Sequence record: OR776998
Length of the DNA stretch: 64,000 nucleotides
Strand: one strand, 5' to 3'
Source: Escherichia phage YX22
Shown here: positions 1 through 64,000 of the stretch, one piece after another
Position numbering within the stretch: position 1 is the stretch's first letter
Layout of the letters: the number at the start of each line of letters is the position of its first letter
Notes under the pieces: generated by a model
What the model was told of the DNA's origin: nothing
What the model saw: only the letters and a program-made list of their open reading frames with translations
The model's database searches: none
Program-made: the position numbers and the translations under genes

Positions 1-2
1 CA

Positions 3-311
3 GGTCAATTTATCACAGGCACCCCAGTTTATCTGACACAGCTGGCGTCAGACAAGAACTTACCATCGGAGCCGCGATTTGTCCCCCTTGGCTTGATGAC
101 AGGCCTGAAAGTTGGTCTGTATGTTGGCGTTGTGACGTTTGATAACGGCATCGAAGCGAAGGTTCTGCCATTCCAATTGAACAGCGAACAAATGCTGAAG
201 GATACGATCAGTGAACACCTGAACGCACAATGTCTGGCTTCTCTGGACAAATTGTTCGGTGTAGTAACTGATGAAGGCGAGGCCACCCCCGCCTATGTGA
301 ATCAAGATTAA
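3..311 (+). CDS. 3' end of a gene entering from upstream of the window; hypothetical protein
   Basis: Frame open from window edge to stop at 309-311; track ORF 93..311 is its tail; converges on uvsW. Confidence 0.35.
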   Translation, partial: GQFITGTPVYLTQLASDKNLPSEPRFVPLGLMTGLKVGLYVGVVTFDNGIEAKVLPFQLNSEQMLKDTISEHLNAQCLASLDKLFGVVTDEGEATPAYVNQD

Positions 312-1816
312 TCGTGATTACCCAGCGCCACCTTCATGAACTCCACAGGGTGGCGCTCTGCCAGGTAAAACTTGTAACGCTCGTGAGAGTGCCTAAGAGC
401 GTGGTTCGTGCTGGCGTTGTACGATGCATCATCCACTAAGTCCCATATCCACGCGACGTCCTTAGAGGAGTGCTGACGCATCAGACGACCCAATGTCTGT
501 ATGACGCGGATATATGACTTGCTCGGGTGTGCCAGTACAAGGTGGTGTAGCTTCTTGATCGACACTCCCTGCTGCATTGTCCCGTATGATGCCAACAGGG
601 TGATGTCCTCTCCATCCTCCATCGCTTTCTGTATGCGGCGGCGGTCTTCGATCTTTACTTCCCCGTTGATGACAAACACGTTGGGCTTGACCGCGCTCAG
701 CATATCATACACGACCATCATGTGACCATCAATACGTTCGAACATGATGGCCACGTTTCCTTTCAGATTCAGTGCCATCTTGGCGATCAGTTCGTTGCGG
801 GACTGGTGTGTGATAAGGTATTCTATTTCCTTGGAATAATCCCCGTCCAGACCAACAGCATCCGCCGGAGTGTGCTTCAGCTGGATCATCTTCACTTTGA
901 TGTCAGTGGCGTACCCGAGATTGATAAGATCGCGAGCCGTGATGATCTTATGGTACGCCCCGAAGTGAGCCACCACCTGAAGCCCGGCAACTTTGGTATT
1001 CGCCAGCGTACCTGTAACCCCCAGGCGCTGGTCGGCATAGATGCAGTTGTTTAGGATGTAAGACAGTTTCTCAGACTTGGAGGTGTGCACTTCATCCACC
1101 ACGATATCACCGAACTGGTGGAACCATTCCTTCGGCTGGTCTTGAATGCCTTGCCATGTACTGATGACGATTGGTTTGCTGATATCCTTTGTCGCGCCCT
1201 CAAAAATCAGCTGGGTGTTAACAACGGGCTTCCAATCACTGCCATGTGCATACTCTTCGAAGTTGTCGTACAGCTGAGTGACTAGGTGGATTGACGGCAC
1301 CACGATAAGCGTCTTCAGAGGACTTTCGAGAGCTTCTCTGCGCCGCCTGTAGTACCGCGCCATGACATACAGAATAAAGGACTTACCGGCACTCGTAGCC
1401 AGTTCACAGACGCATCTGGTTTGACGCATAGCCTTGGCGATGGTGTCGTACTGGTAGTCACGAGTCTCGGCATCGATATATTCGTGATTTTCGGTGCGGA
1501 TCTTTGGATGCAGACTGTCGATGAAGTCACGGATTTCTTCATCTGGGATGTCCTGAATGTACTTCAGTGCCGGATCCAGTTCAATGGTGTATCCGTTGTT
1601 CTTACAGAACTTAAATACCTCAAACAGCAGACCGATATCGATTAGACCAGATGACTTGGTAAATAGGCGGACAACCCCGTCCCATTTAGAAAAGGGGTTG
1701 GGAACGAAGTTCGGGTCTTCGAATTTGAAGTAGTCATTAAGTTCTTCCCTGATAGAAAGATCTGCGATGCAACGCATGCGGACTTCGTTAACCTTAACAA
1801 TCTGAATGTCTGCCAT
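308..1816 (-). CDS. uvsW: UvsW-like SF2 DNA helicase
   Basis: Walker A ATSAGKS, DEVH box, C-terminal KKLHHLVLAH..QTLGRLMRQ..WDLVDD block parallels T4 UvsW as recalled; start moved to ATG 1816 (GGGAGA SD) because track start 1909 is TTG and overlaps the promoter motif. Confidence 0.85.
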   Translation of the reverse strand: MADIQIVKVNEVRMRCIADLSIREELNDYFKFEDPNFVPNPFSKWDGVVRLFTKSSGLIDIGLLFEVFKFCKNNGYTIELDPALKYIQDIPDEEIRDFIDSLHPKIRTENHEYIDAETRDYQYDTIAKAMRQTRCVCELATSAGKSFILYVMARYYRRRREALESPLKTLIVVPSIHLVTQLYDNFEEYAHGSDWKPVVNTQLIFEGATKDISKPIVISTWQGIQDQPKEWFHQFGDIVVDEVHTSKSEKLSYILNNCIYADQRLGVTGTLANTKVAGLQVVAHFGAYHKIITARDLINLGYATDIKVKMIQLKHTPADAVGLDGDYSKEIEYLITHQSRNELIAKMALNLKGNVAIMFERIDGHMMVVYDMLSAVKPNVFVINGEVKIEDRRRIQKAMEDGEDITLLASYGTMQQGVSIKKLHHLVLAHPSKSYIRVIQTLGRLMRQHSSKDVAWIWDLVDDASYNASTNHALRHSHERYKFYLAERHPVEFMKVALGNHD

Positions 1817-1837
1817 ACAAAATCTCCCAAGGATTAT

Positions 1838-1848
1838 GGGGTATTTAG
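1838..1848 (-). promoter_or_regulatory. late-promoter-like motif CTAAATACCCC upstream of uvsW
   Basis: Minus strand GGATCACTAAATACCCC about 25 nt before ATG 1816. Confidence 0.45.
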
Positions 1849-2591
1849 TGATCCGGCCAGACTCCGTTTTGTTCTTTATCCATGCGATGATACAGACGAA
1901 CACGCTCAAACATCTTTGTCAGAATGTCATCACGGTTGAACTCAATGACGGTTGGTAGAGGGGAAGACTCGTTGGCGATCACGTTGATGAGGCGGGTGAT
2001 CTTGACGCCGAACATCTGCTGGAACATGACCGAATATAAGCATAGCTGGATACTGTAATCCTCGATCATGCCCCGCGTCTTCATGGTGTTCGATGTCTTG
2101 AAGTCGATGACAGCAGGTTTACCCTCATAAACCCCGATAAGGTCTACACGACCTGCAAGACCAAGCACCTCGCTATATAATGGGATCTCCTGAGCATAGA
2201 TCTTTGTCATCTTGTTCAGGTAAGGGAACAGCTGCTTGAACATGAACATGTATTCGCCAGCCGCTTCCAACACTTCTTTCATTGGGCGGTTCTTTAGATA
2301 CAGTTCACACGCAAGGTGCAGCTTCTCCCCTCGGTCAGCACAGCGCATGGTCTCAAGGTCAGCGGCCTCTGCGCCCAGCTTCTTCCTCCAAGACTCAAGC
2401 CATTCATGATCTCCAGTGCGTCCCAGCATAGTCGTGACGGATGTCAGTTTTACACCAGACGGTGAAACGTAATGACGACCATTCTCCGTCGTAACACACT
2501 CCAGTTCCTTGTAAGGAAGTTCGTATTGCTGGAATGTGTAATGACGGTTTTCGAAGTCGTTCAGCTTGCGTAGATCTTGGAGGGATGCCAT
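1845..2591 (-). CDS. PD-(D/E)xK nuclease, RecB/Cas4-like
   Basis: 248 aa; D..IDFKTS then QLCLY resembles nuclease motifs II/III and QxxxY; GAGGA SD before ATG 2591. Confidence 0.5.
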   Translation of the reverse strand: MASLQDLRKLNDFENRHYTFQQYELPYKELECVTTENGRHYVSPSGVKLTSVTTMLGRTGDHEWLESWRKKLGAEAADLETMRCADRGEKLHLACELYLKNRPMKEVLEAAGEYMFMFKQLFPYLNKMTKIYAQEIPLYSEVLGLAGRVDLIGVYEGKPAVIDFKTSNTMKTRGMIEDYSIQLCLYSVMFQQMFGVKITRLINVIANESSPLPTVIEFNRDDILTKMFERVRLYHRMDKEQNGVWPDH

Positions 2592-2606
2592 TATGTGTGA
2601 TCCTCG

Positions 2607-3059
2607 TTATACACCATCAATATATTTTCTCCACTCAATAGCATTTTTCACTTCGTATCCCAGTTTGTTCAGGCGATCCAAACAAGTCTCTATGAACTTG
2701 ACTTTTGCTTTTTGTTCTTGTAACAGAACAGACAACTCCACATAGTCATCGTCTGCTTTGACCCATGTATCTAGGTCAGACTTCAGGGGGCGAACCTTCA
2801 GGGGGCGCTCTGCGTAGATGTTAGGGGGTAACTCCCCTGCATAGTAGCGGCGCAGATAGAGATCGATCTGGCGGAAGCGCCCGTTGAGAAATTCAAGATA
2901 ACGCCCCTCGCGCAGATAATGCCGCTGTACAGCCATCCAAGAGCGCCCGATTTTCAGTGAGATCTGGTCAAGGTTCATGTCTTCTGGGTCCACTGTGATC
3001 AGCGGCTCCAGTTCGTTCATGATGTCCTCGGTAGCCATTGTCTGTAGTTGTTCTTTCAT
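2607..3059 (-). CDS. UvsY-like recombination mediator (tentative)
   Basis: 150 aa, adjacent to uvsW as in T4; loose similarity (RRYYAGE, C-terminal amphipathic region) to recalled T4 UvsY. Confidence 0.45.
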   Translation of the reverse strand: MKEQLQTMATEDIMNELEPLITVDPEDMNLDQISLKIGRSWMAVQRHYLREGRYLEFLNGRFRQIDLYLRRYYAGELPPNIYAERPLKVRPLKSDLDTWVKADDDYVELSVLLQEQKAKVKFIETCLDRLNKLGYEVKNAIEWRKYIDGV

Positions 3060-3089
3060 AAAATATCCCAGCTTGTCAATGTCATAGAA

Positions 3090-3602
3090 TTATACCGCAT
3101 TTCGCGGATTAGAATCAATCGCCTTCCCACCAGATAGTGGAACCAGCTGTTGGAACTTGAAGGTCACTGTCGTCACCAGCTGAGGTACAGCTGCGTCTAC
3201 GTCCACCAGTACGTTGTCCAAAGCAGTCGGGCGGGCTTCCTCCAGCACGAGAGTGAGGCCAATCGGTCGGTTGAGGTTATCCAGCAATTCAATGGTAATG
3301 TCCTTGCTGACAGGCAAATCCTTGCCGACGTTGCTGGTAATCCATTGGTGGATCTGTAACCATGATTTCCAGTCCTCGTCTATAACGAAAGTAAATACGA
3401 CGGGATCATAGGTTAAACGCTCTGAAGGTATAGAAACCAACACGTCACCAGGAGACGGACCATCGATGCCTTCGGAGTACACCCCTGGTATACTGAAGTC
3501 GTGGATGTTACGGGTTAGGAGTACAAGGTCTCCGATAGTCAGACGCCACTTATCGGACGCCGCGAAATTAGGGTTTTCGTTCTTAAATTGTACGTTGGAC
3601 AT
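3090..3602 (-). CDS. late protein of unknown function (virion protein candidate)
   Basis: 170 aa from internal ATG 3602 with AAGGTG SD; late-type motif CAAAATATCTCC upstream; track start 3905 would overlap a + strand gene. Confidence 0.45.
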   Translation of the reverse strand: MSNVQFKNENPNFAASDKWRLTIGDLVLLTRNIHDFSIPGVYSEGIDGPSPGDVLVSIPSERLTYDPVVFTFVIDEDWKSWLQIHQWITSNVGKDLPVSKDITIELLDNLNRPIGLTLVLEEARPTALDNVLVDVDAAVPQLVTTVTFKFQQLVPLSGGKAIDSNPRNAV

Positions 3603-3873
3603 AATAGCACCTTTGCTGTGGAGATATTTTGTGACCCTGATGCGCGGGATCAGTAGATTGTTGTTGGCATGCTCGATGCTCTTGTTTACGAGCTGTCGCA
3701 TCTTTGTCACGCCAATAATTTCTGTTTCCGAACTCTGGAACCCAGAAGTGCGCACTGTACCTGTGACGTTGTCGGCCAGCGTTCCCACTTGTAACAAGGG
3801 TATGCTGGACATCATCGTGCAAGAGTTCCAGCCCTTCCAGAAGCTCGTACCTTTAGGTTGCTTTGATGAGAAC

Positions 3874-4281
3874 ATGAGCACCCTCAAGCCATACTGGAAG
3901 ACCACAATTCCTCTCCTGCGGCATGGCGATGAAGGGAAGATTCCATACCTATCAGCAAGTATTTATTACTCTCAGAATAACAGCATCATTATCACTTTTA
4001 ATCCATCATTCCATGCCAAGCTGAAGCAACACATGGTTGGGCGACTGGATACAACATCAGATATAATCGTGACGTTCAAGATCATGAATGACTCAGATAA
4101 ACCAGTACGAATCGCAACTCAGGGTGTGTTCGTTAACAACGACGCGGTTGGAAATGGGATGAGTATCTTTGAAGTTAACCCAGGGGGAACGATCTTGATC
4201 AGACTGAGTAATGTGGGTGTGAACTCCCTGCTGTTGGATGGCATCGAACCAGTGGGAGTTCTTCCGGCGCGGGAGCACTGA
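3874..4281 (+). CDS. hypothetical protein, lone plus-strand gene inside the late block
   Basis: Sub-ORF of track ORF 3466..4281; fills 680 nt with no minus-strand ORF; no convincing SD, start uncertain. Confidence 0.3.
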   Translation: MSTLKPYWKTTIPLLRHGDEGKIPYLSASIYYSQNNSIIITFNPSFHAKLKQHMVGRLDTTSDIIVTFKIMNDSDKPVRIATQGVFVNNDAVGNGMSIFEVNPGGTILIRLSNVGVNSLLLDGIEPVGVLPAREH

Positions 4282-5010
4282 TTACTTCAGCGCGTTCTTC
4301 AGATTATCGGAACCAATGCTGTTGATGACACCTCCGGCGCAGATATCTTTCGCCCACTCTGATATCACGTTGGCAAAAGAGAAGTTAAGACACTTACCAA
4401 CCATGTCTTGGATATGGGCTAACTCTGCTGCAATACCGTTCGTGATGTCTTGAGCAATAGAGGCTACTGATGCGACAGCAGTGTCGATGGCTTGAGTAAC
4501 TTCAGCAGCCAGTGCCCGAATAGCATCAAGACCAGCACTGACACCCTGAGCTACCAACTCAGCCAGCTCATTCATCTTGTTTGTGATAGTTGTGAGAACA
4601 CTTTGCATGGTGTTGATCCACTGTTTGCCGAGGTTCTGAATAACCCCAAATGCATTATTGATCAGATCACAGTTGTTCGGTTCTCGACCTATAGACTTCA
4701 GGGCGGACTTATACGACACAGATGTACCGATGCGGGAATATGCCTCGTTCACTGACTGGTCGCCATAGTTGTTCAAAGTAGTGATGCTGTTGTTGGCTGA
4801 GTTGAACATTGCTGTAGATTCGTTGAGTTTGGCTGTAGTCAACCCACCTGCCGTCAGCGCTTCCTGAATCTGCGCATTTCCGGTGTTAGCCAGTGACGCT
4901 GTAGTCGCCTTACCACTGGTGATTAACCCCTGTGAGGCGCTGCTGAGGGACGGGAGAGGATTGGTAAAGGCGTTGCCCTGTGATAGGGCGTCATAGATCT
5001 GTGCGTTCAT
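4282..5010 (-). CDS. late Ser/Thr/Asn/Ala-rich protein (capsid decoration or tail candidate)
   Basis: 243 aa from ATG 5010; late motif CTAAATACCCCC about 25 nt upstream; track start 5052 lies upstream of that motif. Confidence 0.5.
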   Translation of the reverse strand: MNAQIYDALSQGNAFTNPLPSLSSASQGLITSGKATTASLANTGNAQIQEALTAGGLTTAKLNESTAMFNSANNSITTLNNYGDQSVNEAYSRIGTSVSYKSALKSIGREPNNCDLINNAFGVIQNLGKQWINTMQSVLTTITNKMNELAELVAQGVSAGLDAIRALAAEVTQAIDTAVASVASIAQDITNGIAAELAHIQDMVGKCLNFSFANVISEWAKDICAGGVINSIGSDNLKNALK

Positions 5011-5033
5011 AAGAAAATACCCCCATGGATGAT

Positions 5034-5046
5034 GGGGGTATTTAGG
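5034..5046 (-). promoter_or_regulatory. late-promoter-like motif with following inverted repeat
   Basis: Minus strand GATCCCTAAATACCCCCATCATCCATGGGGGTATTTTCTT then ATG 5010. Confidence 0.45.
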
Positions 5047-5048
5047 GA

Positions 5049-5219
5049 TCATGGTAGTTTGTAAACGAAGTTGGACCAGAACTTACGAACAAACTTCTTG
5101 ACATAAACCATTCGGTTGGCGTATTCCCCATCCTTCAGGTCATTGTAGGTCTCAATCCCTACCGCGCCCAAGAAGTACGCCGTGAAGATGTAACAGAACA
5201 GATTGATGACGACAAACAT
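5049..5219 (-). CDS. small single-pass membrane protein (56 aa), absent from ORF track
   Basis: ATG with GGAGAT SD; MFVVINLFCYIFTAYFLGAVGI hydrophobic helix; read by hand. Confidence 0.4.
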   Translation of the reverse strand: MFVVINLFCYIFTAYFLGAVGIETYNDLKDGEYANRMVYVKKFVRKFWSNFVYKLP

Positions 5220-5260
5220 GATGTATCTCCGCTGTGTATACTCAAATTATTTATGATATG

Positions 5261-5683
5261 TTACAAAAGGCGCTTGGTCTTCGGCTTACCCATTAGAGTG
5301 ATATCCACAGGGAGGCCAGCTTTCTTGCAACGGTTGATCATGTCCAGGGTGCCAGTGGACGAACCATCCCACATCGCAATCGGATACACTTCCAGCTTGG
5401 TCTGCCTGACGAGATCCAATGCCTTGTCTAACATGTCCTGATTGCGTTTGTTGCCCATCCCTTTCCCATACTTTTCATAATAGCTCGGAGGTATTGGCAT
5501 AGGAGTGATATGAACATAATTGATTTCAGCCCAGTCACGGCAAATCTTGTCCACACCAGAGGCTTCACCCTCAATCAGTGTATAGACCTCATGAGGATCG
5601 AGGAGTTCGTCCAGCTTGGCGAATACCTTATCCCGCTCGGTGATTGAGCGGGAACCCGTAATGAGAACGATATACTTCTTCAT
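5261..5683 (-). CDS. SLOG/DUF2493-like (DprA/LOG-fold) protein
   Basis: KKYIVLITGSRS..EGEASGVDK..W pattern recalls phage DUF2493/SLOG proteins; start at internal ATG 5683. Confidence 0.4.
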   Translation of the reverse strand: MKKYIVLITGSRSITERDKVFAKLDELLDPHEVYTLIEGEASGVDKICRDWAEINYVHITPMPIPPSYYEKYGKGMGNKRNQDMLDKALDLVRQTKLEVYPIAMWDGSSTGTLDMINRCKKAGLPVDITLMGKPKTKRLL

Positions 5684-5688
5684 AGAAC

Positions 5689-6033
5689 TCACAGCGCCCC
5701 AAGATTGCCGATTACGTACAGGGAGCACAGAGGAGTGCCTGACGAACGCGGTTCGATCGTCATCCCGCTCAGGCGGATCAGTTCCAGTAAGCCGTCAGTG
5801 GTCTGATACGCGCGTGTCGAACCGTTCGGTCGATATAGCTCCAGCTCAGTTCGCCCTTCCTTTATTGCATTTCGAATGCGAGTGAACACGCTGTGGTCGC
5901 CGAACTTCTGTTTCAGAAGATCCAGCTTGGTGACCAGGCGGCGCGTTTTGCGTGGCTTGCGCTCACTCGGCTTTTCGAATTTGACGATGTGGGGGATCTC
6001 CACGGATTTGTTCAGTTTGGTGTCTGCTGCCAT
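5689..6033 (-). CDS. hypothetical protein with basic N-terminus
   Basis: 114 aa; AGAGGA SD; early-type promoter and hairpin upstream. Confidence 0.5.
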   Translation of the reverse strand: MAADTKLNKSVEIPHIVKFEKPSERKPRKTRRLVTKLDLLKQKFGDHSVFTRIRNAIKEGRTELELYRPNGSTRAYQTTDGLLELIRLSGMTIEPRSSGTPLCSLYVIGNLGAL

Positions 6034-6181
6034 GGTAAAGTCCTCTATTTGTAGGGGATAGGGTATGCGGTTAACATACCCTGTTCAAAGGTTTAGAACA
6101 AATTGCTGCAATGTTACTTTGTAACGAGATTGGTGATAGTCCCTTCATTTCAGAGTCAGTGTTGTGCTGCTTATGGAATGA

Positions 6182-6210
6182 AGTATACGGGGTTTATTGA
6201 AGAATTAAAC
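6182..6210 (-). promoter_or_regulatory. T4-early-like promoter (GTTTAA -35, 17 nt, TATACT -10)
   Basis: Minus strand GTTTAA TTCTTCAATAAACCCCG TATACT; same spacer box. Confidence 0.35.
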
Positions 6211-6235
6211 CCCGTTTATTGAATAAATTTAAAAT

Positions 6236-6472
6236 TTATTTGAAGCGATCAGGAAGGGTGTCGTGAACCTCGGCGCTCAGCACCAGAAACTTACCATCCG
6301 TCGTTGGGAAGCAATAGTCTTTCTTGATGTGACGCAAGTGTTCAGCTACAGCTGCCACGCAGTCATCTGTCACGTCGGTCTTCTCACCAACCCACATGCT
6401 GGTTTTGGTGTTCAACCTGCCCTGGAATATAGTACCAGTGAGAGGACTTGCGCCGATCTTTTTGATAATCAT
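6236..6472 (-). CDS. hypothetical protein
   Basis: 78 aa ORF with GAGGT SD. Confidence 0.5.
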   Translation of the reverse strand: MIIKKIGASPLTGTIFQGRLNTKTSMWVGEKTDVTDDCVAAVAEHLRHIKKDYCFPTTDGKFLVLSAEVHDTLPDRFK

Positions 6473-6480
6473 GTTTAACC

Positions 6481-6924
6481 TCAGTTGTTAATGCGGAACA
6501 GTTGTGGATAACCACCTGGATGCCCTTCTCCGGTCACGAAGACCTCGTACCGGGCACCTTTAACCAAACCGGGCAAATTGCCTGAGTCGAGTAGATATCG
6601 GATTTTATCCATAGTGTCCATCCAGGACTTAGCAGGTTCAGCTTCAGCCTCTCCACGATTGAGGACGAGTTCACCTTCAGAATAATACTTCCCGCTGTCC
6701 TTCATGTAGTACAGCTTGATATGGATATACTGAGGGGATGGAACTTCTGTCCAACCCTCATCGTTCAAATCCTGGCGATCATTGTCGAAACTCTGAAAAT
6801 CAACATCACCACATGCCAGGCGATAATCTTTGAATTTACGGAAACCTTCCACCTTGTCCCCAACGGAGCTACGGAAGAACTGTTTCTTGGCGGGACTAAT
6901 GAAAATGAAATTCTTGTTACACAT
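6481..6924 (-). CDS. hypothetical protein
   Basis: 147 aa from ATG 6924 with AAGGAAGGA SD. Confidence 0.5.
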   Translation of the reverse strand: MCNKNFIFISPAKKQFFRSSVGDKVEGFRKFKDYRLACGDVDFQSFDNDRQDLNDEGWTEVPSPQYIHIKLYYMKDSGKYYSEGELVLNRGEAEAEPAKSWMDTMDKIRYLLDSGNLPGLVKGARYEVFVTGEGHPGGYPQLFRINN

Positions 6925-6941
6925 GATATAGATCCTTCCTT

Positions 6942-7166
6942 TCAAAGAATGTTGTGTTCGTCGATATCGGACTGCGTTGCAATCTCCCAGCGGACGACAT
7001 TTTCGGTTGTGACGAAATCACGGTTCAGGTGAGAGGCTGGCACATACACCATCGTGTCGACCATGAAGTAACACTGCTCATTGTTACAAGAATCAACGTA
7101 AACCTCGATGAGGCGCACCTCGGCAACACCGGCTTTCGGCTTCTTCACGATCTTTTTCAAGTACAT
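6942..7166 (-). CDS. hypothetical small protein
   Basis: 74 aa from ATG 7166, GAGGG SD, box-type promoter P5 upstream. Confidence 0.45.
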   Translation of the reverse strand: MYLKKIVKKPKAGVAEVRLIEVYVDSCNNEQCYFMVDTMVYVPASHLNRDFVTTENVVRWEIATQSDIDEHNIL

Positions 7167-7190
7167 GGTACAACCCTCGGATAGTAGACG

Positions 7191-7222
7191 GGGCAATAAT
7201 ACCTCTCACCCCGTTATTGAAA
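7191..7222 (-). promoter_or_regulatory. box-type promoter P5 (minus strand)
   Basis: Minus strand reads TTCAATAA CGGGGTGAGAGG TATTAT TGCCCCG, upstream of gene 6942..7166. Confidence 0.45.
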
Positions 7223-7226
7223 ACTG

Positions 7227-7427
7227 TTATCCTTCTTGTTCTTCCCAACCCCATTCATCTTCCCAAGACTGGCGAGGTGTCTTGCCCGCTTCGTAGTCAT
7301 CACGCCAGGCGTCGGCGTCGGCGGCTGAACCACCCTGGCTTTTCGCGACTTTACATAATACGTCGTGCCACTCACGGAAGGTGGAGTTGGCGACTGTGGT
7401 GTTTACAGAATCTTCTTTCAGGCTCAT
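7227..7427 (-). CDS. hypothetical small acidic Trp-rich protein
   Basis: 66 aa, GAGGAA SD, box-type promoter P6 upstream. Confidence 0.45.
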   Translation of the reverse strand: MSLKEDSVNTTVANSTFREWHDVLCKVAKSQGGSAADADAWRDDYEAGKTPRQSWEDEWGWEEQEG

Positions 7428-7456
7428 TGCGATTTCCTCGATTAATAGAGAGGGTA

Positions 7457-7482
7457 ATGATACCTTTCGCCCCGTTATTGAA
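7457..7482 (-). promoter_or_regulatory. box-type promoter P6 (minus strand)
   Basis: Minus strand reads TTCAATAA CGGGGCGAAAGG TATCAT, upstream of gene 7227..7427. Confidence 0.45.
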
Positions 7483-7490
7483 ATGTTCTT

Positions 7491-8963
7491 TTAGTTCAAG
7501 ACATATTTGATCAGTCCACAATTCCAAATCCTGACCAACCCGGCTTCGGTTGCTAATTGGCTTTCTGTTTTGCCTTCTACGTCATACCCCATGCGAGCAA
7601 ATGAACCTTTTCTGAAACCGAATTTGTGCTCACGCATAAATGTGCCAGGCTTGTGATATTTGTAGTCTGGCTTCTGTACTTCCTCTTCTACGAATCCGTG
7701 GGATAGGTAAATGTTGGACAACCTGCTTACAACACACCTATCCCCAAAGGAATAGATTTTGGTGCCGGTAAATTTTCTTCTGAAGTGTGAAAGAAGTTTA
7801 CTGAATGCCCCGTGGCAATCATTAGAGGCAAATCTGACTAATTCCAGGCCATCTTTCCTTTTAGTGAATAGCATCACGGCTTGTATGGCCCCACTCTTGT
7901 CAATTAACGACAAATGGTGGGTGGAAGAAACGGAACCTTGTATGTGGTGGTTGTCTAAAAACTCCCTCAAGCCGCTTATATTTCCCCAAACGACTTTGTG
8001 TTGGCGAGCATATGACGCAGGCGTTTTAATTCCAAGTTTAGCTTTCAGAAGAGATTTTACCACTTCCTGTTTCTCAACCCATTCATCTTCCCAGATGTGG
8101 ATCAACTGGATACCCTGAGTTTCACATATTTCAGTCTTTTCCAGGTGATAATGTTTCTCTTTAAAAACTTCTGAATGCCAGTACAGGCCATTAAATTCAA
8201 TCGCCAATTTGTGTTCAGGGCAATAGATATCCAGTTGTTTACCGGATAATATACTGTAATCAGAAACAGTGTTTACAACTCCCATTGATGTGAGAAACTC
8301 GGATATTTCCTTTTCATAAGAAGATTTCTTGTTCCTGATAGAACCATTGCTGAACAACGCACGTTTTAGTATGTTCGAATTTTTCATAGGGTTGTCAACA
8401 CCATAACGTTCTTGTAACGTTGCCAACGCCTTCTCCCTCACACCAGGTAATTGTAGTGTGGAGCAGCTTCCGTATTTGGATATATTCGAAGTCTCTATGG
8501 CTTTCCGACCAATCCCACCTTTACACATAGAAACCTGATAACATTCTTCAGAACAATATGTTCTGTAATCTTTATTATTGATGTAAAAGTTGGTTTCCTT
8601 GGAACACACCGGGCATATTTTCACGGTTCTATTGTACAGCCAAGCTGTGACTTTACAAGCCAAATCTTGTAGGGTGTTGTGGGTATTGGCGAACACTAAA
8701 AGGTCTACATTGATGTGCTTCATAAGCAGTTCAGATTTGCATTTTTGGATATCCAATTTGTTGTTCTTGGTAAACATATATTTGTAGAAAAATTGGCGAT
8801 ATGATTCCTCGTCAGACAATTCATTCACTGCTTCAAGGAAACCTTCCGGGAGGTTCTTTAGGGTGTTCGATGCGAAGGTCTTGCAAGCATCTGAACAAAA
8901 TTTCTTATCTTTCCTGGATGCTTTGAACTGTTCATGGCAGACACTACAGATTACCTGATACAT
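7491..8963 (-). CDS. Zn-ribbon plus endonuclease-like protein (free-standing homing endonuclease candidate)
   Basis: CxxC..CxxC pairs at N-terminus and mid-protein; LAIEFNGLYWH resembles Vsr/DUF559-type PD-(D/E)xK motif; start at ATG 8963 with GGAGGAG SD; sits where T4 has segD/hoc-type inserts. Confidence 0.4.
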   Translation of the reverse strand: MYQVICSVCHEQFKASRKDKKFCSDACKTFASNTLKNLPEGFLEAVNELSDEESYRQFFYKYMFTKNNKLDIQKCKSELLMKHINVDLLVFANTHNTLQDLACKVTAWLYNRTVKICPVCSKETNFYINNKDYRTYCSEECYQVSMCKGGIGRKAIETSNISKYGSCSTLQLPGVREKALATLQERYGVDNPMKNSNILKRALFSNGSIRNKKSSYEKEISEFLTSMGVVNTVSDYSILSGKQLDIYCPEHKLAIEFNGLYWHSEVFKEKHYHLEKTEICETQGIQLIHIWEDEWVEKQEVVKSLLKAKLGIKTPASYARQHKVVWGNISGLREFLDNHHIQGSVSSTHHLSLIDKSGAIQAVMLFTKRKDGLELVRFASNDCHGAFSKLLSHFRRKFTGTKIYSFGDRCVVSRLSNIYLSHGFVEEEVQKPDYKYHKPGTFMREHKFGFRKGSFARMGYDVEGKTESQLATEAGLVRIWNCGLIKYVLN

Positions 8964-9010
8964 AATTATTCTCCTCCATATGGTATCTAGTATAACCTGT
9001 TCGATAATAT

Positions 9011-9041
9011 GAACAAATAAAAACCCCGCCGAAGCGGGGTT
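9011..9041 (-). terminator. intrinsic terminator after major capsid gene
   Basis: Minus strand AACCCCGC-TTCG-GCGGGGTT then TTTTATTTG. Confidence 0.65.
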
Positions 9042-9067
9042 TGTCAGGGTTAAGGACAACTATTCGA

Positions 9068-10390
9068 TTAGAAAAGTCCTTTAATTAACCCTTTGCGGAA
9101 ATACACGTTGGTGTCCTTGGCGATACCATCCGCAGTCACATAGACCTGTGGATCCTGGTTCGCTGGGATCTGAACGAATGGGTTAGCACAAATCCCGTAG
9201 CGGGTCTTGAACGCCATACGTGGTGCGAAGGTGGTTTCACCCTGGGTGCGGTACATTTCCAGCGGTACATACGGTGCGAAGAAGATACCAGCATCCAGCG
9301 CGGTTGCGCCTTTGTATGCCAGGGTGATGTATTCTGCTACTGCATACGGGTCGATGTAGACACGCATACCGTTAGACAGCACACCAGCGAAGGTCTGGCC
9401 AGTCGGATCAATCGCCAGCTTGGTGTTTTCCTGCAGCGCCGGAGCATAATCCAGCATGCCGGACATCGCCAGAGCGGATGCTACGTTCGGGGAGCACAGA
9501 ACACGGTTGCCTTTACCACGACGGGTGTCAACACCGATGCCGTTCGCTTCGACTTCCAGCATGAAAGTCATGTACTTCCATTTTTCCAGCGCCCAACGAC
9601 CGGAGATGTCAGTGGAGATATCTACGATACCGTTGGTGCCGAATTTTTTGAAGCGTACTGCGCTGAAGTTCATGGTGCGGATAAACTCACGGTTCATCTC
9701 TGCCTGAATTTCAGTTACCATCACGTCGGACAGGATGCTGTCAACGTCTTCGCCGTGGATCGCCATCATGTCCTGGCGCAGTTCGTGGCTGTAGTCAGCG
9801 TACAGGCCGCGAGACTTCGCAGTCACGGTTGCTTTCTGAACGGTGATACCAACACGTGCCCATGGGTTGGTGGTGGTGCCCAGCAGTTCAGCGTCGGAGG
9901 TTGACATGCCTTTACCGATGGTGGTGGTAGCAGCGCCGGAACCTTCGATTTCAGTCTGGGAGAAGCCAGATGGGTCGCCAGCCTGTGCAGTATCGTCACC
10001 GGAGTAACCGGAGTTGGCTTCGTTCATGAACAGCTCAGCGCGGGACTGGGCAGTGTTGGAGCCGTCTGCAACGCCCTGGCGAGCACGCAGTGCGAAGATC
10101 TGACCGTCAGGACCAGACAGCGGCTGAACGCCGAAGAAGTCCATCGCGATGTTGACCGGAGCCAGACGTTTGGCCATGTCGATCAGGACTGGCTGCCATT
10201 TGCCCACAGAGGCGTTCACGGAGCCAGGAGCGTCGGATTCGCCCAGGTTTTTGGCGTTCCACTCAGCCTGGTTTTGCAGCAGACGGACGGCAACGTTTTC
10301 GGCAGAAAGCGGCTGGATGCTTTCAGATTCTTTCTGAAGAACTGGCAGCCACTGCTCGCGCATTTGTTCGGTAACAAGTTTCTTAGCCAT
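9068..10390 (-). CDS. gp23: major capsid protein, T4 gp23 family
   Basis: FGVQPLSGPDGQIFALRA, KSRGLYADYSHELRQD, KTRYGICANPF and C-terminal YFRKGLIKG align with recalled T4 gp23; start at second ATG (AAGGA SD). Confidence 0.9.
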   Translation of the reverse strand: MAKKLVTEQMREQWLPVLQKESESIQPLSAENVAVRLLQNQAEWNAKNLGESDAPGSVNASVGKWQPVLIDMAKRLAPVNIAMDFFGVQPLSGPDGQIFALRARQGVADGSNTAQSRAELFMNEANSGYSGDDTAQAGDPSGFSQTEIEGSGAATTTIGKGMSTSDAELLGTTTNPWARVGITVQKATVTAKSRGLYADYSHELRQDMMAIHGEDVDSILSDVMVTEIQAEMNREFIRTMNFSAVRFKKFGTNGIVDISTDISGRWALEKWKYMTFMLEVEANGIGVDTRRGKGNRVLCSPNVASALAMSGMLDYAPALQENTKLAIDPTGQTFAGVLSNGMRVYIDPYAVAEYITLAYKGATALDAGIFFAPYVPLEMYRTQGETTFAPRMAFKTRYGICANPFVQIPANQDPQVYVTADGIAKDTNVYFRKGLIKGLF

Positions 10391-10447
10391 GATGGTCATT
10401 CCTTACATTGATATTCAGTTAAGTTGAAATTACTTAGTAGTTCAAAA

Positions 10448-10472
10448 TCAAGCCCCCTTTCGAGGGCTGTGG
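10448..10472 (-). terminator. weak hairpin/terminator between scaffold and capsid genes
   Basis: Minus strand AGCCCTC-GAAA-GGGGGCT then TGATTTTG. Confidence 0.4.
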
Positions 10473-10481
10473 CTGCTAAAA

Positions 10482-11333
10482 TTAGCCGTTGATGCCGAAG
10501 CGACGATTATAGTCGGCCAACTGACGCTTGATAGATTCTTTCAGCTCTTTGTCTGTTTCATCTTCATCGTCATCTTCATCGCCTTCTTTCTTAGGCTTTT
10601 TGCCTTCGGCTTTAACATCTTTGTTGTCGTCATCGCCGTCTTTTCCGCCGACTTTGTCCTGGAAGTCATCGTCATCGTCATCGCCTTCTTTCTTCACGGA
10701 CTTACCTTCTACCAGGTTGCGGAAGGTGTGTACGCGGGAAGCGAATTCGCTTTCGGTGGTGAACTGCACCGCTTCCAGCAGATTGACAACCGTTGCTTTC
10801 TTGGTATCGACCATACCTTCACAGATACGGGCGATCACAGAGTCACGCAGAGTCGCATTCGCGGCTTCTTTGATTTGACGGTTTTCGCTTTCAGCAGCCG
10901 CAGCGCGTTGTTCTGCTTCGGCCAGGCGGGCAGTCAACGCAGCGATCTGGCCGTTTTCGTCGGTGGCAAAGTTAATACCAGCTTCTTTCAGAACACCAGT
11001 CAGGCCAGTCAGCAGGTTTTCAGCCGCTTCACGTTTGATCTGAGCATCGATTGCAGGAGCGTTCTTGTTAGCCCACTCTTCTACAACAGCATTCAGGAAG
11101 CCATCGACTTTCGTCGCGATTTCCATCAAGTGAGACTCTTTCAGCTGAGCAATCTCAGCCTGATGAGCTTCAACCAGACGCAGGCGCTCAATATTGGCAG
11201 CGTTTTCGGTTTCTTGAATAGCGGTCAGGCGAGCGGCTTCTACTTTAGATTCCAGCAGACCAGACACTTTATCCAAGAAGTCGGTGCTGAGGCCGTTAAC
11301 GCCCTCAAACAGTTTTTGCAATTCAGGTTTCAT
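10482..11333 (-). CDS. gp22: prohead core scaffold protein, gp22-like
   Basis: Coiled-coil-rich with acidic Asp/Glu low-complexity tail; between gp21 and gp23 as in T4. Confidence 0.7.
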   Translation of the reverse strand: MKPELQKLFEGVNGLSTDFLDKVSGLLESKVEAARLTAIQETENAANIERLRLVEAHQAEIAQLKESHLMEIATKVDGFLNAVVEEWANKNAPAIDAQIKREAAENLLTGLTGVLKEAGINFATDENGQIAALTARLAEAEQRAAAAESENRQIKEAANATLRDSVIARICEGMVDTKKATVVNLLEAVQFTTESEFASRVHTFRNLVEGKSVKKEGDDDDDDFQDKVGGKDGDDDNKDVKAEGKKPKKEGDEDDDEDETDKELKESIKRQLADYNRRFGING

Positions 11334-11378
11334 GATTGTTTCCTTCTGAACGATTTTCAGTATTTAGTGAGGCTGAAT

Positions 11379-12047
11379 TCAGCCCAGATGTTTCAATGCG
11401 ATATCGAGGCGGCGCAGGAAGTCGTCTTCTAACTGAATATTGGTTTTCACCAATGAATCGACCACATGCCCCTTAATGTCCTTAGGAACCCAAATTCCTG
11501 AAGATTCATCAAGCTGCCATTCCACAGATTCGCTCACAGCCTTTACATAACAAACTTGTCCAGAAGGACGGTCGACTGCATCAACAGCAGTGAGCATAAA
11601 GCCGGGTTGAACGTCATCATAGCCGTTCACTGACTTGGTCTCACCAAGGCCACGTGTAGACACGGCCAGGTTGAAGTCTGCTTCAGCCAGAGCACGAATG
11701 ATCTGACCTTTCGGTGTATTCAGGATCCGCGCTCGACCGATAGCGTTGGTGCCTTCCCAGCGCAAAGATTCGGTTTTGAGTGCAGCGTGTTCGATATCGG
11801 GGAAAGGATAATCCGGATGCTTGAGTTCACCGATTGCACGACGATCCTGGATATACTCTTTGTCGTATGCTTCGACAGCAGGGATACCCACCTTTTGGAG
11901 ATCGTAGTTGCGACCATTACGGTTCACCTGGTTACACATCACGAATGGACCTTCGATGTACATGGCCTTGCCGCCAGTAGCCGTGGCCGCTTCACCAATC
12001 TGAAGGTCTTTCCCTATCGCAGTGATCTCACGCAACAGTTTCATCAT
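11379..12047 (-). CDS. gp21: prohead core protease, gp21-like
   Basis: AIGELKHPDYP and VSTRGLGE match T4 gp21 ALGELNHP and VSSRGLGS; AAGGAG SD. Confidence 0.85.
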   Translation of the reverse strand: MMKLLREITAIGKDLQIGEAATATGGKAMYIEGPFVMCNQVNRNGRNYDLQKVGIPAVEAYDKEYIQDRRAIGELKHPDYPFPDIEHAALKTESLRWEGTNAIGRARILNTPKGQIIRALAEADFNLAVSTRGLGETKSVNGYDDVQPGFMLTAVDAVDRPSGQVCYVKAVSESVEWQLDESSGIWVPKDIKGHVVDSLVKTNIQLEDDFLRRLDIALKHLG

Positions 12048-12054
12048 TCGCTCC

Positions 12055-12360
12055 TTAACTCAGCCCCATCATACGACGGAACTTCATTGCTTTTTTCTTA
12101 CGACGCTCGATTTTGCGCTGGTATCCCATACCCATGCGTTTCTTGGCTCGGATCGCCTTGCGGTTGCCCAGCTTGCGAGTACGGCGCTCACTGGCGACCA
12201 TCACTTCACAACGGGAACCATCCGCAGACAGTTTGAAACCAGGAGCACACTGCAGACGGCGACGGCGTTTGCCTTTTGCGTTCACCTTGTCAATGACTTT
12301 CTGCTCATCCATGCGGGAAGCCAGGAAATCAGCGAACGTTGCAACTTCTTCGATTTCCAT
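12055..12360 (-). CDS. highly basic small protein (internal/core protein candidate)
   Basis: 101 aa, Arg/Lys-rich; position between portal and protease. Confidence 0.5.
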   Translation of the reverse strand: MEIEEVATFADFLASRMDEQKVIDKVNAKGKRRRRLQCAPGFKLSADGSRCEVMVASERRTRKLGNRKAIRAKKRMGMGYQRKIERRKKKAMKFRRMMGLS

Positions 12361-12372
12361 GATACATTCCTC

Positions 12373-12543
12373 TTACTGGTCGTCGCCGAAAGGACCCATG
12401 TCTTGGCTCAGGGAGTTCAAGACATATTCAGTACCCTGCTGGACCAGTTCTTGGGCGCGAGCGGATAGCTCCATTTCGCATTCAGCAGCAGCGGCATCAG
12501 TATCACCAGCGATGATTGCTTTTACCAGATCGATAGCGGCCAT
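12373..12543 (-). CDS. small prohead-core-like protein (gp67/68 position)
   Basis: 56 aa from ATG 12543 with AGAGGA SD; track start 12594 has anti-SD context. Confidence 0.4.
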   Translation of the reverse strand: MAAIDLVKAIIAGDTDAAAAECEMELSARAQELVQQGTEYVLNSLSQDMGPFGDDQ

Positions 12544-12580
12544 GTTCATATCCTCTAAATGTTTTCTATACTTAGTCGAA

Positions 12581-14275
12581 TTATTCTTCACCACCAGGAG
12601 GGTTAGTCGCTGGGATGACGTTAGGTCTGAATTTCAGTGGACTGACTTCCCCGCTGCCGAAGCCGCCGGACTCATCTGCCTGTACTTCAGGATATTTGCC
12701 TTCTTTCTTCTCTTTCGCGATCTTCTCTTGCTGGTCTTTGATGTCTTCATCAGACATGCGCAGCAGATTGCGTTGAGCAAAATCGATAGAGAAGAGAGTG
12801 CCGATATATGGTTCGATCTGACCGAGAGCCGCCATACGCTGCGACAAGATTTCGTTCTCTTGTTGTTCACGGATGAAGCTGTCAGAAGTGAATTCGAACT
12901 TGACGAACGGCTTGATCTTCTCATTCCAGTCAGCCTGGTCTGTAATGCCTTTTAATATCAGATGGCGACGCAGAAGTTCCAGGAAGATACCAGAAGAATA
13001 ACGACGGCGCAGGCTCGCACAGAACTTGTTGAAGCGCAATTCTTCCTGCGTAATTTCAGCAAGATTGGAACCACCGATGTTGATGGAACCTTCCTCTTGC
13101 AGGCGGCTCTTAGGGATCATCAGAGCCTCGTAGAGTTTCTCGCGGAAGTATACCACATGATCCATTTGACCCAGTTGGTCGCCACCGCCTACGTTGGAGA
13201 TCTCGGTTGCGTTCTGTCCTTCGCGACGTGGTAGCCAGTAGTCCTCAGCGATACCCATCAAATGAGTGTTACCAGCCACCTTACCAGTGGTGCGATCATA
13301 CGCCAGACGGTTCTTGAATTTGCCCATCATGGCTTGCATGTATTCTTCGGCCGACTTCTTACCCAGCGTACCCACGTCGAGATAGAACGCTCGCTTCTCA
13401 GGAGCACGTGTGATCGCATAGATCACCGTTGCATCTTCAGTTGTAACAAGGTTGTTCAGGGGACGGATAGCTGGGTTCAGCAGGCTTGGTACAACCCCAT
13501 TCGCCAGAGGCTCTTCACCACTGTCCAGATACACTATGCTCTCATCATCAAACACCAGCTCTTGCTGTGACGGTTGGAAGTTCTGAGACGTACCGGACTG
13601 GCCAGTGAATTGGTTGCGGTTGTAGTTCGGGTTGTAGTAGTATTGAAGTTTTACGTCATTGATGACTTCGATACCGTCGCGCATCGCTTTTTGAACGATG
13701 TACACTGGGCGGATACAGCGTGAGTCCATCATGATGAGTTTGGCGATACCCGCTTTCTTGTTCTTCGGGTCCACTACAACGTGGAATGCCTGACGGCCTT
13801 CAATATACCATTTGCGGATCTTCTGATACGCCGTGTTGTCAAAGTCAAGGAGATGCATGATCTCTTTGAATGCGTCAGTGATCTTCTCTTTGACTTCGTC
13901 TGTGATGCCATCTACCTTTTCCAGGTTGATGGTTACAGGAGTCTCTTCCTCTTCACAGGTGACGATGTCGTTGACAATGATATCCACAGCTTTACGAATC
14001 TCAGGCTGCTGAGCCATAGACTGGTACTCTTCGACCAGCTGTTTGACGTTGAGCAACTCATTCTCAACACCAACGAAATTGAATGTGTTCGCGCCGCCCT
14101 GGAGGATGATCGAGCCATCCTGAGAATCGTCCAGCGCAACAACAGTCGCTTTTGAAAGCAACTTCTCTTCTTGGTTCGTGACCATCTTGTCGGTATCAAT
14201 CGGCGCTTCTACTTTGCCGCCTCTACCGAACAGGCCGAAGAACCCATTTCCGAATGCACCATTTCCGAATGCCAT
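12581..14275 (-). CDS. gp20: portal protein, gp20-like
   Basis: 564 aa, positioned as T4 gene 20 between tube and core genes; GAGGA SD. Confidence 0.8.
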   Translation of the reverse strand: MAFGNGAFGNGFFGLFGRGGKVEAPIDTDKMVTNQEEKLLSKATVVALDDSQDGSIILQGGANTFNFVGVENELLNVKQLVEEYQSMAQQPEIRKAVDIIVNDIVTCEEEETPVTINLEKVDGITDEVKEKITDAFKEIMHLLDFDNTAYQKIRKWYIEGRQAFHVVVDPKNKKAGIAKLIMMDSRCIRPVYIVQKAMRDGIEVINDVKLQYYYNPNYNRNQFTGQSGTSQNFQPSQQELVFDDESIVYLDSGEEPLANGVVPSLLNPAIRPLNNLVTTEDATVIYAITRAPEKRAFYLDVGTLGKKSAEEYMQAMMGKFKNRLAYDRTTGKVAGNTHLMGIAEDYWLPRREGQNATEISNVGGGDQLGQMDHVVYFREKLYEALMIPKSRLQEEGSINIGGSNLAEITQEELRFNKFCASLRRRYSSGIFLELLRRHLILKGITDQADWNEKIKPFVKFEFTSDSFIREQQENEILSQRMAALGQIEPYIGTLFSIDFAQRNLLRMSDEDIKDQQEKIAKEKKEGKYPEVQADESGGFGSGEVSPLKFRPNVIPATNPPGGEE

Positions 14276-14340
14276 GATTAAGTCCTCAACATTTTCTTGT
14301 AATTAGTGAGGGGGAATAAGATCCCCCAGCACTGAGGACA

Positions 14341-14874
14341 TTAGAGAGACTTGTCTGAGATGGCCTGGAAGTAACGCAGGTCAACAGTGAACTGAGTATA
14401 AGAGTCCATTGCAGACATGTCCAGTTCCAGCTGACCGAGGTTCTGAGGCCAGGTGCCCTGAAGGGTCCAGGTCTTGGTGACGTTGTCATTCGCATCCAGC
14501 AGTTCCATGATTACATCACGGAAATAATCATCTGGGTTAGCAGACGCACGGTTGTTGTTGCTGCCGTTGATGTACTGCTGCCAGACTTCGAATGCGTTGT
14601 ACGGGGCGTTGTCCACGACGTTGATGAACGTCACAGGCAGCGCCTCGAAACGACGGTCACCTGGGAATGGAAGTTCACGACCACCCCATGGGACGAGTAT
14701 TTCTCCGAGCTGGCCTGTTGGGGTATTTGTGGTCACCGCCAACAGCGAAACATCACGGATAGTATCGCTTCCAGCCACGAAGGAAGGGAAGTTAACAGTC
14801 ACACGCCAACGGTGTTGGCGCTGAACGCCACCCCCGCGTGACATAGCTGCTCTGAATTCATTAACTGTAGCCAT
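14341..14874 (-). CDS. gp19: tail tube protein, gp19-like
   Basis: C-terminal LQGTWPQNLGQLELD..TQFTVDLRYF parallels T4 gp19 IKGLWPTNVGELQLD..QTFEVTLALDYWE. Confidence 0.8.
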   Translation of the reverse strand: MATVNEFRAAMSRGGGVQRQHRWRVTVNFPSFVAGSDTIRDVSLLAVTTNTPTGQLGEILVPWGGRELPFPGDRRFEALPVTFINVVDNAPYNAFEVWQQYINGSNNNRASANPDDYFRDVIMELLDANDNVTKTWTLQGTWPQNLGQLELDMSAMDSYTQFTVDLRYFQAISDKSL

Positions 14875-14894
14875 TATAGATTCTCCAGAAAGAG

Positions 14895-15608
14895 TTACAC
14901 AATTCTAATTAGCTGCCAACCCGTCGTGTTCAAACGCTCTGCGGTCGCAGTTTTCCTATGATACACAGACGGTGGTGGAACTGGAATACCCTTGTCGATG
15001 TAATCATAGAGTGCTGAATATTTAAGTCCCAACCTCTCCACATATTCACGACAGTTCCCGTGGATTTCGTGTTCTTCACCGGAAGGAGATACCAATTTGA
15101 ATCGCTTTGCATGACCGTTGTTCTTGCCCTTTCTGATTCCAGTTTCAATGCATTTTCGACTAAATGATAATTTACCTTCTTCTTTCCATTCAACCCCGAT
15201 CCGACAGCTAATGATTTCTCCTGTTTTCCACCGTGGATCATCGCAATCAACTAAACCGAGATGTTCACCAGTAGAAGTCAAAACTGCTCCGTGTTTATTG
15301 GAAAATGTGGACCCGTCTCCACCCCAGGTCTTGTTGTACCCTTTCTGAGTTGACATGTGGGTTCCGTGTTGCTTTATAAGAATGATTTCCAATTCTTTTA
15401 GATCTTCCAGGGATTTGGTCTGGGCTAACACTTGAACAGAAAAGGACTCTTCTCCGTACTTTCTTATTGCTTGGTGAATAAAGTAATCAGATCCCTTCTG
15501 AGCACTATTGCAGTGCTCCCACCACCTTTGCATAGGGTCTCTCGTCGTTATCCCAATATAGGCTTTCTGATTTACTAGATTTGTAATTTTGTAAACACTT
15601 CCGATCAT
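14895..15608 (-). CDS. GIY-YIG homing endonuclease inserted between sheath and tube genes
   Basis: N-terminal VYKITN..KAYIGIT GIY-YIG motif; 237 aa; interrupts conserved gp18-gp19 adjacency. Confidence 0.7.
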   Translation of the reverse strand: MIGSVYKITNLVNQKAYIGITTRDPMQRWWEHCNSAQKGSDYFIHQAIRKYGEESFSVQVLAQTKSLEDLKELEIILIKQHGTHMSTQKGYNKTWGGDGSTFSNKHGAVLTSTGEHLGLVDCDDPRWKTGEIISCRIGVEWKEEGKLSFSRKCIETGIRKGKNNGHAKRFKLVSPSGEEHEIHGNCREYVERLGLKYSALYDYIDKGIPVPPPSVYHRKTATAERLNTTGWQLIRIV

Positions 15609-15690
15609 TTCGATGCTCTCTCAGTAAAATCGTTCCATTTTAACCCGCGAGAGACCATTGAAATGCCCTCCGAAGAGGGCATGGGGTAAA

Positions 15691-17586
15691 TTAAGAAGCG
15701 GCTACGATACCACCACCGGATTCGATCTCACTGAATTCCATGTCTGGACGCACGGAAGCAAAATCAAGATACACCCAATTTATACTGTATTCTGGTTTCA
15801 GCCAGATACCCGCGACCATGGTGTTGGCTGCGATAACATCAGCGGTGTTGTTGTCCTCGTCACACTTCACCATCCCGTCATAGATCGCGCCCATGTTGGC
15901 CAACTGGCGGATATATGGGCGGACAGCGTTGCTGAACAACCCACGAGTGAATGCATCGTTGTTCTCACCAAGGTAGTATTTGGCGATGGCTGCGATGTTC
16001 TGCTCTGCCATAATGAACAGACCACGAACGTTGATGCGGTCGAACGCAGATGGGCGGGTCAGACCAGTCTTGTCGCCGTACAACACGATGCCTTCGTTGG
16101 AGAAGGTGACGATGCTGTTTATCTGGTTGCGATACAGCACAGCACGCTCATCAGAAGACGCAGACCACGCCATTCGATTATAGTTGTTGTATTTACCACG
16201 GTTGTGGAACGCCGGAGATTTGTAGATACCCGCGATTTCAATGCTTCGCGCCCAAACACCTGCGGTGCCACCACAAGCCGGAATCCAACGCATTTTGTCG
16301 TTGTACTTGTCGTACACATACGCCCAGTTGTCATCCATGAAGAAGTAGGAGGAGTCGCGAACAAGGCTTTCACGCCAGGCCACAACATCATCCATCTCAC
16401 GGCCACGGTTTCCGACGACCGTATCGCGAAGAGGAGACACGAAGGACACTGTGTCTTTACGCTCAGTGGACAGGTCGATCAGTGCCTGCTGCTCAATCAG
16501 TTCTTCACAGAAACCGAACACTGGCTTGGCATCATACGCTTCGGCGTTGTTCAGTGCCTGGATAGCCGCAACACGGTTCCCAGTGTAATCGTCTACACCA
16601 CCTTCGAGTTCAATCACACCAGCAGCCAGGGTAGTGGCGAAGGTGTACACCCAATTTGAGTTGCCGTTGATCACGTCTTTGAAGTACGCATTGGATCCAT
16701 CAGATTTCTTAGAACCCTGAGCGGTCTGCACCAGTTCATACTTCTCGATGATCGTACCGGAAGCACCAACAGTGGTGACGGCAGCGGTAGCAGTCAGACC
16801 ATTCGCGTCTGGAACAATCGCAGTCGCAGCCTGAGGACCGATTGCTTTGTGAGTGACGGTGACGGTGTTGGACTTCACGACAACAGAAGAATACACGTCA
16901 GTCAGAGCCGTCAACGCAGTGCCGATTTTGGTCGCCAGGGTGGCCGGGGTGTCAGTGTCAGTGTACGCCACGTCTTCGCCAGCAACAGAGATTGAGCCTG
17001 CACCAGTAGCCGTACCGGATACAGAGATACGATCAACCTGACCAACAGCACCGGAAGAATCTGTGATGCGACCTACTTTGTCAACGATGGCGATATGGTA
17101 CTCGCCATCCTGCGGAGCATATGCGAAGTTGTTACGGAATTCCCAGGTCGGGAACAGCGCAGCGTCACAGATGTTCACAGCAATGTCGTTACCCAGAGAG
17201 CCAGCATAGCGGCCTGTCCAGGTAATAGACGCAGATGGGGACGCAGTTTCGAAGTCTAGTTTGTTGCGGATAAGGATTGCAGTCTGACCTTTGGTTACAG
17301 CGTTGCGTGCCGCCGGACCGACCACACGGGTCACCCATGCAACAGAGCTGTAAGACAGGAAGTCAGCAATCACCAAGAAGTCGGTGGCAGTTGCATCGTT
17401 TGGCTTGAAGAATTTCTTCACCAGACCAGTTTCGCCACCAGTGACCAACACAGGGAGTTCTGCTTCACCCCATTGGAATTTGCCGACAGTCGCACCCTGA
17501 ACAACAACGGATGGAGACGTCTGAAGCGTGGCATCACGCTCAGTCCACTGTACGGACGGCGCAACGCTGAAGCTTTGAGTTGCCAT
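15691..17586 (-). CDS. gp18: tail sheath protein, gp18-like
   Basis: 631 aa from ATG 17586 (AAGGAA SD); size and position match T4 gp18; late motif upstream. Confidence 0.85.
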   Translation of the reverse strand: MATQSFSVAPSVQWTERDATLQTSPSVVVQGATVGKFQWGEAELPVLVTGGETGLVKKFFKPNDATATDFLVIADFLSYSSVAWVTRVVGPAARNAVTKGQTAILIRNKLDFETASPSASITWTGRYAGSLGNDIAVNICDAALFPTWEFRNNFAYAPQDGEYHIAIVDKVGRITDSSGAVGQVDRISVSGTATGAGSISVAGEDVAYTDTDTPATLATKIGTALTALTDVYSSVVVKSNTVTVTHKAIGPQAATAIVPDANGLTATAAVTTVGASGTIIEKYELVQTAQGSKKSDGSNAYFKDVINGNSNWVYTFATTLAAGVIELEGGVDDYTGNRVAAIQALNNAEAYDAKPVFGFCEELIEQQALIDLSTERKDTVSFVSPLRDTVVGNRGREMDDVVAWRESLVRDSSYFFMDDNWAYVYDKYNDKMRWIPACGGTAGVWARSIEIAGIYKSPAFHNRGKYNNYNRMAWSASSDERAVLYRNQINSIVTFSNEGIVLYGDKTGLTRPSAFDRINVRGLFIMAEQNIAAIAKYYLGENNDAFTRGLFSNAVRPYIRQLANMGAIYDGMVKCDEDNNTADVIAANTMVAGIWLKPEYSINWVYLDFASVRPDMEFSEIESGGGIVAAS

Positions 17587-17625
17587 AATCTTATTCCTTC
17601 TCTGTAGAGTTTCGCTCAATTTGAA

Positions 17626-17640
17626 AGATATTTAGTGATC
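17626..17640 (-). promoter_or_regulatory. late-promoter-like motif upstream of tail sheath gene
   Basis: Minus strand GATCACTAAATATC about 45 nt before ATG 17586. Confidence 0.45.
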
Positions 17641-19858
17641 ACCGTCTCAGCCATTCTTCCATAGACATACCAGAGCGTTCATCATAAACCTGAATTCCAC
17701 CGAACCCTGAGATGTTCTCCACAGAGTGAGGATCTGGCGTCGACATCATACCCCCAAATGGTAGCATCTGAGATTCTTCCATCGCAGACAACCGTCCTCT
17801 CATGTCCACAGAGATATTTGAATTGGTGAGATCACTAAACCATTCTTGTTTCACCGCCCATGCATACAACACGAGGGGCATTACACAGTCATCATGACAA
17901 CCATCATCGGCTTCATACCTTGTTCCAGTCCATACGAATGTACTGAGTTCATCTATCGTGTCCTGGTCATCTATCACCAGCATTTCACGTTCAATCAGGG
18001 CTTTCAGGTTGGCACAGCCGTTTGTGCGCACCTTCTTGTTGGTATTGATACCAGGTTCAGGGCGGCGACCACCGATTCTCTTGCCTGTACCCTTGGTATC
18101 TGTTGTGGTGAAGATGATCTCTGGATATTCAATTTCTTGGTATAGAATTGTGATTACCTGACCACCCACGTCGTTGTTGGTCTCGACTAGCATCGGGCAC
18201 GTTCCATACTTCTCACCCATATCGGCGATTGTGTACGCATACATCATTGGAGGTATCGTGTTATTTCGATACTTGGCTGCGATCTTGTGAGGATAGTCTG
18301 TGATGTCGATAATGGTCAGCACAGAATAATCCCCTTCGACACCCTTGCCTGTATCTGCGATACCCATATAGATGCGCTTAGGATCGTAGTCGTGATAAAT
18401 CTTGGTGAACTCGTTCGGCTCCTGATACAGCTTCGAGGTCATCTTGTCCAGACACTTGGCAGGTATCAGTGATCCCACAGAACCACGGAACTTAATGCCA
18501 AATTCTTGATCGAAACGTGCATCACCCAGCTTCGCCCTTTGTTTGGATTCCCAGTCTGGATCTTTGGTGTACGTTGGAACACGATACCATGGGACCTCGG
18601 TGAGTTTGAAGTCGTTGTATTGTGGGTGTTCTGGGTTCGCCTTGGTGACGATGTCGTAGAACAACCCGCGCTGACCTTTCGGCGTACTGGTCAGAATACA
18701 ACGTGAAGTCTCTGCAGATGCAATCGCCGGGAATGTAGACTCCCAGAATTCAAAGTCGTTTTCAATGAACGCCACTTCGTCCACATACAGGAGCGATACA
18801 GATCGACCACGGATGGAGTCGGAAGATGTCGCATAGGCGTAGATCTTTGATCCGTTTTCGAACTCTATCAGCGTGGAACCGAACTTCTCACAACCCTGTT
18901 GGAGGAAGAATGGCAAATCTTGATATGCTTTGCGAATACGATCTAGGATTTCAATCGCCTGCTTCTCTTTGTTCGCCAGTACTGCGATCTCTTTGTCGGA
19001 GTGGAACATCGCATACCAGAGCAGGAACGCTGCCACGACAGTCGTGTTGTGGCTGAGGAAGCCGTTGGTGTAGTAGCGCTGATCACTAGATTTCACCTGT
19101 AGGTCATACATGTGATGCGTCTCACCAGTCTGCCAAACCTCACGGATTTCTTCTGGACCTTCTGACGTCATGATGTATGACCCAGCATTCAGGTCTTTGG
19201 CAAATATCTCCTTCATTTCCGGAGTGAAGAATATATGTTCGTCGGCCACGTTAATTCGCCGCCCAGTAACAGTCACAATAACGAATTCCGCATATTTCTT
19301 CGTCTTATGCGCTGCGATAACCGGAACCCAGCCACTATCGGATTGCACAAAGTAACGTTTGCCGAAGCGGCTGTCCACGAACTTGTCATGGTTGCCAATG
19401 GTATTCAGCGGCACAGCGTGGTTGACGTCCTCGAAGCGGCTGTGAAGCTCCCCTATGGTCAGGAGCAACTGCTCTTGGCTGAGAGTATCGTAAACTGTGA
19501 CAAGCGTGTCACCTTTTACACATTTCCCAGACTGACGAGCCTGGACGACCGCATTGAATCGATAGTCCTGGAAGTCATGGAACAACTGCTTCTGGTAATC
19601 GTGCATGTCAAAGAGGATGAAGCCTTTATCGATGGTCGTGATCTTGTAGTAGTTGGCGGCGAAGTAATGGGCGTCCATCGCACACTCGACGAACTCCGAT
19701 TCTTGTTCGTCGGTTAGCATCAACTCCACACGAGGTGCACGCACAGACGGCTTGCGCATGAACGTTTGGTCCATACGCAGTCTGACGTCTTCTGTCTTAA
19801 ACCCCGTCTTGAGCGGGGCGTATTCTACATCACGCTTCTGATACGCCATTGTCTTCAC
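17639..19858 (-). CDS. gp17: terminase large subunit gp17-like, interrupted by an in-frame mini-intein
   Basis: Walker A reads QARQSGK then 159 aa then T; flanks align with T4 gp17 ATPase and nuclease regions. Confidence 0.9.
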   Translation of the reverse strand: MKTMAYQKRDVEYAPLKTGFKTEDVRLRMDQTFMRKPSVRAPRVELMLTDEQESEFVECAMDAHYFAANYYKITTIDKGFILFDMHDYQKQLFHDFQDYRFNAVVQARQSGKCVKGDTLVTVYDTLSQEQLLLTIGELHSRFEDVNHAVPLNTIGNHDKFVDSRFGKRYFVQSDSGWVPVIAAHKTKKYAEFVIVTVTGRRINVADEHIFFTPEMKEIFAKDLNAGSYIMTSEGPEEIREVWQTGETHHMYDLQVKSSDQRYYTNGFLSHNTTVVAAFLLWYAMFHSDKEIAVLANKEKQAIEILDRIRKAYQDLPFFLQQGCEKFGSTLIEFENGSKIYAYATSSDSIRGRSVSLLYVDEVAFIENDFEFWESTFPAIASAETSRCILTSTPKGQRGLFYDIVTKANPEHPQYNDFKLTEVPWYRVPTYTKDPDWESKQRAKLGDARFDQEFGIKFRGSVGSLIPAKCLDKMTSKLYQEPNEFTKIYHDYDPKRIYMGIADTGKGVEGDYSVLTIIDITDYPHKIAAKYRNNTIPPMMYAYTIADMGEKYGTCPMLVETNNDVGGQVITILYQEIEYPEIIFTTTDTKGTGKRIGGRRPEPGINTNKKVRTNGCANLKALIEREMLVIDDQDTIDELSTFVWTGTRYEADDGCHDDCVMPLVLYAWAVKQEWFSDLTNSNISVDMRGRLSAMEESQMLPFGGMMSTPDPHSVENISGFGGIQVYDERSGMSMEEWLRR
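19046..19522 (-). mobile_element. mini-intein (Hint domain, no endonuclease domain) inside TerL Walker A
   Basis: Starts Cys (CVKGDTLV), ends His-Asn followed by Thr that completes GK-T; 159 codons by arithmetic from ORF start. Confidence 0.75.
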
Positions 19859-20543
19859 CTTCTTCCTTCGGCTGCGGCTCGGCCTGAACGTCGATTACAT
19901 CTTCTTCGGGTTCAGGTCCTTTGGACGCAGCTTTCGCTGCAGCACGTTCTTCAGCACGTTTACGGGCGTCTTCGATGGTCTTCAGTAGATCACGGGAAGA
20001 CCTGGCCTGTTTACCGACGTTGACCGTGGTTGTGCCATCAGGGGACGTGGTGACCTCGACGGTTGTTTCATCTCCAGGAGGTGGCTCTCTGTCGCCCGTG
20101 ACCGCCTTGATAGTTTTCTGGTTCTCCATCAGGTCTTTGTTCAGGCCGCGCATGAGTTCACCCAACTCTTTGAAGACTGTAAAGGCACGGGGTGCTTCAG
20201 TCGTCGTCGCAAGTTTGGCTGCCTGTCCCATCATGAACATCGTGGCTTCCTGCATGGCATAAGTCGTGTCACGGATGCGTTTGTAGTCGGTGGTGGCATC
20301 AGTGTCTTCGAAGTCTGGAACCTTAGACTCCTTGGGCTTCAGCTCTTCTGGGTCCAATGAAGGAGGAAACACCACAGGCTCATACCCCGCAGGCTTTTCA
20401 CCCAACCATTCGCCTGTATCCGGATCGTAATCTTTTCCGGCCATAGGCGAGGTCTTCTCCATGACTTCTTGAGCGACCTCATCCCGCGCTTGGATAGCAC
20501 TGAGGGTGGATAATAGGCGTTCTGACATAGCACTCATAATCAA
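19830..20543 (-). CDS. gp16: terminase small subunit, gp16-like
   Basis: DTDATTDYKRIRDT..MFMMGQAAKLATT..LMENQKTIK resembles recalled T4 gp16 core; overlaps TerL start. Confidence 0.6.
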   Translation of the reverse strand: MIMSAMSERLLSTLSAIQARDEVAQEVMEKTSPMAGKDYDPDTGEWLGEKPAGYEPVVFPPSLDPEELKPKESKVPDFEDTDATTDYKRIRDTTYAMQEATMFMMGQAAKLATTTEAPRAFTVFKELGELMRGLNKDLMENQKTIKAVTGDREPPPGDETTVEVTTSPDGTTTVNVGKQARSSRDLLKTIEDARKRAEERAAAKAASKGPEPEEDVIDVQAEPQPKEEGEDNGVSEA

Positions 20544-21235
20544 TCTCCAGGATGATGTACACCGTCTTTGTCAACACGGAACCACTCCGGCAGTTCCGTC
20601 CACGGTGTTTTCAAATCATTAGACATTTCGATAATTATCTCTTTGATCCCGTTAGGATCCCCGCCTCCCTCGTTGTCCACCCAATAGTCATACCCGTAGA
20701 TGAAGCCGCTCAGCTGGAACATGAAGGAGCAGTCGACGTGTGGTGAATCAGAAGCATCCCCTTCCCAGTTATCGGACATCTGGTGGCTGACCAGTTGGAT
20801 CTTGATCTTCTGGTCTTGCTGTAGTGTATCGTTGTCCTTGATACCACAGTCTAGAGAGGGAGTGAATACCGAATAAACCTGCTCTAGCACCTGTAACATC
20901 TCAACTAATTTCTTGGTTCGGATATTGTACTCAAAATCGATAATCAGGGGGATTCGCTGCTTCGCCCCTGCTGTTGGTGTCGATTGTCGATTGTGGTACG
21001 TCTTCGTCACCTGTTTGTTGATCTCAAACTGACCAAAAGAGAAGGTCGCAAATGGAAGCATGTTGGACGGCACGTTCCTGTTGAGGTCATTGCGTCTCCC
21101 GATGGCCATGTGTAATGGGACTTCCATAAGACCACGCTCTGTGTTCACCTTCAGATCAGACATAATGGTGGCAAACAGATTGATGTATTTCATCAATGAA
21201 TCATGGTAGAAGTAATTTTCAAATGGTCTGGCCAT
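20540..21235 (-). CDS. tail completion/sheath stabiliser, gp15 position
   Basis: 231 aa between gp14 and gp16 homologues; assignment by synteny only. Confidence 0.5.
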   Translation of the reverse strand: MARPFENYFYHDSLMKYINLFATIMSDLKVNTERGLMEVPLHMAIGRRNDLNRNVPSNMLPFATFSFGQFEINKQVTKTYHNRQSTPTAGAKQRIPLIIDFEYNIRTKKLVEMLQVLEQVYSVFTPSLDCGIKDNDTLQQDQKIKIQLVSHQMSDNWEGDASDSPHVDCSFMFQLSGFIYGYDYWVDNEGGGDPNGIKEIIIEMSNDLKTPWTELPEWFRVDKDGVHHPGD

Positions 21236-21237
21236 GA

Positions 21238-21888
21238 TTATTCTCCAAAGTCGATCTTCATATCGTCTGTTGCAAGCCCCTTCTCAAGATCATCTGCTAA
21301 AGCATTGTCAGTCTGTAGAGAAGAATCCTTGTACACGTCCGGTTCGTTCTCTTCGTCCAAGATGGACAGACGTTTGTCGATATCGTCGATCTCCGGAACG
21401 CCCGTATCGAAGTTTTCGTTGCCGTACTGGAACAACGTGCACGGCAGAGAGAACGTATACCATTTGCCAAATTGCATGAAGTCTTCATCGTTGTTCGGGT
21501 TGTTGACCTTGAAGATCTTGTTCGCCAGTGGTAGATAGATCAGGTCACCTTCCTGAGGTTGTTGTTCAATCCCAACACCGTTGCCTATCACCTCGGCAAA
21601 TCGGCGGCGCGAGATAGAGAACGTCACTTCGTCTTGCAATTGGATACCCCCAAACTTCTCCCACATCTGGGTGTTGAAGCCCTGATAATCCTGCATGTAC
21701 GCTTCGATGTCGAACGCCTGGTCGAATCTGTGGTTAGCATCGTTGGTGATAGGAAATTTTTCAACGATGGAACGGGGTATATACTTGATGTCTATCCCGC
21801 GCAACTCAATCATTTCCTGTACCAAATCTTCAATCAGCTTCTGTGTGCCTTGGTGATTGGTGGCGTTGAAATATTTAGAAGTGGCCAT
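21238..21888 (-). CDS. gp14: neck protein, gp14-like
   Basis: EGDLIYLPLANKIFKVN matches T4 gp14 EGDLIYFPMDNSLFEIN; GAGGGTA SD; late motif upstream. Confidence 0.7.
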   Translation of the reverse strand: MATSKYFNATNHQGTQKLIEDLVQEMIELRGIDIKYIPRSIVEKFPITNDANHRFDQAFDIEAYMQDYQGFNTQMWEKFGGIQLQDEVTFSISRRRFAEVIGNGVGIEQQPQEGDLIYLPLANKIFKVNNPNNDEDFMQFGKWYTFSLPCTLFQYGNENFDTGVPEIDDIDKRLSILDEENEPDVYKDSSLQTDNALADDLEKGLATDDMKIDFGE

Positions 21889-21904
21889 ATCGATACCCTC
21901 AATT

Positions 21905-21917
21905 TTGAAGGTATTTA
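21905..21917 (-). promoter_or_regulatory. late-promoter-like motif upstream of gp14
   Basis: Minus strand CGACTAAATACC then GAGGGTA SD and ATG 21888. Confidence 0.4.
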
Positions 21918-21947
21918 GTCGAAGTTTATTCTTTTGAGGAATAGCTC

Positions 21948-22160
21948 ATGCAAGTGGAAGACATCAAAGAAGTTCGCAGCGGTCGTCGCGTCCGAATCAT
22001 CTGTGTGGACGCCAAGATTGGAGGTGGTGATTACGACATCGTCGGTCTGGTGAAAGAAGTAGATGGCACAGACTTCATTGAGTGGTGGAACTCCAAAGAT
22101 AAGACAGAAGACGGTCTGCTGCGTGGTAGTGGCGACGGAAACCTGGATTTGAAAATCTAA
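21948..22160 (+). CDS. small hypothetical protein on opposite strand between neck genes (moron-like)
   Basis: 70 aa, GAGGAA SD, followed by bidirectional terminator. Confidence 0.4.
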   Translation: MQVEDIKEVRSGRRVRIICVDAKIGGGDYDIVGLVKEVDGTDFIEWWNSKDKTEDGLLRGSGDGNLDLKI

Positions 22161-22162
22161 AA

Positions 22163-22190
22163 GAAGGGCGGGTAATCCCGCCTTTCCTTA
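22163..22190. terminator. bidirectional terminator between small + ORF and gp13
   Basis: GGGCGGG-TAAT-CCCGCC with T-runs on both strands. Confidence 0.55.
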
Positions 22191-22946
22191 TCCCATGTAG
22201 AAGTCGATAGGGTACTGCTGACCAGTACGCAATTCTTCCTCTAAACGCTCGATCTCCGCTTCAGCCTCACTGAACATACTATCGCCATCCAGCTCGATAC
22301 CGCCAGGGAGACGGATGCCTCTTGCCTTCTTGAGCACTTCTGCCCAGCGGCGCTTGACCAACGCAGTTGCATATGCCTTCAGCCACATATCATTCCATGC
22401 TTCTTCATTACCCTCAACCTCTGGGTCGATGTTCTGGAAGCATTTGAACGCCAACACCTCGTCCTTTGTCAGGGCGAATTGTGGGTAGAGTTTGCGCTGG
22501 AATTTCTTGTAAACGAAGGTGCGCTTCACGTTCAGCACACTGGTGATGTCAGACAAACGCTGTTGCATTGAAACATAGTCGACCAAGCGGATGGAAACGA
22601 GGGCGGCCTTTGGTACCAACATGGCTTGGGCCATCTGCCATTGAGGGGTTGCCCAGTTACCGATCGATTCAATCGGAGGGCCAACGATGACTTCAACCAC
22701 GTCGTCGATGTCTTTGGGGAATTCGATGTAACCGTTGGTGATAGTTTCTTCAGTCACCTGGTGAACAAAGAATGCGTCCTGACTGCCATCACGATGATAC
22801 TCCCAAAACTTCTGTAGAGCATCGTCTACAGCATCCGAAACTTGCGTTGGGTCAAGGTTGATCTGAATTACAGGTGCCCCCAATTTCTTGAGAATGTAAT
22901 TCATAAATCCTTTACGATCAACAATAGAATTAACGGCCATTGCCAT
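22188..22946 (-). CDS. gp13: neck protein, gp13-like
   Basis: ILKKLGAPVIQINLDPTQV..FWEYHRDG matches T4 gp13 ILRRLGAPIINVELTPDQI..YGEYHFDG. Confidence 0.75.
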   Translation of the reverse strand: MAMAVNSIVDRKGFMNYILKKLGAPVIQINLDPTQVSDAVDDALQKFWEYHRDGSQDAFFVHQVTEETITNGYIEFPKDIDDVVEVIVGPPIESIGNWATPQWQMAQAMLVPKAALVSIRLVDYVSMQQRLSDITSVLNVKRTFVYKKFQRKLYPQFALTKDEVLAFKCFQNIDPEVEGNEEAWNDMWLKAYATALVKRRWAEVLKKARGIRLPGGIELDGDSMFSEAEAEIERLEEELRTGQQYPIDFYMG

Positions 22947-23268
22947 TCCCCTTGTTGCTCTGGATATCAGCGACGGTGATACGTAAAGTGCGAACGTCGT
23001 CGGATAGACTGTTGCTATTGAGTTTCAACTCAGCAACGTTCTGCTTGACGTAGTTAACGTCTGTGTTTAACACAGCAATCTTCTCATTCATATCGTTCAC
23101 CTTGGTGAGGATTAGGTCGACCTTGTTGGAGTCACGCTCAACCACATCAAGGCGATTCTCAAATTTACCCATCATCCAAACAACCGAGCCAACAGAGACT
23201 ATCGTCGCCGTCAGCACCCCGGTGAGGATCGCTTTCACATCGATCATAGTGTCAGTTTGGGTTGCCAT
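22930..23268 (-). CDS. membrane-anchored coiled-coil protein
   Basis: 112 aa from ATG 23268 (AGGAGG SD); one TM helix then heptad-like C-terminus. Confidence 0.45.
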   Translation of the reverse strand: MATQTDTMIDVKAILTGVLTATIVSVGSVVWMMGKFENRLDVVERDSNKVDLILTKVNDMNEKIAVLNTDVNYVKQNVAELKLNSNSLSDDVRTLRITVADIQSNKGNGNGR

Positions 23269-23500
23269 CTTGGCCTCCTGACGGGAGTTCAATCCCGAGG
23301 TGTTCCGCCATGAGTTGTACCATCGCTGTTAGTTGATCTATTTGCGCTGCCTGCGCTGCAATAGTTCTGTCCTTTTCTTCCTGATTTCGACGAGCGTTCA
23401 GTGCTGCCAAACCGGCAGCATTGTCTGTGCAGATGATAGCCCCAGGGCAAGAGCTACTTCTCATCATCGATGCATGCCCTTGTACTTTTACACCACGCAT
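23252..23500 (-). CDS. hypothetical small protein
   Basis: 82 aa, AGAGGA SD. Confidence 0.45.
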   Translation of the reverse strand: MRGVKVQGHASMMRSSSCPGAIICTDNAAGLAALNARRNQEEKDRTIAAQAAQIDQLTAMVQLMAEHLGIELPSGGQDGNPN

Positions 23501-23549
23501 GATAATATCCTCTGTTAATGGCGGGGTTGCCCCGCCTTGTTAATACTAC

Positions 23550-26500
23550 TTATGCCAGAGCAATCAAACGGAAATCTTTGAATGACGGCGGTGCTATACG
23601 GTTGCCTCTGACCAGCAGGCGGATCTTCAGGCCAACGAAAGGATTGGTGCTGTCTACAGTCTTGTCATACTCATATTCGAAGAATGCAGAACCGTCATTG
23701 ACCAGAGGGGATGTCGGTGTCACAGTTTCCCATGCCACATTATCCATCTCCTGACCTGCGCGCAGCAGTTTAACCTGCACAGTCATTGAAGACTGAGAAG
23801 GTAGCATCGCGCCGAAGTATTGCTTCAGAGTGGTGCAAGGGTTATCGAATCCGATATCCTTGGTCACATAGCTGAACACATCTTCAAACGGATCCACACC
23901 GTAGGTGTTGAAGATGATAGTGAAATCATCACCGTCGATCATTGGAGCCGTGTAGACATTACTCTCGTTGCGAGTCATGGTTGCACGAACCTGGAAGTCG
24001 CCCACCTGACGATAGATACCTTCCGTCGGCAGAGACACGTCCGTATCGGATTCGAACTCAACCCAATCAGAGAATGAGTTGGAGGTCGCATCGCGATAGC
24101 GGTATTCCAGTTTCAACACAGATCCTTCCAGGGCTGAATTGGTGACGCTTGCGTAGAACATGTCTACCAAGTAGTTGCCTAGGAAAGAAGCCGCTTCACC
24201 ACCAATCTGACCGTCGGAGTCGGCGTTGGAACTCAGAACGAATTTGAACGTCGTGAACGTCGCATCAGTCACAGTGTGTTGAGCGTTCAGTTGCTCAGGA
24301 GTGAAACCGCAACCACCCGTCAGACCAGACAGAGTAACACTTTCGCCCGCAGTCAGGCCATGCCCCGGAGCGTACACAGTAACAGTTGAAGAACCATTGA
24401 CACATTTCACGGTGTTCAGACCCAGAGGGCGGATCTTCGGACCGACTTTAGCATCGAAGGTCACGATGTTTGAACCAGCGGAGAAGTTACAGCGATACAC
24501 ACGGAACTTCATATCGGCAGTCTGGTTTGGAGTCCAGGTCGTACCATTTGAAGATGTGAAGAACACGCCAGTGTACGGCTGTTTGGCAATGAACTCGTTG
24601 GTCAGCAAGTTCTTCTTGCCCATCTCTGCGATGTATGCGTTGTAGTCCTGAGTGTTGGCCAAGAGAACAATCGCGAACTCAGTCTGCGCCTGCAGATACA
24701 CAGGATAATCAAACTTGAACATCGTCGGCACAGAAGAGTCTGTGGAGACGGAAACTTCTGATGGATTCAAAGTCTTACGAGTGACGACAGTCGTCGCTGG
24801 CAGACCATTGCTCATCTCACGGATTTCCAAAGTGATTGGAATATCGCGAGACTTGGTAGAGAAGAACACTTCGATGCCTTCGATGTATTCGCCGCCGATA
24901 TTGGTGGCAACCATAAAGGACTGGGCGATAGGATCTTTCCACTTCGCGACTTCAACCGTCTCTGTTTTGTTTTCCGTAGACTTGGTCGCAGTGTATCCCA
25001 GGACGCGGGTGTTGACATAAGTCTTCTGGATGCCCTGTTTCTTACCGAAGGACTTATGAACAGCCTCAGCATTGGTCAGGGTATCATCAGCAGACTTGCT
25101 GTCCACAGGACTGTCAGTCAGACGGAAGACATTGTCACCCGTGTTAAACTTGATAGTCTCGTTCTGAGGAACCGCAAACACGCCTTTGATGTTGCCGTTG
25201 GCGTCAGTATTCAACGCACCACCCAGAGCGCCACCGTTTGGGGTACAGTACGCGCTCACATCACGCCCAGAGAAGAACGGATACACACGAGTGAACGGAC
25301 GCAGGCCTGTGGCTTCGAAGTTGATGTTCGTTTTGCGCATGTATGGGATTACCTGCGTTTCAACGATCTGCTCGCCAGTCAGGGTAGTGGTCGTCTTGTC
25401 GGTGTACGTGTACGTGGTGACGTCACGGGTAGACACAGTCGTGCGGTAGCGATAGCCCCACCATACACCACCTGCACCATGCGGTTCCCACACACGCTCA
25501 GACACGGACACAGTACGCCATGTGCCATACACAGAACCTTCTTTGATCGCACCACGGGTGTTGATCGTTTCGTTGATCACACGTGGAGTAACATAGTAGT
25601 TCTCAAACCAGTAATCAGTAGTTGGGTTCAGTTTCAGGAATCCTTCCCAGTTGAACACCGCATACGGGTTCACGTTGATGGTCGTGGTTGCATAGTCCTG
25701 GCGGACAGAGATCTCACGGGTGTAGTTGCATACAACCATGCCATCCTGAACGTTGTTCCAACCGACTGGCGTCAGGTCAATCGCGTTCTGCTGAACAAAC
25801 GGACGCAGACGACCATTATCAGTGTCGATTGAACCCACCCAGTCTGCAGACAAATCGTCGATCAGGCGGAAGTCTTTGAACGGGTCTGCTGCGATACCGT
25901 TCTTGAAGCGCGGGTTGCCAGTAATTGGATCGAACACCTGTTGTGACATCGCCGAGGATTCCAGCTGAGACAGTGAGGTGTAATATTCGACATTGGAGAT
26001 ACGGGTCTCCAGTTTACCGATATCGCGCATCGTGTAGCGGCGGTTGTCGATAGTACGAATCTGGATGTCGTCAATGTTGGCCGTGTAAGGCGGGATCATC
26101 AATTCATACAGGCGCATGCCGTTGTCTGGGATCGCAGGGGAAGCCAGGTTGTTGGAACTCACACCACGAGCAACGTTGAACACACCGTTGTCTGCCAGAT
26201 ACACAGCATCAATACGAGGCAGATAGTACTCTGCATCTAGGATGATCGCGGTGTTCGGGCGAACCATGTCCGTGTCAGACGCTCCGCTGGTGATCTTGGG
26301 ACGGAAGTCCAGACTGTCGGCCAACCCATACACAGTACCAGAACTGGATGAAACATAGTTCGGGATGTCTGGATAGTTGATGGACGAATAGGAGTCCGCT
26401 GTGAAGAAATCACCAGAGCTGTGAGCGAAATACTGATACACCACCGTGAACGTCCCTGAAATGGCTCCAGTGGACGATATGAGGTTAGAAAGGTAGTATG

Positions 26501-28388
26501 CCGCATCGCGTTGACCACCGTCCAGAGTGAAGTTAGAGGTGACGTCAGCGCCATTTGCGTTCTTCACGCTGATCAGCTTGTAACCATCATGGTTCCCAAG
26601 TTGTGCGCTGGCTGTCGCAGTAAACGTCACAGTCTCGGTGGCTTCGGTAACAGTCTTGGTCTTGATCGTCGCTGTGGTGCGGACCATCAATGCCAACAGG
26701 TTGATAGACTGGTTGGCGTACCCCGCGCCCAGGGAAATCTGCAGTGCTGAACCAACCGGAGTACCAGCCAGAGACAGTCCCGAAGAGATATCAAACTGAG
26801 CTGCAGTGCCATCTGCTTTCGCTGCGGAGTACAGTGAAAACTCAGGGCTGAAGCTGTAACCCAGAGGAGCAGAAATTGAGCCTGCACCAGCAGCGTTCAA
26901 CGTGATCTTGTTTGACCGCAGGACAGTGTAGTTGATGTCGATGGTGCCTGTAGGTGCTAGAGTCTTCACACCAAATACAGGCAGAGGGAAGATCAGGTCA
27001 ATTGCTGAACTCTGACTGAACTGATTGGACTCCAGTTCGCAGGAGAACATCGTTGTACCGCTTTCTTCATAAGCGACTTTGGTAACAGTACCCATGTCCC
27101 CAGTCACAACCAGGTCGCGCATATACAGACGGAATTCAGTACCAGAGCGCTCTGCCGAAATCAGCAGGGCGGTGGCCTGCACATCGCTGGATGCGTTCAG
27201 GAACTTGTAGCGGATTGTGCGGGAGACAACCGGAACCCCTTTGGAGTTCTTGGACACCAGATAGTTGCCAGTCGAAACAGCCACAGGGTTGTTGTTCAGG
27301 ATATCAGTGTCACGGGCTTTGTCAATTATGACCAGCTCTTCGCCGAGGTTTTCGATACGACGACCACGAACGTAGGAAATGCCTGGCTTCATAACCGCCA
27401 CGAATTTGCTTTCATCACCACCTTCAGCCGGAGTGTAAACGCCGCCGTTGTTGTTCTGTTTCAGATGTTCGCGCAGGTCGATCTGGTGAGTAGAGACGTT
27501 GTAGTCACCATTGGTCTCATAGGTACGCTGAGCCATGGCGTCTTCGAGGATGTTGTACGTTGACTGGGTGACCATGGACTGAACACGACCGTCTTTCACC
27601 TTCGCCAGTTCAACGAAGTCGGCCACTTCTTCATCATAACCGTAGCGAGACAACACGAGGTCGACGCGCAGGCGATGCGCACCAGGGGCTTTAGAGTTCG
27701 GAGTACCCTGAGCATTGGAGAACAGACTTTCATCTTCTGCTTCGGTCACGATTGTTTCTGTAACTTTGAAGCCAATGCGGTGAGATGTAGAGTTCGATGC
27801 GTTGTCTACGATCAGAGTGGCTGGTTCAACATCCAGGAACATACCACGAACGAAATAAACACCCTTTGTCATGCGAGCGACAATCGAACCGCCAACAGTA
27901 TCGGCCACACCATAGCCGACACGGATGAAGTTATCGTTCACGTCATAGGTGTTGAAATATAGATTGTCGCCAGCTTCGAAACCGTCTGAACTACCACTCT
28001 CAGTCATCTCTAAGATGGCATACATTGTATCTGGCTCAGCCGGATAACGTTCCAAGGACAGGACGCGTGCTTTCGCATTGTTGTCCTTGCCCAGAACATA
28101 GAGTTCGGAGATACCTTCCAGATCAGTGAACTCACTACCACCAGCCAGAGTGAACTTCATGGACACAGCAGTGTTGGTGATCGTTAGGCCGCCGGGGATA
28201 ACCATTGAACCGTCTTTGAACAGATGGTTGCCAAGTTTCTCCAGTTGATCCTGGAAGATGGTCTGCATCTGGTTCAGTTCACGCGTCTGAACTTTGATAG
28301 GTGCCGGACGGAATAGGATGCGCGAAAAACGCTTCTCTGGATTCCAGTCATCCCAATATGGGCGGCGGTTGAGGTTCATTTCTTGCAT
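23550..28388 (-). CDS. very large virion protein (1612 aa), baseplate/tail component candidate
   Basis: Single uninterrupted ORF; start at ATG 28388 with GGAGCA SD; late motif ACTAAATATC upstream; no recognisable motifs. Confidence 0.65.
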   Translation of the reverse strand: MQEMNLNRRPYWDDWNPEKRFSRILFRPAPIKVQTRELNQMQTIFQDQLEKLGNHLFKDGSMVIPGGLTITNTAVSMKFTLAGGSEFTDLEGISELYVLGKDNNAKARVLSLERYPAEPDTMYAILEMTESGSSDGFEAGDNLYFNTYDVNDNFIRVGYGVADTVGGSIVARMTKGVYFVRGMFLDVEPATLIVDNASNSTSHRIGFKVTETIVTEAEDESLFSNAQGTPNSKAPGAHRLRVDLVLSRYGYDEEVADFVELAKVKDGRVQSMVTQSTYNILEDAMAQRTYETNGDYNVSTHQIDLREHLKQNNNGGVYTPAEGGDESKFVAVMKPGISYVRGRRIENLGEELVIIDKARDTDILNNNPVAVSTGNYLVSKNSKGVPVVSRTIRYKFLNASSDVQATALLISAERSGTEFRLYMRDLVVTGDMGTVTKVAYEESGTTMFSCELESNQFSQSSAIDLIFPLPVFGVKTLAPTGTIDINYTVLRSNKITLNAAGAGSISAPLGYSFSPEFSLYSAAKADGTAAQFDISSGLSLAGTPVGSALQISLGAGYANQSINLLALMVRTTATIKTKTVTEATETVTFTATASAQLGNHDGYKLISVKNANGADVTSNFTLDGGQRDAAYYLSNLISSTGAISGTFTVVYQYFAHSSGDFFTADSYSSINYPDIPNYVSSSSGTVYGLADSLDFRPKITSGASDTDMVRPNTAIILDAEYYLPRIDAVYLADNGVFNVARGVSSNNLASPAIPDNGMRLYELMIPPYTANIDDIQIRTIDNRRYTMRDIGKLETRISNVEYYTSLSQLESSAMSQQVFDPITGNPRFKNGIAADPFKDFRLIDDLSADWVGSIDTDNGRLRPFVQQNAIDLTPVGWNNVQDGMVVCNYTREISVRQDYATTTINVNPYAVFNWEGFLKLNPTTDYWFENYYVTPRVINETINTRGAIKEGSVYGTWRTVSVSERVWEPHGAGGVWWGYRYRTTVSTRDVTTYTYTDKTTTTLTGEQIVETQVIPYMRKTNINFEATGLRPFTRVYPFFSGRDVSAYCTPNGGALGGALNTDANGNIKGVFAVPQNETIKFNTGDNVFRLTDSPVDSKSADDTLTNAEAVHKSFGKKQGIQKTYVNTRVLGYTATKSTENKTETVEVAKWKDPIAQSFMVATNIGGEYIEGIEVFFSTKSRDIPITLEIREMSNGLPATTVVTRKTLNPSEVSVSTDSSVPTMFKFDYPVYLQAQTEFAIVLLANTQDYNAYIAEMGKKNLLTNEFIAKQPYTGVFFTSSNGTTWTPNQTADMKFRVYRCNFSAGSNIVTFDAKVGPKIRPLGLNTVKCVNGSSTVTVYAPGHGLTAGESVTLSGLTGGCGFTPEQLNAQHTVTDATFTTFKFVLSSNADSDGQIGGEAASFLGNYLVDMFYASVTNSALEGSVLKLEYRYRDATSNSFSDWVEFESDTDVSLPTEGIYRQVGDFQVRATMTRNESNVYTAPMIDGDDFTIIFNTYGVDPFEDVFSYVTKDIGFDNPCTTLKQYFGAMLPSQSSMTVQVKLLRAGQEMDNVAWETVTPTSPLVNDGSAFFEYEYDKTVDSTNPFVGLKIRLLVRGNRIAPPSFKDFRLIALA

Positions 28389-28420
28389 TTTGATGCTCCA
28401 TCGATAGGTGCCATTATAGA

Positions 28421-28436
28421 GATATTTAGTATACAA
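28421..28436 (-). promoter_or_regulatory. late-promoter-like motif upstream of 1612-aa protein gene
   Basis: Minus strand TATACTAAATATCTC about 35 nt before ATG 28388. Confidence 0.45.
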
Positions 28437-28457
28437 CCAACCGAGGAATAGAAAGAA

Positions 28458-28482
28458 ATAAGCCCGAAGGGGCTTTGATTAT
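28458..28482 (-). terminator. hairpin terminator upstream of late promoter of the 1612-aa gene
   Basis: Minus strand AAGCCCC-TTCG-GGGCTT then ATTTCTTTCT. Confidence 0.5.
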
Positions 28483-28524
28483 CTTTCTGTGGTTATGGTC
28501 ATGGATTCGAGACCTCTGCCATTC

Positions 28525-28626
28525 ATGGTAGATGGTATTCAATTAGGTATGTTTAATATATCAGGTCAGACTATTACCTTAACTGCTGTATCGATTAGGG
28601 TAATGCAAACAGTAAACTCTATATAA
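28525..28626 (+). CDS. micro-ORF copy A (33 aa), antisense between tailspike 1 and the large virion protein
   Basis: MVDGIQLGMFNISGQTITLTAVSIRVMQTVNSI; differs from copy B almost only at third codon positions; no SD seen. Confidence 0.3.
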   Translation: MVDGIQLGMFNISGQTITLTAVSIRVMQTVNSI

Positions 28627-28650
28627 AAAGTATTATTAATAAGTAAAAAC
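28525..28650. repeat. ~126-nt direct repeat, copy 1 (about 94% identical to 33523..33648)
   Basis: Aligned by eye; 8 substitutions, 7 at codon position 3 of the plus-strand frame. Confidence 0.7.
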
Positions 28651-28680
28651 AACCCCATAGAAGTGGGGTTGTTTTTAAGT
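28651..28680. terminator. bidirectional terminator after tailspike 1
   Basis: AACAACCCCA-TAGAAG-TGGGGTTGTT with TTTTT (plus) and TTTAC (minus). Confidence 0.6.
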
Positions 28681-28689
28681 GATTATTAC

Positions 28690-30603
28690 TTACATAACAA
28701 CTGCGGCAGATATGTATCCTGAATCTTGATACGATCCAGAAAGGTCAAAAACTTCTAAGTTAAAAGAGTCAGGGGATGTACTTACGGCATTAATTACTAA
28801 TTTCCCTCCGCTAGTGGTATTGCCAACACTGCATAAAACAGCATAAGCAGAGGAGGGCATAGTATTAGATAGGTTGACGGTATATTTACCGGTCCCGGTT
28901 TTAGTTACAGTTGCTCCATCCGCATACACTAACGACCCCGAAATTCCATTAAAATTGATCATTGCCCGTGTACATGCACTCGACCTTTTTGCGACGGTAG
29001 ACCCAATAAATGCGTATTCTTGGGCCTTGTTAATATAAATCTTATTAACAGAAGTGTCAGGTACTTGTAAGACGTTGTCTATAACAACATTACAGGCTGT
29101 TGCTCCAGATACGGTAGAGCATCTATCTATCTCATAATTGTCGATATTAATAGCCCTTACAAAACCTATACCCCCAAATGCTGACCAGTTTTGTTTAACA
29201 AGAACACCGGAAATACCGGACAGGAAAATAAGATCGCCTGTCGTATCTTTGCTAAACGTGTTGTTGGTTATTGAAACAGAAGAAGAACGCGGTGAGTGAC
29301 TATCATCTGCAACATATACCCTGGCTAAAGAAGAAGCAGTATTCTCTTCAAAGTAGTTACCATCTACCAGTAACTGCTGTGCACCCCCGGCGACAACACC
29401 TACGTCATAGCCCGTGTTTGCTTCAAATAGAGAGTCTCTGACTATGAAATTTCGTACACTACTTGCAGTACCTGAGTCTCCGATAAGAACACCGTTAACA
29501 CCATCAAAGAAAGTACAATTATCAACTTTAACTACGTTGATATCTACCTTTGACGTTTTTACACCATTTGCACATTTAGCGAAATAGCATGAAGTTAGTT
29601 CAGCTACTCCGGAAAAATAGTCTGGGCTATCGTAATGTAAATAGACCCCATATCGAGCGTTTCTGACAACGCAATCTTGAAGTTTTAAATACCAAGCCCC
29701 ACCGAAATCAAAGCCATCAGATGATGAATCCTGGATATCCAGAAAAAGTCCAGAAATCTTAGCTCCTATCGCACCACCTTGAACCCGAATGGCGGGTGAC
29801 GCTAACCCGGTAAACTTAATTACTGAACCTGTTGTTTGGTCATTAACATGTCCAAAACTATTACCAACAATACATAGACTATCAGTGGCAGTTATGATTA
29901 AAGTAGAGCTTATAAGATAAATACCATCCGGTATGTATAAACTCTTTTTCGAATCTATTGCTGCCTGAAACGCGGCGGTATCATCGGTCACACCGTCGCC
30001 AACAGCCCCGAAGTCCTTGACTGACACCAGGTCTTTATTTTTATCATATAGTGTTCGCTTAATGGAGTTGGCCAGAGGTGACTTAAATCCGACCAGACCA
30101 GCGCCATCATCAGATGCAAGATTGATTCTCAAGGCTGCATCACCAACACTAACCCATTTGCCTAACCCAGTACCACCAGCACTTTCAGGAGTTGAGCCAG
30201 AAGAAACGGTTTTAGGTAACTCGCCATCCCAGCGATACTTACCTGTTGTATGGGTAAGCAATTCATTTTTAACATTAAGTGTAGCACCAGTGTCAAACGA
30301 CCCAGGCAATGTAACGTATTCTTCACGGGATACGGCTAATTCCCCAAGATCTATGGAACCAGCTGAATGTACAAGTACAGCATTAGTACCAAGACTTACA
30401 GCAGTAGTTCCTGCCGGAAGTACAGGTAATGAGTAAGCTCGTTGAGTAGTCTTATCGTAAATGACCTTGTAACCACCTAAGTCTACACCTACAGCAAAGT
30501 AGACTACTTCATTCTGCTTAACACCAAACTTACGGGCAATGGCTTGCTTATTGGTAAGAATACCAGTGGAGCCTTTACCACCTTGGGAGAACATCTCGTT
30601 CAT
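28690..30603 (-). CDS. tailspike 1 (637 aa)
   Basis: N-terminal module VVYF..GYKVIYD..TQRAYSLP..LGELAVSREEYVTLPGSFDTGATLNVKNELLTH shared with tailspikes 3 and 4; beta-helix-like C-terminus. Confidence 0.8.
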   Translation of the reverse strand: MNEMFSQGGKGSTGILTNKQAIARKFGVKQNEVVYFAVGVDLGGYKVIYDKTTQRAYSLPVLPAGTTAVSLGTNAVLVHSAGSIDLGELAVSREEYVTLPGSFDTGATLNVKNELLTHTTGKYRWDGELPKTVSSGSTPESAGGTGLGKWVSVGDAALRINLASDDGAGLVGFKSPLANSIKRTLYDKNKDLVSVKDFGAVGDGVTDDTAAFQAAIDSKKSLYIPDGIYLISSTLIITATDSLCIVGNSFGHVNDQTTGSVIKFTGLASPAIRVQGGAIGAKISGLFLDIQDSSSDGFDFGGAWYLKLQDCVVRNARYGVYLHYDSPDYFSGVAELTSCYFAKCANGVKTSKVDINVVKVDNCTFFDGVNGVLIGDSGTASSVRNFIVRDSLFEANTGYDVGVVAGGAQQLLVDGNYFEENTASSLARVYVADDSHSPRSSSVSITNNTFSKDTTGDLIFLSGISGVLVKQNWSAFGGIGFVRAINIDNYEIDRCSTVSGATACNVVIDNVLQVPDTSVNKIYINKAQEYAFIGSTVAKRSSACTRAMINFNGISGSLVYADGATVTKTGTGKYTVNLSNTMPSSAYAVLCSVGNTTSGGKLVINAVSTSPDSFNLEVFDLSGSYQDSGYISAAVVM

Positions 30604-30621
30604 AACAACCTCTTTGTTTTT

Positions 30622-30648
30622 CTAGTAAACCACCCCTTATGGGGGTGG
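30622..30648 (-). terminator. terminator after tailspike 2
   Basis: Minus strand CCACCCC-CATAA-GGGGTGG then TTT. Confidence 0.45.
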
Positions 30649-30660
30649 GGGAGTAGTTGA

Positions 30661-33324
30661 TTAGCTTAATGGTTTTACTTCCCATCGCTTGTCATAGTAA
30701 TGTGCAAAACCACAGTAGGATACAGACAGATGAACGATTGCATTTACTAGGCTTGCTGTAGGTAATGCAATTCTGACAAATGTTTTACCGTCACGTACCA
30801 GTTTAGTTACTGTTACCCCGGAAAGAGATTTATCACCAGCAATCATATTAGACCAGACTGCACCAGAGGCTACATTTTCCTGTGTGCTACCGGATAGCCC
30901 AAACAGAATACTGCCCCCTGATTCAGTACCAGCCAAACCATTTTTGTTAACTGGAATGATATCTGCACGCCCAGCAACGAAGCAACCATCTGGGATTTTA
31001 GTCTCTTCCCCTACAGCACAGAGAAATATATCCAAAGCCCTGTTCCATGGAACCAGTACAGTAGCTTCCTTGTGGTCAACACTCCGGAAGAACGAACTGC
31101 TATTAGAGTGAATTGCCGACAAAGTAGTGCCTGTATATGAGTTACGACCCTGTACAATATCTTCTCCATATACCCTGCCCCGGTAAAGGTTACCACGGTT
31201 ATATGTAGATATTGTGTAGGAACCATCGCTAACTTTTAAAAATTCAAAATTACTATTTAATGTAACACTACGCCCAATATACTGGTTACTTGGAGAAGTG
31301 GTATTCTCCATCAATTTGATAGCATAGTCAGAGTTAACGTAACCACTGTCAAAGATAATCCTACCAGCCTGGTACTCATTAGTAGGTAACTCAATAAAAT
31401 GAGTTACACCAGTATTCATTTTAGACTGAATCCAACAAGAAACATCTCTGAATACGATTGTTGTTTGTGCAGCAGGGGAAGCTAACTGTGAGAAGTCTAA
31501 TGCCACTGGCCCATTTATCCCTTCAATACCGAAGCCAGAGAATGAGAGGCTACGAATATCTCCATAAAATTTATGAGGTAAAATGCAACCATCTGCTGCA
31601 ATGTTGCTAGTAGCAACATACATGACAGGCAATCCATTACTGACTGGCTCATATGTAGTACGGTTAATGGCAGCTCCCCATAAAAAACCAATGTCACAAT
31701 GGTGTGCCCAAATAGATGACATATCCGTACTAGTGCTTCCATTGATACCAAAACCATAGGTACAGTCATATGCATACAAATTGGTCATAACACTAACAAA
31801 GCAAGCCATAGGCAAAGCGAACTTATAGTGGTAAAAGTCCACATCATGCACATTAAATGTCTTACCGCCACCACCTATGCCATTGCTTAAATCGAATGAA
31901 CTAATAACAAGAGGACTACCTACGTAATCAGAATCAGCATTTCGGAAAGAGAGGCGACCAATAGTAATATTGTGTCCCCATCTGGTAGAGATGAATCCAC
32001 CCTTACCTGATGTATAAATAATACTTTGTCTCTGACCAAGACCCGTAATGGATAGAGATCTGCCAGTCCAACGCTGATTGCTAATATCAATCTGTGTATC
32101 ACCAATATACATTGGTTGGGTAATTTTGATATTCAACCCATTAGCTACAGCATATGAATAGGTTGCTAACAAAGCATCCCCATCATTGTGCACACCAGTC
32201 AGGTCAGCAGCCCCCATACTTGGTGCTTTAGGATACGGACCGCCCTGAATGGTGCTGCCGTCGATATATGGGGCGTCCATCCACGCACCAAACATAGATG
32301 GGGTAACTTCGGTGCTACCACGTAAATCACGTACCCAACGTTTGCCGGATGCAGTAACAATAGTCATACCATTATCATCTGCTGATGTAACAGATGGTTT
32401 ATATACAAAATACCCGCCACCTAAATCACCGGCATTGGTTGCAATCATACCGTCAGTATGGGCTTCTACGTAAATACGTTGTTCAGCATAGGTAGGCTCA
32501 ATTGTTCGCAGTACTGCAATATTGGGGCATGTACCAATCAGCTTACTACCATCAGGCTTGCTCAGGTCTTCTCTGAGACTAGCACCAGAATTTGGGACTT
32601 CCATCAAATCTACGGTAATGTTACCTGGACTGTAGGTTAACTGACCATTAGACACAGAACTAATATAGACATTGGTCGGTAATGAAGGCAGGCCATAAAT
32701 TTTCTGAGCAGCTGCATCGAAGATAACTTTCTTGTTATCGAGTACTTGAGATGTATCCGTATTAAGAATTACCTCAGAATCTTTTACATTAGCTGAACGA
32801 GCGATTTCTTGAATACTTCGGTCAAACAACGGACTGATATTCGGTTGTTTAACAGACATTTCAGCGACTACCCAAACGCCTGCAGTCAGCGCAGTTTGTA
32901 AAGACACTTTCCCTGTCGTGCTGTCATAGGAATATTCAATTTCTGGTGTTTTGTACTCACCACCGATATAAAGAGATTGGACTCCATAAGATGTGTAATC
33001 AGGAGTGAACTCGGTTTCACCTCCTATAGCCTGAAACTTATAGATTCGAATCCCGGTTTTATAATCTTCTGGAGACAGAATCTTATCAAACAGACAGAAC
33101 ACAACGTCACCTTTGGATAATGCACACCCGAGATTCAACGTATTTCCATCGATTTCAAAGTTGTCTAACGGAACTTGCATACCACCGTTGATTGTGACTA
33201 TACCCGTGACAGGGTAGAAAGGGAGGGAGATAAACTTCTCTCCGCCCGTTGCTGTGTAAGTGTATGGAATCTGGTGCGGAGCTGTTACGACCGCTCCAAA
33301 GATGCTCTCGACGTTTCTGGTCAT
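30661..33324 (-). CDS. tailspike 2 (887 aa)
   Basis: Start at second ATG with GGGG SD; own late motif and terminator; long N-terminal region then repetitive beta-rich domain. Confidence 0.75.
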   Translation of the reverse strand: MTRNVESIFGAVVTAPHQIPYTYTATGGEKFISLPFYPVTGIVTINGGMQVPLDNFEIDGNTLNLGCALSKGDVVFCLFDKILSPEDYKTGIRIYKFQAIGGETEFTPDYTSYGVQSLYIGGEYKTPEIEYSYDSTTGKVSLQTALTAGVWVVAEMSVKQPNISPLFDRSIQEIARSANVKDSEVILNTDTSQVLDNKKVIFDAAAQKIYGLPSLPTNVYISSVSNGQLTYSPGNITVDLMEVPNSGASLREDLSKPDGSKLIGTCPNIAVLRTIEPTYAEQRIYVEAHTDGMIATNAGDLGGGYFVYKPSVTSADDNGMTIVTASGKRWVRDLRGSTEVTPSMFGAWMDAPYIDGSTIQGGPYPKAPSMGAADLTGVHNDGDALLATYSYAVANGLNIKITQPMYIGDTQIDISNQRWTGRSLSITGLGQRQSIIYTSGKGGFISTRWGHNITIGRLSFRNADSDYVGSPLVISSFDLSNGIGGGGKTFNVHDVDFYHYKFALPMACFVSVMTNLYAYDCTYGFGINGSTSTDMSSIWAHHCDIGFLWGAAINRTTYEPVSNGLPVMYVATSNIAADGCILPHKFYGDIRSLSFSGFGIEGINGPVALDFSQLASPAAQTTIVFRDVSCWIQSKMNTGVTHFIELPTNEYQAGRIIFDSGYVNSDYAIKLMENTTSPSNQYIGRSVTLNSNFEFLKVSDGSYTISTYNRGNLYRGRVYGEDIVQGRNSYTGTTLSAIHSNSSSFFRSVDHKEATVLVPWNRALDIFLCAVGEETKIPDGCFVAGRADIIPVNKNGLAGTESGGSILFGLSGSTQENVASGAVWSNMIAGDKSLSGVTVTKLVRDGKTFVRIALPTASLVNAIVHLSVSYCGFAHYYDKRWEVKPLS

Positions 33325-33339
33325 TTGAAGATACCCCAT

Positions 33340-33400
33340 AGAGGATTTGCCAATATGGGGTATTTAGTCTGAACTAATAAATTTATGAACAAAGGTATAA
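33340..33400. repeat. conserved tailspike promoter/leader cassette, copy 1 (matches 36710..36780)
   Basis: CTTGTTATACCTTTGTTCATAAATTTATTAGTTCAG..CTAAATACCCCATATTGG..TATGGGGTAT shared. Confidence 0.6.
33352..33367 (-). promoter_or_regulatory. late-promoter-like motif upstream of tailspike 2
   Basis: Minus strand GACTAAATACCCCATATTGG then TATGGGGTAT SD region. Confidence 0.5.
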
Positions 33401-33522
33401 CAAGGAGAACCAATGGAACTACAATAGTAGGTTCAGATGCCAGTACCAAAGTTCAGGGTGTAGATATAGCCAACAGGGATAACGTTTTAGCTACTTACAC
33501 ACTAGGTTCAGCAGACCCTTTC

Positions 33523-33624
33523 ATGGTGGATGGTATACAGTTAGGTATGTTCAACATATCAGGTCAGACTATTACCTTAACTGCTGTATCAGTAAGGGTA
33601 ATGCAAACAGTAAACTCTATATAA
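33523..33624 (+). CDS. micro-ORF copy B (C-terminal 33 codons of track ORF 33385..33624)
   Basis: Same peptide with I to V change; 6 of 7 differing codons synonymous. Confidence 0.3.
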   Translation: MVDGIQLGMFNISGQTITLTAVSVRVMQTVNSI

Positions 33625-33648
33625 AAAGTATTATTAATAAGTAAAAAC
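33523..33648. repeat. ~126-nt direct repeat, copy 2
   Basis: See copy 1. Confidence 0.7.
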
Positions 33649-33672
33649 TAACCCCGCCGAAGCGGGGTTTTG
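33640..33672 (-). terminator. terminator after tailspike 3
   Basis: Minus strand AACCCCGC-TTCG-GCGGGGTT then AGTTTTTACTT. Confidence 0.55.
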
Positions 33673-33676
33673 TTTA

Positions 33677-36600
33677 TTACTTCTGTTCAAGAGCAGAAAG
33701 TCTGGCTTCGATTCTTTCCAGTTTTCTTCGCTGATAAGCAGCTTCAGCAAAGAAAATTCCGTCAGGCCGCACGCCCCACTCCTCACCCTCTTCGTGAATA
33801 ACCACCTCAGTGAATACAGGCTCTTCCGTGGTGGTGACATTACCCTCCTCGTCAGTGTGTTCAACGATTTCATTGTGCGAAAATACCATATCGGTCATCC
33901 GTGGATACTTGTCATAGCACAGAACGGCATAACGACAATCCGTACTGTTTTCGTCCATCAGACCATGTGCAATGAATACATCACGAATTTGCTGAGCAAT
34001 AACCCCGAAGTGAATACGAGCTTCATTGCCTTTCAGTTGAACAGCATCTAACCACTGGTACATGATGTAGTGAACGTCACCCCAGGCATCCAGGAAAGCA
34101 TCATCAAAAACTACCGGCTCCGTTTTCTTCTCTCCGTTAGAAGTAACAATAGGGTTGCTTCCGAGGTATGCAGTGGTGAAACGGTTGCTGGGCCCACCAA
34201 GAGCAATAGCGTTATCGTTATAAGGCTTAACATCAGCAGTCTGGAACAGGTGCTCAGCTCCGTTGTAAACTATCCTGCGAGAAGCTGTGTTATTCGCACC
34301 GTAAAGCGTAATCTGTGCACCAGTAGAAGAACTGGTTCCTTCTCCACCGCAAAATATGGTGCGCTGTCCTGCTGGGTTATTAGTAGGTACAGATTTCCCA
34401 ATAAACCCATACTCGCCTTCCAGTAGCATTTCAGAGCGAATGTTATTACTGGTGCTGGCCCTAAGGGTCACATGACCTAAACCCAAATCTCCTGTAAATT
34501 CCATTGGCGCAGGGACAGTGCGAACCCCATTCGTATCAAAAAACACGGGAACAGCTCTGTCAGGTACAGCACCATATCTGAAATCCCTGGAAACACGATT
34601 GTCTGGGCCAATCTTCATTTTGTAGCAATACAAATCTGAGGGATGACCATCTGATTTGAATGGGTCTTTCGCTGAGTTATCTCCATATGTCCAGGGGTTC
34701 AGATGGTCTTCCCCACCGAACATGTAATAGATATAACTATCCTTAACAACCACTGAGCCAACACCGACTCCAGAGTTGACAATACCGCCCTGATAAATCT
34801 GGTCAGTGATATTCACCCACTGAGTATTATCCAGGTTCCAGGTGTCTAGGTTCACTCGCGTGTAGAACGTTCGTGGATAAGAAGTAAAGTATCGTTGATC
34901 AGGTACATTGGCTTCCCATTCGTTATCAGCACGCTCTGTGGCGAAAATGATTAGTTCATTACCGACTTTAGCGAACGGCAACGTAGAGTGGTGAACATTA
35001 TTAGGAAATCTGAGTGATTCCCAAGTCATGCCCAAATCATGACTACGATGCAACGAACTCCCCAAACGATCTGAACGAGTACCACGAGTTAAGACATAAA
35101 GAACGCCATCAAAATATTTAACGCAAGGCTCTGCCGCATCAGGTTCATAATCAGCAGGAATACGACGTTTTTGGTATAAACCCGGGTTATTAAACGCATC
35201 CGGGAAATACAACATGCCAACTTCACGAGGAGCAACATCACCTTGGTGATACCCCATCATGAATGAATCATTATTGATGGCGGTAAAACTATGAACTTCA
35301 GTCACCATTGGGATTAACCCAAGGCTGGTTTTACGCCACGGCGACTCATGGAACGATGTACCCATATGCCAACGGCTGGTAGAATTATTTTGGTCAAACG
35401 CCTGTTGATTTGGCGTGGTAACTGTGAAAGTGTTGCGGTCAATAACTGAAGTTACAGTCATATTCCCTGAAACTCCAGTCACCCCAGAGTTTGAGAAGTT
35501 AACAAAATCCCCAGCAAAAAGACCGTGTTCAGGGATAGTAATTACAGCCACAGGCTGGTTGGCGGCTTTAGTGATACCGCCTGTCGGATGGTAGTTACGG
35601 GACATGGGGCGATCCCACAACTCACAGGTTACCAGTGCGTTAGATGCCAATGTACGGGTCTCAATCATCGCAAAGAGACGATTACGCATCACCCCCATAC
35701 TCATGCAGTGGTAGTTAACTGTCGGATAGTCAGGATGTAGGTCGGTTAACCACTCCGGGGTTGTCCAGGTCTGTCCGTCATCCCCTGAACGAACCCAGGA
35801 TACATGCAGCCTGCTAACCCCATGTCTATCACTAGCCATGAACGGACAGTAAATAACATCGTCGTAAACGAACGCTTTATCTTGTGGCCACGCATTGTAA
35901 TAAGGGGTGTCCGTTATTTTGAACAGCTCGCCCTGAACAAATTCTTCAGAGGCATAATAAAGCGGCTGACCAGGAATACGCTCATAAACAAAACGAGTGT
36001 TGACGAATCGACTAATGTCAGGCAAGGATGTGACCTTATATGTCTTCCCATTGCCATTAATTTTCTGACCAACTGGTGCGGCGTTTAATACGCCATTAAG
36101 CGCTGAGGTGTCATCGGTGACCCCATCACCTTTTGCATTCCACCCGCGCGGGTCGAATGTGTCTCTCCATCTTGCGATCTGCAAATCTGGATATTTTGTT
36201 GCGCCATCAGGGTCAGAAAGCTGGCTTCTTAATGAAGCATCACCAACACTAACCCATGCACCAGTTCCAGTGCCACCAGTACTCCCAGGAGTTGAACCAG
36301 CTGGAACTGTTTTAGGGAATTCACCCTCCCAACGATACTTACCCGCTACATGAGTAAGGAGTTCATTTTTAACATTAAGTGTAGCACCAGTATCAAACGA
36401 CCCAGGTAAAGTCACATATTCTTCGCGACTTACGGCTAACTCCCCAAGGTCTACAGAACCAGCCGAATGAGCGAGGATTGCCTGTTCGTTCAGACTAACA
36501 GCAGTCGTTCCTGAAACAATACCTGAAGGAAGAGAATAAGCCCGTTGGGTAGACTCATCATAAATTACTTTAAATCCACTGAGATCAATACCAGCAGTGA

Positions 36601-36703
36601 AATAAACGACTTCGTCTTCTTTGACACCGAAATTTCGAGCGATAGATTGTTTGTTAACTTCTATGGAAGTGGAGCCGCGTGGTTGATTGAATTGAGAAAT
36701 CAT
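33677..36703 (-). CDS. tailspike 3 (1008 aa)
   Basis: Shares the ~150-aa N-terminal module with tailspike 1 at near identity; own late motif. Confidence 0.8.
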   Translation of the reverse strand: MISQFNQPRGSTSIEVNKQSIARNFGVKEDEVVYFTAGIDLSGFKVIYDESTQRAYSLPSGIVSGTTAVSLNEQAILAHSAGSVDLGELAVSREEYVTLPGSFDTGATLNVKNELLTHVAGKYRWEGEFPKTVPAGSTPGSTGGTGTGAWVSVGDASLRSQLSDPDGATKYPDLQIARWRDTFDPRGWNAKGDGVTDDTSALNGVLNAAPVGQKINGNGKTYKVTSLPDISRFVNTRFVYERIPGQPLYYASEEFVQGELFKITDTPYYNAWPQDKAFVYDDVIYCPFMASDRHGVSRLHVSWVRSGDDGQTWTTPEWLTDLHPDYPTVNYHCMSMGVMRNRLFAMIETRTLASNALVTCELWDRPMSRNYHPTGGITKAANQPVAVITIPEHGLFAGDFVNFSNSGVTGVSGNMTVTSVIDRNTFTVTTPNQQAFDQNNSTSRWHMGTSFHESPWRKTSLGLIPMVTEVHSFTAINNDSFMMGYHQGDVAPREVGMLYFPDAFNNPGLYQKRRIPADYEPDAAEPCVKYFDGVLYVLTRGTRSDRLGSSLHRSHDLGMTWESLRFPNNVHHSTLPFAKVGNELIIFATERADNEWEANVPDQRYFTSYPRTFYTRVNLDTWNLDNTQWVNITDQIYQGGIVNSGVGVGSVVVKDSYIYYMFGGEDHLNPWTYGDNSAKDPFKSDGHPSDLYCYKMKIGPDNRVSRDFRYGAVPDRAVPVFFDTNGVRTVPAPMEFTGDLGLGHVTLRASTSNNIRSEMLLEGEYGFIGKSVPTNNPAGQRTIFCGGEGTSSSTGAQITLYGANNTASRRIVYNGAEHLFQTADVKPYNDNAIALGGPSNRFTTAYLGSNPIVTSNGEKKTEPVVFDDAFLDAWGDVHYIMYQWLDAVQLKGNEARIHFGVIAQQIRDVFIAHGLMDENSTDCRYAVLCYDKYPRMTDMVFSHNEIVEHTDEEGNVTTTEEPVFTEVVIHEEGEEWGVRPDGIFFAEAAYQRRKLERIEARLSALEQK

Positions 36704-36709
36704 GATAAT

Positions 36710-36780
36710 ACCCCATAAAGGATGACCAATATGGGGTATTTAGGCTGAACTAATAAATTTATGAACAAAGGTATAACAAG
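36710..36780. repeat. conserved tailspike promoter/leader cassette, copy 2
   Basis: See copy 1. Confidence 0.6.
36734..36748 (-). promoter_or_regulatory. late-promoter-like motif upstream of tailspike 3
   Basis: Minus strand AGCCTAAATACCCCATATTGG..TATGGGGTATTATC ATG. Confidence 0.5.
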
Positions 36781-36805
36781 AACCCTGCCGAAGAGGGGGT
36801 TAGTT

Positions 36806-39787
36806 TTACGGGTAAGCACTCTCGAACTTACAGAACCAAGTCGTTCCTCCATCAGTTGTTGACAACCTAAAAACTTGTGTTCCAGCTGCTGTCAAAGATG
36901 GGGTACTACTTGCTAATATAACATTTGCACCAAATGTTATTGTTTTAGATGTTGTTGAATAGACAGCCAAAAGAACCTCAACATAACCAATTAGTGTATT
37001 TGTTAATACTGCTGGAGTTATTGTTACATCTCCTGTAACTGTAGCTGCGATGTAAGATGCGTCTGAAAAGTCAGGCGCATAACTTGCTGTTGGCGTCTCG
37101 AACTTTGGATTTCTTACCAATACAGGAACTCCAACATTTTTCCTGAAAATTGTACTATTGCAAACCATATCATACTCTATACCAACAAAATTCTTAGCTG
37201 CGAGTATGTTAGTAAATGTCTGGTCCGCAGAGTAAATATGAGTTATCAGCCTTGCCACCCATGCTGGTGAGTTTGAGTTTTCACACTCAATGAATGAGCA
37301 GTTGGTACTACCAACAGCGAATGGCATTAATGATGCCGTATATGAAGATAGCCCTGCGTCATTGAATGCATTCATATTCACAAAAGTCTGGCATTGAGAG
37401 AACGTATTACCGGTGGCTCCACCATCAATAAAAAAGCCAATCCCGCCGTTAATATAACCATCTACAGGATCTAAATTAGCTTTCGTGTAGTCCCATTTTG
37501 ATGGAGAATCTGCAAAACATTGATTGAAGGAATTGTTTATTGAGTTCTGTACAACAAAGCAGCATTTCATCCTTGAGTTCTGGTCAGTGACTGTATCGTC
37601 ATACATGCCCCAGTTGTGCACCTTACCAATTCTGTTATTACCACCACCACGAACCCAGGTACCAAATCGGAAATAACGACCTTCACCCATGCTAACCTGA
37701 TGATCGCTACCTTCAACAATGTGGGCTGTGCTGAGCGGATTAGTTGGTTTTAATACACCAACAGCATAAAACTTCAATAGGTGCACACCCATACCGCCAG
37801 CAATATGGATGCCATGACCATCAACGTTGGCTACGTAAATGCCTTCTAACTTGTTAGCATAGCCATCGGATATCTTAAACCCATTAACAGTTTTTGCACG
37901 GGCATCAATTAATAAGTTGCTGATATGCCCAGCGTATTGATTACCCGTCCCTTTATCGCATTTAACAGCATAGCCAGAGGAGTCTGCAACGAAGTCATCG
38001 GTGAGGTACACCCCACCGAAACCAGCATCAATGCTAACATCTCCGTGAATGTGTAGTGTCGTACTGATAGGATATTTCTTCCCATTCAGCCTGATAACTT
38101 TGCTTACAGTGTTAGGTTGTAGCCAGTCAGGATGGTTAGCAGCACTACTTGGTGCATGTTCTAAACCTGTTAAAGCTGCCGCAGCATCAATCGCATCCTG
38201 TAATGATGGATACATATCCGGGTTGACATTTATAATTTTCTTAAGCGCATTGCCAACAGTACCAGTTTCGTAATCAATTGACTTATCAAAACCTGAAAAA
38301 CCTGCTCCTGTAGGTTTAGCCAATTCTGACTTCAATGAAGCATCACCAACACTAATCCATGCGCCAACACCAACGCCGCCTGTTGTCATAAGAGTTGAGC
38401 CAGGAGCAACGGTTTTAGGAAGTGTACCATCCCAACGATACTTTCCATCAGTATGGGTGAGTAATTCATTTTTAACATTGATGACAGCACCAGAATCAAA
38501 TGTCCCAGACAATGTAACATATTCTTCACGAGATACAGCCAATTCCCCGAGATCTACAGAACCCGCTGAATGCACAAGTACAGCGGAAGAACTAAGACTG
38601 ACAGCAGTAGTACCAGGGACAATATCAGCAGGCAAGGGATAAGCCCTTTGCGTCTCCTTGTCATAAATAACTTTATACCCACTTAACGCAGCACCAACAC
38701 TAAAATAAACGACCTCTGTATCTTTAACATTGGTTACACGAGCAACTTCCCGCAAAGTATAATCAATTTGATTATAGATGTTTGGTGTTCCATTGATAAT
38801 TACAACAACTTCATCCTCTGGTTCCAGTTCTTGCGCAAGAGTGATTTTACTGGTTAATGGATCGAATGTGAATCCCAGATTTTTATACTGGCGACTTCCG
38901 TTTATATCAATGGCCGGAACATCATCAACAACGACGTCCAACGTGATTTCGGTTTCACCGCCAATCGCTGAACCCCCATTATAGACCCAGGTAATCGTAG
39001 AAGAACTAGAACCACCGCCATTACCCAATTGAATAGGAGTATATTCAATCACCTGAAGTTCTGTGTTGGCTGGCAAAGAAGGGCTGAAAGTGATTACATT
39101 CCCATCTAGTGAATATTTGGATTCCGCAAGACGTTTTCCGTCAGCATACACGTCCACGATTGTTGGTGGGGTATTGAGAGCGACAGTACTTGTTTCAGAC
39201 GCCAAAATTTTTGTAAAGATTTCACGACTGTAGACGCGACCTTGGCCAAGACCGACGCCGGATGTAATAATCCAACCTTGTTCAGGTCCAGACCAAGTGA
39301 ACGTTGCTGATACGTTATCAGTTGTTATAGCCATGTCTTCAGTGGAGCCATACAAATTATTTCCAGAAGGAGACACAGTCAATGGGTAAGTGGCAAATTT
39401 CCCATAAGCATCACAAATAGTAACGGAATCCCCAATACGCGTAGGGGAAGGGAGAACCACTGTAGATGCCCCTGTGGTATTATTAATGAGATAGCCTCGC
39501 CCTTCAGTGAGCGTTGCCGTAGAGGCATGCGGAAGGACTTCCCAGCGGATACCACCGCCACCCAGCGGCAACCATCCACCATTTTCATAGAAGCCCTCAA
39601 ATTCGTCGGAGTCGGCATTGTAGCGAACGGAAGACGGGAGTCCTGCGCTGGCATTACCCTCGGGTAAAGTCAGGACAGCATCTGGTCCATGCTCAATCGT
39701 ACCCGTGTTGAGGAGACCAGCCAAAGTAGACTGCTCTTCAGCCGCCAGACCGAGAGGGAAAACAGGCTGTGTTGGTTTATTAGCCAT
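36806..39787 (-). CDS. tailspike 4 (993 aa) with ~340-aa N-terminal extension
   Basis: Conserved module is internal (after residue ~350); start at ATG 39787; own late motif. Confidence 0.8.
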   Translation of the reverse strand: MANKPTQPVFPLGLAAEEQSTLAGLLNTGTIEHGPDAVLTLPEGNASAGLPSSVRYNADSDEFEGFYENGGWLPLGGGGIRWEVLPHASTATLTEGRGYLINNTTGASTVVLPSPTRIGDSVTICDAYGKFATYPLTVSPSGNNLYGSTEDMAITTDNVSATFTWSGPEQGWIITSGVGLGQGRVYSREIFTKILASETSTVALNTPPTIVDVYADGKRLAESKYSLDGNVITFSPSLPANTELQVIEYTPIQLGNGGGSSSSTITWVYNGGSAIGGETEITLDVVVDDVPAIDINGSRQYKNLGFTFDPLTSKITLAQELEPEDEVVVIINGTPNIYNQIDYTLREVARVTNVKDTEVVYFSVGAALSGYKVIYDKETQRAYPLPADIVPGTTAVSLSSSAVLVHSAGSVDLGELAVSREEYVTLSGTFDSGAVINVKNELLTHTDGKYRWDGTLPKTVAPGSTLMTTGGVGVGAWISVGDASLKSELAKPTGAGFSGFDKSIDYETGTVGNALKKIINVNPDMYPSLQDAIDAAAALTGLEHAPSSAANHPDWLQPNTVSKVIRLNGKKYPISTTLHIHGDVSIDAGFGGVYLTDDFVADSSGYAVKCDKGTGNQYAGHISNLLIDARAKTVNGFKISDGYANKLEGIYVANVDGHGIHIAGGMGVHLLKFYAVGVLKPTNPLSTAHIVEGSDHQVSMGEGRYFRFGTWVRGGGNNRIGKVHNWGMYDDTVTDQNSRMKCCFVVQNSINNSFNQCFADSPSKWDYTKANLDPVDGYINGGIGFFIDGGATGNTFSQCQTFVNMNAFNDAGLSSYTASLMPFAVGSTNCSFIECENSNSPAWVARLITHIYSADQTFTNILAAKNFVGIEYDMVCNSTIFRKNVGVPVLVRNPKFETPTASYAPDFSDASYIAATVTGDVTITPAVLTNTLIGYVEVLLAVYSTTSKTITFGANVILASSTPSLTAAGTQVFRLSTTDGGTTWFCKFESAYP

Positions 39788-39820
39788 TTCAAATACCCCT
39801 AAATGTGTTCGTTTCATCTA

Positions 39821-39835
39821 GGGGTATTTAGTTTT
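39821..39835 (-). promoter_or_regulatory. late-promoter-like motif upstream of tailspike 4
   Basis: Minus strand AACTAAATACCCCTAGATG..TAGGGGTATTTGAA ATG. Confidence 0.5.
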
Positions 39836-39839
39836 CACT

Positions 39840-41030
39840 TTAGAAAGAAGCTACAATAGAATAATCGACCGAACAAGCAGTTGTTGTATTCGCATTAACA
39901 ACGGAAATTCTCAATTTACCGCCCACCACAGCCCCTGTGAACGTCACTGTACCGCTCGTACTTTTCTGAACCAACAACTCCGATTTGATCGTTCCGTCGC
40001 GAGTTATAGTTACTCGATATGTATCAACAACGTCACCTGTTCCCCATTGCGCGGTCACCAGTATTTGACAAAGGTTCACCAAATCAAAATCTGGAAGAGC
40101 CGTCGTCCCAGAAGCCGAAACCGTGTAAGAAGACAAATTCGTTTTGGTACGATAAACGGCGTTCCCTAAACTATTGTCGACAGAGGTCATCTTGGCATTA
40201 TACGTTGATACATTAACTTTATCACTGGAAAGAGAACTGATGCTGTTATCCAGAGATGTCATCTTCGTGTTGTACGTGCTGACCTCGACTTTATTACCCA
40301 GAGACGTATTGATATTGGAGATACTCAAATCCAACGATGCCATCTTAGTGTTGTAAGTCGATGTGTTGACTTTCCCGTTCAACGACGTGTTGATGCCATT
40401 AATCTGGGACTCTAGACTCAGCATATCTGCGTCATACGCTGTCGTTGTCACATATCCACCAAATCGGTTATCTGCAAACAACGCATCAAAAAATGCAGTC
40501 ATTGTCCAATAACGCGCTCCAGAATCTGTTTGTACTGGAATTGAAGTCGGCAGTGTTGATCCGGTATACGCAGACAATCTGGTGAAGTCCAAATTGAATT
40601 TGTAATATCCGGATGCCAACAACTCCCCAGCCAAACCAGAACCAGGTGGGGTAGTGTCTTCACTGACACCATGCTTTCTCAGCATGCTCAGGTTAACACC
40701 ATCTGTCGCTACCACAGGCTCATCCACGATAGACAGTTTCTTTCCAGCCGGAACAGTCAGGCCGCCGTTGGCTGTCAACAACGCAGCAAAAGTCTTGTTC
40801 CCGTTGATCGTTTGTTCACCACCGTCGGTGCGGATCACTTTGTTTTCCAGTGTGTCGTAGATATTATCCACAGAACGCTTCAGCTCGTATGTCAAATGAG
40901 CTGAAGGAGGGAACAACGGATCATCAACAGCGAAATCGTTGACAACATCAGTCTTGCTTATTTTATCGTCAACAGAAGAAAGGATTGCATCAATCTGCTG
41001 ACCTGTGTATCGACTCAGAAAATCGGCCAT
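39840..41030 (-). CDS. tail fibre protein with tandem peptide repeats
   Basis: 396 aa; repeats of about 25 aa (SLDxSISNINTSLGNKVxVSTYNTKMT); AAGGAG SD. Confidence 0.65.
   Translation of the reverse strand: MADFLSRYTGQQIDAILSSVDDKISKTDVVNDFAVDDPLFPPSAHLTYELKRSVDNIYDTLENKVIRTDGGEQTINGNKTFAALLTANGGLTVPAGKKLSIVDEPVVATDGVNLSMLRKHGVSEDTTPPGSGLAGELLASGYYKFNLDFTRLSAYTGSTLPTSIPVQTDSGARYWTMTAFFDALFADNRFGGYVTTTAYDADMLSLESQINGINTSLNGKVNTSTYNTKMASLDLSISNINTSLGNKVEVSTYNTKMTSLDNSISSLSSDKVNVSTYNAKMTSVDNSLGNAVYRTKTNLSSYTVSASGTTALPDFDLVNLCQILVTAQWGTGDVVDTYRVTITRDGTIKSELLVQKSTSGTVTFTGAVVGGKLRISVVNANTTTACSVDYSIVASF
40170..40440. repeat. in-frame tandem repeats (about 75 nt unit, 3-4 copies) inside tail fibre gene
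   Basis: catcttNgtgttgta(a/c)gt..gacNt.. units giving repeated STYNTKMTSLDNSIS peptide. Confidence 0.5.
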
Positions 41031-41032
41031 TT

Positions 41033-41887
41033 TTAACTCCTTGAACTTTCTAGGAATACAGTAAACCCAGCAGGATGGAAATGCTGACGGAAGACGCGGT
41101 CAAACACACCTTCAAAATCAGATACGTTGCCAGGAACTCTTATCACATACGTGAATTCATCATAGTAGTAATCGTCACGCATTCCTGTCGCGCCGTCACA
41201 TTCAAAGTTGTCATCCAGGCCACCAATTGCTTCCTTGGGATAATACACACTCACTGGGCAACCAAAGTAAATCCAGAAGAACAATTCAATCGCTTTCTTC
41301 GTCCCGCGAATGCGATAAATGTGTTTAAGTAACTTCAACCAGCGTACATGGTCCAGTGTCCGGCGTTCAGTTCCCTCGACATACACAGAGAGTGTGTCTC
41401 CGTCTGAAGTCACCAAACTGTCCGAACCAACTGGCACAAACTTCCCGAACTCCAGGAAGGACTTATCAACCGTTCTCTGGAATCCAAAATCAGCATACCA
41501 ATCGTCGATGCGTTCGTTCTTGTCTTCCATTGAGATTAATGGTCGACCGTCCACGTCCAGCAAATCTTCGAAGTCTAGCGCCATCATGTTCTCAAACGTG
41601 CGCGTCAGGAACTTGTCTTCCAAGAAGTCTTTGGCCTCAGTACCTGGCGTCTTGCGCTTCTTGATGTCAATCAACTGCTCAATAGGAGACTGATCCGTAT
41701 TTGGGTTCACCCAACCACCAGTGTCTGCCAGATACGCCAAGATCTCCTCTTCGGTGAATCCCTGCTGGCGATACAACCAGTTGAAGAACGTATCCATAAA
41801 CTCGATGAATACTGGGAATTCATTCTGGTAAAACAATGGGGTTTCATATTTCACCCCATTGTGTCCGTTATTAAGATCTTTGGACAT
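41033..41887 (-). CDS. baseplate-associated protein (by position)
   Basis: 284 aa between gp6 homologue and tail fibre; GGAGGTG SD. Confidence 0.45.
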   Translation of the reverse strand: MSKDLNNGHNGVKYETPLFYQNEFPVFIEFMDTFFNWLYRQQGFTEEEILAYLADTGGWVNPNTDQSPIEQLIDIKKRKTPGTEAKDFLEDKFLTRTFENMMALDFEDLLDVDGRPLISMEDKNERIDDWYADFGFQRTVDKSFLEFGKFVPVGSDSLVTSDGDTLSVYVEGTERRTLDHVRWLKLLKHIYRIRGTKKAIELFFWIYFGCPVSVYYPKEAIGGLDDNFECDGATGMRDDYYYDEFTYVIRVPGNVSDFEGVFDRVFRQHFHPAGFTVFLESSRS

Positions 41888-43649
41888 AACGCACCTCCGG
41901 CTCCACAGTTACAGCACCGATGCGGAGCACCTGATTCTGTGTGGCCTGAATGTTCTGGTCAAGACCGTCTGGAGACACAATTATTGTCACACCCTCAGTG
42001 TTGTAGTTGGATACTATGATACGCTGGAGTTCAACAACGCCAGTCGCATAATCAACCTTTCCAACAGCTTGTACCAGATATTCCTTGGTCGTGTCTGTTG
42101 TACTCACCTTGTACATATTCAGGACACCACTGACGTCGCGTATGTAGTAAGTGAATTCGACCTCGGCCGGAAGCGGCTTAAACCCACTGATACGCACAGA
42201 ACCAGACGCAATCGAGCGCCCATAATCGAACGTGAAGCTGTCCAGTACCCCATAGTCTGGCTTGAAATGGCGCTTATACTTCACAGAAGTGATGTTTGAC
42301 ACTATCGATCTGTCCATGTCGGTGATTGCCGACTGTAACTGCTCTTTATCGAACAGTTCGTCGAATCCTTCTAGATTCCCCAAGCCCCAGTTGACAACAC
42401 CGTTCTTCACGACTGTCTTCAACTGCTCTTCGGTATAGGACGTGGAAGTCGGATCCCAGAACACGCGGGTGATGACATCAACATAAGTCAGTTCAGCGTC
42501 GACAATCTTGGGTGTGATCGTGCCCACATTGTACTTGTCTAACGTCGCCACGATATCTGCCTTCTCAGCGTCCGAGAGCGCCTCACCAACAGAAGGTATC
42601 ACAGCAATGTAAACGTATCCGGAGTCGGGCGGAGAGAGCGTGTCGCCGCCATATGCTTTGGCGCGGGAGACGTTAGAGAACAGACGCTCGGTCAACACAG
42701 CATAATCGACTTCGGCCACTGCCGCACCCTCAGCCTGATAAGCCAGCGGAGCAAGACGCTTGATGTCCTCAATGCTCTCTGGGTCCTTACCACCGGAAGA
42801 ACGTTCTGACACCAGCTCAACATCTACAAGGTTGAATCCCCCGATGGAAGACGCGGAGGACAAGGCAGTGATGTCATTGCCGTCTGCACCAGCTGTCTCC
42901 AGATACTGGAGGTACACGATGTTCCCGTCTTCTACTCGCTTACAGATATACCCATCACCGAATTCGAACGTGTACATCCCGTCCAACCCCAGCTCAACGA
43001 AGTAGAGTTGCGCATACTGGCTCAAATCGAACGGGCTGACATATCGTGAGAAGGTAGACCGCACGTCAGATGTCTCAGATTCCTGCACCTGCACCACCAT
43101 ATGGTCGATGTCCACGGAAGAAGATGGGATCACATAGGTAGAGATCGCGCTGCCTTCCACATCATAGGACTTGTACAGCCAGTTACCCTGTATGAGTTTG
43201 ATGTTCTCGAACTTGTAAGAGCCGTCTACAAGAGAGGCACTCACAGGTTGGTCAACCGTGAAGTTATAGGATTTTCCATCCTTCACCCCAATGAACATCG
43301 CGCGGCGATCCATCACAATCGTGTCTGGAGCCGTGCTGGCGTCATATGGAGTGACTGTGACGTTTGCGTACAGGTACGCTGCCTGGTAGTTGTGAGGGGT
43401 GTAAGATAAGAACCCCGCCGCCAGACCGACATTAGAACGCTGTTGAGCAGAGTGAAGATGGCTTTCGCCATTCAACATGTTCTGCATGAACCCGATAGAG
43501 TTGGCATCCGAGGCCAAGATACGCACGATTGCACTGAGACCAGAACCTTCAAAGTCATAATCCTTGAAAGTTGGATCAGCTTTCATGCGCTTCTTGATAA
43601 GATACTCGAAAGCCCTGACATCGAGTGAAGGGACTGTTTGCGTGGCCAT
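41871..43649 (-). CDS. gp6: baseplate wedge protein, gp6-like
   Basis: FKDYDFEGSGLSAIVRILA and GGKDPESIEDIKRLAP match T4 gp6 FLDYDFEGSRLNVLCDLLA and GGGDPEDIERIRELG; start at ATG 43649. Confidence 0.75.
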   Translation of the reverse strand: MATQTVPSLDVRAFEYLIKKRMKADPTFKDYDFEGSGLSAIVRILASDANSIGFMQNMLNGESHLHSAQQRSNVGLAAGFLSYTPHNYQAAYLYANVTVTPYDASTAPDTIVMDRRAMFIGVKDGKSYNFTVDQPVSASLVDGSYKFENIKLIQGNWLYKSYDVEGSAISTYVIPSSSVDIDHMVVQVQESETSDVRSTFSRYVSPFDLSQYAQLYFVELGLDGMYTFEFGDGYICKRVEDGNIVYLQYLETAGADGNDITALSSASSIGGFNLVDVELVSERSSGGKDPESIEDIKRLAPLAYQAEGAAVAEVDYAVLTERLFSNVSRAKAYGGDTLSPPDSGYVYIAVIPSVGEALSDAEKADIVATLDKYNVGTITPKIVDAELTYVDVITRVFWDPTSTSYTEEQLKTVVKNGVVNWGLGNLEGFDELFDKEQLQSAITDMDRSIVSNITSVKYKRHFKPDYGVLDSFTFDYGRSIASGSVRISGFKPLPAEVEFTYYIRDVSGVLNMYKVSTTDTTKEYLVQAVGKVDYATGVVELQRIIVSNYNTEGVTIIVSPDGLDQNIQATQNQVLRIGAVTVEPEVRYVQRS

Positions 43650-43686
43650 GATAATCTCCATCACCTGAGTTTGAATATGGTGTTGA

Positions 43687-43698
43687 AGATATTTAGCC
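43687..43698 (-). promoter_or_regulatory. late-promoter-like motif upstream of gp6
   Basis: Minus strand TGGCTAAATATC about 40 nt before ATG 43649. Confidence 0.4.
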
Positions 43699-43952
43699 AA
43701 CGGGAATCAAAACGCTCGCGCGCGTTTAATTTATTCGAATATAACTCGCAAGGGGGCTGACGCCCTCGCTCGTAACACCGCCCTATGCGGGCAGCACCAT
43801 TCCACAGCCATGGAGGCTGCTTCTCGTTGTTCGTTAACACTCACAACTCGAAGGGCACTGCGTTAGGATACAGTTTCTTGATGTTGTAGAAAAGTAGTTT
43901 TTGCCTATTAATAATCACTGTCATTGTTTTATTGGCCATTCCTGTGTTTATA

Positions 43953-43978
43953 TTCAATAAACATACTCCCAATATAAT
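43953..43978 (+). promoter_or_regulatory. box-type promoter P1: TTCAATAA-N12-TATAAT
   Basis: Box about 43953-43960, TATAAT about 43973-43978, upstream of gene 44015. Confidence 0.45.
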
Positions 43979-44014
43979 AACGGAGACATTTAATCAATCC
44001 AGTGAGGCTCCGGA

Positions 44015-44584
44015 ATGCACATTAACACAGCAATCATGAAACACATTATTCCTTTGTTAGCAAAATACGAAGGGGAACGCGCCACGAAAATCCCTTTTGG
44101 AACAATCACCGATGAAGTGAAACGCCTGACAGGTAAAAGTATCAATTTCCGTCGCGTTATTGAATCTGCGTTAGAGTTGGCCCGTTCTGATTTACGAAAT
44201 CCAACATTTTCATTTAATATTGACATAACTTCTTCACTTCGACAAGAAATGGAAGAATCATCACAAGCGCGGCGCAATCGTTTCCGTCATTTATATGTTC
44301 GTAACGAATTCTCTGAAGGTCGTGTTGGTATGAAACTGGAGTCTATTCGTTCTGACATTTGCTTCACTGTCAACTATGTTTTAGAGCCAGAAAGCGGGCG
44401 CATTTATTTTGGTGCGATTATCGGTTTCTATGGGAACTCTATTAATGGTTGGGCAGAACGTGTTGGATTAAAAGAAACCCAGAACACTCATTCCACACCT
44501 TCTACCCATTATATGACGCATGAAGCTGCTGGCGAATATGTTTACCTTCTGCGTCGTATTGTGAAGTTAGAAGTGTTAAAATAA
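44015..44584 (+). CDS. hypothetical protein, first gene of plus-strand block
   Basis: 189 aa, GAGG SD, box-type promoter P1 upstream. Confidence 0.55.
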   Translation: MHINTAIMKHIIPLLAKYEGERATKIPFGTITDEVKRLTGKSINFRRVIESALELARSDLRNPTFSFNIDITSSLRQEMEESSQARRNRFRHLYVRNEFSEGRVGMKLESIRSDICFTVNYVLEPESGRIYFGAIIGFYGNSINGWAERVGLKETQNTHSTPSTHYMTHEAAGEYVYLLRRIVKLEVLK

Positions 44585-44641
44585 CGCTTTATTCAATAAA
44601 GAATTGCAGTAAAGTTAGTTGCATGGAAGGGAGGGAACACT

Positions 44642-44788
44642 ATGTTTTACATGATGTTACTCCTCATCCTCCTGATCGGGATTACCTTTACTCTCCTGGG
44701 TCTACCCGATCAGTCTGGTAAACAGACGCCCACTTCGGCGCATCCGGTTTTGAGTGAAGGTTCGTCCGCACTGCTGTGGGCAGTGTAG
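44642..44788 (+). CDS. small hydrophobic peptide (48 aa), absent from ORF track
   Basis: Strong SD GGAAGGGAGGG 7 nt before ATG; MFYMMLLLILLIGITFTLLGL helix. Confidence 0.4.
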   Translation: MFYMMLLLILLIGITFTLLGLPDQSGKQTPTSAHPVLSEGSSALLWAV

Positions 44789-45765
44789 CTCAAAGAGGAG
44801 AGGATTTTTCAAATTAGCTGGGCTGTAGTAAAGTATTAAACACGAGGCGAATAGCGCGGTGGTAGTAGGGCTGGAACCCGAAACCAGGAAAGCCCAGTCT
44901 CAGGGCACCGTGACGAATAGAGGCGTAATATCAACCTCGCTGGTGTCGGTGGACGCACTGACCGTCGGAGAACGAAACCCCCTGTTGTAGCGTGATTAGC
45001 TCAGATGCTTGAGAGCGCCCCGTTGGCGAGTCGACACCAACATATAGGGGAGGACGGATCTGCCAGGTTCCATCACGCCGACAACATTATGAGTCTTCGT
45101 AGAGGGTTCATAATGTTGCGTCAAAGGGCAACACAGGCTCCTGTTGGTAGAATTAACTTGATTCATAGTTCCTGCTGATCTTCCCGGATTCGAAGGAGCA
45201 CCAACAGGCGAGGCCGGATGCGTAAGTTCCGGCAAAACGATGGTGGCACCCTCGCCAACAAAATAAAAGGTTTTATCAATAACGGGTTACAAAGTATAGT
45301 TAACCCACTGAACGGCAAGCTGTTTGAGTCCTGGTCACTCATAGCGTTGTGAACTAAGACAGGTACGTTTAGGACTCAAACAGGTTTTCGTTGTGCGTGA
45401 CTTTGCGGGTTTTTAGAAACTGACCAAGCAAATAAATGCTAATGATTCCGAAGTTCTGATGGCGGCGTAATAGCCTATAAGTCAGCGGGGTATTCCAGTT
45501 CCCTGTAACAGAATCTGGCGCATCGCGGCCCTGAGATGTGATTAATAAGTCAGGGCATACAATGACAATTCATTCACATGATAACTTGTCAGCAATCTGT
45601 GAAATTGTTTGTAGGCATACGAACAAGAGGTAATTCGAGGGAGAATCGGCTCCTACCGTGTAACAGACCAAGTGACGTACCACTAAACCGTCCCGGGCGG
45701 TCGAAATGTGGGGAGATGAGAGTGGTCCCCTGAAGTTATCAGTTGAATGAATTGTTAAATAAAAT

Positions 45766-45891
45766 GCCGTTACATCTGACTGTCCAAAGGGGATAATCTC
45801 CTGAGTAAGCAGAGGTGGGTTGCCTAAGTCAGATGGGATGTAAGGTCAACGCTGGCCGAACATTTGGGTTCGACTCCCTAAAACGGCACCA
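45766..45891 (+). ncRNA. tRNA-like small RNA candidate (T-arm, 3' acceptor strand and encoded CCA, about 125 nt)
   Basis: TTGGG-TTCGACT-CCCTA T-arm followed by AAACGGC-A-CCA; 5' partner GCCGTTA about 120 nt upstream; internal 9-bp stem CATCTGACT/AGTCAGATG; too long for a canonical tRNA. Confidence 0.25.
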
Positions 45892-46772
45892 CATCTTTGA
45901 GGATATTCTCACGAGTATCTTGAAAGATGTGAGCGAAGTCTTGCCATCAGCCCTGATCCCTGGCAGGTGAAGGGCACACAAATCGAAGTGCCTTGACAAT
46001 TTATCTTAAACCCAAAGGTTGATCTACAAATTGGGCGGCCAATCCGGTGGACGATAACAGCATATTGGGCCATACTGTTGAGTCAGGGCACTTCGATTTG
46101 TGAACTTGAGAGAGCATTGGGTGAAATAGACCATGCCTTGCAGATTGCGATGCCTACACATTCCGGACACTGGTGGGCACCAAGAAGAACTCAGTAGCAG
46201 ACGAGCCATCAGGGTTAGCTACCCGGCGCGGCGAGGACTGGGAGGCCGAACTAAGGGGAAACCCGAGACAGGCGTAGTATTCTCAAGTTCACAAAATGAA
46301 GAGCATTTAAAGAGTTCGATTCTCTTTCAGGCCATTCGTGGTGTGATGTGAGTCATGAATGTTCTTCATCTTTGGGTGATTTTATGTTGCCGGGCTATCA
46401 ACCCATGCTTGCTGGAGCAACCAGCGGCTCTGAATCAACCAGCCAGCCTCGTTTGGTCCGAGCGTTAGAGGACAAGTTGCTTCTACATAGAAGCTGCGAG
46501 TTTTAACATTTGGTTGCAACTTTGATGGCTCTGGATTTTATAAACCATGTCTATGGGTGACGCGGGATCTTTAGTACCAGAGCTATCAAAGTTGTGTCCA
46601 ACCCGATCTTGCAAGCCCGTATCCCTGTATGGTTAAGACTTGCAAGTGGAAAGCCCTGGAAAAATAAACGCCTGTGGCGAGGCTATGGTGCAAGCCAAAG
46701 ACCCACAGAAGCGCATGCCGTGAGGCGCACAAACAGGCATGCATGAACTGATCATGCACAAACGGGATAAAG

Positions 46773-46801
46773 GGTTGACAGTCCTTGGTTGGTCACAATA
46801 A
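46773..46801 (+). promoter_or_regulatory. sigma70-like promoter for tRNA operon
   Basis: TTGACA, 16-nt spacer, AATAAT, ending a few nt before tRNA-Met. Confidence 0.45.
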
Positions 46802-46804
46802 TTT

Positions 46805-46878
46805 GGTCCTGTAGCTCAGTCGGTTAGAGCAGTGAACTCATAATTCATTGGTCGTTGGTTCAAATCCAACCAGGATCA
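46805..46878 (+). tRNA. tRNA-Met (anticodon CAU; initiator, elongator or Ile2-type not resolved)
   Basis: Cloverleaf read by hand: acceptor GGTCCTG/CAGGATC, D-arm GCTC..GAGC, anticodon loop CTCATAA, T-arm GTTGG-TTCAAAT-CCAAC, CCA encoded. Confidence 0.8.
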
Positions 46879-47134
46879 CCATGTTAAGGGGTGTGAAACA
46901 TAACACTCCGACAAACACAGTAAGCGTTGCAGCCAGCTGTGTATAAAATGGGGATGACTCCGCATCGGAAACGATGCCCCAACTTCCAGAAATGGTCGGG
47001 CGCAAAGCCTGTAAAGTTCCAGGAGATCGAACCAGAAGGCACTGGTCGCCAGTTAACCAATCGGCGCTGAGAAGCGCGGGGAGTTGGGCTACGGCAGATC
47101 AAATGCTCAATCGGGTGTGAAGCCCGTCCAAATT

Positions 47135-47220
47135 GGAAGGTTGCCCGAGAGGTTTAAGGGACTCGACTGCTAATCGAGTGGGGCTTTTAGCCCCCGAAGG
47201 TTCGAATCCTTCACCTTCCG
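47135..47220 (+). tRNA. tRNA-Ser (anticodon GCU)
   Basis: Acceptor GGAAGGT/ACCTTCC, anticodon stem CTCGA/TCGAG with loop CTGCTAA, long variable arm, T-arm GAAGG-TTCGAAT-CCTTC, CCA encoded. Confidence 0.8.
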
Positions 47221-47443
47221 CCAAATTACGGGCGTGACTTCCTGAAGAGTTAGAAGATGTGCATGTCGACTCTCTCTCGTAATCGGGGTGTTTAGGAAGT
47301 TAAGAAAATCGCGGCGAGGATAGTGAAATGCAAATAGCTTTCTCTACGTCGACGACTTCAGGTTCGACTCCTGACGCGCTCTCCCATAGGGTAGTACCAG
47401 TGCAAGCGTGTAGTCTTTCAACCCATCCCATCGATGTGGTGTA

Positions 47444-47476
47444 GCCGGATATCCTATCCGGCTTTCTTTTTATCCC
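47444..47476 (+). terminator. terminator closing the tRNA/RNA operon
   Basis: GCCGGATA..TATCCGGC stem then TTTCTTTTTAT. Confidence 0.6.
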
Positions 47477-47596
47477 TGTCTTATTATCTTCTTATCGACC
47501 CAAGCATGTTCTCCTTTATCGTAGTTTGTTCAATGATACAAAGGGGGTTTAAAATTTAACCGTTAACCCCCCTATCATAGATTTGAGGATACACTA

Positions 47597-48259
47597 ATGC
47601 GTAATGTTTCTATCTGGGAATTGAACGAAGTGATTTCCCATGACACCCCTCCAATTGTCAGACTCTTCCAATACAAGGGTGTCAAGCGCACTCTGAATGA
47701 GTTCCTGTCGCCTGTTTACGTCTACCGTGATGGCGGGTTCTTCCGCCGCGATAAAAACATCCCGAACCTTGGTATGACGTTTGATTTGAGTATCAAAGGC
47801 CAGGTTGTATTGATGGGTTATGGTAGCCTAGAACAATCTGAGAAAGGCCAGGGCGCTCCACTTATGGTCTTCGGTTCGTTTGAACAAGCCGTGCACTGGC
47901 TGATCAGAAACGGATATGATTTCTATGGCGAAGAAAGCGCCAATTGGCGTCGTCGCAAGGTCAAGTCTGTTAATCTGGTGGATTTGAATCTGATGTACCA
48001 GGCCATGGCTCGCGAGTACGAAAAGAATCTCGTCAAGCCTGTCGCCCAGGAGAACAATAACAATGTTGTTAACGACGCAACTGAGTCTTCTCATCATGAC
48101 GTGAACATCGTTCCAGCCTGTGAAACGAAAGCGCCGACACCGCCCACTCCTCCGGCCAGTCGTGTTCTGAATGATCAGGGCGCTCCGGTAAAACAAAAGG
48201 TCAAGAAGCCGACTTTCATGGAAAACATGATGAAGTTCCTTCGTCTGTTCAAGAAATAA
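47597..48259 (+). CDS. hypothetical protein
   Basis: 220 aa, GAGGA SD; follows tRNA operon terminator. Confidence 0.6.
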   Translation: MRNVSIWELNEVISHDTPPIVRLFQYKGVKRTLNEFLSPVYVYRDGGFFRRDKNIPNLGMTFDLSIKGQVVLMGYGSLEQSEKGQGAPLMVFGSFEQAVHWLIRNGYDFYGEESANWRRRKVKSVNLVDLNLMYQAMAREYEKNLVKPVAQENNNNVVNDATESSHHDVNIVPACETKAPTPPTPPASRVLNDQGAPVKQKVKKPTFMENMMKFLRLFKK

Positions 48260-48328
48260 GCCGAGATTCTCCTTTTCTATATTCCTGTAGATACGCTATG
48301 ATAAGCCAATGTCTACAGGAGAAATAGA

Positions 48329-49522
48329 ATGAACAAGACCATCTTCGATATCCTTTCCCTCGACCGCAACCTGGTCCATTGGGAAGATTATCTCTACAAG
48401 CACACCCCGTGCGAACTTGTCGTCAACCCAGAAACCAACCAGCAGGTCTGGTTCAAGCGTGAAGATTATTTTGCGCCGCTGTCTAACTATGCCAACGCCA
48501 AGCAGGGCATCAATGGCAGCAAACTCCGCCAGGCCATCTGGTTGATGGTTGAGCACCTCAAGGCCGGAGGCTCCCCTGACATCATCCATGGTACTGTCGT
48601 TGGTAGTCCGCAGTCCCCTATGGCGACGGCAGTCTCTCGGCACTTCGGCGGCAAGACAACCACTGTACTCGGAGCGACCAAACCCACCACCTGTATGAAC
48701 CACGACATGGTGGCAATGTCAGCCTGGTTTGGTAGTGAGTTCAACTTCGTCGGCTCGGGTTACAACAGCACGATCCAGCCGCGCTGTAAGAAGTTGATCG
48801 AACAACAGAATCCAAAGGCGTATTATCTGGAATATGGTATCACCCTCGACCATACAGCGCATTCTCCTGAGCGCATCGCTGGCTTCCATATGCTGGGTGG
48901 CGAGCAGGTTGCCAACATCCCTGACCATATTACCGATCTGATTATCCCAGCCGGATCGTGCAACTCTTGCACAAGTATCCTGACCGGGCTGGCAATGCAT
49001 CCGAAGCCTAATCTGAAGCGTGTGTATCTGATTGGCATCGGTCCGAACCGCCTGGACTTTATCGAGAGCCGTCTGCGCATCATCGGCAAACATGCCAATC
49101 TGCCGCACATTGTCGACTTCACCCGTCGCTATCACGACAACCCAGACTATGTACACGGCAAGAAGGAGCTTCAGCATGCCTCTAAGAGCGTTTCGCTGGC
49201 TGGCCTCCTGAGTGGTATCAGACATAAGGAAGAGCCAGAGGTCGTGCTTCCTCGCTTTGAGGTACACCATTGGGATCTTCATACCACTAATTGGGTTCGT
49301 TACAATGACCTGATGGAATATCAGTGGGGTGATATTGAGTTGCACCCTCGCTATGAAGGCAAGGTCATGACCTGGATCCAGCAGAACAAGCCAGAGGTGC
49401 TCAATGAGAACACTCTGTTCTGGATTGTGGGTAGCAAGCCATACATCGATCCGATGAAGGCAGCATGCCCTGAGCTGGCTATCCCTGAAACAGTTCCTGT
49501 AAACGAATTCACCCCTTCCTGA
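48329..49522 (+). CDS. PLP-dependent fold-type II enzyme (ACC deaminase/D-cysteine desulfhydrase-like); DNA-modification candidate
   Basis: HTP, KREDY and GSKLRQ resemble AcdS-family KRED..GGNKTRKLE lysine motif. Confidence 0.55.
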   Translation: MNKTIFDILSLDRNLVHWEDYLYKHTPCELVVNPETNQQVWFKREDYFAPLSNYANAKQGINGSKLRQAIWLMVEHLKAGGSPDIIHGTVVGSPQSPMATAVSRHFGGKTTTVLGATKPTTCMNHDMVAMSAWFGSEFNFVGSGYNSTIQPRCKKLIEQQNPKAYYLEYGITLDHTAHSPERIAGFHMLGGEQVANIPDHITDLIIPAGSCNSCTSILTGLAMHPKPNLKRVYLIGIGPNRLDFIESRLRIIGKHANLPHIVDFTRRYHDNPDYVHGKKELQHASKSVSLAGLLSGIRHKEEPEVVLPRFEVHHWDLHTTNWVRYNDLMEYQWGDIELHPRYEGKVMTWIQQNKPEVLNENTLFWIVGSKPYIDPMKAACPELAIPETVPVNEFTPS

Positions 49523-49657
49523 CCCTCCTGAACACCCCATACAATCCGTGTGGGGTATCTATGAAAACCTTCCTCCAATATTTCCGAGAGGCGTCCTGTA
49601 CAAACCAGACCTGGCACCTAAATACCCCCATATGGCTAACCCACTGAGGAACCCAAC

Positions 49658-50116
49658 ATGCCAACCTCCAAATTGTTTGAATCAGAATACACCAATGACA
49701 TCCCTGTATGGACTGGTGTTCAAGACGGTATCACGATTGAGCTGTTTGATCGTGAAGAGACAGGCGCGGAAGAGATCTATGCAGGCGTTGAAGGCACTGA
49801 TGTTGTCCGCGCCGCCGTAGCACTTGCCACCTTCCTGGAAGATGCACCGATTGATGGCGTGCCGTTCGAGGCGCACGTAGATCCTAAGGATCCGACCTCT
49901 ATCATCATTACAGTGAATGGGGTGCCATACACTTCGTACAGCATCGAGACGGACGAAGAGGGCAGCGGAGCGCTGTATATTGCCACCGACCTGCAGCTGG
50001 AAGACGATGAGATGGATTATCTGATTCAGAACGGGGTGCTGCCACCGTTTACCGATGAAGAACTGGACACGGAACTGGCTGCTGTCGGGGACGACGAAGA
50101 CTTCTGGGAAGAATAA
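49658..50116 (+). CDS. highly acidic protein (about 39 Asp/Glu vs 5 Lys/Arg/His); DNA-mimic or inhibitor candidate
   Basis: 152 aa, GAGGAA SD, acidic C-terminal tail DDEDFWEE. Confidence 0.6.
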   Translation: MPTSKLFESEYTNDIPVWTGVQDGITIELFDREETGAEEIYAGVEGTDVVRAAVALATFLEDAPIDGVPFEAHVDPKDPTSIIITVNGVPYTSYSIETDEEGSGALYIATDLQLEDDEMDYLIQNGVLPPFTDEELDTELAAVGDDEDFWEE

Positions 50117-50141
50117 GAAAAGGGGCGTTAAGCCCCTTTCT

Positions 50142-50693
50142 TCATTTCACCTTGCGAGTTGGATATTGGTTAAAGAGTTTGCCCAGCTTAGACACGTTGA
50201 TGATCGTCTGGGTCTTCCAGCGCTGGATCCCTTCCGGGGTAGTCACGGTCAGGATTGAATGCCCCCAAATGTGAGAACCGTCCAGCACAGCCGCGCTGTG
50301 GCTACCAATCTTGTCTTCCAGTTTGCAAATGAAAGATTCATACTGATGGGCAGCGTTGCAACGGGCTTCTTTGATGAACAGACGCTGGCGCTCTGGATCA
50401 GACTTGACGATGTTAGGCGCACCCACTTGATAAGAGCGGTTCGGCGGGTTATTGTCGGCGGTCAGGCTCATATACAAAGACTGCTTTGCCTTCATGTGTT
50501 GGTAATCGTGGTGATCCATTCTGATGCCAACAGTTGATGGCCAAGGAGCGCACTTCTGAATATCCCAGCCGTTGGCGGCTAGATCGTCCATCACGTTCTT
50601 GATGATTTTGTTCGCGTACTGCTCGGCAGCTTCTTCGGCTTGCGACAACAGAGGCTCAACAGCGATACGGACAGCAGTTTTTGGTATTGTCAT
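50142..50693 (-). CDS. hypothetical protein
   Basis: 184 aa from ATG 50693 with GAAGGG SD; hairpin upstream. Confidence 0.5.
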   Translation of the reverse strand: MTIPKTAVRIAVEPLLSQAEEAAEQYANKIIKNVMDDLAANGWDIQKCAPWPSTVGIRMDHHDYQHMKAKQSLYMSLTADNNPPNRSYQVGAPNIVKSDPERQRLFIKEARCNAAHQYESFICKLEDKIGSHSAAVLDGSHIWGHSILTVTTPEGIQRWKTQTIINVSKLGKLFNQYPTRKVK

Positions 50694-50739
50694 GATATAG
50701 CCCTTCAGTTCAAAGTAAGCCCCCGGAGGGGCTTTGTAA

Positions 50740-51048
50740 TTAGACAAAGATGAATTTAGAATCTTTGAATGTCAAGCGGGAGCAAACTTCTTCAACCGCG
50801 TCAACCACCATAAAATCGTTGAATGCTTTGTGTAGGGCTTTCAGGAAGGAAGCCGGAACCAGCCCACACGCTGGGTTGTCAAACAAAGCCGAAGAGACGA
50901 CAGAGTTGAAAGTTGAGTCTGGAGTACAAGACTGGGCAATCATAAGCGCTTCTGCGTTTCTCACTGCGTGGAACTTAAAGGTAGCAACAACGGTTTCTTT
51001 GTTATATTTAGCCAGTTGTGCTTCAAATTGTTCTTTTGTGATTGCCAT
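50740..51048 (-). CDS. hypothetical protein
   Basis: 102 aa from ATG 51048 with AGAAGGAAA SD; early-type promoter upstream. Confidence 0.5.
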   Translation of the reverse strand: MAITKEQFEAQLAKYNKETVVATFKFHAVRNAEALMIAQSCTPDSTFNSVVSSALFDNPACGLVPASFLKALHKAFNDFMVVDAVEEVCSRLTFKDSKFIFV

Positions 51049-51097
51049 GATGTATTTCCTTCTCTTCAGATTGTTGTTTGTTCGTACTACAATTAGA

Positions 51098-51126
51098 AGT
51101 ATACGCCAGTTATTGAAGAAGTAAAC
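51098..51126 (-). promoter_or_regulatory. T4-early-like promoter (GTTTAC -35, 17 nt, TATACT -10)
   Basis: Minus strand GTTTAC TTCTTCAATAACTGGCG TATACT; spacer contains the TTCAATAA box. Confidence 0.4.
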
Positions 51127-51143
51127 TTTATTCAATAAATATT

Positions 51144-51356
51144 TTAATAAATTTTGAACTCTGCTCCTTTATACACAGCCGACCCTCGTTCTATGAGACC
51201 GTCAGGGACAATTACCTTTGTTGGCCAACCACCATCTGGAGCCTTAACAGTCAGGCGCGTCTTATGATCGCCCAGCTGTGTTTGTTCATATATCCTTCCG
51301 CGCACTATCGTCGCCCCGCCTTGGGTGACGAGCAATCTCTTGTTTACCACATTCAT
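51144..51356 (-). CDS. hypothetical small protein
   Basis: 70 aa, TAGGGA SD, follows terminator. Confidence 0.5.
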   Translation of the reverse strand: MNVVNKRLLVTQGGATIVRGRIYEQTQLGDHKTRLTVKAPDGGWPTKVIVPDGLIERGSAVYKGAEFKIY

Positions 51357-51370
51357 TCCCTAAACACCAA

Positions 51371-51396
51371 AAGAAAGGGGAGTTTCCTCCCCTTGA
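51371..51396 (-). terminator. terminator after membrane protein gene
   Basis: Minus strand GGGGAG-GAAA-CTCCCC then TTTCTTTTGG. Confidence 0.6.
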
Positions 51397-51398
51397 AC

Positions 51399-51971
51399 TT
51401 ATTTCTTCAGATCAGGCCACGCACCAGAGGTCGCAGTAGACCCAGCTGGGGGAGCAGACTCAAGATCGGGAGAACCCGACTGAGTAACAACAGTGGGATC
51501 TTTCTGTACGACCCGAACCCCAAATTGCTTGAGAGCATCCATAGCTTGGGCTTTTCGCCTGTTGCTTTTGTAGTGGTTGTAGCCTTTGATACCGAATGAT
51601 GCACTAATTGCTGTCAATAACGAATAGGTATACCATTCAGGTGCGGTATCTAGTGCCTGAAGGCCACCGATTACTGCTTTGATGAAATCCCCTTTATGAT
51701 ACTCACCAGGGAACAGAATCAGTTCCACAACCGGAGCAGTCATGACGAGGATGGCGGGTATGGCCAACACGATAGTCCAGAATTCGTCTTTCCAAGACCC
51801 GCCGACTTCGGTAATCTTAGACAGCTCCCAATCTGAGGAGGACTTGATGGCCTCCAGCTTGACGTCGTGTTTGGCCTGTACAACTTCCCGCTTATATTGG
51901 ATCAAATCAGTCCCGAGGTTCCAGAGTTGCTTGAGCACCCCTGGGATCATACCAACGAGGGGGATTGCCAT
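51399..51971 (-). CDS. membrane protein
   Basis: 190 aa from ATG 51971 (AAGGAG SD); two hydrophobic segments. Confidence 0.5.
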   Translation of the reverse strand: MAIPLVGMIPGVLKQLWNLGTDLIQYKREVVQAKHDVKLEAIKSSSDWELSKITEVGGSWKDEFWTIVLAIPAILVMTAPVVELILFPGEYHKGDFIKAVIGGLQALDTAPEWYTYSLLTAISASFGIKGYNHYKSNRRKAQAMDALKQFGVRVVQKDPTVVTQSGSPDLESAPPAGSTATSGAWPDLKK

Positions 51972-52050
51972 AATAAACTCCTTGGTCAATGAATGGCTCT
52001 ATGGTTAAATATGCCCACGTGCTAACGGCACGGATAACCTGGAGAATTAC

Positions 52051-55050
52051 ATGACCGTTTTCTATACGAACGTTGCCCGCAGGGGCAATGACCTGTTGAT
52101 TCGAATTGCAGATGACATGGGTAATCGCCGTCTGTTGAAAAAGAAATTCGAACCCACTCTCTATTTACCCACGGCTGACTATTCAAATGTTGAAAAGGTC
52201 GGCCTTCTCAATGAACCCCTGGTAGCCAAGCAGTTCCCTTCCATGCGTGACGCTGATAACTATCTTGAAGAGTACAAGGAAGTCCAGGGTGCTGCCATTT
52301 ACGGGCAGACCGATTATGCATACCAGTTCATTGCCCATAGCTTTCCTGGAAAGATTGAGCCGGATTATTCCAACATCCATATTGCTAACCTCGATATCGA
52401 AGTGTTCTCCGCCGGGTGGAAAGATGGAAAGATGACCAAAGGTCCATTCCCTCACCCAACCATTGAGCAGCAGACGTTCAAAGGAAATGAGGCGCGCATT
52501 CGCCGCTTCCATAAACAAGTGCTGGCCAACCATGACTTCATCCGTGAGCACTTCCCTGGTTCTTTCATCAGCAACAACGTCACTGATCAGTTCCCTATCA
52601 TTGACAGCAACGGCAAGATCACCCAAGACATGAATGCGGCGTTCCCTATCACGCTTATCCAGCTTCAGGACATGGCGACCAATAAGTTCATGGTGTGGGG
52701 TATGCCGTGCGCGAAGGATCGTGCGAAGTTCAGATACGATCCAGAAGACGCGGAGATCGGTGGACTTGAGGTTGTCTATCAGGAGTTCACTACTGAACAA
52801 GATCTGCTGCGCTCTTTCCTGGACTTCTGGTCGGAGCGTCAGTTTGATGGCTGGACAGGCTGGAACATTGAAACGTTCGATAGCCCGTATCTTGTTGAGC
52901 GCATGAATCAGGTTCTGGGTGAGGCTGAAACGTCGCGCCTCAGTCCTTGGGGTATCATTAAGAAGCGTATCATTCGCGATAAGAAGGGCGATATCACGAC
53001 GTATCAGTTCGTGGGTTGCCCTATGCTCGATTATATGCAGATCTACAAGAAACACACGTACACCACCCGTGAACGCTACTCTCTTGACTGGATTGCGTAT
53101 TGTGAGCTGGGTGAGAAGAAGATGGACTACAGTGAGAGCAAGTCACTCTTTGATCTGTACTTCAACGACTACTGCAAACACACCCGATATGGTATCAAAG
53201 ACGTTAAGCTGGTATGGCGACTTGAACAGAAGCTGCGCCTGCTCCAGCTGATGTTCGTCCTGGCCTACCGCACCAAGTCCAACTATGAAGACGGTCTGGG
53301 CACTGTGGCTCCGTGGCTGGCCATGTGCTACTATCGTCTGTATGAGAAGGGGATAGTGCCTAAGATCCAGCGTGTATACGATGGTCCGACCGACTTTGAG
53401 GGTGCATACGTCATGGATGTGACACCAGGAATCTACTTCTGGGTCTTCTCGGAAGATTTGAACTCCCTGTATCCTCACATCATTCAGCAGTACAACCTCG
53501 GTCCAGAGACTATCGTTGGCGACAAACACCAGCGCCGTGAGATTATTGAGGCTATGTGTGAAGAGCTGGCTGCTCAGATGAATAACATGGCAACGCCGAT
53601 GCACAAACGTCGGTTGATGAAAGCCCTTCACGACAAGCTGTTGCGTGCGGTTGACGAACGCCTGCAGGTTGTTGATGAGTTGGTTGCCCTGGGTGAGTTC
53701 CACTTTGAAACCCTGCGCCGTTACAACGTGTCGTTCACGCCGAACGTTCAATTCTTCAGCAACGAGAAGATGTCGTTCCTGTCTGAAATCATGCGCGGTA
53801 TCTACAGCGACCGTAAAGTAGAGAAGGCCAAGGGTCTGAAGTATGAGCAGTGGGCTGGCTGGTGTAAAGAGATGTCGAAGGGTGACTTCCATCTTGAGTC
53901 TGCCATGAAGTCTCGCTACTATGACCCAGAGTGGTATGAAGAGCACAAGAACATTGATCTTGATGCCCTGACCGAAGTGATGAAGAAGTGGGAAGACCTG
54001 GGCGTCGCTCAAGATACCCTACAGCAAGGTCTGAAGATCTTGATGAACGCAGGTTATGGCGCTATCTCGAACGTCTGGTTCAAAGAGTACTTCAACCTCA
54101 ACATTGCCGAAGCCATCACCACATCCGGTCAGCTGATCAACAAGTGGAATAAGCGTTACACTGATGACTATCTGAACAAGCTGTGTGGTACAACAGGCCA
54201 GGACTTCGTCATCGCAGGGGATACCGACTCCAACTACATCTGCATTGAGCGTCTTGTCAAGCAGTTGTGGCCTGATGTTACTGACCATCATGCTATGGTT
54301 GATAATATCGACCAATGGATCAAAGACAACTACCAGCCGAAGACCAATGAGTGGGCACAGCTTCTGTGTAACACCATGAACGGATTTGAACAGCGCATGG
54401 TGTGGGAGCGTGAGGTCATTGCGTCAGCCGCTGTCTGGCGAGCCAAGAAGATGTATGCCATGGCCGTGTACGACAGTGAGGGTATCAAGTACGAGAAGCC
54501 GAAGATCAAGTTCAAAGGTCTGGAAGCCCGCAAGTCCACCACGCCGGAATGGTGTCGTGAACGCCTTGTCAAGTGCTATGAGAAGATCCTACTCGGCACC
54601 GAAGAGGAAGTACAGACGCTCATCTCCCAGTACAAAGAGGAGTACATGAAACTCTCTGTAGACGATATCGCCAAGGCTTCCGGCGTGTCCGACATAGAGA
54701 AGTGTGTGGCTGCTGACGGATCGTTCATCTCTGGTGCTCATTTTGCTGCAAAGGCTTGTGTGGGTTACAACCGTCTGGTTGAGAAGAACGAAGATCTGGG
54801 TCTACCGATGATCGAGTCGGGTGATAAGGTACAGATGGTGTTGTTGAAGCCAGGCAACCCATTCGGCCAGAATTACTTTGCATATCCTGAGTTCTTCCCC
54901 GAGGAGCTTGGTCTGGGTAAATGGGTGGATTATCAGGCGGCCTTTGAGAAGTCCTTCATTGATCCGATTCAGTCTATCCTCGACGTGGTCGGCTGGTCAC
55001 ACAAGCGCCGTGTGAACCTTCTTGCCATGATGCAAAAGAAGAAAGGTTGA
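52051..55050 (+). CDS. gp43: family B DNA polymerase, T4 gp43-like
   Basis: N-terminus MTVFYTNVARRGNDLL.. matches T4 MKEFYISIETVGNNIV..; SYSLDWIAYCELGEKK, VAGDTDS and KKMYA motifs; GGAGAA SD. Confidence 0.9.
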   Translation: MTVFYTNVARRGNDLLIRIADDMGNRRLLKKKFEPTLYLPTADYSNVEKVGLLNEPLVAKQFPSMRDADNYLEEYKEVQGAAIYGQTDYAYQFIAHSFPGKIEPDYSNIHIANLDIEVFSAGWKDGKMTKGPFPHPTIEQQTFKGNEARIRRFHKQVLANHDFIREHFPGSFISNNVTDQFPIIDSNGKITQDMNAAFPITLIQLQDMATNKFMVWGMPCAKDRAKFRYDPEDAEIGGLEVVYQEFTTEQDLLRSFLDFWSERQFDGWTGWNIETFDSPYLVERMNQVLGEAETSRLSPWGIIKKRIIRDKKGDITTYQFVGCPMLDYMQIYKKHTYTTRERYSLDWIAYCELGEKKMDYSESKSLFDLYFNDYCKHTRYGIKDVKLVWRLEQKLRLLQLMFVLAYRTKSNYEDGLGTVAPWLAMCYYRLYEKGIVPKIQRVYDGPTDFEGAYVMDVTPGIYFWVFSEDLNSLYPHIIQQYNLGPETIVGDKHQRREIIEAMCEELAAQMNNMATPMHKRRLMKALHDKLLRAVDERLQVVDELVALGEFHFETLRRYNVSFTPNVQFFSNEKMSFLSEIMRGIYSDRKVEKAKGLKYEQWAGWCKEMSKGDFHLESAMKSRYYDPEWYEEHKNIDLDALTEVMKKWEDLGVAQDTLQQGLKILMNAGYGAISNVWFKEYFNLNIAEAITTSGQLINKWNKRYTDDYLNKLCGTTGQDFVIAGDTDSNYICIERLVKQLWPDVTDHHAMVDNIDQWIKDNYQPKTNEWAQLLCNTMNGFEQRMVWEREVIASAAVWRAKKMYAMAVYDSEGIKYEKPKIKFKGLEARKSTTPEWCRERLVKCYEKILLGTEEEVQTLISQYKEEYMKLSVDDIAKASGVSDIEKCVAADGSFISGAHFAAKACVGYNRLVEKNEDLGLPMIESGDKVQMVLLKPGNPFGQNYFAYPEFFPEELGLGKWVDYQAAFEKSFIDPIQSILDVVGWSHKRRVNLLAMMQKKKG

Positions 55051-55082
55051 TTCAATAAACCAAAGGGGGATATAATTCCCCC
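55051..55082 (+). promoter_or_regulatory. box-type promoter P2 with -10 hexamer in hairpin loop
   Basis: TTCAATAA ACCAAAGGGGGA TATAAT TCCCCC directly after polymerase stop. Confidence 0.45.
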
Positions 55083-55112
55083 TGTTAACCCTTTGACAAA
55101 CAGGTGATTGAA

Positions 55113-55454
55113 ATGAAACTCAATAAGATTCTTCTGGTGTGCGCTCTGGCTTTCTCTACCACTGCGTGCTCCACCCTTCTGGACGTTGCGTCTACTGTAG
55201 ACCTTGACGCGCCGACGTTCACCAATGAGCAGGCTGTGTCCAAGATGGAAGACACCATCAAGGCGCATGCGGCGTTGGATAACGCCACCCCAGGTCCGCT
55301 CCAAACTGTCTGCAACTATGACGATTCCATCCAGGAAGACGAAACTTACCACTGCATCACCTACGTGAAGCAGGCCTCCGTCGTTCTGTATGCAGATTGT
55401 ACCGAAGAACAGTGTGTTGCTACAGGCTACGATAAAGTTGAGGAAGACAAATGA
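55113..55454 (+). CDS. small secreted or lipoprotein
   Basis: Signal peptide MKLNKILLVCALAFSTTAC; start at ATG 55113 with AGGTGA SD (track start 55104 is GTG). Confidence 0.5.
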   Translation: MKLNKILLVCALAFSTTACSTLLDVASTVDLDAPTFTNEQAVSKMEDTIKAHAALDNATPGPLQTVCNYDDSIQEDETYHCITYVKQASVVLYADCTEEQCVATGYDKVEEDK

Positions 55455-56230
55455 ACAACCTGGTTTGTATCTATGATATGAAATCAAAGGTCGGTGGTCT
55501 GTATCGCGTCCTCGTGGATGTTGACCTGACGTTGGTCGACAGCCTCTCCCCTTGGGTGCAGTGGTTCAATGAAGAGAACATCGCCGCCGCTGCTATCGCT
55601 ACGGGGGAACATAAGTCATACCAGTTCCAGCCGATTACTAAAGAGTGTTATATGTCCCATGCTGGCGACCTGGCTATTCTGATGCGTGAACGTGCGCATC
55701 CGGCGTGGCTATACCATGAAGTCCAATTGGGGATGCACAAACAACGTGTGCCAAGCGGTAACGATCCTATGGACTGGTGGCGTCGCCCTGACTTGTACGC
55801 CAAGATGAACCCGCTCCCCGGCGCTTACGAGTTCCTGGTAAATCTGAAGGATATCTTGCTTGAAGATTTCGACAATGTTGAATTCATCGCGGTGTCGAAG
55901 TGCGAGCCGGAACACGAGCGCAGCAAGCGCCAGTTTGTCTATGACAAGTTCCCTGGTATCTTCAACGGGTTTGTCAGCACCGACGAAAAGCATCTGCTGG
56001 CTGGCGATGTCCTGATTGATGACAATCCGAAGTATGTCGAGCCATGCGGCCTGAACAACATCTTTGTCATCTTTGTTCCTCAGGGCAATTATGAAAAACT
56101 GGATCTTTCGAACTCGGAAGATATGCTTTATATTAAACCAGTAGAAGGCCAGAACCACTTCGACTTCCTGAATCACAATATTATTGAAGTGGTCAATCGC
56201 CTGATTAGTCATTATCAATACGTCCGATAG
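55451..56230 (+). CDS. HAD-superfamily phosphatase (nucleotidase candidate)
   Basis: Motif I VDVDLTLVD (DxDxT), later FIAVSK and GDVLIDDNPK. Confidence 0.5.
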   Translation: MNNLVCIYDMKSKVGGLYRVLVDVDLTLVDSLSPWVQWFNEENIAAAAIATGEHKSYQFQPITKECYMSHAGDLAILMRERAHPAWLYHEVQLGMHKQRVPSGNDPMDWWRRPDLYAKMNPLPGAYEFLVNLKDILLEDFDNVEFIAVSKCEPEHERSKRQFVYDKFPGIFNGFVSTDEKHLLAGDVLIDDNPKYVEPCGLNNIFVIFVPQGNYEKLDLSNSEDMLYIKPVEGQNHFDFLNHNIIEVVNRLISHYQYVR

Positions 56231-56239
56231 GAGGACATC

Positions 56240-56545
56240 GTGCAAGAACAATCCAAGTTTGGGGAAACCCCAGACAAGCGTTCCGGTGATAGCGACATGG
56301 ATAGCGTGATTAACCATGTGAACAACTTCATTCGTCAGCAGGAGACTCCAACTCCTATCGGTGCAGCCAAGGCTCTTCATGATGTACTGGTGAAGATCGG
56401 CCAGCGCTCTGAAGCGGATGAAATCTTCTATAACTTTGAAGACCAGTATAAAGTGAAGTTTGAAGAAAACGGTCGTCCGCAGGTTGCTGTGTTCTGGGCA
56501 CCTTGGCTGGGCGGCGTGAGCTGGCGTATTGAGGATGCTGTGTGA
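56240..56545 (+). CDS. hypothetical protein
   Basis: 101 aa ORF, overlaps next gene start. Confidence 0.5.
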   Translation: MQEQSKFGETPDKRSGDSDMDSVINHVNNFIRQQETPTPIGAAKALHDVLVKIGQRSEADEIFYNFEDQYKVKFEENGRPQVAVFWAPWLGGVSWRIEDAV

Positions 56546-58143
56546 TGTCTCGCTACCATTACACATATAGGATAACCCATGTCCCAACTGGTAGATTCTA
56601 CGTCGGGATTCGGTCTTGTTCATGCACCCCCGAACAAGATCCCTATATGGGTTCTGGTGTGATCATCAAAAGGTTGTTGGAATCTCACCCCGCTTCTGAA
56701 TTCTTAAAGACGATAATAGAAAAGTTTGAAACCAGGTTGGAAGCATCCGACCTGGAGTCTATTATTGTTACGGAAGAGTTACTGTTGGACCCATTATGCC
56801 TGAACCTGAAATTGGGAGGAGACAATTCTATCATCCCAAACCAATTTAAGGCGGCGTTGGCTAGGACTGGCAAGAAATACAAATCTGGTATAAATCCTTG
56901 GGATGATCCAGAATACCGGGAACGTGTAATAAAATCAATAAAGGAGAACAGGGGTAATTCTCCCTACCCATTCATGGTTTCAAATGGTTATTGGTGGGTT
57001 TGGAAGGACGCCTGTAGGATCTATGATAGATGGGTGAACAACGGTGGTACTGTGAATCCTACCTGTATGCCAAAACGAGGATGTGGTTACAAATCTATCG
57101 GATTGTGGTATTCTAAACTACTGGACACAGAGTATCGTAATCTAAAGGGCGATGAGAGCGTCTTTCGTAATATGATCGCCATGTTTAAAGATGGTTGGAT
57201 TCCCAAAGAGGACAAACGTTTTATGACTATGATAAATTCTAGCGTGACGCCGGGTATTGTCGTTATTCGCGGGACAAGTGGAACGGGAAAGGGGACTCGT
57301 GTCGTTCAATTCCTTGAGTGGTTGAGAACCAAATATGAGCCAGAACTCATAGAATACGAATTCGACAAGAAGATGATCCAGGTTGGGTTTTGGTTCAAGG
57401 AAATCAATCTGGTGTTCATCGGCAAGTATACAGTGTCCAACAAATCAGGTCTAGCATCATGGACTTCCATGGATTTCATACACTCCACTCTCAAGTCTTC
57501 TGAGATGGCCAATTCGTTGTTGAAGTATCTCAAAATAAAGTTCAAAGATGCAACTATCATCTTGGAGGGGGAACCTATGATGCAGAGCCATCGTTGGCGT
57601 CCCGAGTTCGTACACCAGGACTTGGGGTTCAACAACATGGCATTCATCTCCTTTATTTACCAAGCGCGGGAAGATTACGACAAACGTATCATCGGTCGTT
57701 CTGGTAAGGCGGCGAAGGACACTGGCTGGGGAAGAAATGAACAATACACCAAGGATCACGTCAAGATCATGGGTGAGTACGCTTCCATCGGATACGAACT
57801 TGAACCAGACTCTCAGAATGAGTTGTTCATTGCAAAGGCAGCGAATGAAAATGGTGTAAAGGCAGTTGGTTGGAATATACTGAAATTCTTCGATGCCCCT
57901 CTCCACTTTATTGGTAGTTTTATTATAGATTTTGTTGGATTGAGAGGGTTGTCCAAAGAAGAGTTTCAAAAATATTGCGACACCACACCAATGTTGCGCA
58001 AGATTAAGGGTAGCAACCCTTTGGCGCACAGAGTCCCTGAGAAGCCGCAGAAGGCATCCAAAACTAAAACCAAGGCGAGCGCCCAGCCAGAAGCAACGAA
58101 GGCAGCGTCGCGCTCTCTCCTTGACCTGATGAAGAAGGGGTGA
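56542..58143 (+). CDS. GIY-YIG endonuclease domain in frame with a P-loop NMP-kinase-like domain (fusion, or two genes with kinase start near 57223)
   Basis: N-terminus YHYTYRITHVPTGRFYVGI..YMGSG; downstream GTSGTGKGT Walker A; internal ATG 57223 preceded by AGAGGA. Confidence 0.55.
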   Translation: MMSRYHYTYRITHVPTGRFYVGIRSCSCTPEQDPYMGSGVIIKRLLESHPASEFLKTIIEKFETRLEASDLESIIVTEELLLDPLCLNLKLGGDNSIIPNQFKAALARTGKKYKSGINPWDDPEYRERVIKSIKENRGNSPYPFMVSNGYWWVWKDACRIYDRWVNNGGTVNPTCMPKRGCGYKSIGLWYSKLLDTEYRNLKGDESVFRNMIAMFKDGWIPKEDKRFMTMINSSVTPGIVVIRGTSGTGKGTRVVQFLEWLRTKYEPELIEYEFDKKMIQVGFWFKEINLVFIGKYTVSNKSGLASWTSMDFIHSTLKSSEMANSLLKYLKIKFKDATIILEGEPMMQSHRWRPEFVHQDLGFNNMAFISFIYQAREDYDKRIIGRSGKAAKDTGWGRNEQYTKDHVKIMGEYASIGYELEPDSQNELFIAKAANENGVKAVGWNILKFFDAPLHFIGSFIIDFVGLRGLSKEEFQKYCDTTPMLRKIKGSNPLAHRVPEKPQKASKTKTKASAQPEATKAASRSLLDLMKKG

Positions 58144-58343
58144 TCATGAAACGGTTGTCTAATTATCTGTTGTTCATTGGTCTGGTTATGGCAGCCGTTT
58201 CAATGTGTACTGCCCTAGCCTATCATTTCACCCCTCTGGACTTAACAACCTCAGAGAAGTTGAACGTGACTGTGATGTACTGTATTGGCGCGGTGATGTC
58301 TATCGGCGCTGCTGGTTACAAAATATTCAAGGAACCAAAATGA
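58140..58343 (+). CDS. small two-helix membrane protein
   Basis: 67 aa, GAAGGGG SD, overlaps neighbours. Confidence 0.45.
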   Translation: MIMKRLSNYLLFIGLVMAAVSMCTALAYHFTPLDLTTSEKLNVTVMYCIGAVMSIGAAGYKIFKEPK

Positions 58344-58717
58344 AAATTCAAATCCCTCGCGATGCTGTGGCTGTTGCGATTGACTACACCGGAAACGCCA
58401 AGCACATTACTGCCGTGCGCCTGATTCCTGAAAAGAACTGCGTCATCCCTCAGTTCCAGCTGAATGCTAATCCGTCGTCCAAAGACTTCGGCAAGTGGTT
58501 GCAGGCTGCTCCGTTCCGTACCCAGACGAATGCTCAGATGTTCATCTCGGGTAAGACCCAAACTGCAGCCCGTCTGTGGTTCGTGACCGCTGACCGTCGC
58601 TTTGTCGATATGTGGGAACGTCCGATGGGGTTCGTGAAGCCGGAAGATATTCAGCTGGATCCTGAGCCTGAAGCTGTGGCTCCTGAAGAGGAAGCGAAAG
58701 ATGCATCATTTATCTAA
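58340..58717 (+). CDS. hypothetical protein
   Basis: 125 aa from ATG 58340 with AAGGAACC SD. Confidence 0.5.
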   Translation: MKIQIPRDAVAVAIDYTGNAKHITAVRLIPEKNCVIPQFQLNANPSSKDFGKWLQAAPFRTQTNAQMFISGKTQTAARLWFVTADRRFVDMWERPMGFVKPEDIQLDPEPEAVAPEEEAKDASFI

Positions 58718-59936
58718 AATGCCGACGGGCTATACGCCTCCGGCTGAATGGAAGTACCCGATTGACCTGGCTGTTGATTATCGCAAGCCTGAGAATCGCA
58801 TGTACCTGCTCAAGGCTTGGGTGGAGGCGCTGTCCTACACAGAAGAGCACAACCAGCAGATGCGTCTGATGGACTATGCGATCGAAGTCACTGAAGGCAT
58901 CAGCCTCGAACAGAAAGTCGAGCGCAAGATCTGGATGGCATTCCTGTGGGGTTGTTGCTATAACGCTGTCGGACCGTGGACAATCTACAGTGAGTTCCCT
59001 GTACCACCCCAGTCCAAAGAAGAGATGCAGCGCTTCTCAGACTGGTACAACCTGAACTTTGAACGCATGCGATTCGATACCGACTGTCGCTACCGCAAGT
59101 CCAAGATGATTCCGTGTGTTCAGTCCTATATTGACTGGCTGGCTGGCCGTACTCAATATGACGCTTTCCGTGGGATGTTGGTGTGCATCGATAAGACAGA
59201 ACAATTCACCCAGCTGTGGGACACGGCGATGTCCTGGAAATACTTCGGTCGCCTGAGCGCCTGGAACTTCCTGGAAGCCCTGAACATGGTCTTCGGGAAC
59301 GAATACACCATTGACGTCCCTGGGTTCATGTTGCGTGACCGTGATGGAAGCGAGTCCAACCGTAATGGCGCGGCGTTCTTGTCCAACCGTGACGATTGGG
59401 TGACTAAACACGGGAAGAAAAAGATCAACGGTTGTCCTATCACGGATGAAGAGTGTGACATCCTTGAGGCCGACCTTGAGCAGGCGTTCCAGGATTGTGT
59501 GGCTGAGTTCGGGCACCTGACGTTCATCAACCGCCTGAACTTTGAAACCTCCGGTGCTTGTTGGCTGAAGAAATTCTTCCGACTGAAGAATACCCGTTAC
59601 ATCGGGTGGGACGCAGAGCGTACCTGGGATGAGATAGACTACATGGAACGCGTCTGGCCTGAATACTCCTGCGCAGCGCTCTGGGAAGCCCGTTCTCTCT
59701 GGCTGCCAGATACCCTGTTGTGTGAAAAGGCTCCTGCAGGGCACGTTCCAGGCGTCCAGAAGTGGAAGATGCCTGTGTTCTTTGAGACTGGTGTTCCTCT
59801 GCATATCTGGCACCTGCAAAGGGGTACGCGCTGGGAACCGTCCGAGGTATGTACGAACCTGAAGATGCCTGTGCGCAAGGTTGAGGACAAGCCGAAGTCC
59901 AGCAGCGTCAACCTCATGACACTCTTGAAACGCTGA
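58701..59936 (+). CDS. hypothetical 411-aa protein (DNA-modification enzyme candidate by context only)
   Basis: Long ORF overlapping upstream gene; Trp/Cys-rich; no motif recognised. Confidence 0.5.
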   Translation: MHHLSKMPTGYTPPAEWKYPIDLAVDYRKPENRMYLLKAWVEALSYTEEHNQQMRLMDYAIEVTEGISLEQKVERKIWMAFLWGCCYNAVGPWTIYSEFPVPPQSKEEMQRFSDWYNLNFERMRFDTDCRYRKSKMIPCVQSYIDWLAGRTQYDAFRGMLVCIDKTEQFTQLWDTAMSWKYFGRLSAWNFLEALNMVFGNEYTIDVPGFMLRDRDGSESNRNGAAFLSNRDDWVTKHGKKKINGCPITDEECDILEADLEQAFQDCVAEFGHLTFINRLNFETSGACWLKKFFRLKNTRYIGWDAERTWDEIDYMERVWPEYSCAALWEARSLWLPDTLLCEKAPAGHVPGVQKWKMPVFFETGVPLHIWHLQRGTRWEPSEVCTNLKMPVRKVEDKPKSSSVNLMTLLKR

Positions 59937-59972
59937 TATAAATATCCTCGCCTATAAAGCGAGGATATTATC

Positions 59973-60140
59973 ATGTTACAAGATCTGCTGGTTTATGCGC
60001 TTCCTGGCGCGGTTGTCGGCTTCATCGCTGGTGCTCTGGTCTTCCGTAAACACGCGCAAGATGGTGAAGTGATTGTTCAGAAAGGCAAAGAGATTCTGGA
60101 CCAGATCGAAGCCAAACTGGAAGAGCTGAAGAAAAAGTAA
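59973..60140 (+). CDS. small single-pass membrane protein (55 aa), absent from ORF track
   Basis: GAGGA SD lies inside the 3' arm of a 10-bp hairpin; LLVYALPGAVVGFIAGALVF helix. Confidence 0.4.
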   Translation: MLQDLLVYALPGAVVGFIAGALVFRKHAQDGEVIVQKGKEILDQIEAKLEELKKK

Positions 60141-60159
60141 TCTGACTGGGGTTGCTTCC

Positions 60160-60207
60160 TTCAATAAAGGGGAATGGGTTATTATTAGCCCGTTCCCCTT
60201 TCTTTTT
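60160..60207 (+). promoter_or_regulatory. box-type promoter P3 overlapping an intrinsic terminator
   Basis: TTCAATAA AGGGGAATGGGT TATTAT TAGCCCGTTCCCC TTTCTTTTT. Confidence 0.5.
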
Positions 60208-60308
60208 GCAAGAATATACATCATGGCAATGCAACGAATTGAAGATATGTCTCTACTCAACATGGAAGCGACTTTTGGCGCTTCCGTTATCGTCATGGGA
60301 GAATCCAA

Positions 60309-60527
60309 ATGATCAAGAATACCCGAACAATGAAGCGCGCAATCGCTCACTGTGTCCATTCAGTGGCAACTATTATGTTCCGCCACCACATCACATTTGA
60401 TGAAGCACTGGACCCACAGTACCATGAAGAGCGTTGGGATTTGTTGTTAAAGAACGGTGCCAATCCTGAGCATAAAGATCAACTCCTTGGGATGACCAAG
60501 GCGCAGCTCGTCGGTGAATCCAAATGA
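60309..60527 (+). CDS. hypothetical small protein
   Basis: 72 aa, GGGAGAA SD. Confidence 0.45.
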   Translation: MIKNTRTMKRAIAHCVHSVATIMFRHHITFDEALDPQYHEERWDLLLKNGANPEHKDQLLGMTKAQLVGESK

Positions 60528-61636
60528 TCTACCTCCTGTTTGGTGTGCCATTGGTACTGGCTATCCTGTTTGTGATCTACCACCGCAAGACCCATGAGCC
60601 GAAAGAGACTCTGATAGCGACCGCGATTGTAGTGGTGCTATCCTGTCTGATTCAGGCGGGGACTTATGCTGCGTTCTCCCTTGGCAGTTCAGGGGATGTT
60701 GAGATCCTGAACGGGTACGTCACTGCAAAGGAGCGGAATGAGGTGAGCTGTGAGCATTCATATGAATGCAACTGTTACTACACCACATCGTGCTCCGGCT
60801 CCGGCAGCAGCAAGTCCTGTACCCGCACTCGCCATTGCAGTACATGTTATGAGCATTCATATGACGTGGACTGGGATGTGTTGACGACTGTCGGTAATCT
60901 GACGATTGACCGCATTGATCGTCGCGGCCTTGGTCAGCCCCCGCGCTGGGCGCAGGTTCAGATCGGCGAACCCGCAGCCCGTGAGCATTCCTACATGAAC
61001 TATGTGCTGGGTAACAAGGACTCTCTGTTCTCTCGTTCAGACCAGCAGTTTGCTGAGCGCTTCAAAGACAAGATTCCGAAGTATCCCGAAGTCTATGACT
61101 ACTATCGCGTCACTCGTGTACTGAATGTGTCTGGTCTGGCGTTACCGACCACATACTGGAACGATTATCTGAACAATACTCTGAAAACATTAGGTGCTTC
61201 ACGTCAGGTCAATATCGTCTGGGTTGTGACATCCGGTCAGCCAGTTGAATACTTCCAGGGCTTGGTCTATGCTTGGGATGGTGGTAAAAAGAACGACGTT
61301 ATCGTCGTGACCGACATCAGCAAAGATCTGAAGATCAACTGGGGTAAGAGCACTTCGTTCGCTGATGGTATGCATAACCGTGAACTCCATTCTCGTAATG
61401 GCATGGCTCTCACAGGTCACGACATGGGCGTCGGTGTCATGGCTGATGTTGTCGCTAACATCACCAAAGGCTACAACCGCGTTGAGATGAAGGAAATGGA
61501 GTACCTGAAGTGGCGGGAACTCAAGACCTGGGAAGTTGTGGTTGTTGTTCTGCTGGGCTGCTTACCATTCACCGCAATTTTCATATTGCAGCGAATGGAG
61601 TACAATGGTGGTCGTCGTTATCCGTTTAATTTTTAA
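60524..61636 (+). CDS. Cys-rich membrane protein
   Basis: 370 aa; N-terminal and C-terminal hydrophobic helices; CEHSYECNCYY..CSTCYEHSYD cluster. Confidence 0.55.
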   Translation: MIYLLFGVPLVLAILFVIYHRKTHEPKETLIATAIVVVLSCLIQAGTYAAFSLGSSGDVEILNGYVTAKERNEVSCEHSYECNCYYTTSCSGSGSSKSCTRTRHCSTCYEHSYDVDWDVLTTVGNLTIDRIDRRGLGQPPRWAQVQIGEPAAREHSYMNYVLGNKDSLFSRSDQQFAERFKDKIPKYPEVYDYYRVTRVLNVSGLALPTTYWNDYLNNTLKTLGASRQVNIVWVVTSGQPVEYFQGLVYAWDGGKKNDVIVVTDISKDLKINWGKSTSFADGMHNRELHSRNGMALTGHDMGVGVMADVVANITKGYNRVEMKEMEYLKWRELKTWEVVVVVLLGCLPFTAIFILQRMEYNGGRRYPFNF

Positions 61637-61654
61637 TCAAAAGAGGAAGTAAGA

Positions 61655-62224
61655 ATGTCTCAATCTAAGGGTATTGCAACAGGTTGGATAGTTGGTTTGG
61701 CTTTGCTGGGTGTAGTGATTCTCGGCATCGGTACAGTCATCAGCTACTTCAACGACTTCAACCGCACTGAGCAGCAGGTCAAGAAGTTCAACAAAGACTC
61801 CGAGAACTACCTGAGCAACTACACGCTCAAAGTTCAAGAGACGGCGCAGATTCCTGACATGTATAAAGACGGCCTGAAGGAAGTGATCAAAGGCACGTTC
61901 GAAGGACGTTATGGCGCTGATGGTTCCAAGGCCGTCATGCAGTGGATCCAAGAGCAGAATATTCAGTTCGATTCCAGCCTGTACAAAGAGATCCAGGTGG
62001 TGATCAGTTCTGGGCGTGATGAATTCCGCATCAGCCAGACCAAGAAGCTGGATATCTGCACAATATACGAAACCAAGCTGGCTCAGTTCCCTGGTTCGTT
62101 GATTGCTGGCATGTTCGGCTACCCGCGTATCGACCTTGACAAGACCTGTCAGGTGGTGAGTGATACCCGTACCCAGGCCGCGTTCGACGCTGGTATTCAG
62201 AAACCGATTAACTTCAAAGGCTGA
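61655..62224 (+). CDS. membrane-anchored protein
   Basis: 189 aa with N-terminal TM helix. Confidence 0.5.
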   Translation: MSQSKGIATGWIVGLALLGVVILGIGTVISYFNDFNRTEQQVKKFNKDSENYLSNYTLKVQETAQIPDMYKDGLKEVIKGTFEGRYGADGSKAVMQWIQEQNIQFDSSLYKEIQVVISSGRDEFRISQTKKLDICTIYETKLAQFPGSLIAGMFGYPRIDLDKTCQVVSDTRTQAAFDAGIQKPINFKG

Positions 62225-62228
62225 TGTC

Positions 62229-62642
62229 ATGAGCGTGAAACTCACTGAATCCCTGACACTGGACCAACAGCAGGCTCTGTTGGATGAAGTAGTGATCTCT
62301 GCTATCAAGCAAGGGATTATCAAAGACGACTTGTTGATTGACCGCCCCGAGATGATCCATCATCTGGTGGTGTGCCTGGGTGAGGCCAGCAACCCTCGCA
62401 AGAAGATCGTGCTGTTTACTGATGGTGTGATCCTTCCGAGCGGGAAATGTGCGTTCTTGGATGTGGTTGAACATCCGAACACGAAAGGCAAAGAGGTCAA
62501 GACTTCTGTTCCGGTGACTCCATACACCGAGGGTGTTGACCAGCTGTCTTGGTTTGAGACAATCAACACCATTTATGTGATGACACCGGACGGTAAACCA
62601 GTTCGGGATCTACGAGGCGGCAAAGTAGAATCTGAAGACTAA
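62229..62642 (+). CDS. hypothetical protein
   Basis: 137 aa from ATG 62229 with AAAGG SD. Confidence 0.5.
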   Translation: MSVKLTESLTLDQQQALLDEVVISAIKQGIIKDDLLIDRPEMIHHLVVCLGEASNPRKKIVLFTDGVILPSGKCAFLDVVEHPNTKGKEVKTSVPVTPYTEGVDQLSWFETINTIYVMTPDGKPVRDLRGGKVESED

Positions 62643-62648
62643 TCGTTC

Positions 62649-62690
62649 TTCAATAAAAGGGGATAGGGTATTATTGCTCTATCCCCTTTT
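62649..62690 (+). promoter_or_regulatory. box-type promoter P4 overlapping an intrinsic terminator
   Basis: TTCAATAA AAGGGGATAGGG TATTAT TGCTCTATCCCC TTTT. Confidence 0.5.
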
Positions 62691-62753
62691 CATGGACAGG
62701 AACATGACAGACAAGCCAAGAAAGATGAAGAACAAACGCCGGAGCAAACGCTG

Positions 62754-63209
62754 ATGACTACCAAACCAACTTATGAAGAACTGGCACAGACCGTTCTGAC
62801 CTTTGACAGCACCCTGAAGAATCTTTACAAGGTGCTGGGAAATAACCCGACTTCAGAGTCAGGAGAAACAGTTAATCTTCTGTTACTGATGAACCCTCTG
62901 TGGGATATTGATGCCACTGTTGCTGCCCTGAAAGATCCTGAGGCACAGGAGCCGGAGCCAACCCCTGTATCCACTGGGATTCAGAAATACCTGGAGAACT
63001 TTGACGAGTACTCCTTCACCGATCTGCTCCTGCGTGATATGATCAACGCAGAACGCCGTCGCCAGGGGAAGAACTGTCCTGTGGTCCAGTCTGATGAAGA
63101 AATCGAGCAGAGTGTTCGAGAAGATCTGAACAACACCTACTCGCCGATCGATCTGGCTGTAATGATTGTTCAGGCGCTGTCCTATGCTGCCAAGGGGGAA
63201 ACGAAATGA
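62754..63209 (+). CDS. hypothetical protein
   Basis: 151 aa, GGAGCA SD, box-type promoter P4 upstream. Confidence 0.5.
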   Translation: MTTKPTYEELAQTVLTFDSTLKNLYKVLGNNPTSESGETVNLLLLMNPLWDIDATVAALKDPEAQEPEPTPVSTGIQKYLENFDEYSFTDLLLRDMINAERRRQGKNCPVVQSDEEIEQSVREDLNNTYSPIDLAVMIVQALSYAAKGETK

Positions 63210-63406
63210 AGAAATCATCTGCGGCTGTTGCTGCTATGCTAGCGCTGTCAGAAATGGAAATCGTCGCCGCGCATCGTGGTGATGACATGTGGGGGCGTCG
63301 TTACACTCAGGGTGGCACACCCGGCGAACCGGGACATGGTCGCCCGTCTGTAACCCGCAAGAAGAAGGCGAAGACCAATGGAAAGAACAAGCGCAAACGT
63401 AAGTGA
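63206..63406 (+). CDS. hypothetical small protein with Lys/Arg-rich tail
   Basis: 66 aa, overlapping start. Confidence 0.45.
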   Translation: MKKSSAAVAAMLALSEMEIVAAHRGDDMWGRRYTQGGTPGEPGHGRPSVTRKKKAKTNGKNKRKRK

Positions 63407-63465
63407 GGAGTGCCTGAAGGATCTTTCTGCAGGCACTCCAAAGTTGGCCAGATCATGGGTGATGT

Positions 63466-63894
63466 TTGATGACCGACGAGATAATCTTCCTTCGAGCAGA
63501 GGTCGCTCGATTAAGTAAAACCGAACCCAAAAGTAGAGGATATGTTATGAGTTCTATTGAACAGCTGATCACCCCACAGTATGTGTACTCCAACATTGTT
63601 GAGCACCTGCGCTCACAGTTGAACGTGGGAACCCTGAGCAGCACTGACCTGAAAGATCTACAAATCGTTGAAGTCGAAGTGGCGGCCTTTGGTTCTCGCT
63701 ATCACTTCAATGTGGAATACACGCGTGTAGAAGAGCAGCAGTCCTCTATCATCGCGCTGGCTACTCCAGTCAACCCACGCAAAGAGCCTGTGTCGGTCAC
63801 TCGCACCATCATCGGCTATCTGGAAGAGAAGTTGGAACCTGGTGCCCAGCGCCCAACATTCGACTTCCAGGCGCGATTTGCCACCGAAGATTGA
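63466..63894 (+). CDS. hypothetical protein
   Basis: 142 aa ORF followed by strong terminator; start may be ATG near 63547. Confidence 0.45.
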   Translation: MMTDEIIFLRAEVARLSKTEPKSRGYVMSSIEQLITPQYVYSNIVEHLRSQLNVGTLSSTDLKDLQIVEVEVAAFGSRYHFNVEYTRVEEQQSSIIALATPVNPRKEPVSVTRTIIGYLEEKLEPGAQRPTFDFQARFATED

Positions 63895-63902
63895 TCTGAA
63901 CA

Positions 63903-63926
63903 AAGCCCTCAGTCGAGGGCTTTTTC
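63903..63926 (+). terminator. terminator after gene 63466..63894
   Basis: GCCCTC-AGTC-GAGGGC then TTTTT. Confidence 0.65.
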
Positions 63927-64000
63927 AATTGAAGACACCCACCGTATTATACCCACTCAACCAATATGTTTCCCTTTGACATTGATAGGATTTCTATACT

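What the first reader, a model, noticed from the sequence alone, without database searches (positions are those of the whole stretch)
59942..60140. Perfect 10-bp hairpin sequesters the SD of a small membrane-protein gene
ATATCCTCGC-CTATAAA-GCGAGGATAT sits directly after the stop of gene 58701..59936; the GAGGA SD of the following 55-aa single-pass membrane ORF lies inside its 3' arm. There is no T-run, so it looks more like a translational control or RNA-processing element than a terminator.
Basis: seen in the sequence. Interest (0 to 1): 0.4.

Follow-up and report, generated by a model that had tools for sequence, protein, structure and literature searches.

The report
Late-promoter hairpin gating a phage gene
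The hairpin is real and is most likely a phage T4 lysozyme-type timing switch: it hides the ribosome-binding site of a small membrane-protein gene on long early transcripts, while a late promoter built into the hairpin's first arm makes short late transcripts that cannot fold and so are translated.

Summary
A perfect 11-bp hairpin (59941-59951 / 59959-59969, 7-nt loop; -17.7 kcal/mol, z = -5.1) holds the GAGGA Shine-Dalgarno of a conserved 55-aa membrane ORF. With T4 geometry (box at -13..-6) late transcripts start near G59950, lack the 5' arm and cannot fold (-1.7 kcal/mol). Read-through RNA from the upstream early-type operon folds and occludes the SD and AUG. This matches the layout of the T4 gene e leader element for element. 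The window is an Ackermannviridae phage. The same box / anti-SD / SD+TAT / ATG module recurs at 7-10 late genes here. In a full relative genome it also sits at the endolysin, the gene-49-like endonuclease and an ORF inserted in the DNA polymerase gene. An ORF55 homologue in a T4-like phage has an unrelated stem with the same architecture. No transcript 5' ends or translation data exist. Ortholog covariation alone is not significant. Verdict: a new member of a known kind, used unusually widely in this family.

The parts
55051..55076 (+). Early-type promoter motif TTCAAT-N14-TATAAT heading the operon 55104..60140 that reads into ORF55
   Evidence: Exact match. The motif gives 8 hits against 0.71 expected, with 0 of 100 shuffles reaching that count. 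It is published as a family regulatory motif (PMC7283392). DNA polymerase lies immediately upstream.
58701..59936 (+). Upstream gene: amino-acid:DNA transferase (aGPT-Pplase2/ADDT), a thymidine-hypermodification enzyme. Its TGA stop (59934-59936) abuts the late box.
   Evidence: Pfam PF18724, E = 4.5e-60. It is annotated alpha-glutamyl/putrescinyl thymine pyrophosphorylase clade 2 in RPN242.
59937..59944 (+). T4-type late-promoter box TATAAATA (predicted -13..-6), containing the family core TAAATA
   Evidence: It is one of only two exact copies in 64 kb; the other is on the wrong strand inside a gene. It is invariant in 8 leader variants. It is annotated as a putative late promoter in LIMEstone1. 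The T4 geometry comes from PMC2988020.
59950..59950 (+). Predicted late transcription start (+1, a G), 6 nt after the box and 9 nt into the 11-nt 5' arm
   Evidence: Inferred from T4 numbering (first T of the box = -13). It has not been measured.
59941..59951 (+). 5' arm / anti-SD (AATATCCTCGC), made of the last 4 nt of the box plus a pyrimidine tract
59952..59958 (+). Loop CTATAAA, containing a degenerate second box (TATAAA) at the position where T4 gene e has its second late promoter
   Evidence: TATAAA is invariant in all variants.
59959..59969 (+). 3' arm (GCGAGGATATT) containing the SD GAGGA (59961-59965) followed by TAT, which pairs with ATA of the box
   Evidence: SD-window accessibility is 0.08 in long RNA against 0.41 in RNA starting after the box.
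59973..60140 (+). ORF55: 55-aa protein with an N-terminal membrane helix and a C-terminal charged helix; phrog_3879, function unknown
60166..60207 (+). Intrinsic terminator (16-pair stem plus T-run) ending both the operon and the late ORF55 transcript. It is overlapped by the next TTCAAT-N14-TATTAT promoter (60160-60185).
   Evidence: It is annotated as a terminator in LIMEstone1 and Marshall. It follows the ADDT gene directly in genomes that lack ORF55.
5008..5046 (-). Sister module: ccTAAATAcccccat..atgggggtatt..ATG (-17.2 kcal/mol) before a 242-aa gene (phrog_2114)
21886..21919 (-). Sister module before the head-closure/neck gene: TAAATAccttca..tgagggtat..ATG (-10.2 kcal/mol)
   Evidence: It is conserved in Agtrevirus, Taipeivirus and Kuttervirus.
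33322..33368 (-). Sister module before a tail-spike gene (-16.3 kcal/mol)
36701..36744 (-). Sister module before a tail-spike gene (-19.6 kcal/mol)
39785..39832 (-). Sister module before a tail-spike gene (16-bp stem, -21.0 kcal/mol)
43647..43697 (-). Sister module before the baseplate-wedge gene (-11.6 kcal/mol)

Best explanation
The hairpin is the RNA half of a T4 gene e-type temporal switch. ORF55 is the last cistron of an early-type (sigma-70-like) operon of DNA-replication and DNA-modification genes, with no terminator between the ADDT gene and ORF55. Transcripts of that operon run through the leader, where the 11-bp hairpin forms. It buries the SD, and a weak outer helix also covers the AUG, so ORF55 is not translated early. 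Once the phage's gp55/gp33/clamp late machinery is active, RNA polymerase initiates at the TATAAATA box (59937-59944) near G59950. This roughly 255-nt monocistronic late mRNA lacks 9 of the 11 nucleotides of the 5' arm, cannot fold, and is translated. Shown here: the structure, the box and its geometry, the operon layout, conservation, recurrence of the same module at late genes, and identity of layout with T4 gene e. Inferred: the actual late start site, read-through from upstream, and the size of the translational effect.
For: (1) The hairpin is stable and non-random: -17.7 kcal/mol with z = -5.1 in the read-through leader, but -1.7 kcal/mol with z = +1.0 when the RNA starts at 59950. (2) An exact TATAAATA overlaps the 5' arm. 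About 1 copy is expected per 64 kb on both strands, so landing by chance in this roughly 12-nt slot on the right strand has a probability of about 1e-4. (3) T4 late boxes occupy -13..-6 (PMC2988020). (4) The T4 gene e leader has the same order of parts: stop, TATAAATA, pyrimidine anti-SD, loop with a second box, SD+TAT, ATG. The mechanism is established for T4 e, soc, 49 and I-TevI (PMC3014915). (5) Operon context: a TTCAAT-N14-TATAAT promoter at 55051, no terminator before ORF55, and a strong terminator at 60166. (6) Recurrence: of 14 TAAATA boxes placed upstream of genes in the window, 7 have strong and 3 have weaker box-to-SD hairpins, mostly at structural genes. Their 5' arms end 6-7 nt after the box (10 nt in one case), which is the predicted +1. 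(7) Cognate arms pair far better than non-cognate arms (-13.0 vs -7.7 kcal/mol, permutation p = 2e-5). (8) In an unselected genome-wide test on RPN242, SD accessibility in long RNA is 0.31 for 31 box genes against 0.45 for 161 others (p = 6.6e-5). The clear modules include the endolysin, the gene-49-like endonuclease and an ORF inserted in the DNA polymerase gene. (9) The late machinery (gp55-, gp33- and gp45-like proteins) is encoded by relatives. (10) The ORF55 homologue in T4-like phage FBB1 has an exact TATAAATA and an unrelated stem, CTCTTGTT/AACAGGAG (-13.1 kcal/mol, z = -4.6; 0 kcal/mol when truncated). (11) All 8 leader variants keep the hairpin (-9.5 to -16 kcal/mol). The leader varies far less than ORF55 third codon positions, 69% of which vary.
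Against: No transcript 5' ends, RNA-seq or Ribo-seq exist for any Ackermannviridae phage in the searched literature. The late start, the early class of the upstream operon and the read-through are therefore all inferred. The family's late promoter has never been defined experimentally (PMC3184105). Its commonest form is CTAAATAcCcc, and the ORF55 site matches it only partly (ATAAATAtCCt). TATAAATA is not enriched by count in the window (2 found vs 1.06 expected). Ortholog covariation for this stem is not significant: 7 of 11 pairs never vary, and no pair changes on both sides relative to the commonest pair. The phiMAM1 homologue has only a weak hairpin (-6.7 kcal/mol, z = -0.4). Some alleles of a sister module have lost the hairpin. 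The 5' arm starts only 5 nt after the ADDT stop codon, so a terminating ribosome could transiently open it.
Confidence: 0.7

Rival explanations
1. Translational coupling device. The hairpin keeps ORF55 silent unless a ribosome finishing the ADDT gene reaches the TGA at 59934-36. Its footprint (about 12-15 nt downstream) would melt the 5' arm (59941-51) and free the SD, so ORF55 would be made early in proportion to ADDT. This could coexist with the late-promoter mechanism.
For: The stop codon abuts the box, and the 5' arm begins 5 nt after it, in all 8 variants. In phiMAM1 the TAA of the box is itself the stop codon of the upstream gene. The sister module at 5039 also follows a stop codon closely.
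Against: The same architecture occurs where no ORF ends nearby: at tail-spike genes preceded by terminators, at RPN242 endolysin and gene-49-like genes with gaps of 50-70 nt, and in FBB1, where tRNA genes lie upstream. In classical coupling the anti-SD lies inside the upstream coding region, whereas here it lies after the stop. Coupling also does not explain a perfect late box at that spot. T4 gene e has the same stop-box adjacency and is repressed on long RNAs.
Confidence: 0.12
2. RNA 3'-end stabiliser or processing site. The stem-loop would protect the 3' end of processed ADDT mRNA from exonucleases, or serve as an endonuclease (RNase III or RNase E) site that separates the ADDT and ORF55 messages.
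Against: An 11-bp stem is short for RNase III. This reading gives no reason for the 3' arm to be the SD plus TAT, or for the 5' arm to begin inside a promoter box. Sister modules often follow true terminators, where no upstream message needs protecting. There is no Rfam match.
Confidence: 0.05
3. Weak terminator, attenuator or pause site for the upstream operon.
For: A hairpin follows a gene end. The downstream sequence UAUUAUCAUGUU is moderately U-rich. One sister module (5039) is followed by UUUUCUU.
Against: The consensus scan does not call it and there is no U-run. A strong, conserved terminator lies 190 nt downstream (60166-60207). In genomes lacking ORF55 that terminator follows the ADDT gene directly, so it is the operon's terminator.
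Confidence: 0.04
4. DNA-level palindrome: an operator for a dimeric DNA-binding protein, or a structure that influences promoter opening, rather than an RNA structure.
For: The inverted repeat overlaps a promoter. A T4 late-promoter-binding protein (DsbA) is known. In RPN242 one pair of divergent late boxes forms such a repeat trivially.
Against: Arm sequences differ between modules while staying complementary. Loop lengths range from 4 to about 17 nt, and G·U pairs are tolerated. These features fit RNA pairing and do not fit a fixed protein site. The 3' arm always sits at SD distance from the ATG.
Confidence: 0.05
5. Chance complementarity between a pyrimidine-rich promoter-proximal tract and a purine-rich SD, with no function.
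For: C-rich sequence after the box and G-rich SDs will pair to some degree at any late gene. Non-cognate arm pairs still average -7.7 kcal/mol.
Against: The stem has z = -5. Cognate pairs beat non-cognate pairs at p = 2e-5. Pairing extends into ATA/TAT and into site-specific flanks. The leader is more conserved than synonymous sites. An independent stem occurs in FBB1.
Confidence: 0.03

Closest known systems
Phage T4 gene e (lysozyme) leader (McPheeters et al. 1986, as reviewed in PMC3014915)
   Same: The order of parts is the same: upstream stop codon (TAA ttt / TGA), TATAAATA, pyrimidine anti-SD (CCTTC / TCCTCGC), a loop holding a second (T4) or degenerate (here) box, SD followed by TAT (GGAGGTAT / GAGGATAT), then ATG. 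Long early transcripts fold. Late transcripts start inside the 5' strand and are translated.
   Different: The host phage belongs to a different family (Ackermannviridae, not Straboviridae). The regulated gene is a 55-aa membrane protein of unknown function, not lysozyme. There is only one intact box. Nothing has been shown experimentally here. The stem is a clean 11-bp perfect helix.
T4 soc, gene 49 and I-TevI leaders; Aeh1 mobE hairpin (PMC3014915)
   Same: They share the principle of an SD and/or AUG sequestered on read-through RNA, relieved on late-promoter transcripts. In the relative RPN242 the gene-49-like endonuclease and an ORF inserted in the DNA polymerase gene carry the same module.
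   Different: In T4 only a handful of about 50 late promoters are arranged this way. In this family roughly half of the box-bearing genes are, including tail spikes that already sit behind terminators.
Ackermannviridae conserved motif CTAAATAcCcc (PMC7283392; the 'Viunalikevirus' genus description, recalled from memory)
   Same: The ORF55 box shares the TAAATA core and a pyrimidine tract (ATAAATAtCCt). The motif is enriched in the window (23 hits vs 9.1 expected, 0 of 100 shuffles) and sits before structural genes.
   Different: The ORF55 site matches the T4 consensus (TATAAATA) better than the family consensus. The published motif is described only as a regulatory motif. In the literature I could search, its C-tract has not been described as pairing with the downstream SD.
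SD-sequestering hairpins relieved by upstream translation (translational coupling, e.g. MS2 and the E. coli atp operon; from general knowledge)
   Same: The SD is buried in a local helix next to the end of an upstream ORF.
   Different: Here the anti-SD lies after the stop codon and inside a promoter, not within the upstream coding sequence.

Membership tests
T4 gene e / soc / 49 / I-TevI-type late-promoter-embedded anti-SD hairpin | The SD and/or start codon is sequestered in a stable helix on transcripts that enter from upstream | tested here: met
   An 11-bp perfect stem contains GAGGA, and an outer helix covers the AUG. Energy is -17.7 kcal/mol with z = -5.1. SD accessibility in long RNA is 0.08.
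T4 gene e / soc / 49 / I-TevI-type late-promoter-embedded anti-SD hairpin | A T4-type late -10 box is placed so that the 5' strand of the helix lies at or upstream of the late +1 | tested here: met
   An exact TATAAATA lies at 59937-59944. With the box at -13..-6 the +1 falls at 59950, which removes 9 of the 11 arm nucleotides. The truncated RNA folds at only -1.7 kcal/mol.
T4 gene e / soc / 49 / I-TevI-type late-promoter-embedded anti-SD hairpin | Late transcript 5' ends are mapped inside the hairpin | not testable with these tools
   No transcript-start data for the family were found. This needs cappable-seq or primer extension.
T4 gene e / soc / 49 / I-TevI-type late-promoter-embedded anti-SD hairpin | The gene lies downstream of an early or middle transcription unit with no intervening terminator | tested here: met
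   This is met by prediction only. An early-type promoter motif lies at 55051. Replication and modification genes run up to 59936. No terminator is called before 60166.
T4 gene e / soc / 49 / I-TevI-type late-promoter-embedded anti-SD hairpin | The phage encodes the gp55 late sigma factor, the gp33 co-activator and the gp45 clamp | tested here: met
   All three are annotated in the close relative RPN242 and reported for AG3 and CBA120. I did not locate them within this 64-kb window.
T4 gene e / soc / 49 / I-TevI-type late-promoter-embedded anti-SD hairpin | Translation is demonstrably lower from long than from late transcripts | not testable with these tools
   This requires reporter fusions, toeprinting or Ribo-seq.
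Intrinsic (rho-independent) terminator | A G+C-rich stem followed directly by a U-run | tested here: not met
   The stem is followed by UAUUAUCAUG. The scan does not call it, while the true terminator at 60166-60207 is called.
Ackermannviridae CTAAATAcCcc late motif | A match to the 11-nt consensus upstream of a gene | tested here: inconclusive
   The site reads ATAAATAtCCt, which is 8 of 11 with the TAAATA core intact. It is not among the CTAAATACC hits allowing 1 mismatch, but it shares the module architecture.
Curated cis-regulatory RNA families (Rfam 15) | A covariance-model match at the hairpin | tested here: not met
   No match overlaps 59937-59972 at E <= 1. Only sub-threshold hits fall on the terminator.
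Translational-coupling hairpin | The anti-SD strand lies within reach of ribosomes translating the upstream ORF | tested here: inconclusive
   The 5' arm starts 5 nt after the stop codon. That is outside the coding region but within the footprint of a terminating ribosome. Many sister modules have no nearby upstream ORF.

The most novel reading that the evidence does not exclude
The conserved Ackermannviridae 'late promoter' motif CTAAATAcCcc is a composite element. TAAATA is the gp55-type -10 box, and the C/pyrimidine tract (together with ATA of the box) is an anti-Shine-Dalgarno that pairs with a co-evolving SD+TAT just before the start codon. On this reading, about half of the family's late genes (tail spikes, baseplate, neck, endolysin, endonuclease VII-like, inserted ORFs, ORF55) are translated only from their own late transcripts. 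This would make each promoter/insulator/ORF unit a portable, self-timed cassette. It would also explain why ORF55 appears, with the same architecture but different stems, at different positions and even in a T4-like phage.
Probability: 0.5. Interest if true: 0.55.

Novelty: new member of a known kind. Interest (0 to 1): 0.45.

Why it matters
It turns an anonymous hairpin into a specific, testable timing switch and gives the first concrete prediction of a late transcription start in this phage family (G59950). The late promoter of the Ackermannviridae (ViI-like phages, widely used for Salmonella, E. coli O157, Klebsiella and Dickeya biocontrol) has never been mapped. The recurring box/anti-SD module supplies a sequence rule for finding late genes. 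It also corrects start codons of tail-spike genes. It suggests that the C-tract of the published motif serves translation rather than transcription. It marks ORF55 as a strictly late membrane protein in a family listed as spanin-less, with incompletely known lysis genes, which makes it a candidate worth testing for a lysis or envelope role. For phage engineering, inserted genes would need this module, or would need to avoid it, to be expressed at the right time.

Tried and rejected
- Enrichment of TATAAATA by count: not significant (2 found vs 1.06 expected; with 1 mismatch, 40 vs 34). The argument rests on placement, not count.
- The palindromic variant TATTAATA upstream of tail-spike genes as the late promoter: dropped. 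Those sites are duplicated sequence next to terminators, and the CTAAATA sites closer to the start codons fit better.
- Ortholog covariation for the ORF55 stem: not significant. I do not count the G:C / G·U / A:U series as proof.
- My first impression that Miltonvirus lacks the module was wrong. phiMAM1 has a CTAAATA box and a weak hairpin.
- Function of ORF55: Pfam gave nothing significant, only sub-threshold glycine-zipper and ZapG-like hits. PHROGs gave unknown function. Record annotations say only 'membrane protein'. A neighbouring lipoprotein-like gene in distant homologues' contigs has no family. The lysis link is only a hint.
- Literature searches found no transcriptomics or transcript-start data for the family, and no prior description of the hairpin/late-box arrangement in it. 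The library lacks most subscription journals, so a prior description cannot be excluded.
- Rfam: no family matches.

Full report
**What is there**

The window is part of an Ackermannviridae (ViI-like) phage genome. It is 98% identical to Escherichia phage LHE287, and 278 related records exist.

At the reported position the sequence reads TGA TATAAATA TCCTCGC CTATAAA GCGAGGATAT TATC ATG. The inverted repeat is perfect over 11 nt (59941-59951 / 59959-59969) with a 7-nt loop. As RNA it folds at -17.7 kcal/mol in a 55-nt leader (z = -5.1; 0 of 200 shuffles as stable). The SD GAGGA (59961-65) lies in the 3' arm, 7 nt from the ATG. A weak outer helix pairs the stop codon and the start of the box (UGAUAU) with AUGUUA, the start codon. 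No T-run follows, and the terminator scan ignores the hairpin.

The 55-aa ORF is a real gene:
- It is present in 226 phage records and belongs to phrog_3879.
- Its variable sites fall 6/4/38 across codon positions 1/2/3.
- It has one N-terminal hydrophobic helix.

**The missing piece**

Directly after the TGA of the upstream gene lies TATAAATA (59937-59944). This is the exact T4 late-promoter consensus, and its last four bases start the 5' arm. LIMEstone1's authors annotated this spot as a putative late promoter, and annotated the stem after the ORF as a terminator.

T4 late boxes occupy -13..-6. A late transcript would therefore begin at G59950, after 9 of the 11 arm nucleotides. That RNA has no structure (-1.7 kcal/mol, z = +1.0). 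SD accessibility rises from 0.08 in the long RNA to 0.41 in the short one.

**Context**

- The upstream gene (58701-59936) is an amino-acid:DNA transferase (PF18724, E = 4.5e-60).
- It closes a string of replication and modification genes that follows the DNA polymerase gene.
- That string is headed by the family's sigma-70-like motif TTCAAT-N14-TATAAT at 55051. The motif has 8 sites against 0.71 expected in the window.
- No terminator is predicted before ORF55. A strong one lies at 60166-60207.

ORF55 is therefore the last cistron of an early-type operon and also has its own late promoter. This is the situation of T4 genes e, soc, 49 and I-TevI. There, long early RNAs hide the ribosome-binding site, and late RNAs initiated inside the hairpin expose it.

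I retrieved the T4 gene e leader. It reads TAA ttt TATAAATA CCTTC TATAAATA ct TAGGAGGTAT t ATG. That is the same order of stop, box, anti-SD, loop box, SD+TAT and ATG. The ORF55 loop even keeps an invariant degenerate box (TATAAA) where T4 gene e has its second promoter.

**Relatives**

Eight natural leader variants were found in Agtrevirus, Limestonevirus and Kuttervirus genomes. All keep TATAAATA abutting the stop codon, and all keep a stable hairpin (-9.5 to -16 kcal/mol).

The three substitutions in the stem core all preserve pairing: C:G to U·G at one pair, and G:C, G·U and A:U at another. Loop indels extend the stem. One variant has a single mismatch. The formal pair count is nevertheless not significant, because 7 of 11 pairs never vary. 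Ortholog covariation by itself proves nothing here. The leader does vary much less than ORF55 third codon positions (69% variable) in the same genomes.

In Taipeivirus and an Erwinia phage the whole cassette (box, hairpin and ORF) is absent, and the same terminator follows the transferase gene directly. In phiMAM1 a different gene (MAM_009) occupies that slot before the terminator.

ORF55 homologues occur elsewhere:
- In phiMAM1 the homologue lies 3 kb downstream. A CTAAATA box overlaps the upstream stop codon, but the hairpin is only weak (-6.7 kcal/mol, z = -0.4).
- In the T4-like phage FBB1 the homologue lies behind tRNA genes. It has an exact TATAAATA and an unrelated stem, CTCTTGTT/AACAGGAG (-13.1 kcal/mol, z = -4.6; 0 kcal/mol when truncated at +1).

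The architecture therefore travels with the gene while the stem sequence changes.

**A recurrent module**

While looking for the family's late promoter I found that the published motif CTAAATAcCcc is enriched in the window (23 hits vs 9.1 expected, 0 of 100 shuffles).

At seven genes the bases from inside the box through about 7 nt beyond it form the 5' arm of a hairpin of -10 to -21 kcal/mol. The 3' arm is the SD plus TAT, just before the ATG. Three more sites show a weaker version. The genes are three tail spikes, baseplate wedge, head closure, tail sheath, a 1612-aa virion protein, phrog_2114 and, weakly, a helicase.

Three tests support selection for pairing:
- The 5' arms end 6-7 nt after the box (10 nt in one case), which is the predicted +1.
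- Cognate arm pairs are much more stable than non-cognate pairs (-13.0 vs -7.7 kcal/mol, permutation p = 2e-5). The pairing is site-specific co-variation, not just C-rich sequence meeting G-rich sequence.
- SD accessibility in long RNA is 0.19 for ten modules and 0.24 for all 14 box sites, against 0.49 for 40 control genes.

I repeated the scan without hand-selection on the complete, annotated relative RPN242. The 31 box-bearing CDSs have less accessible SDs than the 161 others (0.31 vs 0.45, p = 6.6e-5; 45% vs 11% below 0.25). The clear modules include the endolysin (-16.1 kcal/mol), the crossover-junction endonuclease that corresponds to T4 gene 49 (-17.3 kcal/mol), and an ORF inserted in the split DNA polymerase gene. 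These are the same kinds of gene that T4 controls this way.

T4 has A/T-rich sequence after its late boxes. The C-tract in this family is better explained as an anti-SD.

**Rivals**

- **Translational coupling** is the most serious rival. A ribosome terminating at 59934-36 would cover part of the 5' arm. However, many sister modules have no upstream ORF nearby, and T4 gene e has the same stop-box adjacency yet is repressed on long RNA.
- **Terminator, RNA processing site, DNA operator and chance** are each disfavoured for the reasons given in the rivals section.

**Limits**

- No 5'-end, RNA-seq or Ribo-seq data for this family were found.
- The family's late promoter is undefined experimentally.
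- The early class of the upstream operon is inferred from gene content and promoter type.
- The function of ORF55 is unknown. The family is listed among spanin-less phages. In unrelated high-GC phage contigs the 43-aa homologue sits next to a gene for a lipoprotein-like protein with a C-terminal membrane segment. These are hints of a lysis or envelope role and nothing more.

**Verdict**

The hairpin is real and is best explained as a T4 gene e-type late-promoter/anti-SD switch (confidence 0.7). It is a new member of a known kind. The added observation is that this design is used far more widely in the Ackermannviridae than in T4, and that it probably explains the C-tract of the family's conserved late motif.

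Noticed in passing
window 55051-55083, 60160-60207, 62649-62695 (+ strand); 7196-7221, 7457-7482 (- strand): The family's early-type promoter motif TTCAAT-N14-TATWAT is embedded in G+C-rich terminator hairpins, with the spacer forming the 5' arm and the -10 element forming the loop. Terminator and next promoter thus form one composite element. The element after the ADDT gene is conserved in Menlow, phiMAM1 and phiEa2809.
   Followed up: partly
window 33324, 39787, 43649, 28388, 17586, 5010, 1816 (- strand starts): Mechanical ORF calls start these late genes at upstream in-frame ATG/TTG/GTG codons (33339, 39817, 43700, 28436, 17619, 5052, 1909). The SD+TAT arm of each module points to the downstream ATG as the true start. 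RPN242's annotation agrees for its orthologues.
   Followed up: partly
window 56542-58143 (+): A single 533-aa ORF joins a GIY-YIG-type homing-endonuclease N-terminal part to a P-loop nucleotide kinase (phrog_314, phrog_4409, phrog_15209). In RPN242 these are two separate genes, a SegD-like endonuclease and P-loop nucleotide kinase 2.
   Followed up: no
window 28620-28690 and 33620-33680: An upstream region of about 60-70 nt is duplicated at two tail-spike genes. In each copy a terminator is followed by the palindrome TATTAATA and the same AT-rich sequence. Its role is unknown.
   Followed up: no
window 59937-60141 vs L005 (Menlow) 1764-1790: The box, hairpin and ORF55 cassette (about 205 bp) is a clean insertion between the ADDT stop codon and CTGA...TTCAATAAAGGG. 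The 3' end of ORF55 (CTGAAGAAAAAGTAATCTGAC) resembles the 3' end of Menlow's ADDT gene (CTGATGAAGAAATAACTGAGC). This may be microhomology at the insertion site, or it may be coincidence.
   Followed up: partly
L231 (RPN242) 41439-45621 vs window 52051-55050: In RPN242 the DNA polymerase gene is split by an inserted 292-aa ORF that carries its own CTAAATA/anti-SD module (record 143001-143879). In this window the polymerase gene is intact at 999 aa.
   Followed up: partly
L229 (RPN242) 19102-19151: Two divergent late boxes (for the head completion gene and the neighbouring + strand gene) are reverse complements of each other. Each box pairs with the other's complement near the opposite SD. This is a special case in which the hairpin follows trivially from the divergent promoters.
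   Followed up: no
L029, L032, L033, L058 (metagenomic viral contigs), about 730-1330: 43-aa homologues of ORF55 (…GFIAGALVFRKH…) in high-GC phage contigs are followed at once by a gene for a protein of about 200 aa. That protein has a lipobox (LAGC), a coiled coil and a C-terminal membrane segment, which is a unimolecular-spanin-like layout. No PHROG family matches it.
   Followed up: partly
window 32013-32020 (+): The only other exact TATAAATA in the window lies on the non-coding strand inside a tail-spike gene. It is probably a chance occurrence.
   Followed up: yes
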